Source: Trueperaceae bacterium
GTDB lineage: Bacteria; Deinococcota; Deinococci; Deinococcales; Trueperaceae
DNA: 64,000 nucleotides
Reading direction: 5' to 3'
Assembly (NCBI GenBank): GCA_035703635.1
Contig: DASSXV010000005.1
Coordinates: 1 to 64,000, forward strand
Shown: positions 1 through 64,000 of the stretch, one piece after another
How the letters are laid out: every line of letters begins with the position of its first letter
How positions within the stretch are numbered: the first letter of the stretch is position 1
Translations under genes and position numbers: made by a program
The notes under the pieces: model-generated
What the model saw: only the letters and a program-made list of their open reading frames with translations
What the model was told of the DNA's origin: nothing
The model's database searches: none

Positions 1-17
1 CAGGAAGGAGGCCGACC

Positions 18-482
18 ATGGCCAGACGCTCGAAAGCCACACCTAAAAAGCTCGGCGAGTTCCTCGACCTCCTCGCCACCAACGGCAACGTCACAATCTC
101 CGCCCAAGAACTCAACCTCGACCGCCGCAAGCTCTACCGCCTCCGCGACGAACAACCCGAGTTCGCGGCCGCTTGGGACTCCGCCATGGCCGAAGCTGCG
201 GACCACCTCGAAGCGGAGGCGAGGCGCCGCGCCGTTGAAGGTTGGCACGAGCCCGTGTTCTACCAGGGCGATGAGGTTGGGTACGTCCGCCGGTTCAGTG
301 ACACGCTGCTGATCTTCCTGATGAAGGGCGCGAACCCCGAGAAGTACCGGGAGCGCTCGAGCACGGAGCTCTCCGGTCCTGGCGGCGCGCCACTCGCGCA
401 GGGACTGGTGCAGATCTACCTGCCAGGCAACGGCCGCGACGAGCTCGAGGGCGAGTCCACGGTGGAGGTGCAGCCGTCGTGA
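18..482 (+). CDS. Terminase small subunit
   Basis: N-terminal HTH, AAAWDSA..LEAEARRRAVEG, YVRRFSDTLLIFLMKG..PEKYRE; AGGAGG RBS. Confidence 0.85.
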   Translation: MARRSKATPKKLGEFLDLLATNGNVTISAQELNLDRRKLYRLRDEQPEFAAAWDSAMAEAADHLEAEARRRAVEGWHEPVFYQGDEVGYVRRFSDTLLIFLMKGANPEKYRERSSTELSGPGGAPLAQGLVQIYLPGNGRDELEGESTVEVQPS

Positions 483-853
483 CGCTGGCGAAGCCTGCAA
501 AGCCCAAAATCAGCGAGGCCGCCTTCCAACGCCAAGTCATCCAGCTCGCTAAGCTCACGGGTTGGCGGACGGCGCACTTCCGCCCGGCGCAGAACAGCCA
601 GGGCCAGTGGCGCACGGCGGTCGCAGGTGACGGCAAAGGCTTCCCAGATTTGGTGCTCACCCGCGAGACGGTGCTGTTCGTCGAGCTCAAGGTCAACGGC
701 AACAGGCTCGCCCCCGACCAGGTGGCCTGGCGCGACGCCCTCCAAGCAGCGGGAGCCAACTGGCACTTGTGGACGGACGACGACTGGCCGGCAATCGAGC
801 AGACCCTCAAGCGAGTACCCCATGAACGACCCGCAGCGAGGGGAACCCCATGA
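479..853 (+). CDS. VRR-NUC family nuclease
   Basis: SEAAFQRQV, GFPDLVL, FVELK, QVAWRDAL motifs (PD-(D/E)xK). Confidence 0.85.
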   Translation: MTLAKPAKPKISEAAFQRQVIQLAKLTGWRTAHFRPAQNSQGQWRTAVAGDGKGFPDLVLTRETVLFVELKVNGNRLAPDQVAWRDALQAAGANWHLWTDDDWPAIEQTLKRVPHERPAARGTP

Positions 854-1050
854 GGACTGACTGCAAGAGCCATCCGGCCCTCGGCCTCCTCGGGCCGTAC
901 GGTGAAAGCGCCAGCAAAAGCTCCGCATTGTGCCTCTTCCCAGGTCGCCCCAAGCGCGTGACGGACGCCCTGCACCAACTCGCCGAGACGCCCGGCCTCA
1001 CGCTCGAGGTCTACGCACGCGAAAAGCAACGCATCCTGTACCAAGCCTGA
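850..1050 (+). CDS. Small phage hypothetical protein
   Basis: ATGA overlap with the upstream stop; fills the gap in the operon. Confidence 0.5.
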   Translation: MRTDCKSHPALGLLGPYGESASKSSALCLFPGRPKRVTDALHQLAETPGLTLEVYAREKQRILYQA

Positions 1051-1059
1051 GGAGGCGCA

Positions 1060-1680
1060 GTGCCAGACGAACCACCACCCGACCAGCAACTAACCAGGGC
1101 AGTCGCGAACGCCCTCTGGTGGTACCTGCAGCGCGACGCCTGGACGCCACACCGGCAAGTCCGCGCCATCAGCGCCACCGGCAACCCACGAGGCCACAAC
1201 TACGCCCCAGGCGCAATCCCAGGACCCACCCCCACCGTCGAACTGATCAGCATCACCTGGCAAATACGCACCTGGCTGTGGAGCGACCAATGGCCAGGCC
1301 GCGCCTGCTACGCGATAGAACTCAAGCGCCAGGCGCACAACGAGGCCCTCGCGAACCTGCCGCACGCCGCAATCGCCGAACTCGACGCCGCCTACGAAAG
1401 CCCAATGAGAAGACCGTTCAGGGTGGACACCGACCAGGACGGCCGCAGGTACCTCACCCGCAATCGCGAAGCCGAAGCCATGACGCACCTGGTCGCAGCC
1501 GCCCTCGAGGCCATCGCCCGCCGCGCCCGCCTCGAACTCATCCCCGAGCACGTCGAAAGGGCCCTTATTACTGACGAGGACCAAATCAGACCCGCCGAGC
1601 TGTATGCCGCCCTTCGTCACGACGGAGGCGCAGGAGACGCTATTGGTCCAAATCTCATTGAGGCCACCGATAGCCTGTGA
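1060..1680 (+). CDS. Phage hypothetical protein (positional candidate for a late-gene regulator)
   Basis: GGAGG RBS and GTG start; phage-like codon use; no motif recognised. Confidence 0.6.
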   Translation: MPDEPPPDQQLTRAVANALWWYLQRDAWTPHRQVRAISATGNPRGHNYAPGAIPGPTPTVELISITWQIRTWLWSDQWPGRACYAIELKRQAHNEALANLPHAAIAELDAAYESPMRRPFRVDTDQDGRRYLTRNREAEAMTHLVAAALEAIARRARLELIPEHVERALITDEDQIRPAELYAALRHDGGAGDAIGPNLIEATDSL

Positions 1681-1703
1681 TAGGAGAGGAGTCGTGAATA
1701 CCG

Positions 1704-2402
1704 ATGGCTAATGCGCGTTCCGCAATCGAGTGGACAGACCGTACTTGGAACCCAACTACCGGCTGTAACAAGGTAAGCCCAGGCTGCAAGTTCTGTTACG
1801 CCGAGACGATAACAAAACGCTTCAGCACCACCTTCCCCAATGGATTCAAGTTCACGCTTAATCCAGAACGACTGCGACAACCTCTCGCGTGGCGGCAACC
1901 GAGCCTCATCTTCGTGAATAGCATGAGCGATCTGTTCCATGAGGAGATGCCACTAGATTATCTGCAGCAGATCTTCCGAATAATGGCAGAGGCCGACTGG
2001 CATGTCTTCCAGGTGCTCACTAAGCGACACGAGCGCCTTTTGCAACTCGCACCCAAGCTTGACTGGCCCCCAAACGTCTGGATGGGCGTGTCTGTAGAGA
2101 ACCAGAAGTACACGAAACGAATCGACTACCTTCGACAGGTGCCGGCACATGTGCGATTCCTCTCGTGTGAGCCCCTGCTGGGCCCATTGAACCTGAACTT
2201 GGACGGTATCCACTGGGTCATTACGGGTGGCGAATCGGGGCCTAAACATCGGCCCATAGAAGTTGATTGGGTCCGATCAATTCGAGACCAGTGCTCAGCG
2301 GTCGGAGTAGCCTACTTCCACAAGCAGTGGGGCGGACGCACTCCAAAGAGTAACGGCCGTGAACTCGACGGCCAATTGCACGATGCCATGCCTGCCTATT
2401 GA
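1704..2402 (+). CDS. DUF5131 / phage Gp37-Gp68 family three-Cys radical-SAM-like protein
   Basis: SAIEWTDRTWNPTTGCNKVSPGCKFCYA, FVNSMSDLFH, FLSCEPLLG, WVITGGESG, FHKQWGG. Confidence 0.93.
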   Translation: MANARSAIEWTDRTWNPTTGCNKVSPGCKFCYAETITKRFSTTFPNGFKFTLNPERLRQPLAWRQPSLIFVNSMSDLFHEEMPLDYLQQIFRIMAEADWHVFQVLTKRHERLLQLAPKLDWPPNVWMGVSVENQKYTKRIDYLRQVPAHVRFLSCEPLLGPLNLNLDGIHWVITGGESGPKHRPIEVDWVRSIRDQCSAVGVAYFHKQWGGRTPKSNGRELDGQLHDAMPAY

Positions 2403-3310
2403 GATGCTGAGCGAGCGGCATCGCCCATGCTCTTCATGACATCGGTTGCAATCTTGATGGCCGTTCCCCCCGGAGTATCCGGATTCGCCGCAGCGAACAA
2501 GAGAAGGTACAGTGGGGCGTTCACGCTATTCCGTAGGACTAGATGCCAAGGAGAGACGCGAGGGAAGGCCAGGGCCAACTGACACAAGACCAAGTCGGCA
2601 ATCGTTGGCCAGGTAACGATCTTCTCGACCCGCTCGGCCACATCAAAGAGCCCTTGTTGCGGGGCAGGCTGATACCACTCAGTAGGCACCTCACAACCTA
2701 CGAACTCAACGAACCGCTGCTTCAACCAATCTGACGGCAATGCATCCCGCGCCAAATTCCTTTGAACACCGACACCAATTGGGAACAGCAACCATAGATC
2801 AACACCACGTGTAGCGCCGAGCTCCTGAATGGTCCTCCAATTCACCTGCATTCCAAACGGATCTAGGAATGCCACAGCTCGGGTTCTACTCCAGTCTGTA
2901 CTCACCACAAGTTGCAAGATCTCGGTGTTTGCGTCACCAGGTATGAAGTGGGTTCGCGAGAGCAGGCCCGTGTCCTCCCGCACGAACCGCTCCAGCTGAA
3001 GGAGCTTCCCTTGATCCTTGTCAATGAACGCATACTTGTCGAACGGGTGCTCCAGCTTCAATGCGCGACGCGCACTCCCGTCGATTAATCCACGAGCTTC
3101 GCGATCGCTTAGACTCTTCGGGGTAAACGCACCCGTGCCAGCAAACCCATCAATGTAGAGGGTCTTGAAGTACTGGGCGGACCTGTTACTTGCGAATATC
3201 CGCGTGAATGCGACAAGGTACTTCTCAAGCGCCTCGAGTTTCTGGAGGGTCCAGTCGCCCCCAAAGGGCTGCGCCGCCCCCAGCGGGTCGCCGACTTCTG
3301 GGTTGTCCAT
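2396..3310 (-). CDS. tcmP: Three-Cys-motif partner protein TcmP (SAM-methyltransferase-like fold)
   Basis: WTLQKLEALEKYL, YIDGFAGTG, GSARRAL, GDAN, FLDPFG. ATG 3310 has a TATCCT -10 box 6 nt upstream (leaderless). Confidence 0.85.
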   Translation of the reverse strand: MDNPEVGDPLGAAQPFGGDWTLQKLEALEKYLVAFTRIFASNRSAQYFKTLYIDGFAGTGAFTPKSLSDREARGLIDGSARRALKLEHPFDKYAFIDKDQGKLLQLERFVREDTGLLSRTHFIPGDANTEILQLVVSTDWSRTRAVAFLDPFGMQVNWRTIQELGATRGVDLWLLFPIGVGVQRNLARDALPSDWLKQRFVEFVGCEVPTEWYQPAPQQGLFDVAERVEKIVTWPTIADLVLCQLALAFPRVSPWHLVLRNSVNAPLYLLLFAAANPDTPGGTAIKIATDVMKSMGDAARSASQ

Positions 3311-3429
3311 TCCTGAAGGATAATTACTTGCTATGACAGGGCTCTGACCACCCACGCGAGCATTGCCATACCTGGATCGCCCTAGACAAGGTTGTGTGAG
3401 TTCACCAAAGCCGCACGATTAGCCTTGAC

Positions 3430-3458
3430 TTGACCGGCGATTTGATGGGTGGCATGAT
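3430..3458 (+). promoter_or_regulatory. Candidate late promoter
   Basis: TTGACC-17 nt-CATGAT upstream of a terminator and terL. Confidence 0.45.
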
Positions 3459-3482
3459 GCTAGGTAGCACTTCTGACTCAAG

Positions 3483-3516
3483 ACCCCGCCGTCCCCCCAC
3501 GGCGGGGTTTCTCTTT
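3483..3516 (+). terminator. Intrinsic terminator
   Basis: ACCCCGCCGT/ACGGCGGGGT 10-bp stem followed by TTCTCTTT. Confidence 0.8.
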
Positions 3517-3571
3517 GCGGGGTGAGGGTGGCCCTCACCGGCGCTCATACCGCCGGTCCGCTCGAGAAGTT

Positions 3572-3787
3572 CTATTCGCCGTCGAGCTTATCGGCTGGGT
3601 AAAGCCTGAAGGTGATGCTGTATGGCGGCCTACTGGGATGATAGTCCCACCGTTCGAAACCAATAACCCTGTAATGGGCGCCTTGATACTCAATTGTTGA
3701 CTGGTTCCTCAAGGCAGTTGCAAGCATCGACCGATGCTCTTCAGAAGTGGCCGTGACCTTTTGGACTAGCGACTTATCGAGGTCCAC
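3572..3787 (-). CDS. Small antisense hypothetical protein (71 aa)
   Basis: Strong GAAAGGAG RBS before the GTG; AT-richer than the flanks; composition unlike a shadow ORF. Confidence 0.6.
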   Translation of the reverse strand: MDLDKSLVQKVTATSEEHRSMLATALRNQSTIEYQGAHYRVIGFERWDYHPSRPPYSITFRLYPADKLDGE

Positions 3788-3826
3788 GAGCGGAACTCCT
3801 TTCAGGCCACGCGATCTCTAGAGAGG

Positions 3827-5236
3827 ATGCCGAGGTTGGCAAGAGTAATCCGCCCACAGCTCGGTCCCCAAGAGAAGTTCTTAGCGAGCCCTGCAGACAT
3901 CGTGATATATGGCGGTGCTGCAGGTGGAGGAAAATCGTACGCGCTCCTCCTCGAACCCCTACGGCACCTCACCACCGTCCCCGGTTTCGGAGCCGTCATC
4001 TTCCGCCGCACCACGGATCAAGTCCGCAACGTTGGCGGCCTATGGGACGAGAGCGAAGACGTCTACGGCCCCCTCGGCCTCAAGCCCAAGGAGAGCGTCC
4101 TCGAATGGGAGCACGCGCCGACGGGCAACACCCTGAAGTTCGCGCACCTCGAGCACGAGAAGAACGTCCACAACTGGCAAGGCGCGCAGATCCCACTTAT
4201 CGGCTTTGATGAGCTCACGCACTTCACGGCCCGCCAGTTCTGGTACATGCTCAGCCGCAACCGGTCGACTTGCGGCGTGCGTCCCTACCTGCGTGCCACC
4301 TGCAACCCTGACCCAGACAGTTTCGTCGCTGACCTCATCGCCTGGTGGATAGACCAGGACCCCAGCAGCCCCACGCACGGCCAGGCTGTTCCCGAGCGCG
4401 GCGGCGTCATCCGCTGGTTCGCGCGCATCAACGGCGAAATCCACTGGGCGGACGCTAGGCAGGAACTACTAGACCGGTTCCCCGGCCCGGACACCGCCCC
4501 GAAGAGCTTGACGTTCATCCCCAGCAAACTCGACGACAACCCGGCCCTGACCAGCAAGGACCCCGGTTACCGCGCGAACCTCCTCGCCCAAGACCCCGTC
4601 GAGCAGGCCCGCCTCCTGCACGGCAACTGGAAGGCGCGCCGCACGGCCGGCACGCTCTTCCAGCGCGCCTGGTTCCCCGTCCTCGATGCAGTTCCGGAAC
4701 TCAAGACGGCCTGGAGGGCGTGGGATTTCGCCGCGACGCGCCCGACCACCGACAACCCCAACCCCGACTGGACGCGCGGCGTGAAGGTCGGAGAGACACC
4801 AAGCGGACAGTTGGTCGTCCTCGATGTCGTCAGCGTGCGTGACGGTCCGGGAGAGGTCGACCTGCTGTACGAGCGCACCGCGTTGGCGGACGGCCCCCGC
4901 GTGCTCATCCACGTGCCGCAGGACCCTGGCGCGGCCGGCGTGAAGGCCGCCCGGGACCTCGTGCGGCGCACGCCCGTCGGTCACCACGTCCGGAGTGAGC
5001 GCGTGACCGGCGATAAGGTCACGCGCGCCAGAACCGCCTCAGCCAGAGCGCACGCCGGGCTAATCAGCGTCGTGAAAGCCGACTGGAACGACGCGTTCTT
5101 CGCCGAACTCGAAGCGTTCCCGGACGGCCAGCATGACGACATCGTCGACGCACTCGCAGACGCCGTGAACGCCCTCGTCGGCGCCGGCATCAAGCCGGAT
5201 CGCAAGAAACTCCGCGCGGGCATGGGCCTGCAATGA
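3827..5236 (+). CDS. terL: Terminase large subunit
   Basis: IRPQLGPQEKFL, Walker A YGGAAGGGKS, Walker B IGFDELTHF, ATCNP, RNase-H-like WDFAA and HDDIVDA. Confidence 0.95.
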   Translation: MPRLARVIRPQLGPQEKFLASPADIVIYGGAAGGGKSYALLLEPLRHLTTVPGFGAVIFRRTTDQVRNVGGLWDESEDVYGPLGLKPKESVLEWEHAPTGNTLKFAHLEHEKNVHNWQGAQIPLIGFDELTHFTARQFWYMLSRNRSTCGVRPYLRATCNPDPDSFVADLIAWWIDQDPSSPTHGQAVPERGGVIRWFARINGEIHWADARQELLDRFPGPDTAPKSLTFIPSKLDDNPALTSKDPGYRANLLAQDPVEQARLLHGNWKARRTAGTLFQRAWFPVLDAVPELKTAWRAWDFAATRPTTDNPNPDWTRGVKVGETPSGQLVVLDVVSVRDGPGEVDLLYERTALADGPRVLIHVPQDPGAAGVKAARDLVRRTPVGHHVRSERVTGDKVTRARTASARAHAGLISVVKADWNDAFFAELEAFPDGQHDDIVDALADAVNALVGAGIKPDRKKLRAGMGLQ

Positions 5237-5258
5237 CCCCCGAGAGAGGAGGTGCACC

Positions 5259-6593
5259 GTGATCGACATCGGCGAGCTCGTCAAACGCATGCAGCTCCTC
5301 AACCTCCAGGCGCGCATCGAGGAGAACGATGCAGCTCTCGACCTCGCCAGGGGCCTTTGGGAACCGCGCGAGGGTGAACTCCTGCCGATCGCGACGAACA
5401 CTGCGCGCCGCGCCGCGTACTCGCGTGCCCTCAAGCAGATGCAGAGTCTCGGGCCGCGCGTGATGGAGACGAAGCTAGGCGCAGCGCTCGGCCAAATCAC
5501 CTGGAGTGGAAAGCTGGACGGCATCGACGAGGCCCTGGCGGCCCTAGACCTCAGGGCCCTGGCAGCGAACCTCCTCACCGGCCTGATCGTCACTGGCTTC
5601 GCCGGCGGGTACGTCTACACCGACGAGCGTGGCCGGGCACGCATTACGCGACTGGGTGGGTACGTCGAGCCGTACGTCGATCCCGATGATGTCGACCACG
5701 TCCTCGGCCTGTACCAAGCCTGGCAGACGGTGCAGGCGCAACCGAACGGCGCTCACGTCGGCCGGTGGAGCGCTCGCGTGTACGACTGGAGCGAGCGCGA
5801 CGACGGTCGCTGCGACGTCAGGCAATGGCGGTACCTCACGAACCCCTGGGAGCTCGGGAATCTCCCCACCGAGGAGTTCGACCTGCCGACCCCGAGGTAC
5901 GCGCTGCGGAACGTCTCTCAGGAGGGCTGGCCAGTAGGTGAAATTCTAGGCGCCATGCCCCAATTCCGCGCCCTATGGGCCACCGAGGCACGGTTGGTCA
6001 TGAGCGAGGAACTCAGCGCCTTCCCGATGATGCGGGCGCTCGGGGACGTCGACACGGAAGACTTCACGGTCGGCCCATCAGAGGTTGTCACCGGCGACAA
6101 GGACGCCGATGTCGGGTGGATGGAGCCGGGGAACCTCGATGAGCTCCGCAAGCAACGTGAGCTGCGCATCGAGCGCCTCACTGCCGACCTCAGCTTGCCG
6201 TCAAGTTGGGCGACCACGCAAGCGGTGTCCGCAGAGTCATCCAGGGAGCGGAACGTGCCGTTCAGGCAGAACGCCGAGAACTACGCGCGTGACGCCACGC
6301 GGCTCCTCACGGACCTGGTCGGCAACGACTACCTCGCAGCCCTCGGCTTGACGCGGCAGGTCGAGGTGGTCGTGCTTCCGACTCTCGCTTATGACGAGGG
6401 GCGGCGCATCGAAAGCGTGATCAGTCTGCGCCGCGAGGGCCTGCTGCCCCTCGAGGTCGCCGCAGCCGCCATCCAACCGTTCTTCCCGACATGGACGGAC
6501 GAAGCACTCAACGGGTGGGTGGCTGAGCAGACGGCCGTCGTGCGCGTCGAGGACTTCGACCTCCCCGAACAGGGAGGGAACGGTGAAGCGTGA
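5259..6593 (+). CDS. Portal protein
   Basis: 444 aa directly after terL, with RBS; assigned by size and position. Confidence 0.75.
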   Translation: MIDIGELVKRMQLLNLQARIEENDAALDLARGLWEPREGELLPIATNTARRAAYSRALKQMQSLGPRVMETKLGAALGQITWSGKLDGIDEALAALDLRALAANLLTGLIVTGFAGGYVYTDERGRARITRLGGYVEPYVDPDDVDHVLGLYQAWQTVQAQPNGAHVGRWSARVYDWSERDDGRCDVRQWRYLTNPWELGNLPTEEFDLPTPRYALRNVSQEGWPVGEILGAMPQFRALWATEARLVMSEELSAFPMMRALGDVDTEDFTVGPSEVVTGDKDADVGWMEPGNLDELRKQRELRIERLTADLSLPSSWATTQAVSAESSRERNVPFRQNAENYARDATRLLTDLVGNDYLAALGLTRQVEVVVLPTLAYDEGRRIESVISLRREGLLPLEVAAAAIQPFFPTWTDEALNGWVAEQTAVVRVEDFDLPEQGGNGEA

Positions 6594-7408
6594 CCCCGCC
6601 GCTGCACCTACTCCCACCGGACCCGGACCTAGGCCAAGTGGCGTTCGCTGCTGGGCGCGCCTGGCGGTACACCGTCAAGGGCTGGACCCACCAACAGCTC
6701 TCGGCACTCGGCACCCGCGCCGAGTGGCTCGCCCTCGGATTGCAACTCGATGTGGCCTTCCGCCGCCACGCAACGGCCGCCGAAGTCATCACGAAGGCCA
6801 TCGCGTCAGGCAACCTCGCCGCGCTGCGCCTCTACCTGGCACGCGCCCACCTTGACGGGCGGAAGGTCGCTCGGCTCCTGCAGGGCGGGTACCTGCGCGT
6901 CAGTCCCTACCTCGACCGCCGCACCGCCGCTCGGTGGCTGGAAAGCGGTCAACTCTACAGCCAAGCGATAGCCAACCGCCTCGAGGCCGCACGCGTCGAA
7001 CGCACGACGTTCCTGCAGCTCCGCTCGTGGGTCGTGAACTCGGGGCAGCAGGCCGTCTGGGCCGGGCACGACGCCGAAGCAGACGAGGTCGCCACCCTAG
7101 CCGAGGCCGAGTACAAGACCTGGGTTAGAGCCTGGCCACGCCAACGGCGCCGCGACTGGCACGATCGCCTCGAAGGCGTCAGCATCCCCATTGACACCGA
7201 CTTCGTCCTCCCTGACGGTCCGAACGCCGGGCGGCGCATCACTGGACCGCGGGCGTGGGATGACGTGGATGACCCCGCGGAGTGGATGAACTGCGGCCAC
7301 GCGCTTCGGTTCGAGAAGGTGCTGACCCGCGAGCAGGCCGAGCCGGCGCTGCGCGGCCGCAGCATCCTCTACGACCCCAGGCCAAAACAAAGACCCCCAG
7401 CCAACTAG
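6590..7408 (+). CDS. Head morphogenesis / minor capsid protein (Mu gpF-like)
   Basis: KTW..R.RDWHDRLEGVSIPIDTDF..EWMNCGH C-terminal motif; follows the portal. Confidence 0.75.
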   Translation: MTPPLHLLPPDPDLGQVAFAAGRAWRYTVKGWTHQQLSALGTRAEWLALGLQLDVAFRRHATAAEVITKAIASGNLAALRLYLARAHLDGRKVARLLQGGYLRVSPYLDRRTAARWLESGQLYSQAIANRLEAARVERTTFLQLRSWVVNSGQQAVWAGHDAEADEVATLAEAEYKTWVRAWPRQRRRDWHDRLEGVSIPIDTDFVLPDGPNAGRRITGPRAWDDVDDPAEWMNCGHALRFEKVLTREQAEPALRGRSILYDPRPKQRPPAN

Positions 7409-7458
7409 GGCCATCTCGTGGACCACCCGCTCACGTCCCTAAACTGCGCCGAGCCGGA

Positions 7459-8028
7459 ATGCCAGAGGACCAGAACATCACGCCCGTCGACAGCGGAGAT
7501 GCCGACAACACGCCCCCCGTAGCGGTAACAGCGGGAACCACGCCCACTCCCGGGGGCGGCAATGAGACGCAAGTGGACATCGACAAGATCGTCCAGAAAC
7601 GCCTCGATCGGGAACGCAAGAAGTGGGAAGCCGACGCCGAGGAGAGAGCCAAACGCGCCCGCATGGACGAAGCCGACCGCCTCAAGGCCGAACTGGCCGA
7701 CAAGGACAAGGAGATCGCCGCAGCCAAAGCCGACGCCATCAAGGCCCGGCAGGTCGCCGCGCTCACCGGACGGGTCGTCGACGCCGAGGACGCACTCGCG
7801 ATCGCCGAGCGAGCCGGGCTCGTCGACGACGACGGCACGGTCAACCTCGACGAGCTCCTCAAGACCAAGCCGTACCTCGCCGCCAGCGACATGGGCGGCC
7901 GGTCGACCACGCCGGCAGCGAACGCCGCGCGGCTCGCCAACGGCACCAAGCCCCTCACCCCGGACGACTTCCGGGGGAAGGACCCGGCCTGGATCGACGC
8001 CAACCTGCACCGCCTAGCCAAACCGTAA
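7459..8028 (+). CDS. Capsid scaffolding protein
   Basis: DIDKIVQKRLDRERKK charged helix and LLKTKPYL; precedes the capsid gene; start placed at ATG 7459. Confidence 0.8.
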   Translation: MPEDQNITPVDSGDADNTPPVAVTAGTTPTPGGGNETQVDIDKIVQKRLDRERKKWEADAEERAKRARMDEADRLKAELADKDKEIAAAKADAIKARQVAALTGRVVDAEDALAIAERAGLVDDDGTVNLDELLKTKPYLAASDMGGRSTTPAANAARLANGTKPLTPDDFRGKDPAWIDANLHRLAKP

Positions 8029-8038
8029 GGAGATCAGA

Positions 8039-8857
8039 GTGTCCGTCAAGAACTTCATCCCCGAACTGTGGAGCCGCCAACTCCTCACGAACTTCCGGAA
8101 GAACCTCGTCTTCGGAAGCCTTATCAACCGCAACTACGAAGGCGAGATCCGCGACGCTGGCGACACCGTCAAGATCACCACCCCGAGCGCGATCAGCGTC
8201 AATGCTTACAGCGGCACTGTCACGTACGAGACGCCCGTAAGCACCCAACAGTCGCTGCTCATCGACCAGCAGCGCTACTGGGCGTTCGAACTGGACGACG
8301 TCGACCAAGCCCAGGCGAACGTGTCCCTGATGCAGGCGTACATGGCCGAAGCCGCGTACGCGCTCGCGAACGACGTCGACGCTGCCCTCGCGGGCCTCTA
8401 CACCGAAGCGGGCAGCAACACCCTCACGATCGACCTGACAGCCACCAGCCCCCGCCAGAACATGTACCCGGTCATCGTCGACGCCGGTCGCATCCTGGAC
8501 GAGGCAAACGTGCCCCGCACCGGCCGTTGGGCCGTACTGAGCCCCAAGGGTTACGCGCACGTGCTCAAGGAAGCCGAGTTCATCCAAGCTTCTGACAGCG
8601 CGCACGCCACCCTGCTCTCCGGCCAGGTCGGTAGCATCGCGGGCTTCACGGTGTACGTGAGCAACAACCTCACCCTCGCCACCAGCCGCAAGTACCTGTT
8701 CGGCACGAACGCTGCCATCACGGTCGCCGATCAGGTCACCAAGACCGAAGCGCTGAGGCGCGAGACGGCGTTCAAGGACGCCGTGCGTGGCCTTCTCGTG
8801 TACGGCCGCAAGGTCGTGCGTCCCGCCGCGCTGGGCGTAATCAGCGCCACGGAGTAA
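8039..8857 (+). CDS. Major capsid protein (P22 coat-like family)
   Basis: NFIPELWS, NRNYEGEI..GDTVKI, LDEANVP..GRW, DAVRGLLVYG.KVVRP. Confidence 0.92.
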   Translation: MSVKNFIPELWSRQLLTNFRKNLVFGSLINRNYEGEIRDAGDTVKITTPSAISVNAYSGTVTYETPVSTQQSLLIDQQRYWAFELDDVDQAQANVSLMQAYMAEAAYALANDVDAALAGLYTEAGSNTLTIDLTATSPRQNMYPVIVDAGRILDEANVPRTGRWAVLSPKGYAHVLKEAEFIQASDSAHATLLSGQVGSIAGFTVYVSNNLTLATSRKYLFGTNAAITVADQVTKTEALRRETAFKDAVRGLLVYGRKVVRPAALGVISATE

Positions 8858-8861
8858 CGCC

Positions 8862-9212
8862 ATGGCAGACACTGCCGTAGTCGTGGGAGCCGTGCCGCTG
8901 GACTCGTTCAGCAGCGTCATCGGAGCCGCCACCGCCATCAGCGCGGGTGACACTGCGGTGATTGCCGCCGGGGGCTTCACTGGTCGCCTGCTCCTGCAGG
9001 TGACCAACACCACCGCCGCGAAGGACGTGACGATTAAGGCCGGCGTCGGGCCGAGGGCCGCTCTCGGCGACCTCGTTCTGGAGTTCGGTGCGACCGAGAC
9101 GCGGTACATCGCGATCGAGTCCGCCAGGTTCGCTCAGGCGAACGGGTCGATCCGCGTGACGATGGAAGGCGCAGGCAGCGTCAGGGCCAGCAGATTGCCG
9201 GCTGGGTCCTGA
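8862..9212 (+). CDS. Putative capsid decoration protein
   Basis: Small beta-rich protein right after the capsid gene. Confidence 0.6.
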   Translation: MADTAVVVGAVPLDSFSSVIGAATAISAGDTAVIAAGGFTGRLLLQVTNTTAAKDVTIKAGVGPRAALGDLVLEFGATETRYIAIESARFAQANGSIRVTMEGAGSVRASRLPAGS

Positions 9213-9214
9213 CC

Positions 9215-9391
9215 GTGCCGCGCGTTCGCAACCTCGTGACCGACTTGGAGCACGACGTTCCAGCCGGTCACTACAGCCTCAAGCGCCCGGACTTGTTCAC
9301 CGTTCTGACCGACCCGGACCCTACCGACCCGGACCCTACCGACCCGGACCCTACCGAGGCTGAGCAGACCAAGAAGGCCAAGCGCCGCTGA
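9215..9391 (+). CDS. 58-aa peptide with (TDPDP)3 repeat, absent from the ORF track
   Basis: GTG 9215 to TGA 9391: MPRVRNLVTDLEHDVPAGHYSLKRPDLFTVLTDPDPTDPDPTDPDPTEAEQTKKAKRR; fills the gap exactly. Confidence 0.65.
   Translation: MPRVRNLVTDLEHDVPAGHYSLKRPDLFTVLTDPDPTDPDPTDPDPTEAEQTKKAKRR
9308..9357 (+). repeat. 15-bp perfect tandem repeat ACCGACCCGGACCCT x3 plus a partial copy
   Basis: Directly visible; in frame within the 58-aa ORF. Confidence 0.95.
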
Positions 9392-9402
9392 GGAGGTGAA
9401 GC

Positions 9403-9816
9403 GTGGCTCGAACGTACAACCTCACTCACCTCGCCTTGAACGACCCCACCAGCGCCGCCTGGGCGCTCGCGTACGTGCGGTTCGCGCTGCGCGACAAGCC
9501 CAACGAGGCGGCCGCCTACCCCATCGACAGCCTCAGCGATGAGGAGATCAACGCCGCATTCGCGGCGCAGGCTCTCGTCGACGACGGCGTAACCCCGAGC
9601 GTCGCGTACTACCCGGCGCATCGCGTGGCGGCCGGCCTGATCGAAGGCAACCCAACGTGGGTGCAGCGGTGGTCGAGTGCTGGCGTCAGCGAGGCGCTGA
9701 GGGACGCGGGCGAGACGGCTAAGGCCATCGTCAAGGCAGGCAGGTGGATAGACCGGGCAATCGGAAGGGCGTCCGATGGTCGGCTCACGGCCGGACAGTT
9801 GAGGCTCATCACGTGA
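9403..9816 (+). CDS. Head-tail connector protein
   Basis: YVRFALRD..LSDEEINA motif; position. Confidence 0.65.
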   Translation: MARTYNLTHLALNDPTSAAWALAYVRFALRDKPNEAAAYPIDSLSDEEINAAFAAQALVDDGVTPSVAYYPAHRVAAGLIEGNPTWVQRWSSAGVSEALRDAGETAKAIVKAGRWIDRAIGRASDGRLTAGQLRLIT

Positions 9817-10118
9817 ACCGCTACGCGCGGGTGCTCACACTGCAGACGGCCACCATCACAGACGACGGCCTGGGAGCGGTGACGACCTGGTCAGGCACCA
9901 CGCCCGTCACGGTCACGCTCCTGCCGGCCACACGCAGCACGCTCGAGCGCGCTCAACTCCTCGGCTTCACGGCCACGCACCAGTTGCTCGTCCCACGCGG
10001 CTTCGGACTGTCACCTGCCAAGCACCGGCTGCTGGATGGCGCGACCGTGTACGCGATTCGTGACGTTGAGACCGGCCCGCGGTACGACCGCATCCTCGTC
10101 GAGGTCGAGAAGCCGTGA
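9813..10118 (+). CDS. Head closure / head-tail adaptor
   Basis: GTGA-coupled start; DDGLGAVTTW, RLLDGATVYAIRDV; position. Confidence 0.65.
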   Translation: MNRYARVLTLQTATITDDGLGAVTTWSGTTPVTVTLLPATRSTLERAQLLGFTATHQLLVPRGFGLSPAKHRLLDGATVYAIRDVETGPRYDRILVEVEKP

Positions 10119-10531
10119 GCGTCCGCGATTCCGTCGTCATGCTCAACGGCAGGCTCGCGCGTGGCCTCAACGTCCGCGCAGAGGGCCTTCGCAGCGAGAT
10201 CTACAGCGCGCTCGAGCAGTCCCAGCACGGTCGCGGCCGGCACTACCCCGGCGACCCAAGGCGCAGCAGCGCCCCCGGCGACCCGCCAGCAAGGCAGACG
10301 GGTCGGCTACAGGAATCCATAGCGGTCCTGCAGCGCGCCACGCCGCAGCTCCTCGAGGCAGCCGTTGGTCCGCGCCCACAGGCGTTCACCCGCACCGCGC
10401 CTTACCCAGTGTTCCTCGAGTTCGGCACGCGCCGCATGGCACCGCGACCGTTCGTCAGGCGCGGCCTCACAGCGTTCCGCGCCAAGGTCAGGAACGTCAC
10501 CACCGCCAAGTGGGGAGAGGAGACTCCGTGA
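10115..10531 (+). CDS. HK97 gp10-like neck/tail component
   Basis: SAPGDPPARQTGRLQESI, FLEFGTRRMAPRPF. Confidence 0.85.
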   Translation: MSVRDSVVMLNGRLARGLNVRAEGLRSEIYSALEQSQHGRGRHYPGDPRRSSAPGDPPARQTGRLQESIAVLQRATPQLLEAAVGPRPQAFTRTAPYPVFLEFGTRRMAPRPFVRRGLTAFRAKVRNVTTAKWGEETP

Positions 10532-10908
10532 GCCTCAAGAGCGTCCTGACCGGGATTCGCACGAGCCTCAAGACCGCCACGAGCGTCCCTGTCGAGTTGC
10601 GAGACGAGCTGCCGCTAAAGGATGGCGCCTACCAACCACCGACCAGCGCACGGCACGTGATCATCGACCTGGTCAGCACCGATCCCCACCGCGGCCTAAC
10701 AGGCAGCGTCTACGAAGGCATCGACGTGCAAATCGGCGCGTGGAGCACTAAGGGTGTCACGGACGCCCTCGACCTAGCCGAGACGTGCCGCTCAACCCTC
10801 GCAGGCAACTACGTTCGCACCGGCCCCGTCGTCCTCACGAGGGACGAAGAGTGGCGCGGAGTGCTTTTCACCGTCTCGGACGCAGCCGCGTTCGACGACT
10901 TCCAGTAA
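10528..10908 (+). CDS. Putative tail terminator
   Basis: GTGA-coupled; about 126 aa; VQIGAWS; lies just before the tail tube gene. Confidence 0.6.
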   Translation: MSLKSVLTGIRTSLKTATSVPVELRDELPLKDGAYQPPTSARHVIIDLVSTDPHRGLTGSVYEGIDVQIGAWSTKGVTDALDLAETCRSTLAGNYVRTGPVVLTRDEEWRGVLFTVSDAAAFDDFQ

Positions 10909-10919
10909 GGAGACAAGTC

Positions 10920-11576
10920 ATGGCAGTAGGGGAACTCGTTACCCGCAAGGGCTTCGACCTTGCGGGCAAGATCAGAGCGCCGAAGATCACCATCGGCAGC
11001 GTCAGCGGCAACTTCGCGTACGGTGAGACCGTGACGGGCGGCACGAGCGGCGCCACCGGCACCGTCGCGTACGTCGCCGCCACGGAACTGCAACTCATCA
11101 ACGTCGCTGGGACCTTCCAGAACGCAGAGACGATCACTGGCGGCACCTCCGCGGCGACCGCCACCACCAGCGGCACGCCGTCCGTGAGCTGGACCACCGC
11201 CTGGTTGGACATCGCACGCGTCCGCGACACATTCACAGTCAACCGTCAACGCCCGGTCACGGAGATCGTCGACTTCTCCACCGGCGAGGAGGACTTCACC
11301 GACAAGATCGCCGGCAACCAGTCCGGCAACGCCTCGTTCACCATCAACCTCGTGCCCGGCGGCAAGTCCTTTCAGATGGCCGAGGCCGCGATGGACGCCA
11401 ACCTCGACATGGCAGTCCGCCGCGTCCAGAAGGACCGCACGGAGACGAACACCCGCACCCGGTACTACGTCGGTGTCGTCACGGGCTTCAATGAGACCGA
11501 CAGCGTCACGGACGCATCGACGGTCGCGGTCACGTACGAGATCAGCGACGTCAGCAAGACCGACCCGACCACCTAA
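10920..11576 (+). CDS. Major tail (tube) protein with an inserted Gly/Thr beta-domain
   Basis: AAGGAG RBS; tube-like C-half (EIVDFS..FTDKIAG..GNASFTINL); position. Confidence 0.75.
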   Translation: MAVGELVTRKGFDLAGKIRAPKITIGSVSGNFAYGETVTGGTSGATGTVAYVAATELQLINVAGTFQNAETITGGTSAATATTSGTPSVSWTTAWLDIARVRDTFTVNRQRPVTEIVDFSTGEEDFTDKIAGNQSGNASFTINLVPGGKSFQMAEAAMDANLDMAVRRVQKDRTETNTRTRYYVGVVTGFNETDSVTDASTVAVTYEISDVSKTDPTT

Positions 11577-11577
11577 C

Positions 11578-11835
11578 GTGTTCGCGGCCGCCTGGCTCCC
11601 CGGCCAGAAGAGGGGCGAGGTGCCGGCGGTGCAAGCCGTCGGCGCTCACCTCACGCCCACCGGGGTGCACTGTTGGCTCCTGCACGCCGCCCGCAACCGC
11701 AGCCGCGCCAAGACCCTCGTCCTGCACCTGTACGACGACGACGGGCAAGTGGCGAAGCGCGTGCGCGTCAAATGGCCCCGCCTCAGCGACGGGGAATGGA
11801 GGGACATCAACCTTGAGTACCAAGAGAAAGCCTGA
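11578..11835 (+). CDS. Small phage hypothetical protein (85 aa)
   Basis: GTG one base after the tube stop; overlaps the start of the chaperone. Confidence 0.5.
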   Translation: MFAAAWLPGQKRGEVPAVQAVGAHLTPTGVHCWLLHAARNRSRAKTLVLHLYDDDGQVAKRVRVKWPRLSDGEWRDINLEYQEKA

Positions 11836-12226
11836 AGCGCGGCCGCCGTCCATGGTGACCGTGTTCGATATCACCATCCCCGCGCACGACTATCTGACCG
11901 CCTGGGAGCTCGAACGCATCGAACTCCTCGCCGCGCAGCAACCGGAGTCCGCCACCCGGCACGACCTGGAAGTCCTCGCGGTGTTCATCGAAAGCCGCAC
12001 TGGCGAGCATCCCGACCTCGACAAACTTGAGCGCCTGCCCATCCACGCGGACGAGCTCACCAAGGCCGTCGAGGTCCTCGTTGCCCCTTTCGTCACTTGG
12101 CAGCTCGAGCGCGTGAGGCGGCGGCACGAGCGAGCCATGCGCCTCCTAACGCCCGCGCAGAGGATCGCAGCGTTGCAAGCGGAGCTGGCAGAACTGCTGC
12201 CATCCGCGAACGGCACGCCCAACTAA
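11813..12226 (+). CDS. Tail assembly chaperone (gpG-like)
   Basis: Between the tube and tape measure genes; GGAGG RBS. Confidence 0.7.
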   Translation: MSTKRKPEARPPSMVTVFDITIPAHDYLTAWELERIELLAAQQPESATRHDLEVLAVFIESRTGEHPDLDKLERLPIHADELTKAVEVLVAPFVTWQLERVRRRHERAMRLLTPAQRIAALQAELAELLPSANGTPN

Positions 12227-12555
12227 GGGCCCTCGCCTGGCACCACTGGCCGCACCTGGGCACCGAATGGCGTCGCATCCCGCTCGAGGATGTCCTTGAC
12301 TTGATCGAGCACGGCCTGCCGCAGCTCGAGCAGCGGCGGCACGTTCCGCTCGCGCAACTGACGGACCTCGTCGCCCGCGCCATCTGGCCGAAAGACCGCG
12401 AGCCGCTCCCGTGGCAGGACTGGCTGCCGCCTTACGCGCGCGACGAGCACTCGCACCCCGTTCCCGCCTGGGTTCGGCGCGACCTGAAGGTCGGACTCCG
12501 ACTGGGGCTCATCTCGCAGGACCTGTACGACACCGTGAAGCAACTCAGCAGTTGA
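12220..12555 (+). CDS. gpT-like -1 frame extension of the tail chaperone
   Basis: The -1 frame is open from at least 12085 to 12555 and reads as protein-like (LRALAWHHWPH...) from the gpG stop onward; no obvious own RBS or start. Confidence 0.6.
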   Translation, partial: QLRALAWHHWPHLGTEWRRIPLEDVLDLIEHGLPQLEQRRHVPLAQLTDLVARAIWPKDREPLPWQDWLPPYARDEHSHPVPAWVRRDLKVGLRLGLISQDLYDTVKQLSS

Positions 12556-12570
12556 GAGGGAGGTGCGCTT

Positions 12571-15525
12571 GTGGCTAGCACGCTCGAGACGCTCGTGATC
12601 AAGCTCACGGCCGATGCTCGCCTCCTCGAGGCCGAGCTTGACAAGCAAGTCACCAAGGCCGAACGTTCCGGAAAACGCATCGAAAGCGCATTCAGTTCCG
12701 GCCTGAAGTTCGCTGGCGCCATCGGCATCGCCGCGACCGGCCTGGCGACCGGCCTGACTGCGGCCGCGCAACGCGCCGCCACCTACGCCGACGAGATCGA
12801 CCAGGCTGCCATCAAGACGCGCCTGGCACGCTCCACCGTCCAAGAACTACGGTACGCGACGGACCAGGCAGGCGGCAGTTGGGCCGCCGTTGAGAGCAAC
12901 GTGCGGGCGTTCACCGGCCGCATTGTCGAACTTGAGCGCGGCAGCGATCGCGCCGCAGCCACGTTCGCAGGCATCGGCGTCAGCGCCTACGACACCGGCG
13001 GTAAGCTCCGCGCCACCGAGGACGTGCTGCTAGACACGCTGCATGCCCTCGCAGGCATCAAGAACGAGAGCGAGCGCGCAGCACGAACCGTTGAAGTGTT
13101 CGGGCAGTCCGGCACGGACCTGCTGCCGCTCCTATCCGTCGGCGCCTCGGGTATTGAAGAGTTGCGCTCGAAGGCCCACGAGCTTGGCCTGGTACTGGAC
13201 GACCAGAGCATCGGAGCCCTCGTCACGTACAAGTCGGAGATCAGCCGCGTTCAGCAGCAGGTTGGTGCGCTCGGTCGTGAGTTCACCGTGGCACTCATGC
13301 CGATCCTGACAGGCGGCGTCCTGCCCGCCCTGCAGTCGGGCCTTGACCTGTTCCGCGCCTTACCGCAGCCCGTCAAGGAGTTCGGCGCCGTCACGGGGAC
13401 GGCCGCTGTCGGAGTCGGCGCCCTCGCAGCAGCGTTGAGGCTCGTGGGCATCTCCGCCGCGCCGCTTCTCGGACCAGCCGGGATGTTCCTCGTCGCAGCA
13501 GCTGGCCTGGGGTACCTGGTCACCAAGTTCGTCGAGGCGGACGGGCCGCTGAAGGAGCACAAGACTCACATCGATGAACTCCGGCAGGCGTACGAGGAGT
13601 ACCGCGGTGAGATCAACGTCACGACGGACGCCGAGCGCGAGGGTGCCATCGCGCGGCTGCAGACCATCCGCAGCGAGATGCTCGAGCGAGTCAGGCTCCT
13701 GCGCGAGTTGGCGAACGAGCAGAAGCAGAGCGTGCAGGGTTTCCTGAACAGCCCAATCGGGAAGTTCCTCATGCCGGGATTCCTCAACGTGGAGGCGTCC
13801 GCGGGTTACGGGACGCTCGCTGAGATCGACAAGCTCGAGGGCACCATCGCGAGTCTCGGGAGTGACATCAAGGCGCTGCAGAGCGGCGCGACGGGCTTCG
13901 GGCCGGGCGTGACGCCGCCACCGCCGGGCGTGACGCCTCCGCCGGCCGGCACGACCGGCAGCGGTAGTGGTCGAGCAGTTGTGCGCACGTGGCAGATGGT
14001 CCTGGACGATCTCGACAGGGCTGGCACGGAAGCGATGCGCCGCGCGGCGTTCGAGGGCACGGACGAGGCGTTCCGCGAGGCGGCCCGGAAACGCGTCACT
14101 CTCATCGACAACGCGATCACTGAGGCGTTGACGACGTTCTACGGGCAGGTGAGCCCGCAGGAACTGGGGGCGTTAGCTGCCCGTCGCGCCCGGGCTGAAC
14201 ACGAGGCGCGCATCCCGGTCGCCGGAGGCACTCCGCCAGACCCCGCTGGTGTCGCGGCCCTGAAGGCGCAGGCGGACGCCATCATGGCGGACACTCTCCA
14301 AGCGAACCGTGACGCGCGTCTCCAAGAACTCAGGGAGACGCTGGCGCAGAACAGCGCCTTGCGCCAACAGGCGCTGGCCATCATGGCGGACACGAGCCAG
14401 GCGCAGGCTGACGCTCGCGCGGCCGAGGAAGCGCAACGCGCCTACATCGACTCCTTGGCTGATAGCGGCGGCGAACTTGGCCGGTGGTTGGCCACCGCTA
14501 ACAACCTGACGGCGACCATCAAGTCTGCGAATGACGAGACGGCGCGCATGGGCGTGTTCGCTGACGCCCTGGCCAAGTACGGCTCGGGTCGAGCTGGTCT
14601 CGCTGGCACTAGCGCCGCCGACCGCGGCAGCCTGCCATCACTCACCAGCCGTGGCGCCGCCGCCGACCTAGCCCGCGATACCGTCCTTGCCGTCGTCGAC
14701 GCGTACCACGCTGGCGCCGCGACACTGGACGACGTTCGCGTGGCGGTCGAGGCGTGGACGAGCATCACTCCCCAGACCGTCAAGGCGATCAATGACCTCA
14801 CGGGCGGCATCCTGCAGTTGGCCATCGAGGCTGAACGCGCGAAGCAGCAGGCCGCGGCGCTGGCCGAGTTCGAGAGCAACCCGGGACTGTACGGCCTGCG
14901 AGACGTGCCGGGCGTCAAGGACTACTCTGCCGGCAAGGCAGTCGAGGCGCGGGACGCTTGGCGCGCCCCGGGCGACATCACGGGCGGTGTGAGGCGCAGC
15001 ACCATCATCACGCGGGAGGAGGCAGAGGCGGCGCTCAGGGCTCAAGAGGCGTCAGCTGATAGGTTCGCGAGCACGGTTGTGTCGGCCGGCGCTACGTTCG
15101 CATCGGACCTCGTCTCAGCCATCCGCGACGGTGATGTCGGCGCGGCGTTCAAGTCCGCCCTGGGCTTCGGGCAGTCCGTCGTCGGCGCCGCCGACTTGGG
15201 TAGCCTGCCGTTCCTCGGCGGGAGCATCGGCATCGGCGCGTTGCTCAGCGTCGGCCTGGGTCTCATCGGCAGCCTGATCGGCGCGATCGCAGGCGGCGGG
15301 AACAGCAAGGCGAGCGACGCAACGAACGCCATCAACCGCGGCTCCGTGCCGGCCATCAACCTGAACTTCGTCGTGAACCAGTCGAACGTCTACAACGGCG
15401 CTCCAAGCGACCCTGCGAACGAGCAGGCGTTCGCGCGGCAGGCAGACGCATTGTTCGAGAGCATCTATCGTCGCTACCTAGAGGACCGCTTCCGTCGCCT
15501 CGAGGTGCGAGTGGGCATCGCATGA
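12571..15525 (+). CDS. Tape measure protein
   Basis: 984 aa, Ala-rich helical; N-terminal LETLVIKLTAD; hydrophobic segments; long single gene implies a non-contractile tail. Confidence 0.92.
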   Translation: MASTLETLVIKLTADARLLEAELDKQVTKAERSGKRIESAFSSGLKFAGAIGIAATGLATGLTAAAQRAATYADEIDQAAIKTRLARSTVQELRYATDQAGGSWAAVESNVRAFTGRIVELERGSDRAAATFAGIGVSAYDTGGKLRATEDVLLDTLHALAGIKNESERAARTVEVFGQSGTDLLPLLSVGASGIEELRSKAHELGLVLDDQSIGALVTYKSEISRVQQQVGALGREFTVALMPILTGGVLPALQSGLDLFRALPQPVKEFGAVTGTAAVGVGALAAALRLVGISAAPLLGPAGMFLVAAAGLGYLVTKFVEADGPLKEHKTHIDELRQAYEEYRGEINVTTDAEREGAIARLQTIRSEMLERVRLLRELANEQKQSVQGFLNSPIGKFLMPGFLNVEASAGYGTLAEIDKLEGTIASLGSDIKALQSGATGFGPGVTPPPPGVTPPPAGTTGSGSGRAVVRTWQMVLDDLDRAGTEAMRRAAFEGTDEAFREAARKRVTLIDNAITEALTTFYGQVSPQELGALAARRARAEHEARIPVAGGTPPDPAGVAALKAQADAIMADTLQANRDARLQELRETLAQNSALRQQALAIMADTSQAQADARAAEEAQRAYIDSLADSGGELGRWLATANNLTATIKSANDETARMGVFADALAKYGSGRAGLAGTSAADRGSLPSLTSRGAAADLARDTVLAVVDAYHAGAATLDDVRVAVEAWTSITPQTVKAINDLTGGILQLAIEAERAKQQAAALAEFESNPGLYGLRDVPGVKDYSAGKAVEARDAWRAPGDITGGVRRSTIITREEAEAALRAQEASADRFASTVVSAGATFASDLVSAIRDGDVGAAFKSALGFGQSVVGAADLGSLPFLGGSIGIGALLSVGLGLIGSLIGAIAGGGNSKASDATNAINRGSVPAINLNFVVNQSNVYNGAPSDPANEQAFARQADALFESIYRRYLEDRFRRLEVRVGIA

Positions 15526-15965
15526 GCACGACCGTCACGTTCACTAGTCCCATCAGCCCGACGGCGTTCACGGGCTTCACGCTTCAAAGCGCGGACCGGC
15601 AGGCGCTCGAGGTGTTGCGCGACGAAGGCCAAGTGCGGTACGGGTTCTCGTTCATCGGCAATAACCTGAAGGCCAGCTACGAGAAGCTCGCGCCCATCGC
15701 CGTCGTGAACCTCCTCAATGGTGCCCCCAGCATGACCCTCGATGGTCATCTGGTCGCGGCAGCCATCGGCCAGGGCGCCCTGGTGCAGGTCGCCGTTACC
15801 GGCGGCCCCACGCGAGTGGGGATCATCACGAATCTCGTCTGGCAGGTGGGCCGCGGCGGGGGGTTCGGGCAGCGCCTCGACTTCGTGCTCCACCGCTGCC
15901 ACCGACTACACGTCCGGAGCGGCGGCACCGTCACCACCAGCACAGACCCAGCGGTGAGCGGCTGA
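15522..15965 (+). CDS. Putative distal tail protein
   Basis: ATGA-coupled after the tape measure; beta-rich. Confidence 0.55.
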   Translation: MSTTVTFTSPISPTAFTGFTLQSADRQALEVLRDEGQVRYGFSFIGNNLKASYEKLAPIAVVNLLNGAPSMTLDGHLVAAAIGQGALVQVAVTGGPTRVGIITNLVWQVGRGGGFGQRLDFVLHRCHRLHVRSGGTVTTSTDPAVSG

Positions 15966-18265
15966 TGGCCGAGTACGTAGGGGGCACCAGCAACAGCTTC
16001 GGCAGCGGAACGACCATGACGCTCATCGCCCCAGGCGCTGTGCAGCCGGGCGACAAACTGTACCTGTTCGCCGCGGGACGCTCTTCGGACGCGCCGCCGG
16101 TGTGGAGTGACCCGCTCGGATGGGCGCGCGTAGACGGGAGCCTCCAGGTCCCGACCGTCACCCGTGGCGCGGCGTGGGAGCGCACCGCGCAGGCGGGCGA
16201 CGCGCTGGCTGCGGTCACTGTCGGCGCGGACCGGGGCCTCACCGCCGCCGTCGGCGTCCTGGTGGCGTTCCGCGGATACGACATGACCGTCGGCCAGTGG
16301 TTCTTCGGCGAGCAGGCACCGGTCGTCGTGCCAGTGGAGCTGGCGCCGGGCGACCTCTTCGCGGCGTTCGCGTTCTCCGCGAACAACGCGACCTCCGGCC
16401 CTCTCGACACCGACGGAGTGTTCCCGCGGCTGTTCCACCCCACCAGGGGCTTCAACCCCACCCTGCACGGCGCGTTCCTCTCCGGCCTCGCGCCGACGCC
16501 GCTCACCCAGGTGACGATCGGCCACGACATCGGCACGACATGGGCCAGCATCGGCGTGTTCGCCGTGTCGGGCGTCCCCGCCCAGAGCGCTCCGCGCATC
16601 CGCAGCAGCGTCAGTGAGGACGCGGGGAGTTTGTTTCAGGCGACTCAGGCAGCGGCCGTGGAGTTGGGCTTATCGGAAGCGTTCGAGTACGGCGCAGACA
16701 TTCCGGCTGGTCGGTTGCGGTCTTTCAGTGAGGCGCTGACCCCGGACGCAACGGCGGTCAGTTATTACCCGTTGCCGACGCGCAATCAGGAGATGCTCAC
16801 CACGGTCGAGGGCGAGACGAACCTCGGTCGGCTGGCCGGCGTCTACCCGAGCGGCATCATGGTTCCCGCCACGAGCATCCCCGGCGCGGTCGGGGGCGTC
16901 GTGACGGCGCAGCAGGCCATCCAGTACGTCACGGCTCAGTGGGCGAGCGCGCACCCCTGGCTGTCGTTCGCGCCGATTCCCGACTTGCGGTTGATGGTGC
17001 CTAGCGCCGTCGCCGCGCCCAGGCAACACTACTTGGATAACCCCGGTGACGGCGTGCTCACCACGGCGGCGGTCGTGATTCCGCAGGAGGGCAACGAGCG
17101 CCGCTCGATGCGCGAAATCCTCGACGAGTGGCTCGCGATTTTCCCCGGAACCATCGTCAGGCAGACGAGCACCGGAGTGATTGAGTTGGTGCCGCGCGTG
17201 GGGCCGGACGCACCCAGCGGGGCAGCCGTGACGCTCACGTGGGGCGACCTCACCGGCATCAGCGATGGCGAGGACGACCCGAGCGGCGTCACGAACAGGT
17301 GCCGCGTCACCAGCCAAGGATGGGAGTTCACGGACAACCAAACACTCAGGCCACCGGCGTTCGTCGTGTCAATCGGCGGGTTAGGCATCGACCGCAGCGT
17401 CCTGGATGGCGAGGCGGTCATCCCGGACGACGCGGAGGAGTTCCAGCCGTGGCGCACGATCCCGTTCACGGTGTTGGTTGACGGCGGGAACAACGTGACG
17501 GTGAACGTCGGCGTCACGGCGTTCGGGTCGTGGAACCGCGCGGCCGCCACCTCGTTCAGCGTGGAGGGCACCGCGTTCCCGAGCGTGACGTTGGCGGTAG
17601 GGCAGTCGGCGGAGGTAAGCATCACGCATACGAGCCGTGCTCTGAGTGTCACGGCCACGTGGCGACTCATGCGCGTGACGAGCGTCGCCATTGATGTCGT
17701 GCCAGTCACCGTTCCGAGTTACGCGGAGAACCCTCTGGGCCGCACTTACCTGGCGTATCTCCTGGAGTTCGACATCATTGGCACCGCCTGGGTGCGCTCG
17801 AACGAGAGCGTTACGAGCGAGTTCGGGCAGGACGGCGTGGGCATCCCGGCTGATGGCGGCGGTGACGCCATTGCTGACAGTCGCGCTCAGTACGGTGAGC
17901 GCCTCGCGCAGTTGCAGAGCAACATCTTCCAACTGACGCCCGAACAGGCGCAGGCGGCCGCGCAGTCCTACGTCTTGTGGAACGTCAATCCGCGCACCAT
18001 CCGCGACGTGCAGCAGTCGGAATGGAACAAGTTCCCGGTGCGGTTCGACCACATCGGCAGGCTCGTGGATTTGCCGACGGGCGAGAGGGCGGTCATCGAG
18101 AACCGCAGTTATAGCGATTCGTTCAGCAGTACGAGCGGGATGATGCGAAGCACCTTCTCGGCGAGCGTTACGGAGGTCGTTATCGACACGGACACTCACT
18201 GGCTCCTACTAGACGACGGTGACTGGTTCCAACTCGACTCAGGCGAGATGGTGGAGGAAAGCTGA
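15965..18265 (+). CDS. Tail tip / baseplate hub protein with an N-terminal beta-sandwich
   Basis: 766 aa; VTNRCRV and DSRAQYGER hub-like motifs; TGATG coupling. Confidence 0.7.
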   Translation: MAEYVGGTSNSFGSGTTMTLIAPGAVQPGDKLYLFAAGRSSDAPPVWSDPLGWARVDGSLQVPTVTRGAAWERTAQAGDALAAVTVGADRGLTAAVGVLVAFRGYDMTVGQWFFGEQAPVVVPVELAPGDLFAAFAFSANNATSGPLDTDGVFPRLFHPTRGFNPTLHGAFLSGLAPTPLTQVTIGHDIGTTWASIGVFAVSGVPAQSAPRIRSSVSEDAGSLFQATQAAAVELGLSEAFEYGADIPAGRLRSFSEALTPDATAVSYYPLPTRNQEMLTTVEGETNLGRLAGVYPSGIMVPATSIPGAVGGVVTAQQAIQYVTAQWASAHPWLSFAPIPDLRLMVPSAVAAPRQHYLDNPGDGVLTTAAVVIPQEGNERRSMREILDEWLAIFPGTIVRQTSTGVIELVPRVGPDAPSGAAVTLTWGDLTGISDGEDDPSGVTNRCRVTSQGWEFTDNQTLRPPAFVVSIGGLGIDRSVLDGEAVIPDDAEEFQPWRTIPFTVLVDGGNNVTVNVGVTAFGSWNRAAATSFSVEGTAFPSVTLAVGQSAEVSITHTSRALSVTATWRLMRVTSVAIDVVPVTVPSYAENPLGRTYLAYLLEFDIIGTAWVRSNESVTSEFGQDGVGIPADGGGDAIADSRAQYGERLAQLQSNIFQLTPEQAQAAAQSYVLWNVNPRTIRDVQQSEWNKFPVRFDHIGRLVDLPTGERAVIENRSYSDSFSSTSGMMRSTFSASVTEVVIDTDTHWLLLDDGDWFQLDSGEMVEES

Positions 18266-19062
18266 TGGCTAAGTGGACAAGCAAACCGATAGCAACCACC
18301 TTCGCCGACAACGACGTCGTGCTCCTCGCGGACGTTAGTGAACCCGCCGGCACGCAAGATCGACGCGCGACCCTCGCCGCGCTCCGAACGTTCTTGGGCG
18401 CGGGCATCACGGTCGGTGTGACTCAAGCAAGCCACGGCCTGTCCGTGGGCGACGTCGTCCGGTTCGATGGCACCAGTTACGTGCAGGCTACCGCCGACAC
18501 CGCCGGAAACGCGGAGGCCGTCGGAGTCGTGACCGCCGTGCCCGATAGCGGTACGTTCGCGTACCAGACGGCAGGCGTCGCCTCGACGCTCTCAGGCCTG
18601 ACGCCGGGCGAGCTGTACCACCTCAAAGACGATGGTTCGCTGGGCACCTCGGCTGGCACGGTGGACAAGCCCGTCCTCATCGCCACCAGCGCCACGACAG
18701 CCGTGCTCATCCTCGCCATCAGCGGCGCAGGCGGCGGCGGCTCCGACCCGACGCGTATCCCGAAACTTGCTGTAGTCCGCGCCTACGGTACAAGCGCCAG
18801 CCTCGACGAGGACGACGACCTCGCCGCGTACGTACGCGTCACGGCCGCGGCTACCATCACCCTCCCCGATGGTTTCCCGGCCGGTTGGCAGTGCGTGCTC
18901 GTGAACGCCACCGACAGCGACACGGTCGAGCTGGACGCCGCAACGACCCTCACCCTGCCTGCAGGTTTCGAGCCGGAGATCCAGAACCGCCGCGCAGTCA
19001 CCGTCATCCACGTCGGCAGCAACGTGTGGGAGGCGCACGGCGCCTTAGTGGAGACCCCCTAG
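18265..19062 (+). CDS. Tail fibre-like protein
   Basis: HGLSVGDVVRFDG..LSGLTPGELY module, GGGGG hinge, C-terminal ITLP..VGSNVWEAHGAL. Confidence 0.7.
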   Translation: MAKWTSKPIATTFADNDVVLLADVSEPAGTQDRRATLAALRTFLGAGITVGVTQASHGLSVGDVVRFDGTSYVQATADTAGNAEAVGVVTAVPDSGTFAYQTAGVASTLSGLTPGELYHLKDDGSLGTSAGTVDKPVLIATSATTAVLILAISGAGGGGSDPTRIPKLAVVRAYGTSASLDEDDDLAAYVRVTAAATITLPDGFPAGWQCVLVNATDSDTVELDAATTLTLPAGFEPEIQNRRAVTVIHVGSNVWEAHGALVETP

Positions 19063-19769
19063 TGTTCCCGGCGGTTCACGGGATCGCAAGCCAAGGCAAC
19101 AAGGGCGGCGCGCCCAACCCGGTGGAGTTCGGCGTGCTCGGCGTCAGCAGCGCCGGGCACGATCCCGTCGGCAGCGACCACACGGTGCCCTTGCCCGAGG
19201 GGGAGGGCGGACTCTTGGTGGTGATAGCCAAGGGCGCCGGAGGCACTCAACTGCGGTGGAGCGCGCCGGGGGGCTGGACGACTGCGGCATCGGAAGGCGA
19301 CGGCTCCACCAACTGGCCGGTCGTCGTGTTCGCGCGCATGGTTGACGGCACCGAACCGGACATCCTCACGTTCAGCACGATGAACTCCCTGGGCACCGCA
19401 CCTACGGTGGCTGGCAGCGCGCTGGTCGCGTACCGGGTGGCGGGCGCGCACGGCGCCGTGGAGGCCGCCTTCTCGTCCGTCGCGAACCCCCCGGCCCTCA
19501 CGCCCTCCTGGGGCGCCGCAGAGATCCTGTGGATTGCCGCCTTCACCAGCCGCCTGAGCAACGGCACCTTCACCGCGCCGCCAGCGAACTACGGTGGCCT
19601 CACGCCCGCGAGGAGCCCGACCATAAGCGCGACCAACACGTACGCGCAGATGGCCACGGCGCACCGCCTCCACACCGCCGCCACCGAAGACCCCGGCACA
19701 TTCGCATTCACGGGCACCACCAACGGCCTCTTCACCGCCACCATTGCCGTGCGGGCCGCCGCGCCGTGA
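19062..19769 (+). CDS. Putative receptor-binding / tail beta-sandwich protein
   Basis: GTG overlaps the upstream TAG; GLLVVIA, APGGWT, ATIAVR; last tail gene. Confidence 0.65.
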   Translation: MFPAVHGIASQGNKGGAPNPVEFGVLGVSSAGHDPVGSDHTVPLPEGEGGLLVVIAKGAGGTQLRWSAPGGWTTAASEGDGSTNWPVVVFARMVDGTEPDILTFSTMNSLGTAPTVAGSALVAYRVAGAHGAVEAAFSSVANPPALTPSWGAAEILWIAAFTSRLSNGTFTAPPANYGGLTPARSPTISATNTYAQMATAHRLHTAATEDPGTFAFTGTTNGLFTATIAVRAAAP

Positions 19770-19772
19770 ACC

Positions 19773-20408
19773 CTAAGCGGAGCGCACCAATCGGTACTCG
19801 GGCGGCGCGCCCCTCGCGACCGGCACGCGCTCCACTAGGCCCGCATCCACCGCCCGTGCCGTCGCCATCAGCACCGCGCCGCGCGTCACTCGCAAGCGCT
19901 CCTCTAGTTCGGCGGCGGTGGCTGGTCCTTGCTGCAGGCCTCGGCAGAGGCGCGCTACGGCTGGCGGCAGGTTCTCGTATGGGTCGGGCTCATGCTCCGC
20001 CAGGTGCGTCTTGGCTGTCGCCGTGAGTCGCCAATCCCTGCCCGTCTGCGTGACCAACTCTGCGGCCTTGAGGGTCTTGAGGGCGGCGCTCACAGTCTCG
20101 GGCGCACGCCCGATTGTCTCGGCCAGTTCACCGCGCGTGGCCGCTCCGCCTCGCAGCGCCGTGAGCACGAGCCGCTCGGTGGGCGTCAGGCCAGGCACGT
20201 CAGGAGCAGCAGCGGTGGCCGCCCGCTCGACCTCACCGGGCGCGGGTGCTGGCGCGTCCTCGCGCCTCACGACGAGCGCCGAGCCGACAACCTCGACGAG
20301 GAGCGTGGCGTCCAGGTCGCCGTCAGGCAGGAGCGCCGCGAGCAGGTCGCGGTCCAACAACAAGACTCTGCTGTTGCCCAGCTTCTGCAGTTTCTTACGC
20401 ACCGTCAT
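19773..20408 (-). CDS. AbrB/MazE-type swapped-hairpin domain fused to two winged-HTH domains
   Basis: N-terminal RKKLQKLGNSRVLLL; LTPTERLVL..TRGELAETIGRAPETVSAALKTL; second TAAELEERLRVTRGAV..AGLVER. Start at ATG 20408 or GTG 20426. Confidence 0.75.
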   Translation of the reverse strand: MTVRKKLQKLGNSRVLLLDRDLLAALLPDGDLDATLLVEVVGSALVVRREDAPAPAPGEVERAATAAAPDVPGLTPTERLVLTALRGGAATRGELAETIGRAPETVSAALKTLKAAELVTQTGRDWRLTATAKTHLAEHEPDPYENLPPAVARLCRGLQQGPATAAELEERLRVTRGAVLMATARAVDAGLVERVPVARGAPPEYRLVRSA

Positions 20409-20430
20409 CTGACGGGATTCTGACACGCCA

Positions 20431-20446
20431 TGTGAGGAAAATCAGA
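20431..20446. promoter_or_regulatory. CRP/FNR-family-like box
   Basis: TGTGA-GGAAAA-TCAGA, one mismatch to TGTGA-N6-TCACA, in the divergent intergenic region. Confidence 0.4.
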
Positions 20447-20567
20447 GATTCGTAAGAGCCAGGTGAGTACGCTCCTCCTCAGCCGACCGGAATCCCGGCG
20501 GTGCACTACCAGGCGACCGGACATCATTCATACTTCATCCCGGGAGCCGAATCGGAAGGAGCGCATC

Positions 20568-20954
20568 ATGCGCAACCGTAAGACGCAGGGCTTCACCCTG
20601 ATCGAGCTGCTGATCGTCATCGCGATCATCGGCATCCTCGCCGCCGTACTCATCCCCAACCTCATGAGCGCCCGCCGCACCGCCGCCACCCGCGCCGCCG
20701 ACAGCTACGTTCGTAACGTCTACACGGCTGCGCAGGCCTACCTTGCGGAAAATGTCGCTGCTGACCCGGCGACCGACGCTGTTGTAAACGCGAGCTGCGA
20801 CGGCTCTTACACCGCCGTCAACTATGGCGCCACGGGCGGTTCGGCCAACATCCTCACCGGCTGCACTGTTGCTGGGACTTCGGGTGACATTGTCGTGGCC
20901 TTCACCTATGGTCCTGGAACAACGCAAAGCGGCACCGCTGCCACGTTCCCTTAA
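20568..20954 (+). CDS. pilA: Major type IV (IVa) pilin, Thermus PilA4/Deinococcus-like, prophage-encoded
   Basis: Class III signal MRNRKTQG|FTLIELLIVIAIIGILAAVLIPNL with Glu5; 128 aa; two Cys; GGAAGGAG RBS. Confidence 0.93.
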   Translation: MRNRKTQGFTLIELLIVIAIIGILAAVLIPNLMSARRTAATRAADSYVRNVYTAAQAYLAENVAADPATDAVVNASCDGSYTAVNYGATGGSANILTGCTVAGTSGDIVVAFTYGPGTTQSGTAATFP

Positions 20955-20980
20955 GCCGTAAGTTCCCTTCGTTTGATGTT

Positions 20981-21090
20981 GGCCGCCTTTCGGGGCGGCC
21001 TTCTCTTTGACGCACCAACCTAACGCCCCCGCCTCTCGGCGGGGTTTTTCTTTGCCTCACACGCCCCGCCCAGCGCGGGGCTTTTCGTTT
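20981..21090 (+). terminator. Three consecutive intrinsic terminators
   Basis: 20981-21008 (UUCG-loop stem + TTCTCTTT), 21027-21053 (CCCCGCC/GGCGGGG + TTTTTCTTT), 21063-21090 (GCCCCGC/GCGGGGC + TTTTCGTTT). Confidence 0.85.
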
Positions 21091-21099
21091 GGAGAGGAG

Positions 21100-21597
21100 T
21101 TGGTCAACCTGACGGTGAACGAGGCCATAGTCGAGGCGGCAGTAGCAGCCGCCAACGGGCGCATCACCACCCTGCCCACCAAGCCCGGGTACTGCCTGGC
21201 GTTCGTGCGGTGCATCATCGAGCGAGCACTCTGGTCAGGGCAGTGGCAACTCTACGACCGGTTCCTGGTGGCCGGCACGAGTCGCCGCGGCGACGACCCC
21301 GCCGTGAACCTGCGGGAAGCCAAGGAGGACCCCTGGGCCGCCGACTTCGAGGCGAGCGTCAAGCGGCTGGGGTGGGCGATTCCTAGTCTGCTGCGGAAGC
21401 CGGGCGATTTGGTGTTCGATCACCGCGCGGCGGCACCCATCGGGCACGTGGGAATCCTGCTCTCGCGTGGGTTGGTGATCGAGAACATTCACCCGACTTT
21501 TCGGCCGAAGAGCATCCACTTGGGGAACAGCATCAGCATCACGCCGTTTGATGCGCGGCCGTGGACGCTCGTGGCTCGAGTGCAGCCGGACAGGTGA
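21100..21597 (+). CDS. Endolysin candidate, NlpC/P60-CHAP-like Cys-His peptidase
   Basis: GYCLAFVR, KPGDLVF, GHVGILL; start uncertain (TTG 21100 or GTG 21115), GGAGAGGAG RBS. Confidence 0.75.
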   Translation: MVNLTVNEAIVEAAVAAANGRITTLPTKPGYCLAFVRCIIERALWSGQWQLYDRFLVAGTSRRGDDPAVNLREAKEDPWAADFEASVKRLGWAIPSLLRKPGDLVFDHRAAAPIGHVGILLSRGLVIENIHPTFRPKSIHLGNSISITPFDARPWTLVARVQPDR

Positions 21598-21966
21598 GCG
21601 CTCGTTGGACAGCGTACCTGCGGCGTCGCCTCATGCGGCGCATCCCCCGCAAACCCTAGCCCAACCTGTCAGGAATCCTTACGGGTTCCCCGCCCGAGAG
21701 GAGGTGAGACCGGGCTGAAGCGACAGCCGCACGCCAGAATCCTGGCTCCAGCATGAGCGCTTTTGAGGACGGCGCTCCCCCAGAGGATGCCCAGCGGGGG
21801 AGCGCCAACCACCACTGATTGGAGGACGCCTTGACCGCAGTCAGCACCTTGATCTCGTGAGAGAGGTGGTCCAGTCTCCCGGCGCTCGGGTCACAAGCGC
21901 ACCCGCACCAACAGAGCAACCCCGCCCCCGCGCAGACAGCCGGGGGCGTTCCCAATGGAGGTAAGC

Positions 21967-22329
21967 ATGACCAAGATCATCCCCCTACTGCTCGCCCTGC
22001 TCGCTAACGTCATCGGCTTGTCCGAAGACATGCGCGACCCCGCCACGTGGGTGCTCAGCACCGGCGCGCTCGGCGCAGTCGTGTGGGCCACCGTGCAGTT
22101 CCTCAGGGCCAGCATCCTCAAGCAACTCGACGGCGTCGCCGTCATCTTCGCTAGCATCGCTGTCGGCGCTGGTTTGTCTGTCGCCCTGGGCGCAGGCGGT
22201 TACGCGGGTGTCGGCAGCACGCTGGTTGAGTGGTTGGCGTTCGGCGTGTCTGCCGGGTTCGGCGCGACGCTCCTCGATCAGGGCGCGAAGGCACTCCCAA
22301 AGCCTGGGGCGGCGCACTTGGAGAGTTGA
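21967..22329 (+). CDS. Holin-like multi-TM protein
   Basis: Several hydrophobic segments; GGAGGT RBS; lysis-module position. Confidence 0.65.
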   Translation: MTKIIPLLLALLANVIGLSEDMRDPATWVLSTGALGAVVWATVQFLRASILKQLDGVAVIFASIAVGAGLSVALGAGGYAGVGSTLVEWLAFGVSAGFGATLLDQGAKALPKPGAAHLES

Positions 22330-22722
22330 GTGCGCCGCCTGCACCCGCTCCTCATCACGATTCTCGCGACGATGTCGCTCGCGAGCGCGCAAGACGTAGA
22401 CGCTAGTCCGTCGCCCCCGTTCAGTGTTCTGGCCGGTTCGAGTATCACGTGCTCGAGCACCTGGCCGAGTGCGGTCGTGGGCTGCTTCTGGGAGCGCCCA
22501 GTCCTGGTGCTCGGCGCTCTCGAGCTAGCCGTCGGCGTGGATGCCGAGGTCGTGCTTGGCGGCCAGCTCGACGGGCACCTAGCGCCCTATGTCGTCGCTG
22601 CTTACTACGCCGACACGTGGAGCGCCTGGACGGAGGTGCGCCTACCCGAACTGGGCGGCATCAAACCCATTGGCGATAGCAACTGGTTGAGAGCCGGGTT
22701 CACCCTGAGATTTCCACCTTAG
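22330..22722 (+). CDS. Secreted beta-rich protein, possible small outer-membrane barrel subunit
   Basis: Signal peptide (ASA|QD); amphipathic strands; C-terminal LRAGFTLRF. Confidence 0.6.
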   Translation: MRRLHPLLITILATMSLASAQDVDASPSPPFSVLAGSSITCSSTWPSAVVGCFWERPVLVLGALELAVGVDAEVVLGGQLDGHLAPYVVAAYYADTWSAWTEVRLPELGGIKPIGDSNWLRAGFTLRFPP

Positions 22723-22734
22723 AGAGGAGGAGTC

Positions 22735-22827
22735 ATGGAGCACTTTTCGTTGGTCTGGTTCATCCTCGGCGCTGCCGCCGGGGCCGTGTTGACGGCCGCG
22801 CTCGGCCGCCTACGCCCACCCCGCTAA
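22735..22827 (+). CDS. 30-aa single-TM peptide, absent from the ORF track
   Basis: GAGGAGGAG RBS; MEHFSLVWFILGAAAGAVLTAALGRLRPPR. Confidence 0.6.
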   Translation: MEHFSLVWFILGAAAGAVLTAALGRLRPPR

Positions 22828-22930
22828 CCGGGGTCCACAACCAGTCGCCGGTCGCAGACAAACCGGCCGGCGACGCTATCTGACGACTCTGCCCCAACCT
22901 ATCGGGGCGCACCATCTGAGGAGATGACCC

Positions 22931-23236
22931 GTGAAGAAGAAAACCGTCCTGTTGTTCGTCGCGCTCGTACTGACCGGCGCTCTCGCTCAAGACATTTCGA
23001 CCGGGTTGGAGACCCGCCTGAGCATCGTCGAGAACCGACTGGGGAGACTAGAAGCTGACGTGTCGAGGCTCTCGGACGTGCCGGTGAGCTTGGCCCGCAT
23101 CGAGCAGAAGCTCACGGCGCTCGCGGAGAAAGCTGACGGGCAGGGGAGTGTGCTGCAGACGGTCGGGCTCGGCATCATCATGAGCGTAGTTACGGGCGTC
23201 GTCAGCTTCGGGCTGGGGCGGAAGAGTCAGAAGTGA
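22931..23236 (+). CDS. Signal peptide + coiled coil + C-terminal TM protein (XhlA- or spanin-like topology)
   Basis: ALA|QD; heptads LETRLSIVENRLGRLEADV; TM followed by RKSQK; GAGGAG RBS. Confidence 0.7.
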   Translation: MKKKTVLLFVALVLTGALAQDISTGLETRLSIVENRLGRLEADVSRLSDVPVSLARIEQKLTALAEKADGQGSVLQTVGLGIIMSVVTGVVSFGLGRKSQK

Positions 23237-23259
23237 GCCCCCGCCGGTTGGGCGGGGGC
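23237..23259. terminator. Hairpin closing the late operon
   Basis: GCCCCCGCC/GGCGGGGGC 9-bp stem between convergent genes; no U-tract. Confidence 0.55.
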
Positions 23260-23343
23260 CCGTAGCAGGCCACGCAACGCTGGCAGCAGGTCCAGCATCA
23301 GTTGCAGCGCATCTCAGCCCTGCCGGAGTGAAGCTGGCCCTGG

Positions 23344-24009
23344 TCAGTAGATCGTCTGGGTGACGTCAGCGCCCTTGGCCATCTGCCGCCTGCGATAAAT
23401 CTCTGAGTCACGGGCTGGGCGGACGATTGAGGCGTTCGGCATCCACTTGACCGCATTACGTGCTGCCTGATTGCGGGCCACGTCAGCCGGATTGGCGCCA
23501 CCGATCACCGCGAAGAGGATAATCACAAACGCGTATCGCCCGAGGGTTTGCGTGAGATCGGCAGCCCCCTTCTTGAGGTTCGGGTAGCTCAGGATGCCTA
23601 GAACTACCGCCACCATCGTCAGCAGGAGGGTGAGCCAACCTACTACGTTGACCATGTGCAGGATCGATAGGTAGAGGAGCAACCACAATCCGTAGGTGAG
23701 GAAGATGCGGCGAAGCCGCCACCCTAGACCCTGTGCCAGGAGCACGGCCTCGGAGCGGTATAGCAGCATGGTCAGGACCGTTGCGAATATGAACACCGGC
23801 GCCATTATTGACGTTGCCGTTTGCTGCGTCACGTCGTGGATGCGAAAGTAATAAAGGCCAGCGAACAGCGTCGAAGCGACGAGCACCACAATAGTGACTG
23901 CCATCCACTTCGCGAAGTACAGGACGGTCCTCCACGCGCCCCCCATCAGGAGAGGCGCCACAAACGAGCTGCCGTACAAGAATCGATGCTTGTCACTCAC
24001 TGTCGCCAC
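23344..24009 (-). CDS. Multi-pass membrane protein (prophage moron)
   Basis: About 5-6 hydrophobic segments; GAGGAG RBS; AT-richer. Confidence 0.75.
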   Translation of the reverse strand: MATVSDKHRFLYGSSFVAPLLMGGAWRTVLYFAKWMAVTIVVLVASTLFAGLYYFRIHDVTQQTATSIMAPVFIFATVLTMLLYRSEAVLLAQGLGWRLRRIFLTYGLWLLLYLSILHMVNVVGWLTLLLTMVAVVLGILSYPNLKKGAADLTQTLGRYAFVIILFAVIGGANPADVARNQAARNAVKWMPNASIVRPARDSEIYRRRQMAKGADVTQTIY

Positions 24010-24409
24010 CTCCTCGATTCGGAGTGGGAACGAAGAGCCGCCAGGTAGTTATAGCAGCCAGTCTAGCAGTTGCCAGGAGCGCCACGGTTAACCAAGCAGC
24101 TGATCCCCAAAGACCACCCTCCACGATCAATCCTCGGACAATCCGACCGGCCAGGATGTCCCCGAGGCCACCAAACACTTGATCGATACCGTCGAAGGCC
24201 CAACTGGTCGCCGTTAGGACGGCATAAATGACGACGCCGGCGACCGCAGACTCGAGGATGTTCAACACGGCGCGCCATTGAGGTGCGGATGCGGCGACGG
24301 CGCCCACGGCCCATATGCGGGGCCCGATCCGAATCACGCGCTTGCCAATTACGACTGCTACGCGCAATTCACCATCTGGTTTATTCTTCCCGTCGTTCAT
24401 CGTGCTCAA
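23993..24409 (-). CDS. Membrane protein (prophage moron)
   Basis: 2-3 hydrophobic segments; overlaps the next gene; start at 24409 or ATG 24400. Confidence 0.55.
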   Translation of the reverse strand: MSTMNDGKNKPDGELRVAVVIGKRVIRIGPRIWAVGAVAASAPQWRAVLNILESAVAGVVIYAVLTATSWAFDGIDQVFGGLGDILAGRIVRGLIVEGGLWGSAAWLTVALLATARLAAITTWRLFVPTPNRGGGDSE

Positions 24410-24609
24410 CTTGCCCCCCGGATTGTGAGTTGGTGCATTGTCGGTCAGTGGTTATCACGAAGCTCTTACGAGAGGACTGGCGGCTCCGGACCGTCCCATA
24501 GCCCCGTGCGCCGGCGGTGGCGGGTTCCGAGTATTTGGGTCCGGACGGGCCAAGAGGACCCCCGGTGCAAGCTCGTGGAGGTGCTGCTGTAGCATGCGTC
24601 TTGGTACGT

Positions 24610-24629
24610 CCTGCTACCAACCTGCTACC
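24610..24629. repeat. CCTGCTACC direct repeat (11-bp period), candidate integrase arm-type sites
   Basis: Two copies about 60-80 bp from the tRNA 3' end, on the phage side. Confidence 0.5.
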
Positions 24630-24644
24630 GAGGGCCTGAATGTT

Positions 24645-24672
24645 GAACGGCGCCTCGTTAGAAGCGCCGTTC
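24645..24672 (-). terminator. Hairpin downstream of tRNA-Arg
   Basis: GAACGGCGC/GCGCCGTTC 9-bp stem. Confidence 0.5.
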
Positions 24673-24687
24673 CCGTCGTGCTTTTCT

Positions 24688-24764
<77 letters not shown>

Positions 24765-24787
24765 ATGTTGTCACGACCTTACGGTCG

Positions 24788-24881
<94 letters not shown>

Positions 24882-24901
24882 ACGATTGCCTAACCTTACC
24901 T

Positions 24902-24991
24902 TGGCGGAGGGTGAGGGATTCGAACCCCCGGACAGGTTGCCCCGTCTGCGGTTTTCAAGACCGCCGCCTTCAACCGCTCGGCCAACCCTCC
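24902..24991 (-). tRNA. tRNA-Ser(TGA)
   Basis: Long variable arm; GCGGTCT-TGA-AAACCGC; CCA end. Confidence 0.97.
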
Positions 24992-25104
24992 GGTCAACCT
25001 GCTACCAGCTTGAAGCTTGCGGCAGCTCCCTGTCAGCCCGTCCGAACCTACCACCACTCTCCCGTGAGTGTTGCGCAGGACCGTCCGTACGGTCAGCGTT
25101 GGCA

Positions 25105-25134
25105 AGTATACGCAGGGCCTCTCGGCGCTGTCAA
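25105..25134 (-). promoter_or_regulatory. Sigma-70 promoter of the tRNA operon
   Basis: TTGACA-18 nt-TATACT on the minus strand. Confidence 0.8.
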
Positions 25135-25215
25135 CGAACGTAGGCGTCATGGCTTAGGGGTTCTCTGCGGAGGCTCACTGGCTCGGCGCGTGGCCACCTA
25201 ACTCTCAGCCGTAAT

Positions 25216-25250
25216 AGCGTGGCGCCCAGCTCAGAGCCGGGCGCCACGCT
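25216..25250. terminator. Hairpin terminator
   Basis: AGCGTGGCGCCC/GGGCGCCACGCT 12-bp stem after the 25283 stop. Confidence 0.65.
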
Positions 25251-25282
25251 TGATCGTCAGACTAGCTTGGCCTTAGCGCCGG

Positions 25283-25798
25283 TCACATCGCCGAGCCTGG
25301 CGCGCCGCCGCCTGGATCGGTTTCGGCTATGCCTACACCGCTCCCTTGGGGCGTTACGAGGTACCAGTTGCCGCCTACGCCCTGGCCGCCTGTCGCGCCG
25401 GCTGCCGTGTCTGCTGCGTAGTAGTAGAGGGGCCAACCGTTATAAGTGAGCTGGTAGCTGCCGTCTTCGCGCTTTGCCACGCCGAGGAGCTTGGCGTCCA
25501 TGGGCGCCTCCACCTGAGGCAGGCTGTTCTCATCCGCAACTAGGACGGGTGGCCAGTTGATGATGCATTGGGCATCGCAGTTGCTCACGTTGGTGGTGTC
25601 GTTCAAGAACAGGTAGAGCGATCGACCAGAGGCGTCGGTGACGTGTGCGCCGAGGTCCGCTGCCGTTGCTACTTTTAGCTCGGTCGTGGCGGGGGCTGCT
25701 TGCGCCAGAACGAAGACGCCCACCAACAACCCGAGGAGGGCGATCCCTCCCGCTAATCGACGTGGCCTGCGACCTTGTTTCGCTTGTTTCGCACTCAT
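25283..25798 (-). CDS. Secreted COG4315 repeat protein (Yx(FWY)xxD motif)
   Basis: GRSLYLFLND..C..QC..NWPP, QLTYNGWPLYYYAAD..GQGVGGNW. Confidence 0.85.
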   Translation of the reverse strand: MSAKQAKQGRRPRRLAGGIALLGLLVGVFVLAQAAPATTELKVATAADLGAHVTDASGRSLYLFLNDTTNVSNCDAQCIINWPPVLVADENSLPQVEAPMDAKLLGVAKREDGSYQLTYNGWPLYYYAADTAAGATGGQGVGGNWYLVTPQGSGVGIAETDPGGGAPGSAM

Positions 25799-26133
25799 CA
25801 GGAACTCCCTTTCGCGTGCTTCACCTTGCCGCTAGCCCAACACTGTTCGTCCGCCACGGGAGCCATCGGCGTAGTTCGCAGCCGGGCACTGCTCGGACTC
25901 AACACGCTCCTTCCGGGTGGCGCGATGAACCACGCGCCTTAGCGCAGGTAGGCTCGGGCGCTCACCGCTTCCGCAAGGATGCAGCACCAGCGTGAGCGCG
26001 CGGATAGACCTGGATGAACTACCAACAGCCGCGCGTGCCACAGTGTTGAGTGCTGTCAGGGGGTAACCTGGCCTAGTCAGGCATACTGTAGGCTCTACCT
26101 CGCTGCTATGGCCTGGCAGAAGGGCGGTACCTC

Positions 26134-26397
26134 GTGAAGGCACTACTGGTGATAAGCAATGGCAGAGGCATTATCGCGGAAGGCGACGACATGAATGCGT
26201 TGCACGCTGCCTACGACGCCTCGGTGACTAGTCACAAGGACGACCCTCATACTTCTGAGCCAAGGCACGAGCGGCCGGCATTCGCGGACCTCAAAGGCTG
26301 CCATGAGGAAGGCGCAACTGGTCACGCCTGCATCCTGAAGACCCAGGAACTACCGCATGCAGCGAAGGAGTACTACCGCGCTGGCTTCGTGGATTAG
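26134..26397 (+). CDS. Hypothetical protein
   Basis: 87-aa ORF converging on glmM; composition plausible. Confidence 0.5.
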   Translation: MKALLVISNGRGIIAEGDDMNALHAAYDASVTSHKDDPHTSEPRHERPAFADLKGCHEEGATGHACILKTQELPHAAKEYYRAGFVD

Positions 26398-26398
26398 C

Positions 26399-27790
26399 TC
26401 AGATCCCGGCAGCCGCTTCGACTGCCAGCGTGACCGTTTGGGCTAGACGCTCGACCATCTCTGCGTCGGCGCCTTCAACCATGACGCGCACGAGTGGCTC
26501 CGTGCCGCTCGGGCGCAGCAACACGCGCCCCGCGTCCTTGAGCTCGGCCCCCGCTGCGTGCACGGCTGCCACCACGCTAGGGTGCGCGGCCACCTCATCG
26601 CGCGCGCCCGGCGCGACCCGAACGTTCTTGAGCACCTGCGGGTAGACGGGGATGTCATCCATCCACGCCTCCAGGCTGCGGCCGGACTTGCGCACGGCGG
26701 CCAGCGTTAGCAGGGCCGTGAGCATGCCGTCGCCGGTTGGTGCCTTGTCGAGGAACAGGAGATGGCCGGACTGCTCCCCGCCGAGCGTGAGGCCCAAGCG
26801 CTTGAGCTCCTCAAACACGTAACGGTCACCTACCTTGGCGCGGTGCATCGTCGTGCCGTGAGCCCTCAAGTAGTTCTCTGCACCCAAGTTGCTCATCAAA
26901 GTCGCCACCAACGCGGTCTCGCCGCGCGACAGCGCAGTGATGGCAAGCATGTGATCGCCCGTCACCACGCGACCTTTCGCGTCGATGAGTAGCGCGCGGT
27001 CAGCGTCGCCATCGAAAGTAACGCCAACTTCGAACCCGCCCTCGATCACGTGCTTGGCCAGCGTTTCGGGGTGAGTCGAGCCGCAGTCAACGTTGATGTT
27101 CAGGCCGGTGGGTTCCGCGTTGAGGACCTCGAGCCGCGCGCCCAGCTTGGCGAACAGTTGAGGCGCGATGAGATGACTAGCGCCGTTGGCGCAATCGATG
27201 ACTACGCGCATGCCGTCGAGGTAAGGGGCGTTGTCCAAAAGGTGCTTGACGTAGCCGTTCAGAATGCTGGCGCCAGCGCCGTTGCCGCTGGCGTGACTGT
27301 CCCATGGCCTGGCCATCGTCACGCTTCCGATGCGCGCGCCCGTGATGTCCTCGAGTTCGTCGCCGCCGGGCTCACCCATGCGCTCCACTAGCGCCTCGAT
27401 CTCGGCCTCCACCTCGTCAGACAACTTCTCACCGTTGCGATCGAAGAGCTTGAGGCCGTTATCTGCGAACGGGTTGTGACTCGCCGAGACGACGAGGCCG
27501 GCGTCCGCGCCCATGGCACGCGTTAGGAACGAAACACCTGGCGTTGGGATCACGCCAAGCCACGTCACGTGCGCCCCGCGCGCGGTGAGGCCGGCCGCGG
27601 CTGCGTGCGCGAGCATCACGCCGGAACGCCGCGTGTCCATACCGATCAGCACGTGGGGCTGGCCTCCGCCAGTGGGGTGAACCGTCTCGGCCACCGCCAT
27701 GCCAAGCCGTAGCGCGAACGTCGCCGTCATCGGGTGCATGCCCGCCACGCCACGAACGCCATCAGTGCCGAAGTAACGCCTAATCGCCAT
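26399..27790 (-). CDS. glmM: Phosphoglucosamine mutase
   Basis: YFGTDGVRG, SASHNP, DGDADR, GGEQSGH, RPSGTEP. Confidence 0.97.
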   Translation of the reverse strand: MAIRRYFGTDGVRGVAGMHPMTATFALRLGMAVAETVHPTGGGQPHVLIGMDTRRSGVMLAHAAAAGLTARGAHVTWLGVIPTPGVSFLTRAMGADAGLVVSASHNPFADNGLKLFDRNGEKLSDEVEAEIEALVERMGEPGGDELEDITGARIGSVTMARPWDSHASGNGAGASILNGYVKHLLDNAPYLDGMRVVIDCANGASHLIAPQLFAKLGARLEVLNAEPTGLNINVDCGSTHPETLAKHVIEGGFEVGVTFDGDADRALLIDAKGRVVTGDHMLAITALSRGETALVATLMSNLGAENYLRAHGTTMHRAKVGDRYVFEELKRLGLTLGGEQSGHLLFLDKAPTGDGMLTALLTLAAVRKSGRSLEAWMDDIPVYPQVLKNVRVAPGARDEVAAHPSVVAAVHAAGAELKDAGRVLLRPSGTEPLVRVMVEGADAEMVERLAQTVTLAVEAAAGI

Positions 27791-27832
27791 GCGCGCCATG
27801 ATAACCGGGCGCTCGACAGTCTCAGTCGTTGG

Positions 27833-30448
27833 TCACTTCGCGTCCTGCCAGTTGCGGCCAAGGCCGACCGCGGCCTCGAGCGGCACCTTCAACTCGACGA
27901 CCTGCGCCATGATCCGGTGCACGAGCGGCGCCGCTTCGTCAGAGCGCGACTCCGGCACTTCCGCCACGATCTCGTCATGCACTTGCAGGAGCAGGCGTCC
28001 ACCAACCCCGGCAAGCGCCGGCGCCAGTTCCAGCATGGCTAGTTTCATGACGTCCGCCGCGCTGCCCTGGATGGGCATGTTGTAAGCCACGCGCTCGGCG
28101 GCCTCGCGCACGCTGCGGTTCGGGCTGAGCAGGTCTGGCACCGCGCGGCGCCGCCCCATGATCGTTTCGACGTACCCGGACTCCCGAGCAGCCGCGAGCG
28201 TGTCGTCGATGTAGGCGCGCACGCGCGGGTAGCGCAGGAAGTAGGTCTTGATGAAAGCGTCGGCGCGCTCGTAGCTGATCTCCAGCTCGCGGCTCAGGCG
28301 TTGGGCCGACATGCCGTACAGCACGCCGAAGTTGATGACCTTCGCGATGCGCCGCATGTCTGAGGTGACGGCGGAGGGCTCAACGCCATACACGCTGGCG
28401 GCTGTGCTGCGGTGGATGTCCTCGCCCGCCTTGAACGCCTTGATGAGGGCGGGTTCGTCCGCGATGTGCGCCAGCAACCTCAACTCGATCTGCGAGTAGT
28501 CTGCCACCAAGAGCAGCTGCCCCGGGGCGGCGATGAAAGCCCGCCTCACCTCCCGGCCGCGTTCCGTGCGCACCGGCACGTTCTGTAAGTTCGGGTTCAC
28601 GCTTGAGAGTCGCCCGGTAGCCACGACCGCCTGCTCGAAAGTCGTGTGAACCCGGCCGCCGGCATCCGCCAATGCGGGCAGCGGGTCTAGATAAGTGCCC
28701 TTGAGCTTGGCGATCTCGCGGTGCTCGAGCACCAAGTCGACCGCCTCATGCTGGCCGCGCAGCGGCTCGATGGCGCTGACCGACGTGCTCTGCTTGCCCG
28801 TTGCGGTTCGCTGCCCTGCGCGTAGCCCGAGTTTCTCGAAGAGGAGCCAAGCGACTTGATCGCGCGAGGCGACGTTGAACTCAGGGGTGCCGGCGATGTC
28901 CACCAAGCGGCTTTCGAGCGCTGCCATCTCGAGGCCAGCCTCGTCAGAGAGCTGCCGCAACAAGCCGACATCGAGCTGCACTCCAGCCACCTCCATGTCG
29001 GCAAGTACGGCCTGGAGGGGGCGTTCGATGCGTTCGTACACCTCGAGTTGCGAGCCGCTCAACCTGGAACTCATGAGGCGCAACAGTTCGGCCCCAACGA
29101 CGGCGTGGTCGCGGGCGGTCTCTCCCCACTCGCCCGCGCCAAGACGCCGGGCCAAAGCTTCCGGCGAGGCGCCGACGGAATCGAGCAAGTAGGCCATGAG
29201 GAGCGGGTCGTCGCCGGGCACGGCGCCGACGGCACCGTTCATGCGGGCGGCGACGACCAGCGCCTTGGCGTCGGGCGCGTTGACTGTGCCGCCGAGGTAC
29301 TTGGCAGCGTGGTGGCTGGCGCCGAGCGGGGGTGAGGAGGCAACCACGCCAGGGCTAGCCCCGCCGTCGCCACCTTGACCAACGGCGAGCGCCAGCTCGA
29401 CGACGAGGGCCGCGGTCGGCCGCACATCGCTGAGGCGGTACCCGTACGACCACGTGCCACCGGCGGCGGCCTTGGCCTGCACCTCGTCCCACTCCGCGTC
29501 GACGAAGGTCACCCGCTCCACCAGGCCCAGTTCGTGGAGCAAGCTGCCGAACTCGAGTTCGCGCAGGGCGGCCGTCAGCTCCTCGCGTTGCACTTCGCGC
29601 TCGCCCGCCGGCGTTGGCACGAGCTCAACGGGCGCGTCAGTGACGATGCGCGACAGCTCATGTGAGAGTTCGAGTTCGGCGCGCGACGCGCGGATGGCGG
29701 CCGCCTGCGGCTGACTGGGTAGGCCGTCGAGGTCGGCAAGTACGGCGTCGAGGCTGCCATAACGCTCGAGCAGCCCGCGAGCGGCGACAGGCCCGATGCC
29801 CTTTACACCTGGGATGTTGTCTGACGAGTCGCCAGTCAGGGCGCGGTAATCGACCCACTGTGCTGGCGTCACGCCGTACTTCGCCTTGACGGCGGCCGGG
29901 TCCATGCGCTGCTTGCCGTCCGGGCTTACGACCGTCACGCGCTCACTGACTAGCTGCAGTGCGTCCCGGTCGCTTGTCACGATCTCCACGTCCCAGCCGT
30001 CCGCGCTCTCGCGCGTGGCCAGTGAGCCGATCAGGTCATCCGCTTCGAGGCCAGGCTGCTCGACGCGCGTCACCCCCAGCAGGTCGACGATGCCCTTGAT
30101 GGCGTTCAGTTGCAGCGGGAAGTCTTCAGGGGTCGGCGCGCGTTGGGCTTTGTACTCCTCGAAGCGCTCTTTGCGGAACGTCCTGGCCGGGGCGTCGAAC
30201 GCGATGACCAGACTGTCGTCCGGCGCCAAGCCGTTGAGGAGTTCGAGAAGCGCCCGCACGAAACCGTAGATGGCGTTGGTCGGCATGCCGCTCGTGGTCG
30301 ACAGTTGCCGGATGGCGAAGTACGCGCGGTATGCCAGGCCGTGACCGTCGACCAGCACGAGCCGCCGGCCGCGCTTTACCGCAGGCGTCGGCTCGGGCAC
30401 CGCGCCGAACAGGTCGGCTTGGTGGTTGGTTGGCGGCTGCTTCGCCAC
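27833..30448 (-). CDS. polA: DNA polymerase I
   Basis: 5'-3' exonuclease (LVDGHGLAYR, EADD, GDSSDNIPGV); polymerase motifs DYSQIELR, AKVINFGVLYG, VHDE. Confidence 0.98.
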   Translation of the reverse strand: MAKQPPTNHQADLFGAVPEPTPAVKRGRRLVLVDGHGLAYRAYFAIRQLSTTSGMPTNAIYGFVRALLELLNGLAPDDSLVIAFDAPARTFRKERFEEYKAQRAPTPEDFPLQLNAIKGIVDLLGVTRVEQPGLEADDLIGSLATRESADGWDVEIVTSDRDALQLVSERVTVVSPDGKQRMDPAAVKAKYGVTPAQWVDYRALTGDSSDNIPGVKGIGPVAARGLLERYGSLDAVLADLDGLPSQPQAAAIRASRAELELSHELSRIVTDAPVELVPTPAGEREVQREELTAALRELEFGSLLHELGLVERVTFVDAEWDEVQAKAAAGGTWSYGYRLSDVRPTAALVVELALAVGQGGDGGASPGVVASSPPLGASHHAAKYLGGTVNAPDAKALVVAARMNGAVGAVPGDDPLLMAYLLDSVGASPEALARRLGAGEWGETARDHAVVGAELLRLMSSRLSGSQLEVYERIERPLQAVLADMEVAGVQLDVGLLRQLSDEAGLEMAALESRLVDIAGTPEFNVASRDQVAWLLFEKLGLRAGQRTATGKQSTSVSAIEPLRGQHEAVDLVLEHREIAKLKGTYLDPLPALADAGGRVHTTFEQAVVATGRLSSVNPNLQNVPVRTERGREVRRAFIAAPGQLLLVADYSQIELRLLAHIADEPALIKAFKAGEDIHRSTAASVYGVEPSAVTSDMRRIAKVINFGVLYGMSAQRLSRELEISYERADAFIKTYFLRYPRVRAYIDDTLAAARESGYVETIMGRRRAVPDLLSPNRSVREAAERVAYNMPIQGSAADVMKLAMLELAPALAGVGGRLLLQVHDEIVAEVPESRSDEAAPLVHRIMAQVVELKVPLEAAVGLGRNWQDAK

Positions 30449-30449
30449 G

Positions 30450-31199
30450 TCACACGTTCCAACCGCCGGCGACTTCCAGGGTCGTGCCGGTCACGTAATC
30501 GGCGGCTGGGCTAATGAAGTACCTCACGGCGCCGACGATCTCGTCGAGGCGCCCGACGCGGCCCATGGGCAACTCCTGCAGCGGGGACGAGATGCTGTTC
30601 TCGATGACGCCGGGGCTGACGACGTTGACCGTCACCCCGGAACTGGCCTCGGTGAGTGCGAGCGCCTTCGAGTAGAGGATGACGCCCGTTTTCGCGATGC
30701 CGTACGCCACGATGCCAGGCCGCGCCTTCACTAGTTCGGCCCCGGCGTACCCGATGTTCACGATGCGCCCGCCGCGCGGCGCCAGGCGCAGGTAGGGCAC
30801 GGCGCGCTGGCAGGTATAGAACGTCGAGTTGAGGCTGCTGTCGAGCATGGCGTGCCACACTTCGCTCGAGAGGTCGGCAAGTGGCCCGTGGTGGTAATCA
30901 CCAACGTTGTTGACCAGCACGTCGAGGCGCCCGAAAAGGGAGTAGGCGGCGTCGACCAGGCCGCGCGCCTGCGCCTCGACGGTGACGTCGGCAGCAACGG
31001 CAACCGCGTGCGCGCCGAGACCCGTTGCCGTCTCGACAACGGCCTCCGCCTCCGACTGGCTGCGGCGGTAGTGCACCATCACGTCGTAACCGTCGGCCGC
31101 CAACGCGAGGAGTATGGCCTTCCCTATGCCCTTGGCCGAGCCCGTCACCAGCGCGGCTGGCCGCTGGCCGAACGGCCCGGTGGTAGTCGGTGCGCTCAT
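30450..31199 (-). CDS. tmpR: SDR, dihydropteridine/dihydrofolate reductase TmpR-like
   Basis: ALVTGSAKGIG, LVNNVGDY, YGIAKTGVILYSKA, EVAGGWN. Confidence 0.75.
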   Translation of the reverse strand: MSAPTTTGPFGQRPAALVTGSAKGIGKAILLALAADGYDVMVHYRRSQSEAEAVVETATGLGAHAVAVAADVTVEAQARGLVDAAYSLFGRLDVLVNNVGDYHHGPLADLSSEVWHAMLDSSLNSTFYTCQRAVPYLRLAPRGGRIVNIGYAGAELVKARPGIVAYGIAKTGVILYSKALALTEASSGVTVNVVSPGVIENSISSPLQELPMGRVGRLDEIVGAVRYFISPAADYVTGTTLEVAGGWNV

Positions 31200-32008
31200 G
31201 CTGGCACCGCCGTTGACCGGTACCGCAGCACGCGGACGGCCTGAACGAGCAACAGGTAGGGCAGTTGGGCCCAAGCGATCATGACGTAAGCGTAAGGCAT
31301 GCCCAGCGCGAGGGCCACGCCCAGTAGCAGGTACTGGCTGCTTAACCCAAGGTTGACCAGTGCGCCGGTCGAGAACAGGTCGTCCCAGCGCTGGAGCTCG
31401 GCGGCACTTGCCGCGCTCGAAGGCTTGCCGGCGGCGGCGCGGAAGAGCCAAGCGTCGAGGGCGGCGTAGGCACGGTCTTGCGGTGCCAAGATCAGGCGGT
31501 AGGCGCCGCGCACGAGGGCGAGCGCCCACGGCCACGCGCCTGGCGGTGCGACCGATGGTGCGAGTGAACCGCGAGCCAGCTTGTAGCGCCGCTCCGCGTT
31601 GAAGTCGGCGGTTAGTACCAGGGTGACGATGACGAAGGCAACCACGGCGCCGCTCACCTGCCCGTGCCTCGCCAAGGCCGCGAACAGTGCGATGTTCACG
31701 AGTAGGTCGCAGACGGTATCGAAGTAGCGGCCGAACTCGCTGATGCGCTGCGTTGCGCGCGCAAGGCCGCCGTCAGCGTTGTCAAGCACCGTCTTCACTT
31801 GCAGCAGTACCGCCGCGACGATCCAAGCGGTCGGCTGCCAGGTGGCCACTAACGCAGCCGCCACGAAGCCGATGACGGTGTGCACGGCAACGACGTGCCA
31901 CGGCTCAACGCGCGTCCTCGCCAGAAGCGCAACCGTGGCGTTCGCGAGGGGCTGCACGACTAGCATCACTACCTCACGGCGTGGGCGCGGCTTGGCTGCT
32001 GGCGGCAT
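31196..32008 (-). CDS. CDP-alcohol phosphatidyltransferase family protein
   Basis: DNADGGLAR...GRYFDTVCD. Confidence 0.9.
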   Translation of the reverse strand: MPPAAKPRPRREVVMLVVQPLANATVALLARTRVEPWHVVAVHTVIGFVAAALVATWQPTAWIVAAVLLQVKTVLDNADGGLARATQRISEFGRYFDTVCDLLVNIALFAALARHGQVSGAVVAFVIVTLVLTADFNAERRYKLARGSLAPSVAPPGAWPWALALVRGAYRLILAPQDRAYAALDAWLFRAAAGKPSSAASAAELQRWDDLFSTGALVNLGLSSQYLLLGVALALGMPYAYVMIAWAQLPYLLLVQAVRVLRYRSTAVPA

Positions 32009-32097
32009 GCAACTAGGCTAGCAGGCGCGGCCAGGCGGTTATCATCTGCCATCTGCAGTCGTGCGCACCGCAATGCCTGGACGGGAGGCCTCCTAAG

Positions 32098-32289
32098 ATG
32101 GACGTCAACTTCAAGCTTGTCACCTCGAACAGCGTCGAGCACTTCGAACGCCGCCTCAACGAGTTCGTCGCTGGGCTGGACCGCAATGATGTCGTCGTGG
32201 ACGTCAAGTTCTCCACAGCTACTTATGGCGAGGGCGTCGAGTTCAGCGCCCTAGTGCAGTACCAGACGACTTCTGAGTGGCACGAGTAA
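32098..32289 (+). CDS. Small hypothetical protein
   Basis: GGGAGG RBS; host-like codon use. Confidence 0.7.
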   Translation: MDVNFKLVTSNSVEHFERRLNEFVAGLDRNDVVVDVKFSTATYGEGVEFSALVQYQTTSEWHE

Positions 32290-32389
32290 GGGTGAAGGGG
32301 GCCGGGCCTGCTGGGCGCAGCGCGGTCCCGATGCGTGAGGGTCGGGAACTTCATAAATCTCGCGCTTGGCGCGCTGGTAGACTTCGCTC

Positions 32390-33439
32390 GTGACGGCAAC
32401 ACTGGTGCTAGTCGTCGATGACGAAGCAGCCATGCTCAAGGTCAGTGAACTGACGTTGGTTTCGGCGGGTTACGCGGTCATAGCCTTCGACGACCCGCGC
32501 GAGGCACTCGCCGAGTTGCGGGACGGCCTCCGGCCGGACGTCGTCGTGTCCGACATCTCCATGCCGCCGATGGACGGTTTCGAGTTCTACGGCAACGTGC
32601 GGCAGATACCGGAGCTGCGCAGCGTTCCCTTCCTCTTCCTCACGGCCCTCGAGGACCGCGCTTCCATGCGCAAAGGCATGACCCTGGGCGCGGACGACTA
32701 CCTAACGAAGCCGGTGCAGAAAGACGAACTCCTGGAGGCAGTCAAGGTGAGGTTGTGGCGCCTGGCCGAGCTGCGCCGCCCACTGACTGGCGTCGTCGCG
32801 GCACACGGCTTCGGGCACCCGATGGTGCTGCGTGAGGGCGAACGCCTCGACTGGGACTCCCTCAAGGCGCTCGAACTGCTCTTCTACCTCCTCGAGCACC
32901 GTTCAGGCGTCACGACCTTCGAGGTCGCCGAGGCGCTGTGGCCGGGCAAGACGGAGTCGAAGGCGTCCAGCAGCTTTCACACCACGCTTTACCGCCTGCG
33001 CAAGGTCATGGGCGGCGAGCTAGTCGAGAGCGCGAACCGCCGTTACTACCTGCACGACAAGTTCCAGATCGACTACGACGTCGACTCGTACCGCAAGCTG
33101 GCGCGCAAGGCGCGCGAGAACGGCGAGCTGCGCGACTACATGGCGGCCATCCGCCTCTATTCCGGGCACTTCCTCGCCGGGTTCGACTCGACGTGGGTAG
33201 ACAACATCCGCCTCAACCTGCAGGCCTCGCACCTCTCACTGCTCGAGATGGCCGCCGCGGCCGCCGTCGCTGACGGCGACCTCCCGCAGGCGACCATGTT
33301 CTACCAGTTGATGACAGAGCACGAACCTTACAGCGAGACCGCGTGGGAGGGCCTTGCGGACACGTGGGAGGCGCGCGGCGAACGCGGTCGTGCAGCCGAG
33401 GCGCGGGAACGGTTCGAGAGATTCATGGATGAAGGCTGA
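32390..33439 (+). CDS. Response regulator with wHTH and BTAD (SARP-like) domains
   Basis: VVDDE, SDISMPPMDG, YLTKP; LWP..FHTTLYRLRK; EPYSE. Confidence 0.9.
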   Translation: MTATLVLVVDDEAAMLKVSELTLVSAGYAVIAFDDPREALAELRDGLRPDVVVSDISMPPMDGFEFYGNVRQIPELRSVPFLFLTALEDRASMRKGMTLGADDYLTKPVQKDELLEAVKVRLWRLAELRRPLTGVVAAHGFGHPMVLREGERLDWDSLKALELLFYLLEHRSGVTTFEVAEALWPGKTESKASSSFHTTLYRLRKVMGGELVESANRRYYLHDKFQIDYDVDSYRKLARKARENGELRDYMAAIRLYSGHFLAGFDSTWVDNIRLNLQASHLSLLEMAAAAAVADGDLPQATMFYQLMTEHEPYSETAWEGLADTWEARGERGRAAEARERFERFMDEG

Positions 33440-33507
33440 GCCAGCACCGGTCTGGTCGCGGTAAGCTGCCTCGCCGGTCGGCGTAGGCCACTAGCGAAGG
33501 AGTGTTC

Positions 33508-34314
33508 ATGTACAGCATCGACCTCACCGGTAAAACCGGCCTCGTCATGGGAGTAGCCAACCAGCGGTCTTTGGCGTGGGCCATCGCCCAGCCGCTCGCT
33601 CAGGCAGGCGCTCGCCTCGCGTTCAGCTACCAAGCTGAGCGGCTGAGGCCAGCTCTCGACAAGCTCACCGAGGACCTGAAAGACCCGCTGCTCCTCGAGT
33701 GCGACGTGGGTGACGACGCCGCACTCGACCGCATGTTCGCTGCGGTCGGCGAGGAGTTCGGCAAGCTCGACTACCTGGTGCACGCCCTCGCGTTCGCCCC
33801 CGCCAACACGTTCTCCAACCCGTTCGTCGAGACCTCGCGCCAGGACTGGCAGACCGCCATGGACGTCAGCGCCTACTCGCTCGTCGCCTCGACGAAGCGC
33901 GCCGCCGAACTGATGGGCCCCGGCGGCAGCGTCGTGACCTTGAGTTACTTGGCGGCCGAGCGCGTTGTGCCGCACTACAACATGATGGGCGTGGCGAAGG
34001 CGGCGCTAGAGGCTAGCGTCCGTTACCTCGGTTACGACCTAGGGCCGCGCGGCATCCGCGTGAACGCCATCAGCGCTGGCGCGGTGCGCACCATCGCGGC
34101 GCGCTCCATCGCAGGCTTCGGCGACCTCTACACGCAGGCAGGCGAGATGTCGATGCTCAAGCGCAACATCACGCACGAGGAAGTCGGCGGCCTCGGCCTG
34201 TCGCTCCTCGTCGAGCAGCTAGGCGGCGGCATCACGGGCGAGACGGTTTACGTTGACGCCGGTTTTCACGCCATCGGGTTGTTCGTGCCACCTAACCTGC
34301 AAGACCAGTACTGA
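33508..34314 (+). CDS. fabI: Enoyl-ACP reductase
   Basis: MGVANQRSLAWAIA, YNMMGVAKAALE, RVNAISAG. Confidence 0.95.
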   Translation: MYSIDLTGKTGLVMGVANQRSLAWAIAQPLAQAGARLAFSYQAERLRPALDKLTEDLKDPLLLECDVGDDAALDRMFAAVGEEFGKLDYLVHALAFAPANTFSNPFVETSRQDWQTAMDVSAYSLVASTKRAAELMGPGGSVVTLSYLAAERVVPHYNMMGVAKAALEASVRYLGYDLGPRGIRVNAISAGAVRTIAARSIAGFGDLYTQAGEMSMLKRNITHEEVGGLGLSLLVEQLGGGITGETVYVDAGFHAIGLFVPPNLQDQY

Positions 34315-34333
34315 AGCGCGAACCTTCCAAGAC

Positions 34334-34365
34334 GGCCCCGGGAGTTGTGAACTACCTCCGGGGCC
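34334..34365. terminator. Hairpin after fabI overlapping the trp promoter
   Basis: GGCCCCGG.AG/CTCCGGGGCC stem. Confidence 0.55.
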
Positions 34366-34382
34366 GGGCTATACTCGCGCCC

Positions 34383-34436
34383 ATGACGTTCCTCCACCGT
34401 TGGACAGGGGCCCTTGGCCGATGGCGGCGCTGCTAA
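34383..34436 (+). CDS. trpL: Candidate trp leader peptide MTFLHRWTGALGRWRRC
   Basis: Two Trp codons in 17 aa; TATACT 7 nt before the ATG; ends 80 nt upstream of trpE. Confidence 0.65.
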   Translation: MTFLHRWTGALGRWRRC

Positions 34437-34516
34437 CGCGCTCCTACAGCCCGCTGCGCCGCAAGTGCGCGGCCGCACGTTATTGACCCCCTAAGTCCAC
34501 GAACGGAGACCCCCGC

Positions 34517-35974
34517 ATGCAGCACGCCACCCGTACTGGCTCCACGCCTAGTTCGCCGCTTCGCCCTACTCGCCCAGTGTTCCGCGAGGTCCTGGCGGAC
34601 CTCGAGACGCCGCTAACCGTTTACCTCAAGCTCGCCGGTCACCCTTCCTTCCTCCTCGAGAGCGTCGAGCAGGGTGAGCGGGTGGCGCGTTACTCGTTCA
34701 TCGGCACGGGCCAGCGCATGCGCTTGGAAGCGCGGGGCTCCATGGTCACCCTCTCTAGACCGAGCGGCACGACCACCTTCGAGTCAAACGACCCGCTGCG
34801 TGTCCTGTGGGACGAGGTCGTGCGCGAAACGGAACCGGCTTCCGGCCTGCCTGCGTTCTGGTCAGGTGCGGTCGGGTACGCGGCGTACGACATCGTGCGC
34901 CAGTACGAGCGCCTCCCTGACAACAACCCGGACACTATCGGGGCGCCGGACCTGCTGTTCGTCGAACCCGAACTCGTCGTCGTGTTCGATCACCTCAAAC
35001 GCCGGCTGTTCATCACCGCAGCTGCGGTAGTCGGCGATGCAGCGGACACGGCCCGCGCGCAGTCCCTGGTCGACACGGCATACGACCGCCTGCGTGGGCC
35101 GCTGCCCGGGGTGCCAGGGGACCGCGCCGGGCGCCTGACCGAGTTCGAGGCCAGCGTCAGCCGCGAGGAGTACATGGCGGCCGTCGCGCGCGCCGTCGAG
35201 TACGTGCATGCGGGCGACGTGTTCCAGGTCGTCCCGAGCCTGCGCCTGTCGGCTGAGCTTGGCGCCCACCCGTTCGCCATCTACCGCGCACTGCGCACTG
35301 TCAACCCAAGCCCGTACCTCGGTTACCTGGACCTGGGAGGCGTGACCCTCGTCGCTAGTAGCCCTGAGAGCCTCGTCCGGTCCGACGGGTCGCGGGTCGA
35401 GACCCTGCCGATCGCCGGCACGAGGCCGCGCGGCGCCGACGCGCAAGAAGACGACAGGCTCGCAGAGGAACTCCTGACAGACGAGAAGGAGCGCGCCGAG
35501 CACGTCATGCTCGTCGACCTCGGCCGCAACGACCTTGGGCGCGTGAGCGCGGCCGGCAGCGTCAAGGTGACCGACCTCATGCGCGTGGAGCGCTACAGCC
35601 ACGTCATGCACATCGTCTCGCAGGTGGAGGGCGTCCTGCAGGCTGGGCGCACGCCGCTAGACGCCCTCTCGGCCACGCTGCCGATGGGCACGGCCTCGGG
35701 CGCCCCTAAAGTGCGCGCCATGGAGATCATCGACGAGCTCGAGACCGTTCGCCGTGGCCCCTACGCCGGCGCGTTCGGCTACCTAGCAGCTAGCGGCGCC
35801 ATGGACATGGCCCTCACCCTCAGGACGATCGTCGTCAAGGACGGCCGCCTTCACCTGCAAGCTGGCGCGGGCGTGGTCGCCGACTCCGACCCAGCGACGG
35901 AGTGGCAGGAGTGCATGAACAAGCTCGCCGCATTAAGGCGCGCGGTGGAGATGGCAACGGCGGGGCTCGCCTGA
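34517..35974 (+). CDS. trpE: Anthranilate synthase component I
   Basis: FLLESVE, SSPE, PIAGT, EHVMLVDLGRND, SGAPKVRAM. Confidence 0.96.
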   Translation: MQHATRTGSTPSSPLRPTRPVFREVLADLETPLTVYLKLAGHPSFLLESVEQGERVARYSFIGTGQRMRLEARGSMVTLSRPSGTTTFESNDPLRVLWDEVVRETEPASGLPAFWSGAVGYAAYDIVRQYERLPDNNPDTIGAPDLLFVEPELVVVFDHLKRRLFITAAAVVGDAADTARAQSLVDTAYDRLRGPLPGVPGDRAGRLTEFEASVSREEYMAAVARAVEYVHAGDVFQVVPSLRLSAELGAHPFAIYRALRTVNPSPYLGYLDLGGVTLVASSPESLVRSDGSRVETLPIAGTRPRGADAQEDDRLAEELLTDEKERAEHVMLVDLGRNDLGRVSAAGSVKVTDLMRVERYSHVMHIVSQVEGVLQAGRTPLDALSATLPMGTASGAPKVRAMEIIDELETVRRGPYAGAFGYLAASGAMDMALTLRTIVVKDGRLHLQAGAGVVADSDPATEWQECMNKLAALRRAVEMATAGLA

Positions 35975-36594
35975 TGCCGGCGCCACTCAAGCTGCTGGTG
36001 GTGGACAACTACGACTCGTTCACCTACAACCTCGTTCAGTACGCGCTCGAACTAGGTGCGGAGGTCGTGGTGTGGCGCAACGACGCCTTCGACCTGGAGG
36101 CCGTCGCGGAACTAGCTCCTGACGCCCTCTTGATCTCTCCAGGACCGTGCACGCCGGCGGAAGCCGGCATGTCGCTCGAGCTCGTGCGCAACCTAGGCTC
36201 CAGCTACCCGATGTTGGGCGTGTGCCTAGGCCACCAAGTGATAGGCGAGGCGTACGGCGGGCGCGTGGTGCGCGCCAAGCACCTCGTCCACGGCAAGACG
36301 GCGGTGATAGCCAACGACGGCACCGGCGTGTTCGCCGGCCTGCCAGATCACGTCACTGCCACGCGCTACCATTCGCTGGTGGTCGAGGACCTGCCGGACG
36401 CGTTGGTCGCCAACGCCTGGACGACCGAGGCCGACACGGGGGAGAAAGTCGTCATGGGCATGCGCCACCGTGATTACCCCGTGTGGGGCGTGCAGTTCCA
36501 CCCAGAGAGCATCCTCACGGAGCACGGTCACGACATGCTAGCCAACTTCCTGCGCTTCGTAATTGAGCGCAAGGCGGAGGCAAGCGGAGAGTGA
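35974..36594 (+). CDS. trpG: Anthranilate synthase component II
   Basis: DNYDSFTYNL, SPGP, GVCLGHQ, QFHPES; TGATG coupling. Confidence 0.95.
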   Translation: MPAPLKLLVVDNYDSFTYNLVQYALELGAEVVVWRNDAFDLEAVAELAPDALLISPGPCTPAEAGMSLELVRNLGSSYPMLGVCLGHQVIGEAYGGRVVRAKHLVHGKTAVIANDGTGVFAGLPDHVTATRYHSLVVEDLPDALVANAWTTEADTGEKVVMGMRHRDYPVWGVQFHPESILTEHGHDMLANFLRFVIERKAEASGE

Positions 36595-37412
36595 CGAGCG
36601 CAGTACCAGAGATCTCGGTCATAGTGCCAACGCACAACCGCCGCACCCTCCTAGAACGTAAACTCCGGGCCCTCGAGGGTGAGGAGGTCGCCTTCGAGGT
36701 GGTGGTGGTCGCCGACGCATGCAGCGACGATACCGAACGCTTTCTCGCGCGCTTCCAGCCGAGCTACCCGTTGTCGTGGGCGACCGCTCCAGGCAAGCAC
36801 GCCGCTTACGCCCGCAACCAAGGCGCACGCATGGCGCGCGGTGACGTGGTGCTATTCAGCGACGACGACATGATCCCGAGGCCCGGATGGCTGGCCAAGA
36901 ACCTCGCCCTGCACGAGCTACCCGGCCGCGTTGGGGTCAGCCGCCAAGTGTTGCCGCCTCACCTTGGGCACGGCGCGACTCTCAGCCGCACCGCGGGGTG
37001 GTGGCAGGCGCCAGGTGGATCGTTGAGCATGCGCGCTGACCTGTTCGCGGCAGTCGGCCGCTACGACGAGTCGTTCTCTGGCTACGGCGGCGAGGACGCC
37101 GACCTCGGCTACCGCCTCAAGCAGGCGGGTGCGGACTTCAGGTTCTTGCCTGACGCGGTCGTCGAGCACTGGGACGAGCACTTCGACGCCGACTTGGAGG
37201 CCAAGGCGCGCTCGGCCGGAGCGGCTCACGTGCGGGTGTGGCGCAAGCACGCCACCCCGGAAGTGGCCTGGGCGCTGGGTGTTCACCCGCTGATGCTTGG
37301 GGCGAAGCGGGCGCTGCTTGCGTTGCCACTTGGACTCCTGGTGGGCCGTGAACGATACCGCTACGAAGTCGCCTACGCCCAAGGCGCACGCGACGCCATC
37401 AACGGAAGGTGA
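36591..37412 (+). CDS. GT2 glycosyltransferase
   Basis: SVIVPTHNR, ARNQG, FSDDD, YGGEDADLGYR. Confidence 0.92.
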   Translation: MTSAVPEISVIVPTHNRRTLLERKLRALEGEEVAFEVVVVADACSDDTERFLARFQPSYPLSWATAPGKHAAYARNQGARMARGDVVLFSDDDMIPRPGWLAKNLALHELPGRVGVSRQVLPPHLGHGATLSRTAGWWQAPGGSLSMRADLFAAVGRYDESFSGYGGEDADLGYRLKQAGADFRFLPDAVVEHWDEHFDADLEAKARSAGAAHVRVWRKHATPEVAWALGVHPLMLGAKRALLALPLGLLVGRERYRYEVAYAQGARDAINGR

Positions 37413-37421
37413 CCTAAAGCG

Positions 37422-38459
37422 ATGAGCGAACTAGCGATAGGCAAGCTGCTCAACCAGATCTTCGAGGGTGAGACCCTAAGCCGCGTCGAGGCGCGCAGCG
37501 TGCTCGGCAGGCTCATGGATGGGCAGCTCTCGCAAGTGCAAGCCGCCGCGCTCCTGGCCGCCTTGCGCATGCGCGGCGAGACGGTCGATGAGATAACGGG
37601 CTTCGCGGAGGCCATGCGCCAACGTGCCATCAAGGTGCCCGTGCGTCACGCGGGACCCTTGGTCGACACGTGCGGCACCGGCGGCACGGGCGTCGACACG
37701 ATCAACATCAGCACCACCGCCATGTTCGTGGCGGCGGCAGGCGGCGCTCGCCTCGCCAAGCACGGCAACGTCGGCGTTACGCGCAGGTCGGGCTCGGCCA
37801 ACGTCCTGGAGGAGCTGGGCGTCGACTTGGAGGCGAGCCCCGAGCGTCTGGCGGAGGGGGTCGAGGTGACGGGCATGGCGTTCGTGTACGCCCGGCGCTT
37901 TCACCCGGCCATGGGCTTCGTAGCCCCGATCAGGGCAGACTTGCAGGCTCGCACCATCTTCAACAACCTGGGTCCACTTACGAACCCTGCAGGCGCCGAC
38001 AGGCAGTTGATGGGCGTCTACGACCCGCGGCTAACTGAGACCCTCGCCGAGGTGCTGCGCGGCCTTGGCCTCACGCGCGCGCTCGTCGTGCACGGTGACG
38101 TCATCGACGACTTCACCGTCACCGGCCCAAGCAAGGTCACGGAGCTGGAGGCCGACGGCTCCCTGCACACTTACGTCGTTACTCCAGAGCAAGTCGGTTT
38201 GGAGCGCCACCACATAGGGGAGATCGCTGGCGGCGACCCCAAGACGAACGCCCGCCTATTGCGGGCAGTGCTCGCCAACGAGGCGGGTCCAGCCATGCGT
38301 GACGTGACCTTGTTCAACGCAGGTGCGGCCCTCTACCTGGCAGACAGGGCAGACAGCCTCGCTGGCGGGGTTGAACTGGCGCGCTCGGTGCTCGAGAGCG
38401 GCGCGGCGGCCCGCAAGCTCGAGGAGTACCTGGCCTTCAATGCGCGCCCAGCGGCCTAG
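37422..38459 (+). CDS. trpD: Anthranilate phosphoribosyltransferase
   Basis: DTCGTGG, NIST, KHGN, RTIFNNLGPLTNP. Confidence 0.96.
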   Translation: MSELAIGKLLNQIFEGETLSRVEARSVLGRLMDGQLSQVQAAALLAALRMRGETVDEITGFAEAMRQRAIKVPVRHAGPLVDTCGTGGTGVDTINISTTAMFVAAAGGARLAKHGNVGVTRRSGSANVLEELGVDLEASPERLAEGVEVTGMAFVYARRFHPAMGFVAPIRADLQARTIFNNLGPLTNPAGADRQLMGVYDPRLTETLAEVLRGLGLTRALVVHGDVIDDFTVTGPSKVTELEADGSLHTYVVTPEQVGLERHHIGEIAGGDPKTNARLLRAVLANEAGPAMRDVTLFNAGAALYLADRADSLAGGVELARSVLESGAAARKLEEYLAFNARPAA

Positions 38460-38555
38460 CCGCGCATGGGTACTCACTTGGCTTCCGCTTATACTCCGGG
38501 CGCTTGCGGCCGCTGCGAAGCCGGTGCCGCTGTCTCAACCCGTGGAGGAACGTAG

Positions 38556-39464
38556 ATGATTGTCGAGCAGAACAAGGCCAACGTCGCTGACCGTTTCAGG
38601 GGCGGCGTGATCATGGACGTCGTGACTGCCGAGCAGGCGCGCATAGCGGAGGACGCGGGCGCCGTAGCGGTCATGGCCCTTGAGCGTGTGCCTGCCGACA
38701 TCAGGGTGGAGGGCGGCGTCGCCCGCATGTCCGACCCGGGGCTGATCGAGAGCATCATCAACGCCGTGGCCGTCCCCGTCATGGCCAAGGTGCGCATAGG
38801 GCACTTCGTCGAGGCCCAGGTGCTGCTCGCCTTGGGTGTCGACTTCATCGACGAGTCGGAGGTCCTCACTCCGGCCGACGACGCGTACCACATCGACAAG
38901 CACGCCTTCAGGGTGCCGTTCGTGTGCGGGGCCACCAACATCGGCGAGGCGCTAAGGCGCATCGGTGAGGGCGCCGCCATGATCCGCACGAAAGGCGAGG
39001 CAGGCACGGGCAACGTCGTCGAGGCGGTTCGCCACGCCCGCGCGGTGTTGGGCGAGGTGCGCGCGCTGCGGAGCATGCCACGCGAAGAACTGATGACCTA
39101 CGCCAAGAACCACGGCGCCCCGTTCGACTTGGTCGAGTACGTTCACGAGCACGGCAAGCTACCCGTCCCGAACTTCGCGGCAGGCGGCATCGCCACGCCA
39201 GCAGACGCGGCGCTCATGATGCAGCTCGGAGTTGACGGCGTGTTCGTCGGCTCAGGCATCTTCAAGGCCGCCGCGGGCGAGACGGACAAGTCAAAGCGTC
39301 ACGCCGCCTGGTTGCGCCGAGCAGAGGCCATCGTTAAGGCCACCACGCACTTCGACGAGCCAGCCATCATCGCCGAGGTGAGCAAGAACTTGGGCGACGC
39401 CATGGTCGGCATCAACATCGACACCCTCGCCCCTTCCGACCTGCTGGCTAGACGCGGCTGGTGA
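38556..39464 (+). CDS. pdxS: PLP synthase subunit
   Basis: [37 protein letters not shown]. Confidence 0.97.
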
Positions 39465-39552
39465 AGTTCATCGCCGCGCGCAAGCAGCGCGCTGAGCGGC
39501 TGGCGTGGCGGCGTCGCGGGGCGGCCGCCTCAACTCATGAGGTATTGCTAGC

Positions 39553-41757
39553 ATGGTCGGCGTGAAGCTCGTTCAAGGCCTGTTCTTGCTGCTACTGACC
39601 GGCGTGCTGTCGATCGGTTCTCTGCTGGCATCATCGGGGCTCAAGTGGTCGCAGGAGCTACCTTCGCTCGAGAAACTAGACGCCCTTGAGTTCTCCGCCA
39701 CCTCACAGGTGTACGCGCGCGACGGCGAAACCCGCATCGGCCTCATCGTCCCCGTCATGGGTGAGGGTCGCGAGTCGACTAACCGCATCCCCGTCAGCCT
39801 CGACGAGGTGTCACCTGCTGCCTTGCAGGCCATCGTCGCGTACGAGGACGACCAGTTCTACCGCCACTACGGCATGGACATCACGGCGTTCATGCGCGCC
39901 GTTTACGAGGAGTTCCTCGGCGACTCGTCGCGCGGCGGCTCGACCATCACGACACAGGTCATCAAGAACACCCTCCTCGAGGACATCCGGCTGGAGCGCT
40001 CGTTGGAGCGCAAGGTCAAGGAGATCATGCTGGCGCTCGAACTCGAGCGCCGCCTCACGAAACCCGAGATCTTGCAGCGTTACGTCAACATGGTGTTCTG
40101 GGGCGGCAACGTCTACGGTATCCGCTCAGCTGCCCAGACTTATTTCGGCAAGGACCCCATCGAGCTCAACTTGGCGGAGGGGCTTTACCTCGCCCGTCTG
40201 ATCCCCGCGCCTAACGCGCGCCACGACGACTTCACCACCACGCGCCGCAGCATGCGCGAGGTGCTCGACAAGATGGTGCGGCAGGGGACGATCAGTTCCG
40301 AGATGGCCGATCGCGCCTGGCGTTACCCGCTCGAGCCGCTCGGTTGGGACGTGGTGTACGACGATAAAGGCAACATCGTCACCGCCGAACGGACCGGCGT
40401 CGAGGTCGTGGTGCAGTCGAGCATCAGCTCCGACCTCTCGCGCGCGGTTCTGATTGCGGTGCGCAACTGGTTGACGGAAACGTACGGCGAGAGCGTGGTC
40501 TTCGGTAGGGGCGGCTTGCGGGTCGTTACTACCATCGACGTGCAGGCGCAGGTGGCGGCCAACCAGGCCAGCCTCACCGCCGAGATTCCGCCGGGAGCGC
40601 AGATGGCCATCGTCGGCATAGACCCCGGCACGGGCGCGGTACTCGCCATGGTTGGGCAGAAGCTGAGTCCAGACGCGCCGGCTGGCGAGTTCAACCGCGC
40701 AACCCAAGCGTTGCGGCAGCCGGGCAGTTCCTTCAAGCCGATCGTGTTCGCCACCGCCATCGAACAGGGCGCCATGAACCAGGCAACCATCTTGGTCGAC
40801 GAACCGACCGAGTTCTTGGCGCGCGGCCAGGCGCCATACGAGCCGAGGAACCACGACAAGCAGTTCGACGGCTACCAGACCATCAGGGCGTCTTTGAACC
40901 GCAGCCGTAACATCCCCGCCGTCAAGGCCCTCGAGGCGGCTAGTGCGGAGGCCGTGGCGGAGAAGTCGCGTGAACTCGGCTACGACGTCGCGCCTTACTA
41001 CTCCCTGGCACTTGGCACGTTCGAGACGACGCCGCTGCAGCACACCGCAGCCATGGCCGCGTTCGCTAGCGGCGGAATCTACACTGAGCCTTACTTCATC
41101 GAGCGCGTAGAAGACGCTGACGGCAACCTGCTTTACCAGGCCGCGCCGCGCACCGCGCGAGTCTGGAGCGAAGAGACCGCCTACATCATGCTCGACATGA
41201 TGCACGGCAACGTCGTCGATAGAGAGCCGGCATACGGCCTCTCGAACCGCGCCGTCATCCCAGGGCGCTGGGTGGCCGGCAAGACCGGCACCACTAACGA
41301 CGAGGTAGACATCTGGTTCGTTGGCATGACGCCAGGGATGGTGGCCTCCGTGTGGATCGGCAACGACAACTCGTCCAGCCTCCCAGGCAGCATGACGTTG
41401 TCTAGCGGCGGTAGCGATCAGGTGAACAGTTCGCGCCAGCCCATCTACATCTGGAACGACTTCGTCGAGGCCGCATTGCGGGGCAGGCCGGCAGCGCCGG
41501 AAGGCTTCCCCGTGCCTCCGGGCATAGCCTTCCATACCCTCGACCTCAAGACGGGCGCGGTCGATTCAGGTGGCGTACGCGCCGCCTTCCGCGACACCGA
41601 CCAGCTCTCGAGCACGGGCGTTGGCGGGGCAGTGAAGATTAAGCTGCCGATAGACACGGCCACGGGCCTCCGCGCCAGCGTCGACACGCCGGTCGACCGC
41701 CTGCAGATCATCGAGGTGGATCCGGCCGACGTCGCGAAGTACTTGGGAGGCACTTGA
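39553..41757 (+). CDS. Class A penicillin-binding protein (PBP1A-like)
   Basis: EDDQF, GGSTITTQ, RKVKE, SSFK, SRN, KTGT. Confidence 0.95.
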   Translation: MVGVKLVQGLFLLLLTGVLSIGSLLASSGLKWSQELPSLEKLDALEFSATSQVYARDGETRIGLIVPVMGEGRESTNRIPVSLDEVSPAALQAIVAYEDDQFYRHYGMDITAFMRAVYEEFLGDSSRGGSTITTQVIKNTLLEDIRLERSLERKVKEIMLALELERRLTKPEILQRYVNMVFWGGNVYGIRSAAQTYFGKDPIELNLAEGLYLARLIPAPNARHDDFTTTRRSMREVLDKMVRQGTISSEMADRAWRYPLEPLGWDVVYDDKGNIVTAERTGVEVVVQSSISSDLSRAVLIAVRNWLTETYGESVVFGRGGLRVVTTIDVQAQVAANQASLTAEIPPGAQMAIVGIDPGTGAVLAMVGQKLSPDAPAGEFNRATQALRQPGSSFKPIVFATAIEQGAMNQATILVDEPTEFLARGQAPYEPRNHDKQFDGYQTIRASLNRSRNIPAVKALEAASAEAVAEKSRELGYDVAPYYSLALGTFETTPLQHTAAMAAFASGGIYTEPYFIERVEDADGNLLYQAAPRTARVWSEETAYIMLDMMHGNVVDREPAYGLSNRAVIPGRWVAGKTGTTNDEVDIWFVGMTPGMVASVWIGNDNSSSLPGSMTLSSGGSDQVNSSRQPIYIWNDFVEAALRGRPAAPEGFPVPPGIAFHTLDLKTGAVDSGGVRAAFRDTDQLSSTGVGGAVKIKLPIDTATGLRASVDTPVDRLQIIEVDPADVAKYLGGT

Positions 41758-42686
41758 TGGTCAACACCCTGGAGAACGAGACGTTGACGGCGGTGGCTGG
41801 CATCGCGGTTGGGCACTTCACCGACCTCGCCGCGCGCACGGGCTGCACGGTCGTGCTCACCCCGGAAGGGTGCGTCGCTTCAGGTGTTGCTCTCGGGCCG
41901 GCGCCGGGTACGCGCGAGTACGTGCTGTTGCAGCCTGACAAGACCGTGCCTGGGGTAGACGCCGTCGTCCTCACGGGAGGCAGCGCCTTCGGCTTGGCCG
42001 CCGCCGACGGTGTCATGGGGTGGCTGGAGGAGCAGGGTCGCGGCTTCGACACCGGCGTGGCCCGCGTGCCGATCGTGCCTGCGGCCGTGCTGTTCGACCT
42101 GGCCGTGGGTTCCGCCACGGTGCGGCCCGATGCCGCCGCTGGCCGCGCCGCCGCCGCTGCCGCAACGAGCGCGCCGGTGGCGCAGGGCCGCGTCGGCGCA
42201 GGCACTGGCGCGACGGTCGGCAAACTGCGCGGGCCCGAGCTGGCTAGCGCCAGCGGCCTCGGCAGTCACGCCGTCAAGATCGGCGGGGCGGTCGTCGCCG
42301 CCATCGGCATCAGCAACGCGGTCGGCAACGTGGTTGACCCGAACACGGGCCGGGTCGTGGCAGGGTTGGCAGAAACTGTCGGCTTGGCAGCAGCCGAGGG
42401 GTTCGCGGCCATGCCAGGAACCAACACCACGTTGGTGCTGGTCGCAACCGACGCTCCGATCACTAAAGCGCAAGCTAACGCCTTGGCAACGAGTGCGCAC
42501 ATCGGCATCGCCCGCATCACGCGCCCGTCGCACACCGTTTTCGATGGCGACACCGCCTTCGTCGTCTCGACGGGCGCGGGCCCGGAAGTGCCGCTTGCGG
42601 CGCTATCGATCGCCGTGCAGGAAGTCGTTGCAGCCGCGCTCCTCAAGGGCGTGGCCGCCGGCGGCGCGGGCGACACAACAGACTAG
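41757..42686 (+). CDS. DmpA/P1 (S58) family peptidase
   Basis: TGCTV, PGTRE, GGSAFGL, NTTL, FDGDT. Confidence 0.92.
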   Translation: MVNTLENETLTAVAGIAVGHFTDLAARTGCTVVLTPEGCVASGVALGPAPGTREYVLLQPDKTVPGVDAVVLTGGSAFGLAAADGVMGWLEEQGRGFDTGVARVPIVPAAVLFDLAVGSATVRPDAAAGRAAAAAATSAPVAQGRVGAGTGATVGKLRGPELASASGLGSHAVKIGGAVVAAIGISNAVGNVVDPNTGRVVAGLAETVGLAAAEGFAAMPGTNTTLVLVATDAPITKAQANALATSAHIGIARITRPSHTVFDGDTAFVVSTGAGPEVPLAALSIAVQEVVAAALLKGVAAGGAGDTTD

Positions 42687-42700
42687 GGAGTCAGAACAAC

Positions 42701-43246
42701 GTGAGCAACCTTTACCACCTGTCCGCCGGCCAGGCCGCCCCTGAGCTGGTCGACGCCATCATCGAAGTGCCTGGCGGTTCGTCCAACAAGTACGAGTACG
42801 ACCCCGAAGTCGGGGTCTTCCGCCTCGACCGCGTGCTCTACAGCCCCATGCACTACCCCGGCGAGTACGGCTTCATACCGAGCACTTACGCCGATGACAA
42901 CGACCCGCTCGACATCCTCGTGCTCATGAACCGGCCGACGTTCACGGGCGCCGTTCTGCGCGCGCGGCCGCTCGGCTACCTCGAGATGAGCGACGAGAAG
43001 GGCCGCGACCAGAAGATCCTGGCCGTCCCGGTCGACGACCCGCGCTACGACGGCAACCGCCACCTCGACTCGATCTCACGCCACCGCCTGCGCGAGATCG
43101 AGCACTTCTTCCGCATCTACAAGGAACTAGAGGGGAAGAAGACGGTGGTGGAGGACTGGCACGGCATGGACGACACCTACACGCTCATCCGTAACGCCAT
43201 GGCCGCGTACCAGCGCAAGTTCGCTCAGCCGCCAGCAGGGGAGTGA
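42701..43246 (+). CDS. ppa: Inorganic pyrophosphatase
   Basis: KYEYD, DRVL, DNDPLD, HFFRIYKELE. Confidence 0.96.
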   Translation: MSNLYHLSAGQAAPELVDAIIEVPGGSSNKYEYDPEVGVFRLDRVLYSPMHYPGEYGFIPSTYADDNDPLDILVLMNRPTFTGAVLRARPLGYLEMSDEKGRDQKILAVPVDDPRYDGNRHLDSISRHRLREIEHFFRIYKELEGKKTVVEDWHGMDDTYTLIRNAMAAYQRKFAQPPAGE

Positions 43247-43256
43247 AGGCTCCCCT

Positions 43257-44420
43257 TCACTGTCCGACGCGGTAGATGATCCCCGAGTTGTAGTCGGCGA
43301 TGTAGAGCTCGGCGTCGGCGTCCTCACCGAAGGTGCTGACGTTGAAGCCCGTCTCGAACAGGGGCGTGATCTCCCAGCCGCTCTCCTCGCTGGTCGTCCA
43401 CACCCGCCCCGACGTGAAGTCGGCGAACACGTAGCGCCCGACTAGCGCCTCGACCGCCTTGCCGCGGTAGACGTACCCGCCCGAGATCGACGTGCCCCAC
43501 TGCGGTCCGTGTGGGTACTCGACCACGGGCAGGGTGAGGCCGTCCTCGTCGCACGTGGAGGCGTCGTAGCAGTGGGTGGCCTCCATCACCTTCCAGCCGT
43601 AGTTCTCACCGCCTGGGGAGCCTGCTGGTTGGTAGTTGACTTCCTCGTACGCGTTCTGCCCGACGTCCGCGATGTAGAGGTCGCCCGTCTCGTCGTCGAA
43701 CGCGAAGCGCCACGGGTTACGTAGCCCGTATGCCCAGATCTCGGGCTTGGCGCCAGGCGTTGCCACGAACGGGTTGCTGTCAGGCACGGCGTAGCCCTCC
43801 GCCACGGAGACGTCAAGTCGCAGCAGCTTCGCTAGCAGCGTGCCGAGGTTCTGGCCGTTGCCCTGGGGGTCGCCGCCGCTGCCGCCGTCACCTAGGCCAA
43901 GGTAGAGGTAACCATCGGGCCCGAAGGCGAGCTGGCCGCCGTTATGGTTCGCGTAAGGCTGGTCTTGCGTGAGGAGGACCTCCTCCGAACCGGCGTCGGC
44001 CCGATCCGGGTTGCCCGGTGTCACCGTGAAGCGCGAGAGCACGCTCTGGCCCTTGGCGCCCGTGTAGTACACGTAGAAGCGGCCACTGGCGCCGTAGTCG
44101 GGTGGGAACGCTAGGCCGAGCAGGCCGCGTTCCCCGCCGCTAGTTACGCGGTCGGCGATGTCGAGGAACGGTTCCTTGAGGAGCGCGCCGTCCTTGACGA
44201 TGCGCACCGTGCCCCCTTGCTGCACCACGAACAAGCGGGCGTCGCCAGCGTTGGTGATGGCGACGGGCTGCTTGAGGCCATCGGCGACCGGCACGAGGCG
44301 CTGCGCCACGGCCGACTGCAGGAGGCTGACGAGCATTAGGGTCAAGACGAGCGCCGTTAGGGCGCGGGCCGCGGGCGTTAAGGCGCGCCGCCTGCCTACT
44401 GTGACTTCCGGTTCTCTCAT
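43257..44420 (-). CDS. PQQ-dependent sugar dehydrogenase (GSDH family), paralogue 1
   Basis: ERGLLGLAF, NHNGG, YGLRNPWR, ADVGQ; signal peptide. Confidence 0.92.
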   Translation of the reverse strand: MREPEVTVGRRRALTPAARALTALVLTLMLVSLLQSAVAQRLVPVADGLKQPVAITNAGDARLFVVQQGGTVRIVKDGALLKEPFLDIADRVTSGGERGLLGLAFPPDYGASGRFYVYYTGAKGQSVLSRFTVTPGNPDRADAGSEEVLLTQDQPYANHNGGQLAFGPDGYLYLGLGDGGSGGDPQGNGQNLGTLLAKLLRLDVSVAEGYAVPDSNPFVATPGAKPEIWAYGLRNPWRFAFDDETGDLYIADVGQNAYEEVNYQPAGSPGGENYGWKVMEATHCYDASTCDEDGLTLPVVEYPHGPQWGTSISGGYVYRGKAVEALVGRYVFADFTSGRVWTTSEESGWEITPLFETGFNVSTFGEDADAELYIADYNSGIIYRVGQ

Positions 44421-44478
44421 GTGTCCAGGTTAGCGGCTTCGCACCATTAGGCTCGTGAGCGTTGGTACTGGACGGCGT

Positions 44479-45090
44479 TCACTCGCGCGGCTCGAGCGCC
44501 TCTGCTTCTGTGGCGTAACGCGGCAGCCACCGCTTCGTGATCTCCCGCAACTCCTCATCGCTCAGCCTCACCCGGTCGTACATGCCTGCCGCAAGGCGTT
44601 GGCGTTGCGCCTCGAACAAGATGACGGCGGCCGCCACGCTGACGTTCAAAGACTGCACCATGCCAAGCATGGGGATGATCACGTGCTCGTCGGCCAGTGC
44701 AGCGGCCTCGCTACTCACGCCTGCCTTCTCGTTTCCTAGGAGGAGGGCGCACGGTTGCGTGTAGTCGACCGCGCGGTAGTCGACGGCCTGTTGTGAGAGG
44801 TGCGCGGCGTACACGCGCATGCCGCGCGCCTTCAGCGCGGCTACCGCACTAGCTATGCCGTCGTGCACGACTAGTTCCACCCACTTGTCGGCGCTGGCGC
44901 TGGTGGCGCTGAAGGTGGCCACGCCGCCTGTCGGCCTCACCGCATGCACTGTGCCTATGCCTACCGCGTCGCAGCTTCGGATCACGGCCGAGAGGTTGTG
45001 CGGTTTGTGCACCTCCTCGGCCAGTACCGTTAGGTCGGGTTGGCGTTTGGAGAGGACGTCGGAAATGCGTTGCCTGCGCTGCAGGGTCAT
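44479..45090 (-). CDS. trmH: tRNA Gm18 methyltransferase
   Basis: KRQPDLTVL, HKPHNLSAVIRSCDAVG, SLNVSVA. Confidence 0.95.
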   Translation of the reverse strand: MTLQRRQRISDVLSKRQPDLTVLAEEVHKPHNLSAVIRSCDAVGIGTVHAVRPTGGVATFSATSASADKWVELVVHDGIASAVAALKARGMRVYAAHLSQQAVDYRAVDYTQPCALLLGNEKAGVSSEAAALADEHVIIPMLGMVQSLNVSVAAAVILFEAQRQRLAAGMYDRVRLSDEELREITKRWLPRYATEAEALEPRE

Positions 45091-45139
45091 GGGGGAGAGG
45101 ATAACCGCCAGCCGCCATGCGCAGGGTTAGCATTGACGG

Positions 45140-45631
45140 GTGTCTACTGCAGCAGTCAGAGAGTACTTGAGGCGTTTCGGCAAGGCGGACGCCGTGATGG
45201 AGTTCACGGAGTCGAGCGCGACGGTCGCGCTCGCCGCCGAGAAGGTTGGGACTGAACCAGCGCGCATCGCCAAGACCCTCGCGTTCTACGACCCTGATGA
45301 GCCAAGGCGGGCCGTGCTCGTCGTGGCGGCGGGCGACGCTCGCCTGCATAACGGCTCTTTCAAGCGCGAGATCGGCGGCAAGCCACGGATGTTGGCTGCC
45401 GCTGACGTCGAGGCGTTGACGGGCCACCCAGTTGGCGGCGTCTGCCCGTTCGCTAACCCGGCAGGCACGCGCGTTTACCTGGACGAGTCGTTGCGGCGCT
45501 TCGAGACCGTCTACCCGGCGGCGGGGACGGCAGCGTCTGCCGTGCCGATGACCCTCGCAGAGTTGGAGCTGGCGGCGGCCGCCGTTGGCTGGGTGACGGT
45601 CACGAACGGGTGGCAGCCGGAGGAGGACTAG
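45140..45631 (+). CDS. YbaK/EbsC aminoacyl-tRNA editing protein
   Basis: IAKTL, TGHPVGGVCPF, YPAAG. Confidence 0.9.
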   Translation: MSTAAVREYLRRFGKADAVMEFTESSATVALAAEKVGTEPARIAKTLAFYDPDEPRRAVLVVAAGDARLHNGSFKREIGGKPRMLAAADVEALTGHPVGGVCPFANPAGTRVYLDESLRRFETVYPAAGTAASAVPMTLAELELAAAAVGWVTVTNGWQPEED

Positions 45632-45643
45632 CGGGCGCCGTGG

Positions 45644-46813
45644 TCACCTGCCGATGCGGTAGAGGCTGCCGTCCTTGTAGTCCGCCAAGTAGAGCTCGCC
45701 GTTGGCGTCCTCACCGAAGGTCGTGACTTGCATGTGCGTGTTGCTGAAGAGCGGCGTGCGCTGCCACCCGCTCGCTGCCGAAGTGCGCCACACGTTGCCA
45801 GAGACGTAGTCGCCGAACACGTAACTGCCAACCAGGTCGGGCACGGCCGTGCCGCGGTAGACGTAGCCCCCGGTGATCGCCTTGCCGGTCGAGGGGCCGT
45901 GCCCGTATGTGAGGACTGGCAGGGTCAAGTCCGCGCCGTCGCAAGCGGGGGTCCGGAAGCAACTAGCGCCTTCCATGACGTTCCAGCCGTAGTTCTCGCC
46001 GCCGCCGGAAGCCGCGGGTTGCACGTCTAACTCCTCGAAGGCGGACTCTCCTACGTCGGCGATGTAGAGGTCGCCCGTCTCGCGGTCGAATGAGAAGCGC
46101 CACGGGTTGCGCAGGCCGTAGGCCCAGATCTCTGGCTCGGCACCTGGCGTGTTCACGAACGGGTTCGTGTCCGGCACCTCGTAAGGGCTAGCGCCGGAGA
46201 CGTCTAGCCGCAAGATCTTGCCCCGCAGGTTGGAAAGGTCGGTGGCGGCTGCCCCTCCCTCAGCGCCGTCGCCACTGGCGATGTAGAGGAAGCCGTCCGG
46301 ACCGAACGCCAACTCGCCACCGTTATGGAACGACGTTGGGCGCGGGATCTCGAGGATGACTGCTTCCGACGTGGCGTCCGCCACGTCTGGCGCGCCCGGC
46401 GCTACCAGGTACGAAGCGATGATCGTGGTGCCGTCCAGATCCGTGTAATTGACGTAGAAGCGGCCGTTGTCAGCGTAATTGGGGTCGAAGGCCAGCCCGA
46501 GCAAGCCGCGCTCGCCGCCCGTGGATACGCGCTCGGAGAGGTCGAGGAACGGCGTCGTGAGGAGCTGGCCACCGCGCACGACGCGGATGGTGCCGCCCTT
46601 CTCGGCCACGAACAGGCGATCGTCGCCCGCGTTGGCGATGGTGGTTGGCTGCAGCAAGCCGCTGACGACCCGGTTCAGCTTGAGTTGCCCGCCAGGCGGC
46701 GGAGGCGGGCTGTCTGGCGGGCTGCACGAAGCCAACAGTGCAGCAATTGCAAGCGCGAGCGCGGCGAAACGTGTAGTTAGTAGAGGTGGCGCCTTGCGCC
46801 GGCGGCGTGACAT
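45644..46813 (-). CDS. PQQ-dependent sugar dehydrogenase (GSDH family), paralogue 2, lipoprotein
   Basis: Lipobox LLASC; ERGLLGLAF, FHNGG, YGLRNPWR. Confidence 0.92.
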   Translation of the reverse strand: MSRRRRKAPPLLTTRFAALALAIAALLASCSPPDSPPPPPGGQLKLNRVVSGLLQPTTIANAGDDRLFVAEKGGTIRVVRGGQLLTTPFLDLSERVSTGGERGLLGLAFDPNYADNGRFYVNYTDLDGTTIIASYLVAPGAPDVADATSEAVILEIPRPTSFHNGGELAFGPDGFLYIASGDGAEGGAAATDLSNLRGKILRLDVSGASPYEVPDTNPFVNTPGAEPEIWAYGLRNPWRFSFDRETGDLYIADVGESAFEELDVQPAASGGGENYGWNVMEGASCFRTPACDGADLTLPVLTYGHGPSTGKAITGGYVYRGTAVPDLVGSYVFGDYVSGNVWRTSAASGWQRTPLFSNTHMQVTTFGEDANGELYLADYKDGSLYRIGR

Positions 46814-46889
46814 GCGTTCCAGGATGCCACGCGCCGGCCCCCGGCAGTGAGTGCGCCGCACAACTGCCCCAGAGTGTGACGTGCCCTCC

Positions 46890-47348
46890 CTACTCGCTGA
46901 CGGTGAAGGTCAGGAATCCCTCGACGACGTGCGTGTCCACAGAGACGATGCGCCACATGACCACGTATGTGCCAGCGCCAAGCGCAGCCTCCGGGGTGAG
47001 TTGCACGGTCTTGGTCCTACCACTACTTGGGTCGAGGGTGCTGACTACGGCGCGTTCGTCCGGCGCTTGCGACTCCATCACTTCGTCGACGAGGAGTTGA
47101 GCTAGGCCCTCGAGCTTGGCCGCGTAATCCGTGTCGCTAGGGTCAAGGTCGTTCGCGAGTCGGTAAAGCTTGAAGGTGGAGAAGCCAGCCTCCAGCTCCT
47201 CGGTGAAGCTGAGGGTGATGGCGGCTGGCGCAGCAGCCAGCACGCTGCCGTCTGCGGGGTCGGACGAGTCGAGCGCGGCGTGCGCTAGTGCGTTTCCGAA
47301 CAAGCCGACGACGAGCAGGACGGCGAGTGCGCTGATGCGGTTGGGCAT
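46890..47348 (-). CDS. copC: Copper resistance protein CopC
   Basis: ALA|HAAL..SDP, WRIVSVDTHVVEG. Confidence 0.88.
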   Translation of the reverse strand: MPNRISALAVLLVVGLFGNALAHAALDSSDPADGSVLAAAPAAITLSFTEELEAGFSTFKLYRLANDLDPSDTDYAAKLEGLAQLLVDEVMESQAPDERAVVSTLDPSSGRTKTVQLTPEAALGAGTYVVMWRIVSVDTHVVEGFLTFTVSE

Positions 47349-47705
47349 GTGAGTCTCCTAGCGTGACGATGAAATAGTCGTGTTGCGTCCGCCACAACAA
47401 GCTTGAGTATAGGACGCCCTTGCGAACGGCACTGTGCTGGCGCTGCTAGCGTCCTGATTCCAATTTCTCGTCGTCGAGCTAAGAATGGGGGTTCCACGAT
47501 ACCTAGCCGGAGTTGGAACCGCTAGTGAGAGCATTTGGCCTGGCGGGTGTTTTGAGCGCGCGAGTGGGTGCGGTGGTGACTTTCCGCCGGACGCGATGTT
47601 TGGGGCCGCGGTGCTAGAGGCGGTACCGCAGGTGTGGGAGTCGGAGCGCAACTAACGACGCGTGAAGGCCAACGTCACTTGGCTTCTGCAATTTTCCCTA
47701 GCCGA

Positions 47706-48083
47706 CTATCCTCCAGCGAGGGACTGAGACAGAAGCGGCCCAACGGCGTCGCTGGCAATGCGGTAGTAGGCCATGCGACCGTCTCGGCGGAAGGTGACGA
47801 GGCCGTGGGCGCGCAGGAGCCTGAGCTGGTGGCTCATGGTGCTCTCGTTGACGCCCACGATTGCGGCCAGGTCGCAGACGCACAGCTCCTCTCGCTCGAG
47901 GGCGCATAGGACACGGTAGCGGGTTGGGTCGGCGAGGAGCTTGAGACGCTCGGTGGCGGCCTCCACCTGCTTGGGGCTGGGCAGGACGGCCTCGACACGT
48001 GCGACGGCGTCGGGGTGCATCAGGCGCACCTCGCACTCGCCGCTGGCGTCGACGGATGGGCTGGGCAGCGTGCTGGTGGTCAT
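47706..48083 (-). CDS. ArsR/SmtB (CadC-like) metal-sensing repressor
   Basis: CEVRLMH, LADPTR, ELCVCDLA, SHQLRLL. Confidence 0.92.
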   Translation of the reverse strand: MTTSTLPSPSVDASGECEVRLMHPDAVARVEAVLPSPKQVEAATERLKLLADPTRYRVLCALEREELCVCDLAAIVGVNESTMSHQLRLLRAHGLVTFRRDGRMAYYRIASDAVGPLLSQSLAGG

Positions 48084-50239
48084 GCCCGCTTCCGGTCGTG
48101 GCTCGGCTGGAAGCGTAGTAGCCGCAGAGCGTTGGCGGTGACGATGACGGTGGCGCCGGTGTCTGAGAGGATGGCGGGCCACAGGCCGGTTAGCCCAAGG
48201 AGGGTGGTGGCGAGGAAGACGGCCTTGAGGCCGATGGCGAACGCTACGTTCTGGCGGATGTTGCGCATAGTGGCCCGTGATAGCTCGACGAGGTCGCTGA
48301 CGCCGGTGGCGTTCCCCCGCAGCAGCGCCGCGCCGGCGGTCTCGAGCGCCACGTCAGTGCCGCCGCCCATGGCGATTCCTACGTCCGCGCTCGCTAGCGC
48401 GGGAGCGTCGTTGATGCCATCGCCCACCATCGCCACCTTGCCGCGCTGCTTCAGTTCGACTATGGCAACGAGCTTGTCGGCCGGCATGAGTTCGCTCCTG
48501 ACCTCGAGGCCGAGGTGGTCGGCGATGGCCTGGCCGGTGCGGGCGTTGTCGCCCGTCAGCATCACGCTCTTGACGCCCAGGCGCGCGAGGCGTTTGACGG
48601 CCGCGGCGGCGTCGGCGCGGGGCTCGTCACGGATGGCGAGGAGGCCCAGCGGCGTGGTTTCTCGAAGCACCACCACCACGGTCTTGCCCTCGCGCTCGAG
48701 GTGCGCGGCGCGCTCCTCGACCTCCGCTGACAGCGGCGCGTGCGCGGCAGCGAACCTGGGTGAACCGACGGCGAACTCCACCCCTTGGATGGTGGCGGTG
48801 ACGGCCTGGCCGGGCACGGCGCGCGCGTCCTGCGCGGGCGGGACGTCTAGCCCTGCGGCGCGCCACGAGATGGCCTTGGCGAGCGGGTGTGCCGAGCCCG
48901 CCTCCACCGCCGCGGCAAGGCGCAGCACCTCGTCGGCCGTGGTTTGCAGCGCCACCACGTCGGTGACGCGTGGCCGGTTCTCGGTGAGGGTGCCGGTCTT
49001 GTCGAACGCCACCGTACTCACGTCACCGATGCTCTCCAGCACGGCGCCGCCCTTGATGAGGAGCCCGCGGCGCGCGCCGGCGTTGATGCCTGAGGTCACC
49101 GCGGCTGGCACGGAGAGCACCAGAGCGCATGGACAGGCGATGAGCAAGAGCGCCAGCGCGCGGTAGATCCACTCCTCCCACGAGGCGCCGAACGCCAGCG
49201 GCGGCACTAGCGCCACGAGCGCAGCCATCAGCATGGCGGCGGGGGTGTAGAAGCTGCTGAAGCGGTCGATGAACCTGGCCACTGGCGCCTTGCTTGCCTC
49301 GGCCTCCTCGACTAAGTGGATGATCCTGGCGACGGTGCTGTCGTTGGCGGGTTTGTCGACGCGCACGCTCAGCACGGCGTTGGTCACGATGCTGCCCGCG
49401 AAGAGGCCGTCGCCGGCACCCTTGGCGACGGGGATGCTCTCGCCCGTCACGGGCGACTCATCGACGCCCGCAGAACCGGTGACGATCGTGCCGTCGGCGG
49501 GCACGCGCCCACCCGGCTGCACGCGCACCAGGTCGCCGACGCGAAGCGCCGCCACCGGTACCTCGCGCGCCTCGCCGTCCTCGAGGAGCAGCGCCACATT
49601 GGGCGCTAGCGCCGCCAGCGCCCGGATGCCGGCGCGGGCGCGGCCGGCGGCGACGTTCTCGAGCAGCTCGCCGATGGCGAAGAGAAACACCACGAGGGCC
49701 CCCTCGGGCGCCTCGCCGATCGCCACCGCGCCCAGGGCGGCGAGTGAGATGAGGGTGTTGATGGTGAACGGACGGCCCCGCCGTGCGCTGGCCCACGCTT
49801 TGCGTGCCAGGGGCGCGACCCCGATTAGGGCGGCGGCGGTGAAGCCCCAGGCCGTCAGGGGCGGGAATGCGAGCGCCAGCAGGGCGCTGAGGGCGAGGAG
49901 CGTGCCGGTGGCGATGACGAGGCGGCCCTTCGATGTGTGGTGCCAGGCGGGTGGTGAGGCAAGCGCGCTCGTCCCGGCGGCGATAGTCGCGGGCTCGCTG
50001 CCGAGCCTGGGCGGGTAGCCCAGGTCGGTGAGGTGCTTCTCCACGGTCGCGAGCGAGGCGCGCGCCTCGTCCAGCGTCAGGCGTAGTCTCTGGGTGGTGA
50101 AGTTCAGGCGCACGTCGCTGACGCCCGTCACGCGGCCGAGCGCGCCTTCCACCGTGCGCCCGCACTCCGCACAGTCCATGTTCTCCACGTAGAACTCGTA
50201 CGAGGCCGCCGCGTTTGCCTCGGATGCGGTCGAAGTCAT
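48080..50239 (-). CDS. P1B heavy-metal ATPase (ZntA/CadA-like)
   Basis: MDCAEC, TGES, CPC, DKTGT, GDGINDAP. Confidence 0.96.
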   Translation of the reverse strand: MTSTASEANAAASYEFYVENMDCAECGRTVEGALGRVTGVSDVRLNFTTQRLRLTLDEARASLATVEKHLTDLGYPPRLGSEPATIAAGTSALASPPAWHHTSKGRLVIATGTLLALSALLALAFPPLTAWGFTAAALIGVAPLARKAWASARRGRPFTINTLISLAALGAVAIGEAPEGALVVFLFAIGELLENVAAGRARAGIRALAALAPNVALLLEDGEAREVPVAALRVGDLVRVQPGGRVPADGTIVTGSAGVDESPVTGESIPVAKGAGDGLFAGSIVTNAVLSVRVDKPANDSTVARIIHLVEEAEASKAPVARFIDRFSSFYTPAAMLMAALVALVPPLAFGASWEEWIYRALALLLIACPCALVLSVPAAVTSGINAGARRGLLIKGGAVLESIGDVSTVAFDKTGTLTENRPRVTDVVALQTTADEVLRLAAAVEAGSAHPLAKAISWRAAGLDVPPAQDARAVPGQAVTATIQGVEFAVGSPRFAAAHAPLSAEVEERAAHLEREGKTVVVVLRETTPLGLLAIRDEPRADAAAAVKRLARLGVKSVMLTGDNARTGQAIADHLGLEVRSELMPADKLVAIVELKQRGKVAMVGDGINDAPALASADVGIAMGGGTDVALETAGAALLRGNATGVSDLVELSRATMRNIRQNVAFAIGLKAVFLATTLLGLTGLWPAILSDTGATVIVTANALRLLRFQPSHDRKRA

Positions 50240-50258
50240 GGCAGCATCGTACGTCACG

Positions 50259-50276
50259 TCTGTACAGTCGTACAGA
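50259..50276. promoter_or_regulatory. Inverted repeat, probable ArsR/SmtB operator
   Basis: TCTGTAC-AGTC-GTACAGA just upstream of the TACGAT -10 box of the ATPase gene. Confidence 0.65.
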
Positions 50277-50339
50277 TATCACGTGGTGGGTTGCCGCGGC
50301 CTGCCATTCGGGCCACAGGTCTTGAGTTCCTTCTGGCGC

Positions 50340-50369
50340 TTGACGGCCCCGCGCCCGGAGCGATATCAT
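50340..50369 (+). promoter_or_regulatory. Promoter of tRNA-Leu
   Basis: TTGACG-18 nt-TATCAT. Confidence 0.65.
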
Positions 50370-50412
50370 CTTTTTCGCCTCGTGAACGGCTTTCTGCGTT
50401 CACTTCGCCCAA

Positions 50413-50499
50413 GCCGAGGTGGCGGAATCGGTAGACGCGCCAGCTTGAGGGGCTGGTGGCCGCAAGGCTGTAGGGGTTCAAGTCCCCTCCTCGGCACCA
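50413..50499 (+). tRNA. tRNA-Leu(GAG)
   Basis: CCAGC-TT-GAG-GG-GCTGG; variable arm; GTTCAAGTCC; CCA end. Confidence 0.97.
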
Positions 50500-50510
50500 C
50501 AGAGTTCGTA

Positions 50511-50538
50511 AGCGGCCGACCTTCGGGTTGGCCGTTTC
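50511..50538 (+). terminator. Terminator after tRNA-Leu
   Basis: GCGGCCGACC-TTCG-GGTTGGCCGT stem followed by a short T run. Confidence 0.75.
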
Positions 50539-50611
50539 GCTTGCGGTTAGGCAGTTGGGCCTTTGCCTACCCCACGTCAGAGCGAGGCCGCGGGCCGTGA
50601 TAGCTTGACTC

Positions 50612-52189
50612 ATGCCGCGCCAGAACGTCGACCCTTCCCTGGCGCCCTCAGCTAGCTTCCCGTTCCCAAGCTATCGGCCTGGCCAGGCGGAGGCCCTAGA
50701 GCGAGCGCGTGACGCGTTCGCGGAAGGTAAGCGCTTCGTCGTCATCGAGGCGCCGACTGGGGCGGGGAAGAGCGCCATCGCCGTGACCCTGGCGCGTGAG
50801 TCCAAGTCCGCGTTCGTCATCACTAACCAGAAGATCCTGCAGGACCAGTACGTGCGCGATTTCCCCGACCTCGCCCTCCTCAAGGGCCGCTCGAACTACG
50901 ACTGCTTGGTGGCGCCAACGCACGCAGCAGCTGCGCCGTGCATCGTTGGGCAGCGTTTCCCTGCTTGCGAGGAGTGCCCGTACTTCACGGCCAAAGACGT
51001 GGCCATGGCGGCTGACGTCACCACCCTCAACTACGCTTACTTCCTCGCTGAACTCAACTACTCAGGTGCCTTCGCCAGGCGCGAGCTACTCGTACTCGAC
51101 GAGGCGCACAATGCAGAGGGCGCGCTCATGAACTTCGTGCAGGTCGTCATCGGCGAGGGGGCGCTGCTGCGCGCCGGCCTGCAGCGGGCCCTCCCACCCG
51201 ACCTCGGCGATGAACTGGCCTTCGAGTTCGCCGAACTCCTGCTACCCGAGCTGCGCCAACGTGCAACCGAACTAGAGCGCGGCCTCAAGGACGTCAGCAA
51301 CGAAGACGCGGCCTTGCAGCAGCTGCGGGTCAAGCAGTGGCTTGATGGGCAGAGCGAGCGCATCATGCTCCTGCTCGATAGTCACAACGCTGGTGAGGTC
51401 GACTGGGTGGTAGAGCGGCGGCACGGCCCTGAAGGGGCGAGCCTTACCTTCAAGCCCGTCGCAGTGGCGGCACTGGCGGAGAGCTACCTCTTCGGTTACG
51501 CGGACAGGGTACTCATGCTCTCGGCGACCATCCTCGATGCAGGCACGTTCCTCCGCAGCTTGGGAGTGGACCAGGCAGAGGCGGAGTTCATCAGCGTGCC
51601 ATCGTCGTTCCCGCCAGAGAACCGTCCGATCGTCGTGCGGCCGGCAGCGCGCCTCACCCGCCACTACCTCGACCGCGACCTGCCGCTCCTAGCGCAGGCC
51701 GTCAACGACCTAGCCCTGCGGCATGAGGACGAGAAGGGCGTCGTGCACGCCCACTCTTACAAGATCGCGGCGTTCATCGCCAAGCACGCGAGTTCGGAGG
51801 TGCGCTGGCGCGTCGTCACGCACCTAGACGCGGCTGGCCGCGACGCCGCCCTCGCCCGCCACCTCAGCTCACCGGACCCGACCATCCTGCTGACGCCTAG
51901 CATGACCGAGGGCATCGACCTCGCCGAGGACCTGGCGCGCTGGCAGGTCATCTGCAAAGTCCCGTACCCCTACTTGGGCGACAAGCAGGTCGCGGCGCGC
52001 ATGGAACGCGACCGCGACTGGTACGACTGGCGCACGACCCTAAGCGTCGTGCAGGCTTACGGGCGCAGCGTGCGCAGCGAGACAGACAATGCCGTCACCT
52101 ACTTGCTTGACGCCGACTTCCCTAACTTCCTCAAGCGCCAACAGCGGCGTTTGCCTGGCTGGTTCGTGGAGGCGCTAGAGCGTTACTGA
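50612..52189 (+). CDS. DinG/Rad3-family ATP-dependent helicase
   Basis: YRPGQ, EAPTGAGKS, four-Cys cluster, DEAH, SAT, EGID, QAYGRSVR. Confidence 0.92.
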   Translation: MPRQNVDPSLAPSASFPFPSYRPGQAEALERARDAFAEGKRFVVIEAPTGAGKSAIAVTLARESKSAFVITNQKILQDQYVRDFPDLALLKGRSNYDCLVAPTHAAAAPCIVGQRFPACEECPYFTAKDVAMAADVTTLNYAYFLAELNYSGAFARRELLVLDEAHNAEGALMNFVQVVIGEGALLRAGLQRALPPDLGDELAFEFAELLLPELRQRATELERGLKDVSNEDAALQQLRVKQWLDGQSERIMLLLDSHNAGEVDWVVERRHGPEGASLTFKPVAVAALAESYLFGYADRVLMLSATILDAGTFLRSLGVDQAEAEFISVPSSFPPENRPIVVRPAARLTRHYLDRDLPLLAQAVNDLALRHEDEKGVVHAHSYKIAAFIAKHASSEVRWRVVTHLDAAGRDAALARHLSSPDPTILLTPSMTEGIDLAEDLARWQVICKVPYPYLGDKQVAARMERDRDWYDWRTTLSVVQAYGRSVRSETDNAVTYLLDADFPNFLKRQQRRLPGWFVEALERY

Positions 52190-52644
52190 GCCGCGAACGG
52201 CAAGGTCGTTGGGCGTTCTAGGTTGGTGCGCAGCACCATGGTCGTCTCCGTGCGCTCAACACCCTCGGTGGTGAAGAGGCGGTCAAGGAACGCGTCGAGG
52301 GCCATGGTGCTCGGCACCCGCACCTTGACGATGAACGAGTAAGTGCCCGCCACCGCGTGCAACTCCTCGACCTCGCGGAACTCCATCAGGCGCTCGACCA
52401 GGCGTTGCGCTGGCTTGCGCGGCTGCGGGGCGATGGCAACGAAAGCGGTGATGGTCAACCCGACAGCCACCGGGTCGATCTCGGCGTGATAGCCGCGGAT
52501 GACGCCTGCCTGCTCGAGCTTCTTAACGCGCTCGCCGACGGCAGGCGCCGATAAGCCGACGGCCTTGGCTACCGAGGCGTGCGAGGCGCGCCCATCATGA
52601 AGCAGTATCTCGAGAATGCGGCGGTCGACGGCATCGAACTCCAT
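52183..52644 (-). CDS. Lrp/AsnC regulator
   Basis: DAVDRRIL..VGLSAPAVGERVKKLEQAGVIRGY. Confidence 0.93.
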   Translation of the reverse strand: MEFDAVDRRILEILLHDGRASHASVAKAVGLSAPAVGERVKKLEQAGVIRGYHAEIDPVAVGLTITAFVAIAPQPRKPAQRLVERLMEFREVEELHAVAGTYSFIVKVRVPSTMALDAFLDRLFTTEGVERTETTMVLRTNLERPTTLPFAAQ

Positions 52645-52691
52645 GCTGACCGCGAATCTATCACGCCGCCGGGGCCGGGGTATCCTGCCGT

Positions 52692-53471
52692 GTGCGCGTT
52701 CTATTCGTCGGCGACGTGTTCGCTACCCCAGGCATGAAGGCAGCCCAGGCCTACCTTGGCTTGGTGAAGGACGATTACGACTTCGTGATAGTCAACGGCG
52801 AGAACGCTGCTGGCGGCTTCGGCATCACCCGCAAGCACTTCGAGCAGTTGCGCGCCGCTGGCGCCGACGTCGTTACGCTCGGCAATCACGCCTTCGATCA
52901 ACACGAAGTCGTTGAGCTCCTGGAGGAGACCCCGCGCCTCCTGCGCGCCGCCAACTACCCGCCTGGAACGCCCGGACTTGGCTGGTCGACTTACGAGGTG
53001 CCTGGTGGCCAGCGCATCGTGGTGGCGCAGCTCATGGGCCGCGTGTTCATGGACGCCCTCGACGACCCGTTCAGCGCCGCTGACGTCATCCTCGAGCAGG
53101 TTGCCGAAGACGTGCCGGTCATCGTCGACTTCCACGCGGAGGCAACGAGCGAGAAGAAGGTCATGGGCTTCCACTTGGCCGGGCGTGTCAGCGCCGTCCT
53201 TGGAACGCACACGCACGTGACGACCGCGGACGAGCAGGTCTTCAAGGGCACCGCTTACATCACGGACGTTGGCATGACTGGGGTGCAGAGCTCGTCGATC
53301 GGCATGGCGTTCGAGGAGGTTCACGAGCGCTTCGTCACCAAGTTGCCCGTGAGGTTCCGACCGGCTTTGGGCAGCGCGACGGTGAACGCGGTCGCGTTGG
53401 AACTCGTCGGCGCACGGGCGGTGAGCGTGCGGCGCGTGCGCTGGGAGCATGGAGAGAGGCACGAGCCATGA
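52692..53471 (+). CDS. ymdB: YmdB/TIGR00282 metallophosphoesterase
   Basis: VNGENAAGG, GNH, DFHAEATSEK, GTHTH, TDVGMTG. Confidence 0.93.
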   Translation: MRVLFVGDVFATPGMKAAQAYLGLVKDDYDFVIVNGENAAGGFGITRKHFEQLRAAGADVVTLGNHAFDQHEVVELLEETPRLLRAANYPPGTPGLGWSTYEVPGGQRIVVAQLMGRVFMDALDDPFSAADVILEQVAEDVPVIVDFHAEATSEKKVMGFHLAGRVSAVLGTHTHVTTADEQVFKGTAYITDVGMTGVQSSSIGMAFEEVHERFVTKLPVRFRPALGSATVNAVALELVGARAVSVRRVRWEHGERHEP

Positions 53472-56188
53472 GCGCTAAAGACGACGCGTTCGGGCTCCTA
53501 TCGAGCGACGTCGACTTCCTCGCGTCTGCCCTAGGCGAGGTGCTGCAGGAGCTGGAGGGCCAGCGTCTCTTCCGGTTGGTCGAGCGCGTCAGGCACCTCA
53601 CCAAGAGCCTCCGTTCCGGGGCAGACGACGGTGCGGCGCAGGAACTCGACGAGCTCTTGGGCTCGCTAGACACCGTTACCGCAGAGAAACTCGTGCGGGC
53701 CTTCACCATCTACTTCCAACTCGTGAACCTGGCCGAAGAGATCCACCGCGTGCGCGTCAACCGCCACCGCGAGGTGGGCGCCAACGTGGCTGAGCCGCGC
53801 GGCGAGAGCCTCGCCGCCGCCGTGAAGTCTTTGCAGAGCCGCGGTTGGACGCGCAAGGAGGCGAGCGAGTTCCTCCGTGGGCTCGACTTGCAACTCACCG
53901 TCACGGCACACCCGACAGAGGTCAAACGCTACACGGTGCGGCTCAAGATCGAGCGTATCGGCGAGGCGCTGAGGCAGCTCCATGAGGTCGAGTTGGCGCC
54001 GCGCGAAGGCCGCGAGCTGCGCGCGCAGATCTACGCTGAGATCGCCACGCTGTGGCTGACGCGCGAGGTGGCGCCCGAACGCCCGACGGTGATCGACGAG
54101 GTCAAGAGCGCCCTTTACTACTTCAGGCGTTCCTTGCTGCAGGTCGTGCCGCGCATCATGGCCGACTTGGAGGAGGCGCTCGATGACTACTTTCCAGACG
54201 ACGCCGCGCCGCGCAGCGGGCACTTGAGCCCGACTAGGGAGGCGCCTGCCCCCATCCTGCGGTTCAGGTCGTGGATAGGCGGTGACCGCGACGGCAACCC
54301 GTACGTAACGCCAGGCGTCATGCGCGAGGCTTTCGAGTTGCAGGCGCGCGTGGCGAACGACGCGTACGTGGCGGACGTCGAAGGCCTCGTGCAGCGCCTC
54401 TCGCAGTGGGAGGGCCGCACCATGTTGACGGACGAGTTCCGAGCGGCGCTCGACGCGCGCACTGCGGCAGAAGGCCAAAGCGGCCGCTTCGAGGGTGAAC
54501 CTTACCGCCGCTGGCTCGAACACCTCCATGCCGCCCTGCTCCGTGAACGCGGCGCGCCAGGCAGCTACCCGGGAGGCAGCGCTGGTTACCGCGCCGACCT
54601 AGCCGTGCTCGAGGCGGCCCTGCGCTTCGGGCACGGGGGTAGGGCAGCGGATGCCTTCCTGCGCTCGCCTATGCGCCGGGCGGCGGCTTTCGGCTTCGCG
54701 CTCGCGCCGCTGGACGTGCGCGAGCACAGCACCGTCTACGAGGCCGCCATCGCCAGCATGCTGGCCGCGGCGGGCGTGAACGCCGACTACGCTGCGCTTG
54801 ACGAGGCGGAGCGGGTGAACGTGCTCGCCCGCGAGCTGGCGTCCACCCGCCCGCTCCTAGCGCACGGCGCGGCCATCGGCGAAGAAGCTGAGCGGGCACT
54901 TGAGTTCCTCGCCGAGTTCCGCCACATGGAGGACACGCACGGCGCGGCTGCCCACGGCAGCACCATCGTGAGCATGACCGCTGGGGTTTCGGACGTGCTC
55001 GAGGCGCTCCTCATCGCCAAGGAGGCCGGGGTCACCGAGATCGAGGCGACGCCACTGTTCGAGACGCTAGCCGACCTCGAGGCCGCGCCCGGGATAATGC
55101 GCAACCTCTTCCAAGTCGAGCCTTACCGCGCTCACGTCAGGCGCCGCGGAGTGCAGGAAGTCATGATCGGCTACTCGGACTCAAACAAGGACGTTGGGTT
55201 CGTGACGGCCTCGTGGGCGCTGTACCGGGCGCAGGACGAGCTCGCGAAAGTGTGCCGCGAGTTCGGCGTGCCTCTGCGGATCTTCCACGGGCGCGGCACC
55301 AGCATCGGGCGTGGCGGTGGGCCCGCAGGACAGGCGTTCCTCGCCCAACCGCCAGGTAGCGTGGCAGGGCGCATGCGCCTGACGGAACAGGGCGAGGCGC
55401 TAGCCGACCGCTACTCAGACCCCGACCTGGCGCACCGCCACCTCGAACAAGTGCTGCACGCATTCATCCTCGCGAGCGCGCGCGTGCCCGACGAGCACGG
55501 CAGCGTTGACCCGCGCCACCTTGCCGCCATGGACGCAGCCGCGGCCGCGGCGATGGGCCGCTACCAGGAACTCATGCGCGCGGACGGCTTCATGCGCTTC
55601 TTCCAGCAAGTCACGCCGATCGAGGAGCTAGCGCAACTCAACCTCGGTTCGCGGCCGACGCGCCGTGCCGGAGCACCGACCGTCGCCAACTTACGCGCGA
55701 TACCGTGGGTGTTCGCCTTCACGCAATGCCGCGCCAACTTGCCTGGCTGGTACGGGCTCGGCGCGGCGCTACTTGCCATAGAGCCAGCTGTGGCGCGGGA
55801 GATGTACCGCCAGTGGCCGTTCTTCACCACCATGATCGACTTCGCGCAGATGAGCCTAGCGAAGGCGGACATGAAGATCTTCGACGCGTACCTCACCCTG
55901 GTAGAGCCAGAACTGCGGCACTTCGGGGCCATCATCAAGGGACACCACGCGGAGACGGTCCGGCTCGTAGAAGAGGTGACCGGCGCGGCGCTGTTGGACA
56001 ACGACCCAGTGCTGGCGCGGGCGTTGCTGCTGCGCAACCCTTACGTCGACCCCATCAGCCACCTGCAGGTCGAGCTCCTGCGGCGCCTCCGCGGGCACCC
56101 AGCGGAGGGGCTCGAGCATGACGAGTTGGCGTACGGCGTGATGCTCTCGCTCCTCGGCGTCAGCGCAGGCATGCGCAACACGGGTTGA
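53468..56188 (+). CDS. ppc: Phosphoenolpyruvate carboxylase
   Basis: TAHPTE, GGDRDGNP, MIGYSDSNKD, FHGRG, C-terminal RNTG. Confidence 0.97.
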   Translation: MSAKDDAFGLLSSDVDFLASALGEVLQELEGQRLFRLVERVRHLTKSLRSGADDGAAQELDELLGSLDTVTAEKLVRAFTIYFQLVNLAEEIHRVRVNRHREVGANVAEPRGESLAAAVKSLQSRGWTRKEASEFLRGLDLQLTVTAHPTEVKRYTVRLKIERIGEALRQLHEVELAPREGRELRAQIYAEIATLWLTREVAPERPTVIDEVKSALYYFRRSLLQVVPRIMADLEEALDDYFPDDAAPRSGHLSPTREAPAPILRFRSWIGGDRDGNPYVTPGVMREAFELQARVANDAYVADVEGLVQRLSQWEGRTMLTDEFRAALDARTAAEGQSGRFEGEPYRRWLEHLHAALLRERGAPGSYPGGSAGYRADLAVLEAALRFGHGGRAADAFLRSPMRRAAAFGFALAPLDVREHSTVYEAAIASMLAAAGVNADYAALDEAERVNVLARELASTRPLLAHGAAIGEEAERALEFLAEFRHMEDTHGAAAHGSTIVSMTAGVSDVLEALLIAKEAGVTEIEATPLFETLADLEAAPGIMRNLFQVEPYRAHVRRRGVQEVMIGYSDSNKDVGFVTASWALYRAQDELAKVCREFGVPLRIFHGRGTSIGRGGGPAGQAFLAQPPGSVAGRMRLTEQGEALADRYSDPDLAHRHLEQVLHAFILASARVPDEHGSVDPRHLAAMDAAAAAAMGRYQELMRADGFMRFFQQVTPIEELAQLNLGSRPTRRAGAPTVANLRAIPWVFAFTQCRANLPGWYGLGAALLAIEPAVAREMYRQWPFFTTMIDFAQMSLAKADMKIFDAYLTLVEPELRHFGAIIKGHHAETVRLVEEVTGAALLDNDPVLARALLLRNPYVDPISHLQVELLRRLRGHPAEGLEHDELAYGVMLSLLGVSAGMRNTG

Positions 56189-56396
56189 GCGCCGCCTCGT
56201 TCCTGAACCGTGACTGGCGGCAACACGGCGAGGTCCCGCCGCCTGCTACCCTCACAGGTAGAGGCACAGGTGGTCGGACCTCTGACCCTGTTGCTCTCAT
56301 TGCGTTCATGAGGCGCGTGCATAGCATGACCCGTAGGGCATAAAACAGGCGCACTGTTCAACGGCCCAAAGCGAAAGACCGCGCAAGGAGCGTGGA

Positions 56397-57113
56397 ATGA
56401 CTGTAACTGAACTGCTGCTGAGCGGCGGCCCGATTCTGGTCGTCATCATCTTGCTCTCCGTCTACGCCGTTTACCTCTTCGTCGAGCGTTTCCTCAAGCT
56501 GCGGCGCGAGCGTACGGACACCTCCAACCTGATGGTCCGCGTCAACGCCGCCGTGCGTGAACGCGACCTCGAGGCTGCGCTCGACGCATGCGAGAAGCAC
56601 GGTGGACCCGTCGCGCGCGTGCTGCACGCCGCGCTCGAGCGGTTGCCTTACGGGCGGCCGGCAGTAGAGGCGGCGTTCGAAGAGGCGTCACTTAGCGAGG
56701 AGCAGTCGCTTTCCCGCGGCCTTCTGCCGTTGTCCGTCATAGCCAAGATCACGCCGATGCTAGGCCTGCTCGGCACCGTCACGGGCATGATCATCACGTT
56801 CTCGCAGATCTCGCTGCACGGTTCCGGCGACCCGGGTGAGCTCGCGTACGGCATCGGTCAGGCCCTCGTCACGACGGCGGCCGGCCTCATCGTCGCCATC
56901 CCCGTGCTGGTCGGCCACGGCTACCTCTACAGCCTGGTCGACAAGCAACTCGGCGACATCGACAAGCGCCGCGAGGAACTCATGGGCAACGTCGTGCAGG
57001 CAGTAGCTAACCGCCGCGACGAAGCGTCTAGTGGTCGTCAGTCCGACCAGCAGGACACCCGCGAGGGGCGCATGGACTTGCGCCAAGGCGCTCGCCCCGC
57101 CACCCAGGCCTAG
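56397..57113 (+). CDS. exbB: ExbB/TolQ proton channel
   Basis: PMLGLLGTVTGMI, GIGQALVTTAAGLIVAIP. Confidence 0.93.
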   Translation: MTVTELLLSGGPILVVIILLSVYAVYLFVERFLKLRRERTDTSNLMVRVNAAVRERDLEAALDACEKHGGPVARVLHAALERLPYGRPAVEAAFEEASLSEEQSLSRGLLPLSVIAKITPMLGLLGTVTGMIITFSQISLHGSGDPGELAYGIGQALVTTAAGLIVAIPVLVGHGYLYSLVDKQLGDIDKRREELMGNVVQAVANRRDEASSGRQSDQQDTREGRMDLRQGARPATQA

Positions 57114-57116
57114 AAC

Positions 57117-57524
57117 GTGCGAAGGACCCGCAGACGCCGCCGCGAAAGCATCATGCCGGAACTGGACCTTACGCCGATGGTCGACGTAGTGTTCCTGCTC
57201 CTGATCTTCTTCATGGTTTCAACCACGTTCATCACGGTCGAGACCGGGTTGCCTGTCGATCTGCCTGACGCCCAGACGTCCGTTGCTGAACCAGCGAACC
57301 TGCCAACCGTCACCGTCACGAAGGACGGCAGCGTCTACTTCAGCGGCGGCCTCGTGCAAGAGGCGCAACTCGCGGTGCTCGTCCGTGACGAGATCAACCG
57401 CTCCGGCCTCACCACGGTCGTCCTGCGCGCAGACCGCGAGGTGCCGCACGGCACCGCGGTGCGCATCATGGACCTGATCAAGCAAGGTGGCGCCCAACGC
57501 ATCGCCATCTCTACCGGAGGCTGA
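57117..57524 (+). CDS. exbD: ExbD/TolR
   Basis: LTPMVDVVFLLLIFFMV, LRADREVPHG. Confidence 0.93.
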   Translation: MRRTRRRRRESIMPELDLTPMVDVVFLLLIFFMVSTTFITVETGLPVDLPDAQTSVAEPANLPTVTVTKDGSVYFSGGLVQEAQLAVLVRDEINRSGLTTVVLRADREVPHGTAVRIMDLIKQGGAQRIAISTGG

Positions 57525-57528
57525 GGTA

Positions 57529-59589
57529 ATGGCCGGCGTGAGCCAAGTTGACGAGCACAAGGAAGCTCAGGCTTCGGTCTTGCGCGACCCAGACAAGCGC
57601 CGCGCGCTGGCGGTGTCGCTCACGTTGCACATGCTCGTACTGCTCCTCGCGCTGATGGCCGGCCTGCGCGTACGGGAGGAACCCGAACCCGCTTACATCG
57701 TCATCGACGTCGGCACGCCGGCGTTCGCGGAGGAGACGACGTTGGCGGCGACCGCCGAGAACCCGGCGCCGCCCGCACCTGCCCCGCAAGTGGCCTCCGA
57801 GTCCCTTGGCGCACCGCGCGACCTCTCCGCGCCGCAAGTCGAGTCGACGGCGCCGGAGGCGCGCCCCGTTACCGCTCAACCGCCGGCTCCTGAGGCTCCG
57901 CCAGCGCAAGCCGCAGCTGAGGTGCCCGAGGCGACGGCCGCAGACGTACCGGCGCCGCCACTGCCAGTGCCGCAAGTCACGGAGACGAGCCCTCCAGCTG
58001 AGGCCCTGCCGCTAGCGGAGGTGCCCGTCACCCCGTTGCCGGAGATCGACCCGGTGGCCATGACGCCGCGCCCTCTCACCGACCCGGTCCTCCTGCCGGT
58101 GCCGCAGGTGAGCGCCAGCGTCACCGAGGCGCGCACCATAGCCGCGCAGCCAGCCGCCAACATCAGCGAGGCGCGCGACCTGGAAGCCCCGCAACCCAAC
58201 GCCAGCGTCGTGGCCCCGCGCGAGCTGACTAACCCAGCGATCAACGCTCAGGTCTCGCAAGCGGTCGGGCTGGCTGCGCCAAACGCCGCCGCTTCCGTCA
58301 CCGCAGCGCGCCCACTAGAAGCGCCGGTGGTGGCGGCACAGGTGGCTGCCGGCACGGCGCTCGATACTAGCGGGGTCAGCGCCAGCGTCAACGGCACTAG
58401 ACCTCTAGCGCCCCCAAGCGTGACCGCGCAGGTAGGTACGAGCCGCGACGTGCAGGTGGTGCCGGAGGCGGTGGTAGCGCAAGTCAGGAACGTGCCAGTG
58501 CCGGCGTTGCGCGCCGACGTCATCGCCCCGACGACGGCAGCCGGCGCGCCTGGAGCCCAAGGCGACCGCGCCGGTGACACCGACGTGCAGGCAACCACCA
58601 CCAGCCGCGTGCCGCCCGGCGGCAACGCCGCTACGGCTGGGCAGACCGGGCCGCTTGACCCGGACGTCACGGCGGACGGGCGCGGGCGGGCCGCGGGGCC
58701 GGACGGCGTTGGCGAAGGCACGGGGGCGCCGGCGCAGCAAGCGCGGCTGCCGTACTCCACGCAGCGCGAGCGGCCCCTCGCAGTCCTGATAGACAACGTC
58801 GGCGGCTACCCGCAGACGGGCCTGCGCGAGGCGTCCATGATCGTCGAGATGCCGGTCGAGGGCGGCCTTACGCGCCTCATGGCCATCTACGACCGCAACT
58901 TCCCGCGCCGCGTCGGTCCAGTGCGCAGCGCACGCGACTACTTCGTCGAGCTCGCCCAGTCGAGCCAAGCGGTGCTCGTGCATGACGGTGGGTCGCCTGG
59001 CGCCATGATCGCCATCGCCAACTCGCTGCTGCCAACCCTGAACGCTTATAACAACGGCACGCTCTTCGCCCGCGAAGGCGAACGCAACGCGCCATACAAC
59101 CTCTACGGGGCTGGCAACGACCTCCGCACCGCAATGCTGCGGTTGGTTTCGGAGAAGTCCCGCCTCGTTTCCGGCACCGTCTTCACGCCGACGCCCGTTG
59201 CTGGCACGGTCACTGAGGTCAGCGTCAAGTACAGCGGCGCTTACACCTCTGGCTTCAGGTACGACGCCGTTCTCGGTTCGTACCGCTGGATAAGGGACGG
59301 CACGCCGGCCAACCACCCGGACGGCCAAGTCATGCTCTTCGATGCGGTGCTCGTCGGCAACATCACCGCGAGGCCGCTGCCAGACGACAACGCCGGCAGA
59401 CTCTACATCCCGCTGGAATCAGGCGACGCCACCCTCTACTTGAAGGGACGCGCCCAACGGGGTACGTGGTTCGTCAGCCAAGGCGTTGGGGTGAGCTTCA
59501 AGACGCTGGAAGGCGAGATCGTCGACTTGGCGCCGTTCAGGACCTGGGCGCTGCTGACGCCAACCTACGATACGCGCAGCGAACAGTAG
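57529..59589 (+). CDS. TonB/TolA-like anchor + Pro-rich/15-aa-repeat stalk + C-terminal DUF3048 (YerB-like) domain
   Basis: TM helix with SxxxH (SLTLH); RPLAVLIDN, EMPVEGGLTR, GPVRSARDY, HDGGS, APYNLY. Confidence 0.85.
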   Translation: MAGVSQVDEHKEAQASVLRDPDKRRALAVSLTLHMLVLLLALMAGLRVREEPEPAYIVIDVGTPAFAEETTLAATAENPAPPAPAPQVASESLGAPRDLSAPQVESTAPEARPVTAQPPAPEAPPAQAAAEVPEATAADVPAPPLPVPQVTETSPPAEALPLAEVPVTPLPEIDPVAMTPRPLTDPVLLPVPQVSASVTEARTIAAQPAANISEARDLEAPQPNASVVAPRELTNPAINAQVSQAVGLAAPNAAASVTAARPLEAPVVAAQVAAGTALDTSGVSASVNGTRPLAPPSVTAQVGTSRDVQVVPEAVVAQVRNVPVPALRADVIAPTTAAGAPGAQGDRAGDTDVQATTTSRVPPGGNAATAGQTGPLDPDVTADGRGRAAGPDGVGEGTGAPAQQARLPYSTQRERPLAVLIDNVGGYPQTGLREASMIVEMPVEGGLTRLMAIYDRNFPRRVGPVRSARDYFVELAQSSQAVLVHDGGSPGAMIAIANSLLPTLNAYNNGTLFAREGERNAPYNLYGAGNDLRTAMLRLVSEKSRLVSGTVFTPTPVAGTVTEVSVKYSGAYTSGFRYDAVLGSYRWIRDGTPANHPDGQVMLFDAVLVGNITARPLPDDNAGRLYIPLESGDATLYLKGRAQRGTWFVSQGVGVSFKTLEGEIVDLAPFRTWALLTPTYDTRSEQ
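58102..58521 (+). repeat. About 9 degenerate 15-aa repeats (PxxxAxVxxxRxLxx)
   Basis: PQVSASVTEARTIAA, PQPNASVVAPRELTN, PAINAQVSQAVGLAA, PNAAASVTAARPLEA, PSVTAQVGTSRDVQV and others. Confidence 0.75.
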
Positions 59590-59712
59590 AACCAGACTCC
59601 AACCAGGGCGAGTTCGGCGGCGCCGCTGCCGCCACCGGCCCGGGCGCCAAGAACGGCTACGCGGCACGGTGGCGCACCACAGCGCGGTGCTAGCATCTGA
59701 CGAGCTAGTGAG

Positions 59713-62700
59713 GTGGTGAGAGTCAACCACGACGACGCGAACTTGATCGGCTCCCTCAGCCCCTACCTCCCCGAAGATCGTCTAGCCGAACTCGGCGGCG
59801 CCGGGGCGGTGGGCGGCGGCACTGGCAGCGCGCTCTTCGCGGACGTGGTCGGGTTCTCGCTGCTGACTACACGCTTAGCCGAGGTGCTTGGCCCGCGGCG
59901 CGGCGCTGAGGAAGTCCCGCGCTACTTGAACACGCTCTACGAGGCGCTCATCGGAGCGGCGCGCGAGCAGAACGGCAGTGTCGTCGGTTTCGCCGGCGAC
60001 GCCATCATCTGCTGGTTCGCAGGCGATGACGGCAGCCGCGCCGCGGCCAGCGCCTGCGCCATGCAGGTCGCCATGGCAGCGTTCTCGGACCTCGCCATTC
60101 CGCTTACCGCCGCGACCGTGACCCTGAGCCTCAAGGTGTCTGTGGCGAGCGGTGCCGTCAAACGCTACGCCGTCGGCGATCCCGACCTGCAACTGCTCGA
60201 CATCGTCGTTGGAGCTACGGTGGCGCGCCTCGAGGCCCTCAACGGTCTTGCCCACCGTGGTCAGGTGCTCGTAGATCCGGCTACCGCTGCCGCGTTACGC
60301 GGCAAGGCGGACCTTGCGCTAGTCGCGAGTACGAACCCTGGTGCGTTCGTGCTCCAGGGGCCGCTCCGCGCTCCGACAGCGGTTCCTAACGAAGCGCGCA
60401 CTACCGTGAACGCCGCTGCAGTGGCGAGGTGGCTGCTGCCGACCATCCACCGCCGCCTCGCGGCTGGCGGCGGCGACTTCATCACCGAACTGCGCCCAGT
60501 GGCCGCCCTGTTCATAGCGTTCGCCGGCATCGACTTCGACGAAGACGGTGGCGCTGGCGAGAAGCTCGACTGGCTCGTGCGCACCGTTCAGCGCGTCGCC
60601 AGCGAGTACGGCGGCAACGTCCTGCAACTTACGGGCGGCGACAAGGGCACGTACGTCTACCTCGCGTTCGGCGCGCCCGTCGCCCATGAGGACGACACAG
60701 GTAGAGCGGCTGCCGCGGCACTCGATCTACGCGCCGAACTCCTCGGCGCTAGCTTCCTGACCGACCTGAAGATGGGCCTCGGTTACGGCACGGCGCGCAC
60801 GGGCGCATACGGTTCGTCGGGCCGCAGGACCTACGGCGCGTTAGGGCCGGAGACGAACATGGCCGCCAGATTGATGGCCGCTGCCCCGCACGGCGCCATC
60901 CACGCTAGCGGCGCGTTCGTCAACGCCCTCGGAGAAGGGTTCGTGGTGAAGGCCCTACCTGGGCTGGTGGCCAAGGGGTGGCCAGTGCCGGTCGAGAGGT
61001 ACGACGTCGTGAGCCGGAGCGGCAGCGTCGCCGGCGGGCAGCACACCACGCCGCTGGCAGGCCGCCAGGCCGAGACCGCCGCCATCCGGGCGGCCGTCGA
61101 GCAAGCCGCCGGCGGCAGTGGGCGCGCCTTGCACGTCGTAGGCGAGGCGGGCGTCGGCAAGTCCGAGCTCGTCGCGCAAACCCTGAGAGCGGCGCCGGCC
61201 GTGCGCGTCGTAGCTGGCGCCTGTCAGGCGTTCGGCAAGACCGCGCCATACCAGGCGTGGAAGGGCGTCTTGCAGCAGCTCGTCGGCGTCACTCAGGGCG
61301 CGAGCGCGGCCGAGCGGACGGCGCTGCTCGAGTCCGCGCTCGGCCCGGAGCTAGTTGGCCGTGCTGCGCTGCTTGCTCCGCTCCTCGACTTCGCTGTGCC
61401 TGAGAGCGATCAGGTGGCCGCGATGAGCGCGGAGGACCGTAGCGCCGCGCGGCAGGCGCTCTTCATCGCCCTCATCCGCCAGGCAGCCAACGCTACGGCC
61501 GTCGCGGGCCTCACGCTGGTCGTGCTCATCGAGGACCTCAACTGGCTGGACCCGGCGTCAGAGCAGTTCCTTCACGCGCTCACGGCGGGCCTCTCCACCA
61601 TGCCGTTGCTCGTGCTTACGACCGCTAGGCCGAGCGTGGAGCGCACGCCAGATGCTCCGCTTCACACGACCGACGTGATCAACCTAGGCCCGTTGGCCGA
61701 GCCGGAAGCTCGCGTGGTGGTGGATCACTTGCTCGCCGCGCTCGACGCGAAGTTGAGTCCAGACGTCATCAGCGCCATCGTGCGGCGTTCAGGCGGCAAC
61801 CCGTTCTTCTTGGAGGAGCTGGTCACCGACGTCGTGCAGCGCGCCGCGGCTGGCGCGCGCATCGGCGACAACGAACTCCCAACTAGCTTGCACCGCCTCA
61901 TACTCGCGCGCCTCGACCGCCTGACAGACGAGCAACTCGTCAACCTGAAGATCGCCAGCGTGGTCGGCTTGGAGTTCGAGGTCGCGTTCGTGCACGCCTG
62001 CCACGACGGTAGCGCAAGGGACGAGATCGTGGCGGCGTTGGAGGCCACCCGTCAGCTTGGGTTAACGCCGCTGCACAAGAGTGAACCACTGTGCTACGCC
62101 TTCAACCATGGCATCACGCGCGACGTGACTTACGAGAGCCAGGCGCACGAGACGCGCACGCGGCTGCATACGCGGCTGGCGCATCATATCGAGGCGCTCA
62201 CGGGCGGTGCCGATCTCGACGTGCTCGCCTACCATTACGGTCTTGGTGACGATCTTCCAAAGGCGCGCCACTACCTCGCCGCCGCCGCCGCCGCGGCCAA
62301 GGCCGTGTATGCCAACGAGGCCGCCACGACTTACCTAAGCAGGTTGCTCGAGCTACTGCACGGAGCGGAACGCCTGCCTGCACTCCTCGAGCTAGGTGAG
62401 GTCATGAGCTTCGTGGGGGCGCACGCCGGGGCGGAGGAGAGCCTAACGGAGGCGCTCACGTTCGCTGCCGGCACCAGCGACGAGGCCACCGCCCTGCGGC
62501 TGCTTGGGGAGCTGTACGAACGGCGCGGCGAGCACGGCCCCGCACGCATTCGGCTCGAGGCGGCGGCCAAGCTGGCGCGCGCTTGGCAGGATGACGAGGA
62601 GTTGACGCGCGTGCTGCTTGCGCTCGGCGGCAACGTTCTCTGGCACCTGGGCGAGTACGGCGAAGCCGCGGACCTGCTGCAGGAGGCGCTGGCGTTGGCG

Positions 62701-63441
62701 CGCGGCAGGAACGACCCGCGCGCCGGCGCACGGGCGCTCCACGGCCTGGCCAACGTCCACCTCTACCTCGGCGAGACGGAGGCGGCAACCGAGGCGCTGA
62801 CGGCCAGCCTCCAGATGCGCAGCGACGCTCAAGACGAGTACGGGGTGGCGAACGCCCTCAACAACCTTGCGATCCTCGCGGCCAACGCCGGGGACAGCGA
62901 GCGGGCCGAAGCGCTGTTCACCGAGAGCCTCACCATCAGGCAACGGCTTGGTGACGTGTCGGGGGTGGCGGTCGCGCTCAACAACCTTGGCTACATGGTG
63001 GCCAAGCGCGGCGACTTGACGGAGGCGCTGCGCCTCTACGAAGAGAGCCTTGCGTCGCGCCGCGAGCTCGGCGATCGCTTGGGTCAGGCCGTTTCGCTCA
63101 ACAACCTGGCAGGCTTGGAGGCGCAACTCGGTGCAGTCGACGTTGCCCGCGAACATTACTTGGAGAGCGCTACCTTGTCGGCGACCTGGGGCAACCGCAG
63201 GGAGGCGGCCGCAGCCCTCGCTGGCATCGGCAGCATCGCCGATGACGCTGCAACTGCCGCCCGGTTCTTGCTCGCGGCGGAGCAACTGATAAAGGAGTTG
63301 GGCGCGGCTGTCGAACCGGAAGTCGAGGTGGCTCTAAACGAAGCCAGGTCACGCGCGGCAGGCGTGCAACTGACCGCGCCGCGGTTCGAGACGCCACAAG
63401 AGTTGCTAGCCTGGGCAACTGCTAATCATACGCCAAACTGA
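59713..63441 (+). CDS. Tandem class III nucleotide cyclase + STAND/AAA NTPase + TPR protein
   Basis: LFADVVGFS, FAGDA, second domain GDKG..FGAPVAHED, GEAGVGKS, EDLNWLD, GGNPFF, ALNNLG repeats. Confidence 0.92.
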   Translation: MVRVNHDDANLIGSLSPYLPEDRLAELGGAGAVGGGTGSALFADVVGFSLLTTRLAEVLGPRRGAEEVPRYLNTLYEALIGAAREQNGSVVGFAGDAIICWFAGDDGSRAAASACAMQVAMAAFSDLAIPLTAATVTLSLKVSVASGAVKRYAVGDPDLQLLDIVVGATVARLEALNGLAHRGQVLVDPATAAALRGKADLALVASTNPGAFVLQGPLRAPTAVPNEARTTVNAAAVARWLLPTIHRRLAAGGGDFITELRPVAALFIAFAGIDFDEDGGAGEKLDWLVRTVQRVASEYGGNVLQLTGGDKGTYVYLAFGAPVAHEDDTGRAAAAALDLRAELLGASFLTDLKMGLGYGTARTGAYGSSGRRTYGALGPETNMAARLMAAAPHGAIHASGAFVNALGEGFVVKALPGLVAKGWPVPVERYDVVSRSGSVAGGQHTTPLAGRQAETAAIRAAVEQAAGGSGRALHVVGEAGVGKSELVAQTLRAAPAVRVVAGACQAFGKTAPYQAWKGVLQQLVGVTQGASAAERTALLESALGPELVGRAALLAPLLDFAVPESDQVAAMSAEDRSAARQALFIALIRQAANATAVAGLTLVVLIEDLNWLDPASEQFLHALTAGLSTMPLLVLTTARPSVERTPDAPLHTTDVINLGPLAEPEARVVVDHLLAALDAKLSPDVISAIVRRSGGNPFFLEELVTDVVQRAAAGARIGDNELPTSLHRLILARLDRLTDEQLVNLKIASVVGLEFEVAFVHACHDGSARDEIVAALEATRQLGLTPLHKSEPLCYAFNHGITRDVTYESQAHETRTRLHTRLAHHIEALTGGADLDVLAYHYGLGDDLPKARHYLAAAAAAAKAVYANEAATTYLSRLLELLHGAERLPALLELGEVMSFVGAHAGAEESLTEALTFAAGTSDEATALRLLGELYERRGEHGPARIRLEAAAKLARAWQDDEELTRVLLALGGNVLWHLGEYGEAADLLQEALALARGRNDPRAGARALHGLANVHLYLGETEAATEALTASLQMRSDAQDEYGVANALNNLAILAANAGDSERAEALFTESLTIRQRLGDVSGVAVALNNLGYMVAKRGDLTEALRLYEESLASRRELGDRLGQAVSLNNLAGLEAQLGAVDVAREHYLESATLSATWGNRREAAAALAGIGSIADDAATAARFLLAAEQLIKELGAAVEPEVEVALNEARSRAAGVQLTAPRFETPQELLAWATANHTPN

Positions 63442-63577
63442 GAGTGAAGAAACTGGCTGTGCTTCACGAACGGCTCTGCTCGGCGTTAGAATCGCGAAGT
63501 CAAAGAGTAAGCACGAGTCGCGGTGCGCCAGTCACTGATGTTCCGTCAGACGCCGCGCCAGGCTCGTAGGAGGCAAC

Positions 63578-64000
63578 ATGCGGCGCATTCTCGGGAGGCT
63601 CGATCGGTCACGCCTCGTCGCTCGGTCGGTGTGGCGCCAGGCTCTGGTCGGCGCCGCCATCCTGTTGTTCATGGCTGCGTGTCAGACCACGCCTCAGCCC
63701 GAAGCGCTGTCGGACGCGGACGCAGAGTACCAGCAGGCGCTCGAACTGGGGGCTTTCGCCGCGCCGACGGTCGGGGAACTCCGCGTGCGCTTCCTCCCCC
63801 CGATCGGGAAAGCAGCGCCTAGCGGCGAGTTCGAGTCCGGCTTGGCGCTCGAGATCGAGTTCTTCAACGTCGACCCCGTTACTAGAGTGGCGAGCGGCAG
63901 CGCGTTGGGGCCGGAATTGGCTACCCCAAAACAGATAGCGATCAAGCGTGACGTCTACTCCCTCGTGTGGCGTTCGTTCGCTACCACGGTCAACCGCGAG
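63578..64000 (+). CDS. Lipoprotein, partial (runs off the window)
   Basis: AGGAGG RBS; MRRILG...AAILLFMAA|CQ lipobox; open to the end of the window. Confidence 0.7.
   Translation, partial: MRRILGRLDRSRLVARSVWRQALVGAAILLFMAACQTTPQPEALSDADAEYQQALELGAFAAPTVGELRVRFLPPIGKAAPSGEFESGLALEIEFFNVDPVTRVASGSALGPELATPKQIAIKRDVYSLVWRSFATTVNRE

Follow-up and report, generated by a model that had tools for sequence, protein, structure and literature searches.

A type IVa pilin cassette at the tail-lysis junction of a Deinococcota prophage, a candidate system for converting the host pilus

What is the gene for a major type IV pilin doing between the tail and lysis genes of a prophage? The question arises in the window analysed here, a 64,000-nucleotide stretch of DNA from a Trueperaceae bacterium, for which the original prediction had proposed a pilus-conversion or receptor-switch system, the lysogen supplying a phage pilin to the pilus machinery of its host. 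A moron, as the term is reportedly used in papers from the Hendrix laboratory, is a transcription unit of its own that has been inserted between phage genes and that the prophage expresses. The features that bear on the question, in window positions, are:

12571-15525, plus strand: tape-measure protein, a marker of the tail module (PHROG 8125, 1e-23)
15965-18265, 18265-19062 and 19062-19769, plus strand: three consecutive open reading frames (ORFs) with overlapping stop and start codons
19773-20408, minus strand: divergent regulator, 211 aa in its stored database form (217 aa, to 20426, if the GTG at 20426 is used)
20427-20567, no strand assigned: divergent control region, 141 bp, GC 0.58
20568-20954, plus strand: prepilin gene, 128 aa (ATG at 20568, stop ending at 20954; leader of 8 aa, mature protein of 120 aa)
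20981-21000, 21027-21044 and 21063-21081, plus strand: three tandem intrinsic-terminator-like hairpins with T runs (terminator scan)
21100-21597, plus strand: endolysin candidate, 165 aa, papain-like NlpC/P60 fold (model and Foldseek)
21967-22329, plus strand: holin candidate, small, with several hydrophobic segments (ESM Atlas neighbours)
24688-24991, minus strand: tRNA-Arg(acg), tRNA-Ser(gct) and tRNA-Ser(tga) (Rfam)

The window begins at the small terminase, the early half of the prophage lying outside it, and the phage genes found are of the siphovirus type (TerS, TerL, scaffold, major capsid and tape measure). TerL matched 1503 records of the phage collection, all below 60% identity (best 54.4%, a Rhizobium phage), and by this measure the prophage is without a close known phage. 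The tape measure matches 13 PHROG families (8125 and 12 more), 10 of the 13 being named tape-measure. For the three ORFs that follow it, Pfam and PHROG gave no family at the thresholds applied, and the 766-aa tail protein gave no tblastn match in the phage collection; the last of the three has a GTG start overlapping the preceding TAG, with GGAG upstream, and from gene order alone we take them to be tail-tip or fibre genes. Downstream of the pilin, the endolysin candidate has weak Pfam matches (NLPC_P60, 0.047; CHAP, 0.061), while its AF2 model is confident (pLDDT 95.6, pTM 0.91) and its top Foldseek matches are MepS/Spr, CwlO and Clostridioides difficile autolysins (probability 0.97-1.00, TM ~0.45-0.50, best E 1.3e-3); in an alignment of 35 members Glu128 never varies, and Cys32 and His116 are conserved to at least 90%. 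None of its 70 homologues lies on a contig longer than 40,964 bp. No convincing reading frame was found in the 357-bp gap that follows (21598-21954). For the holin candidate, Pfam, PHROGs, NCBIfam and PADLOC returned no family; closest to it in the ESM Atlas are two clusters of viral proteins (85% and 100% Viruses, at scores of 0.90 and 0.88) and a further cluster, at 0.87, is 27% Phage_holin_5_2, neighbours that provide a lead towards a holin. The three tRNAs are the only Rfam matches above gathering score over 19000-25500, and beyond them lie housekeeping genes including PGM and PolA (closest in the PDB to Taq polymerase, 4.6e-231). The 3' end of tRNA-Arg points toward the prophage, and this tRNA is likely to mark the right-hand attachment boundary, which we infer because the second att copy falls outside the window. 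Another defence-type pair, PDC-M41A/B, sits in the same prophage, which therefore does gather accessory genes.

Two claims about this setting, that the pilin lies between the last tail gene and the lysis genes and that the visible prophage is without pilus-assembly genes, were both upheld, the first by the tape measure and three ORFs upstream and the NlpC/P60-fold and holin-like proteins downstream, the second by a scan of 41 + 27 proteins in the window (from TerS onward) that returned none. The phage pilin would therefore need the host machine.

The gene itself is intact and, as far as its sequence tells, carries every mark expected of a major type IVa pilin that can be assembled; no sequence mark of a defective pilin was seen. 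The leader, MRNRKTQG, ends in a cleavage site after Gly8 that leaves a mature N-terminus of FTLIE, and Glu5, Gly14 and Pro22 (mature numbering) are all present. The protein matches Pfam N_methyl (5e-10) and NCBIfam IV_pilin_GFxxxE (TIGR02532; 33.6 bits, cut-off 16.3), and a six-frame translation of the whole window shows it to be the one open frame with G-F/x-T-L-I-E. Its top NCBIfam rows below cut-off are major (pseudo)pilins (PilA_Myxo, 1.5e-13; ComGC, 2.2e-12; GspG, 2.2e-11), its ESM Atlas neighbours are Deinococcota pilin clusters, and among 8000 sequences scored, 5316 homologues lie at E <= 1e-3. The best match among solved structures, PDB 6XXD, is PilA4, from which the wide type IV pilus of Thermus thermophilus is chiefly built (PMC7203116). 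The pilin aligns with it over the whole mature protein (pilin 9-126 against chain 1-117, E 3.7e-13), and PilA4 is of the same size class, with the same N-terminal helix, a small beta-sheet head and one disulphide (PMC7203116). PilA4 is chromosomal and its disulphide joins Cys89 and Cys124, whereas the pilin here has its Cys at 69 and 91 in mature numbering, spaced more like the pair given for PilA5 (Cys60-Cys88; PMC7203116), and does not match the Pfam PilA4 head domain (PF18682) even at E <= 1. That domain is matched by 15 of 25 aligned pilin relatives (best 5.1e-4); the head has thus diverged, and PilA4-like membership stands on the full-length alignment, not on PF18682. In precursor numbering Cys99 is invariant and Cys77 at least 90% conserved among the 25 aligned family members, and two Cys are present in 38 of the 40 first-listed homologues (own record counted; one has a single Cys). 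A disulphide presumably links Cys77 and Cys99 in the head.

In the AF2 model (pLDDT 86.1) a helix at 11-61 is followed by five strands (80-83, 86-89, 96-104, 107-114 and 124-127), and Foldseek places the model nearest to type IV pilins of the PDB, with gonococcal pilin first (probability 0.97, TMq 0.52) and FimA and PAK pilin after it, at weak E-values (best 0.09; none of 68 matches at E <= 0.001). Helix and head are conserved to very different degrees. Mean identity across 119 homologues is 0.80 for residues 9-62 against 0.29 for residues 63-128, and in the four closest homologues it is 0.93-1.00 for the helix (9-62) against 0.58-0.73 for the head (63-128); the closest pilin, P0002, stands at 86%.

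The pilin is a separate unit inside the prophage, with terminators. The regulator beside it consists of an N-terminal domain of ~55 residues, of unknown family, followed by two winged-helix units (Pfam MarR_2, 1.6e-13, in two stretches; HVO_A0261_N, 2.4e-9; HTH_20, 4.6e-8; HTH_5, 4.3e-7), and it matches the ArsR/SmtB-type NF033788 at 8.9e-9, below cut-off. Its 35 homologues, with the window's own record counted, all lie on contigs of at most 39,863 bp, the window's own contig excepted, and these short contigs look phage- or plasmid-like more than chromosomal. Two direct repeats of 12 nt lie in the control region (CAGCCGACCGGA, 20480-20491; CAGGCGACCGGA, 20510-20521) within an imperfect 34-nt palindrome (20487-20520), together a candidate operator at 20480-20521, and the divergent layout and the repeats suggest that control is exerted at 20427-20567. 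A sigma-70-type scan of the same stretch, blind to non-consensus promoters, found no promoter-like site; the pilin promoter is for this reason one that we only infer. A Shine-Dalgarno sequence (GGAAGGAG, 20554-20561) stands 6 nt 5' of the pilin ATG. On the other side of the gene, the spacer of 145 nt has a folding energy of -59.2 kcal/mol (z -2.15), and while the region-wide terminator count is not significant (5 against 3.6 +/- 2.0 in shuffles), what stands out is that three terminators fall within 100 nt immediately 3' of the pilin stop. A Burkholderia sRNA match at the terminator stretch (31.3 bits against an Rfam gathering score of 46) was taken as chance. We regard the pilin cassette as a real, tidy moron; of the features by which morons are recognized, it has a position between two conserved phage modules and its own terminator.

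The predicted anatomy of the cassette is thus largely as found. Coordinates, Pfam, NCBIfam and the 6XXD alignment agree on an intact 128-aa type IVa pilin with G|FTLIE and Glu5, and the ribosome-binding site of its own, the divergent regulator (a winged-helix gene on the minus strand) and the downstream terminators (plus strand, 20981-21081) are all in place; of the predicted disulphide pair, both Cys are present and conserved, and the bond itself stays a prediction.

What the moron does is a matter of more graded judgement. We give an even chance to its being a moron for lysogenic conversion, carried by a temperate siphovirus whose host is one of the Deinococcota, the phage pilin joining the host's pili, changing their surface and most likely excluding phages; put shortly, the phage pilin probably re-dresses the host's pili. 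The pilin would be transcribed alone, starting within the divergent 141 bp and controlled by the winged-helix regulator next to it, and the three tandem terminators would stop this transcription so that none enters the endolysin and holin genes. The prepilin would insert in the inner membrane, where host PilD would cut after Gly8 and methylate Phe1, and the 120-residue mature pilin would then enter the pool used by host PilB/PilC/PilMNOPQ to build type IV pili. Since the pilin keeps the family's type of assembly helix and differs in its exposed head, the filament would become mixed or replaced and would show a new surface. The likeliest pay-off would be that phages using the pilus shaft for adsorption are kept out, own relatives of this phage among them, with DNA uptake, twitching and adhesion likely to be affected on the side. 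The promoter, the regulator's control, expression in the lysogen, processing, incorporation and phenotype are all predicted steps of this scheme. Assembly of the phage pilin by host PilD/PilB/PilC is plausible, in that it would fit everything seen and has a direct experimental precedent in prophage FimU of Pseudomonas (PMC12952977). The proposal of a pilus-conversion system thus holds for the anatomy, an intact, self-contained cassette for a major-type pilin at the tail-lysis junction of a prophage, and as to mechanism it fits and has the FimU precedent. Within the phylum, Thermus phages YS40 and TMA are described as needing type IV pili (PMC12024867), and D. radiodurans as having PilD, PilB, PilT, PilQ and two pilins essential for transformation (PMC7314969); our literature searches found no pilus-dependent Deinococcus phage and nothing on a prophage-borne pilin in Deinococcota.

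Prophage FimU (P-FimU), from F10-like phages of Pseudomonas aeruginosa, becomes part of the Pseudomonas pilus and keeps out phages that bind the pilus tip (Sztanko et al., Cell Rep 2026; PMC12952977). Like the pilin here, it is a prophage pilus subunit encoded among virion genes and without assembly genes; its incorporation by the host machine gives receptor-level exclusion of other phages (PMC12952977), a consequence that we propose for the present case. P-FimU is, however, a minor, tip-located subunit, ~28-30% identical to host FimU and encoded between tail tube and tail chaperone genes (PMC12952977), whereas we describe a major-type shaft pilin between tail-tip and lysis genes, with a divergent regulator, a terminator stack and a host of a different phylum. 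The closest match in kind is P-PilA, a set of phage-carried major-pilin homologues like ours, the PilA-like genes being reported from three types of Xylella prophages and four phage groups in the NCBI collection (PMC12952977). P-PilA of Xylella fastidiosa is ~50% identical to host PilA and its function is predicted only; the hosts given are Proteobacteria and the NCBI phage examples all non-temperate (PMC12952977), whereas here the phage is temperate and the host belongs to Deinococcota, and the main text of that paper names no Deinococcota phages. The pilin also matches phrog_3433 'pilin' (3.2e-10; moron, auxiliary metabolic gene and host takeover) over residues 3-62, which is the conserved helix alone and has no bearing on head-domain or phage kinship; since this family stands in the moron category, pilin-like phage genes are already catalogued as morons. 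The idea of a prophage pilus subunit is no longer new, being present already in the work on FimU and the Xylella PilA-like genes (PMC12952977) and in PHROGs.

The gain from conversion may lie elsewhere than in exclusion. A phage pilin that alters adhesion, biofilm, twitching or DNA-binding specificity could be kept by a fitter lysogen with no anti-phage role at all, and there is material for such a view: one Thermus cell uses two pilins for two pili with different functions (PMC7203116), morons often encode host fitness factors (PMC12952977), and a pilin cluster that includes a Wzy_C-type gene is found on a plasmid in Deinococcus radiomollis (locus L002), so that mobile pilin genes do exist in Deinococcus. 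The sole experimental precedent for a prophage pilus component, as presented in PMC12952977, is nevertheless anti-phage, and we consider a purely host-serving role unlikely, though the likeliest of the alternatives to exclusion by a converted pilus.

The cassette could also be passenger DNA of no use to the phage, a host pilin gene with or without its regulator, placed there by recent illegitimate recombination or by misassembly, and the distribution of its relatives bears on this. Many pilin relatives, close ones included, are on chromosome-sized contigs (0.1-2.8 Mb), and the composition is host-like, the pilin (GC 0.630, GC3 0.76) showing a small difference from its neighbours (GC3 0.81-0.89). 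Conservation of the cassette beside relatives of the flanking phage genes could not be shown. Against the phage and plasmid collections, tblastn with the pilin gave no match even at E 10, which marks this search as insensitive and says nothing on absence; tblastn with the lysin and regulator gave none against the same collections, nor did megablast of window 1-24700 against the plasmid collection. A profile search of contigs with the pilin alignment, using the generic N-terminal patterns GFTLIELLI and VIAIIGILA, returned at least 76 loci, mostly of other phyla. Among the matches listed, the phylum's own loci were L001 (Trueperaceae, 48%) and L002 (the D. radiomollis plasmid, 64% over residues 1-54), and the window's own genome and close pilin relatives were absent; local tblastn of 21 prophage proteins against the 76 loci retrieved gave no hits. 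There was likewise no sign of cassette conservation in related phages, the longest contigs listed for lysin and regulator homologues matching in size none of those of the six closest pilin relatives, which is a weak clue. Lysin and regulator homologues such as P0121 (93%) and P0199 are on contigs of ~40 kb. Further out, a regulator homologue (P0193, 81% identity) and a pilin (P0098) are each on a 2,587-bp contig from the same source, a lead to their sharing one contig; P0098 agrees with the window's pilin in leader and helix and shows little likeness to it in the head. Pilin P0027 and lysin P0186, both on 1,120-bp contigs, are a lead only, and the pairing of P0103 with P0202 (910 bp) was rejected as chance, the contig being too short for both genes. 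Three such coincidences of contig size were seen and, by a rough estimate, a fraction of one was expected by chance; they are treated as leads only.

Against a passenger stand the intact frame and signals, the clean insertion between two phage modules with a terminator stack shielding the lysis genes, and the restriction of the regulator homologues, own contig apart, to contigs of at most 39,863 bp. Around the cassette the only direct repeats are short, low-identity, GC-rich matches, so that a transposon-like insertion is not indicated, and no transposase was seen nearby. We rate passenger DNA as improbable, next in rank after a purely host-serving role.

Pseudomonas prophages encode the pilus blockers Tip, Aqs1 and Zip, small inhibitors that act on assembly proteins. 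A pilin could protect in a comparable way if it were processed and then jammed or capped assembly, the lysogen losing its pili, with pilus-dependent phages blocked and DNA uptake shut. Several Pseudomonas prophage proteins do confer resistance by stopping normal pilus function, and truncated 60-residue PilA-like phage proteins have been proposed as assembly inhibitors (PMC12952977); as pilins are essential for transformation of D. radiodurans (PMC7314969), a block would exclude foreign DNA too. The Pseudomonas blockers, like the cassette as we propose it to work, are prophage-expressed and act against pilus-dependent phages, but they stop the pilus from functioning (PMC12952977), whereas here a pilus subunit is supplied. 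The protein is moreover full length and canonical, with Glu5, Gly14, Pro22, the Cys pair and a complete beta-sheet head, and its helix is 80-100% identical to those of family members, for which reasons we place a poison pilin lower again among the improbable readings. Least probable of all is a lytic-cycle function, in which pilin made with the late genes would leave the pili of the dying cell non-receptive and spare progeny from adsorbing to infected cells and debris: the gene is oriented as the late operon and the PilA-like genes of the NCBI phage collection, all in non-temperate phages, have been so interpreted (PMC12952977), yet a minus-strand regulator separates the tail genes from the pilin and three terminators precede the lysis genes, a layout that favours an insulated unit over a member of the late operon.

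Returning to conversion of the host pilus by a phage pilin, we think it rather unlikely, although worth stating, that the regulator-pilin pair is a portable cassette among Deinococcota phages that swaps pilin heads, with competition among phages driving diversification of the major pilin; the lead towards it is the pair P0193 and P0098, each on a contig of 2,587 bp. If this were true, the prophage would also set the amount of foreign DNA that its host takes up, because natural transformation in Deinococcus requires type IV pilins. The terminator stack ahead of the lysis genes offers a clear example of how a strongly expressed moron may be insulated from lethal neighbours. If the phage pilin does enter the host fibre, replacement of receptors by prophages, described for the minor tip pilin of Pseudomonas, would now include the major shaft subunit and would reach a distant phylum, and since the same machine takes up DNA in this phylum, a single gene would tie together lysogeny, phage exclusion and natural competence. 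Strains of Deinococcus can be transformed and are genetically easy, which leaves the idea open to ordinary assays.

The pilin cassette, made up of a minus-strand regulator gene, a divergent spacer, a pilin gene and a stack of terminators, is located within a prophage. Upstream of it are a small terminase (phrog_4044, 3.3e-39), a large terminase (phrog_979, 2.1e-155), a major capsid protein (phrog_267, 2e-65) and a tape measure protein (1e-23), together with a VRR-NUC protein, a scaffold and head and tail completion proteins that were recognized by family scan. The three large ORFs after the tape measure have overlapping stop and start codons and no family match in family scans; by position they would be tail-tip or fibre genes. 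Because the window opens with the small terminase gene, the genes for integrase, immunity and replication fall outside view, and no pilus-assembly proteins were found among the 41 + 27 window proteins scanned. Housekeeping genes lie beyond the tRNA genes downstream of the lysis region, including a PolA with a Taq-exonuclease domain whose best match is Taq polymerase (4.6e-231); together with the GC content of 66%, this suggests a host in the Deinococcota, probably a Deinococcus-like one. An ordinary and unrelated host copper-handling cluster (46890-50257, minus strand) encodes a CopC-domain protein, an ArsR-type regulator and a heavy-metal P-type ATPase.

Features of the cassette and its prophage surroundings
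1704-2402, plus strand: DUF5131 gene (PDC-M41B 2.9e-106; also PDC-M30B 2.1e-103)
2396-3355, minus strand: gene with a PDC-M41A match (7.4e-81)
19773-20408, minus strand: regulator gene (211 aa in its database form; alternative start 20426; ORF and homologue record)
20568-20954, plus strand: prepilin gene (ATG start, 128 codons; ORF list and raw sequence)
20981-21000, 21027-21044 and 21063-21081: three hairpin and T-run sites past the pilin stop, clustered within 100 nt
21967-22329: small membrane protein, holin candidate (nearest Atlas clusters viral)
24688-24991: three tRNA genes

The pilin is intact and of the major type IVa kind; it is a member of the PilA4-like family of the Deinococcota, and its head has diverged. 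Its ATG at 20568 is preceded by GGAAGGAG (20554-20561), and the protein begins with the basic eight-residue leader MRNRKTQG followed by FTLIELLIVIAIIGILAAVLIPNL, with Gly at -1, Phe at +1, Glu at +5, Gly14 and Pro22. It matches Pfam N_methyl (5e-10) and the NCBIfam prepilin domain (33.6 bits vs a cut-off of 16.3), and its top named NCBIfam models are those of major (pseudo)pilins, namely PilA_Myxo (1.5e-13), ComGC (2.2e-12) and GspG (2.2e-11), all below their equivalog cut-offs. A six-frame scan for the prepilin start motif gave this gene as the single match in the 64-kb window. The AF2 model (pLDDT 86.1) has a single long helix (11-61) and five strands, and the PDB folds closest to it are those of type IV pilins, albeit with a weak best E of 0.09 (probability 0.97, TMq 0.52). 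By sequence the top solved structure is 6xxd_A (E 3.7e-13, residues 9-126 vs 1-117), which is PilA4, the wide-pilus subunit of Thermus thermophilus (PMC7203116), whereas PilA5 gave only 1.4e-3.

Homologues of the pilin are numerous (of 8000 scored, 5316 have E <= 1e-3). Leaving out the pilin itself, the closest share 86, 73, 72 and 72% identity over the full length, and the named sources are Trueperaceae, Oceanithermus, Meiothermus and Thermus, with the annotation 'type II secretion system protein' or 'PilA'. Residues 8-32 and Cys99 are invariant in an alignment of 25 members, and Cys77 is conserved in at least 90%. Mean identity across 119 homologues is 0.80 in the helix (9-62) vs 0.29 in the head (63-128), and in the four closest it is 0.93-1.00 and 0.58-0.73, respectively. 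The Pfam PilA4 head domain, present in 15 of the 25 aligned relatives, had no match in the window pilin.

The regulator gene ends at 19773, four bases past the end of the last tail-module gene (19769). Its product comprises two winged-helix units (MarR_2 1.6e-13 over two stretches, with HTH_20 and HTH_5), and its first ~55 residues, for which Pfam gave no family at E <= 0.01, give the impression of an AbrB/SpoVT-type swapped hairpin. These residues are nearly unchanged in P0193, the sole regulator homologue compared at sequence level (81% identity overall). At 0.58, the GC of the 141-bp divergent spacer is the lowest in the neighbourhood. Within the spacer, an imperfect palindrome (20480-20521) encloses a pair of 12-nt direct repeats spaced 30 nt apart; a consensus scan found no sigma-70-like promoter in the spacer. 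The terminator stretch 3' of the pilin (folding energy -59.2 kcal/mol, z -2.15) would shield the downstream lysis genes from transcription of a strongly expressed pilin gene.

The pilin, the regulator and the lysin differ in the contigs that carry their relatives. All 70 lysin homologues are on contigs of <=40,964 bp, a number of them about 37-41 kb long, and the 34 regulator homologues besides the window's own are on contigs of <=39,863 bp, whereas the contigs with pilin relatives include lengths of 123 kb, 745 kb, 1.2 Mb, 2.2 Mb and 2.8 Mb. These longest-contig sizes fit a chromosomal pilin family of which one copy was taken by a phage, with flanking genes from phage-sized elements. The longest-contig sizes listed for the six nearest pilins do not reappear in the lists of regulator and lysin homologues. 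Further down, three sizes coincide between lists (2,587, 1,120 and 910 bp); the 910-bp contig is too short for both genes, so chance size matches do occur. The 2,587-bp pair, the most notable of the three, consists of P0193 and P0098, a pilin homologue with the same leader and helix as the window pilin and a head of little likeness. A scan of genome contigs with the pilin alignment found a cluster with four genes of prepilin type (N_methyl 5e-9 to 1e-5) at 1403-7523 of the 35.5-kb plasmid unnamed7 of Deinococcus radiomollis, in which the first pilin has a Wzy_C O-antigen-ligase-like gene beside it and a ParA-like gene lies in between; pilin genes are thus mobile in Deinococcus by a second route too.

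The product of 21100-21597 is taken as an endolysin candidate. The family scan gave only weak NlpC/P60 (0.047) and CHAP (0.061) matches; Cys32, His116 and Glu128 are kept across its family, and its model (pLDDT 95.6, pTM 0.91) matches MepS/Spr, CwlO and clostridial autolysins with probability up to 1.00. In the 357 bp between it and the holin candidate (21598-21954) no reading frame is convincing and Rfam gave no match; the stretch may contain a promoter or other control element of the lysis genes. Two small plus-strand genes follow, one (22330-22722) with a start resembling a signal peptide and the other (22931-23236) with such a start too, followed by a heptad-like middle and a hydrophobic C-terminal segment; neither has a family match in scans, and their products might act in envelope disruption, as spanin-like proteins or otherwise. 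The stretch between a lysis module and a tRNA boundary is a classic site for further morons, independent transcription units inserted between phage genes. Here, ahead of the tRNA-Arg boundary, it holds two overlapping minus-strand genes (23344-24409; 221 and 138 aa, GC lower at 0.59) with hydrophobic products and no family match in scans. Between VRR-NUC and the large terminase, a low-GC island (1704-3355; 0.55-0.56 vs about 0.66) carries two genes with matches to PDC-M41, which PADLOC lists as a candidate defence pair; the island is a predicted second accessory, defence-type insert of the prophage.

Prophage FimU proteins become part of the Pseudomonas pilus with its function kept and tip-binding phages blocked, and PilA-like genes of putative role have been described in three types of Xylella prophages (~50% identical to the host's PilA) and in four NCBI-collection phage groups (Sztanko et al., PMC12952977). 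Type IV pili are required by the Thermus phages YS40 and TMA (PMC12024867), and transformation of D. radiodurans requires PilD, PilB, PilT, PilQ and two pilins (PMC7314969). Among the papers listed by our literature search, none dealt with a pilin carried by a prophage of the Deinococcota. The best-supported reading of the cassette is a moron that would supply a phage pilin to host PilD and the assembly machine. Among its rivals, a pilin of benefit to the host is unlikely, passenger DNA ranks just behind it as improbable, a poison pilin is more doubtful again, and a late-gene role of the pilin is the least probable. Under the moron reading, uptake of the phage pilin by the host machine would alter the fibre surface. 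With the concept in print and a 'pilin' moron family included in PHROGs, the cassette would be a further case of a known phenomenon.
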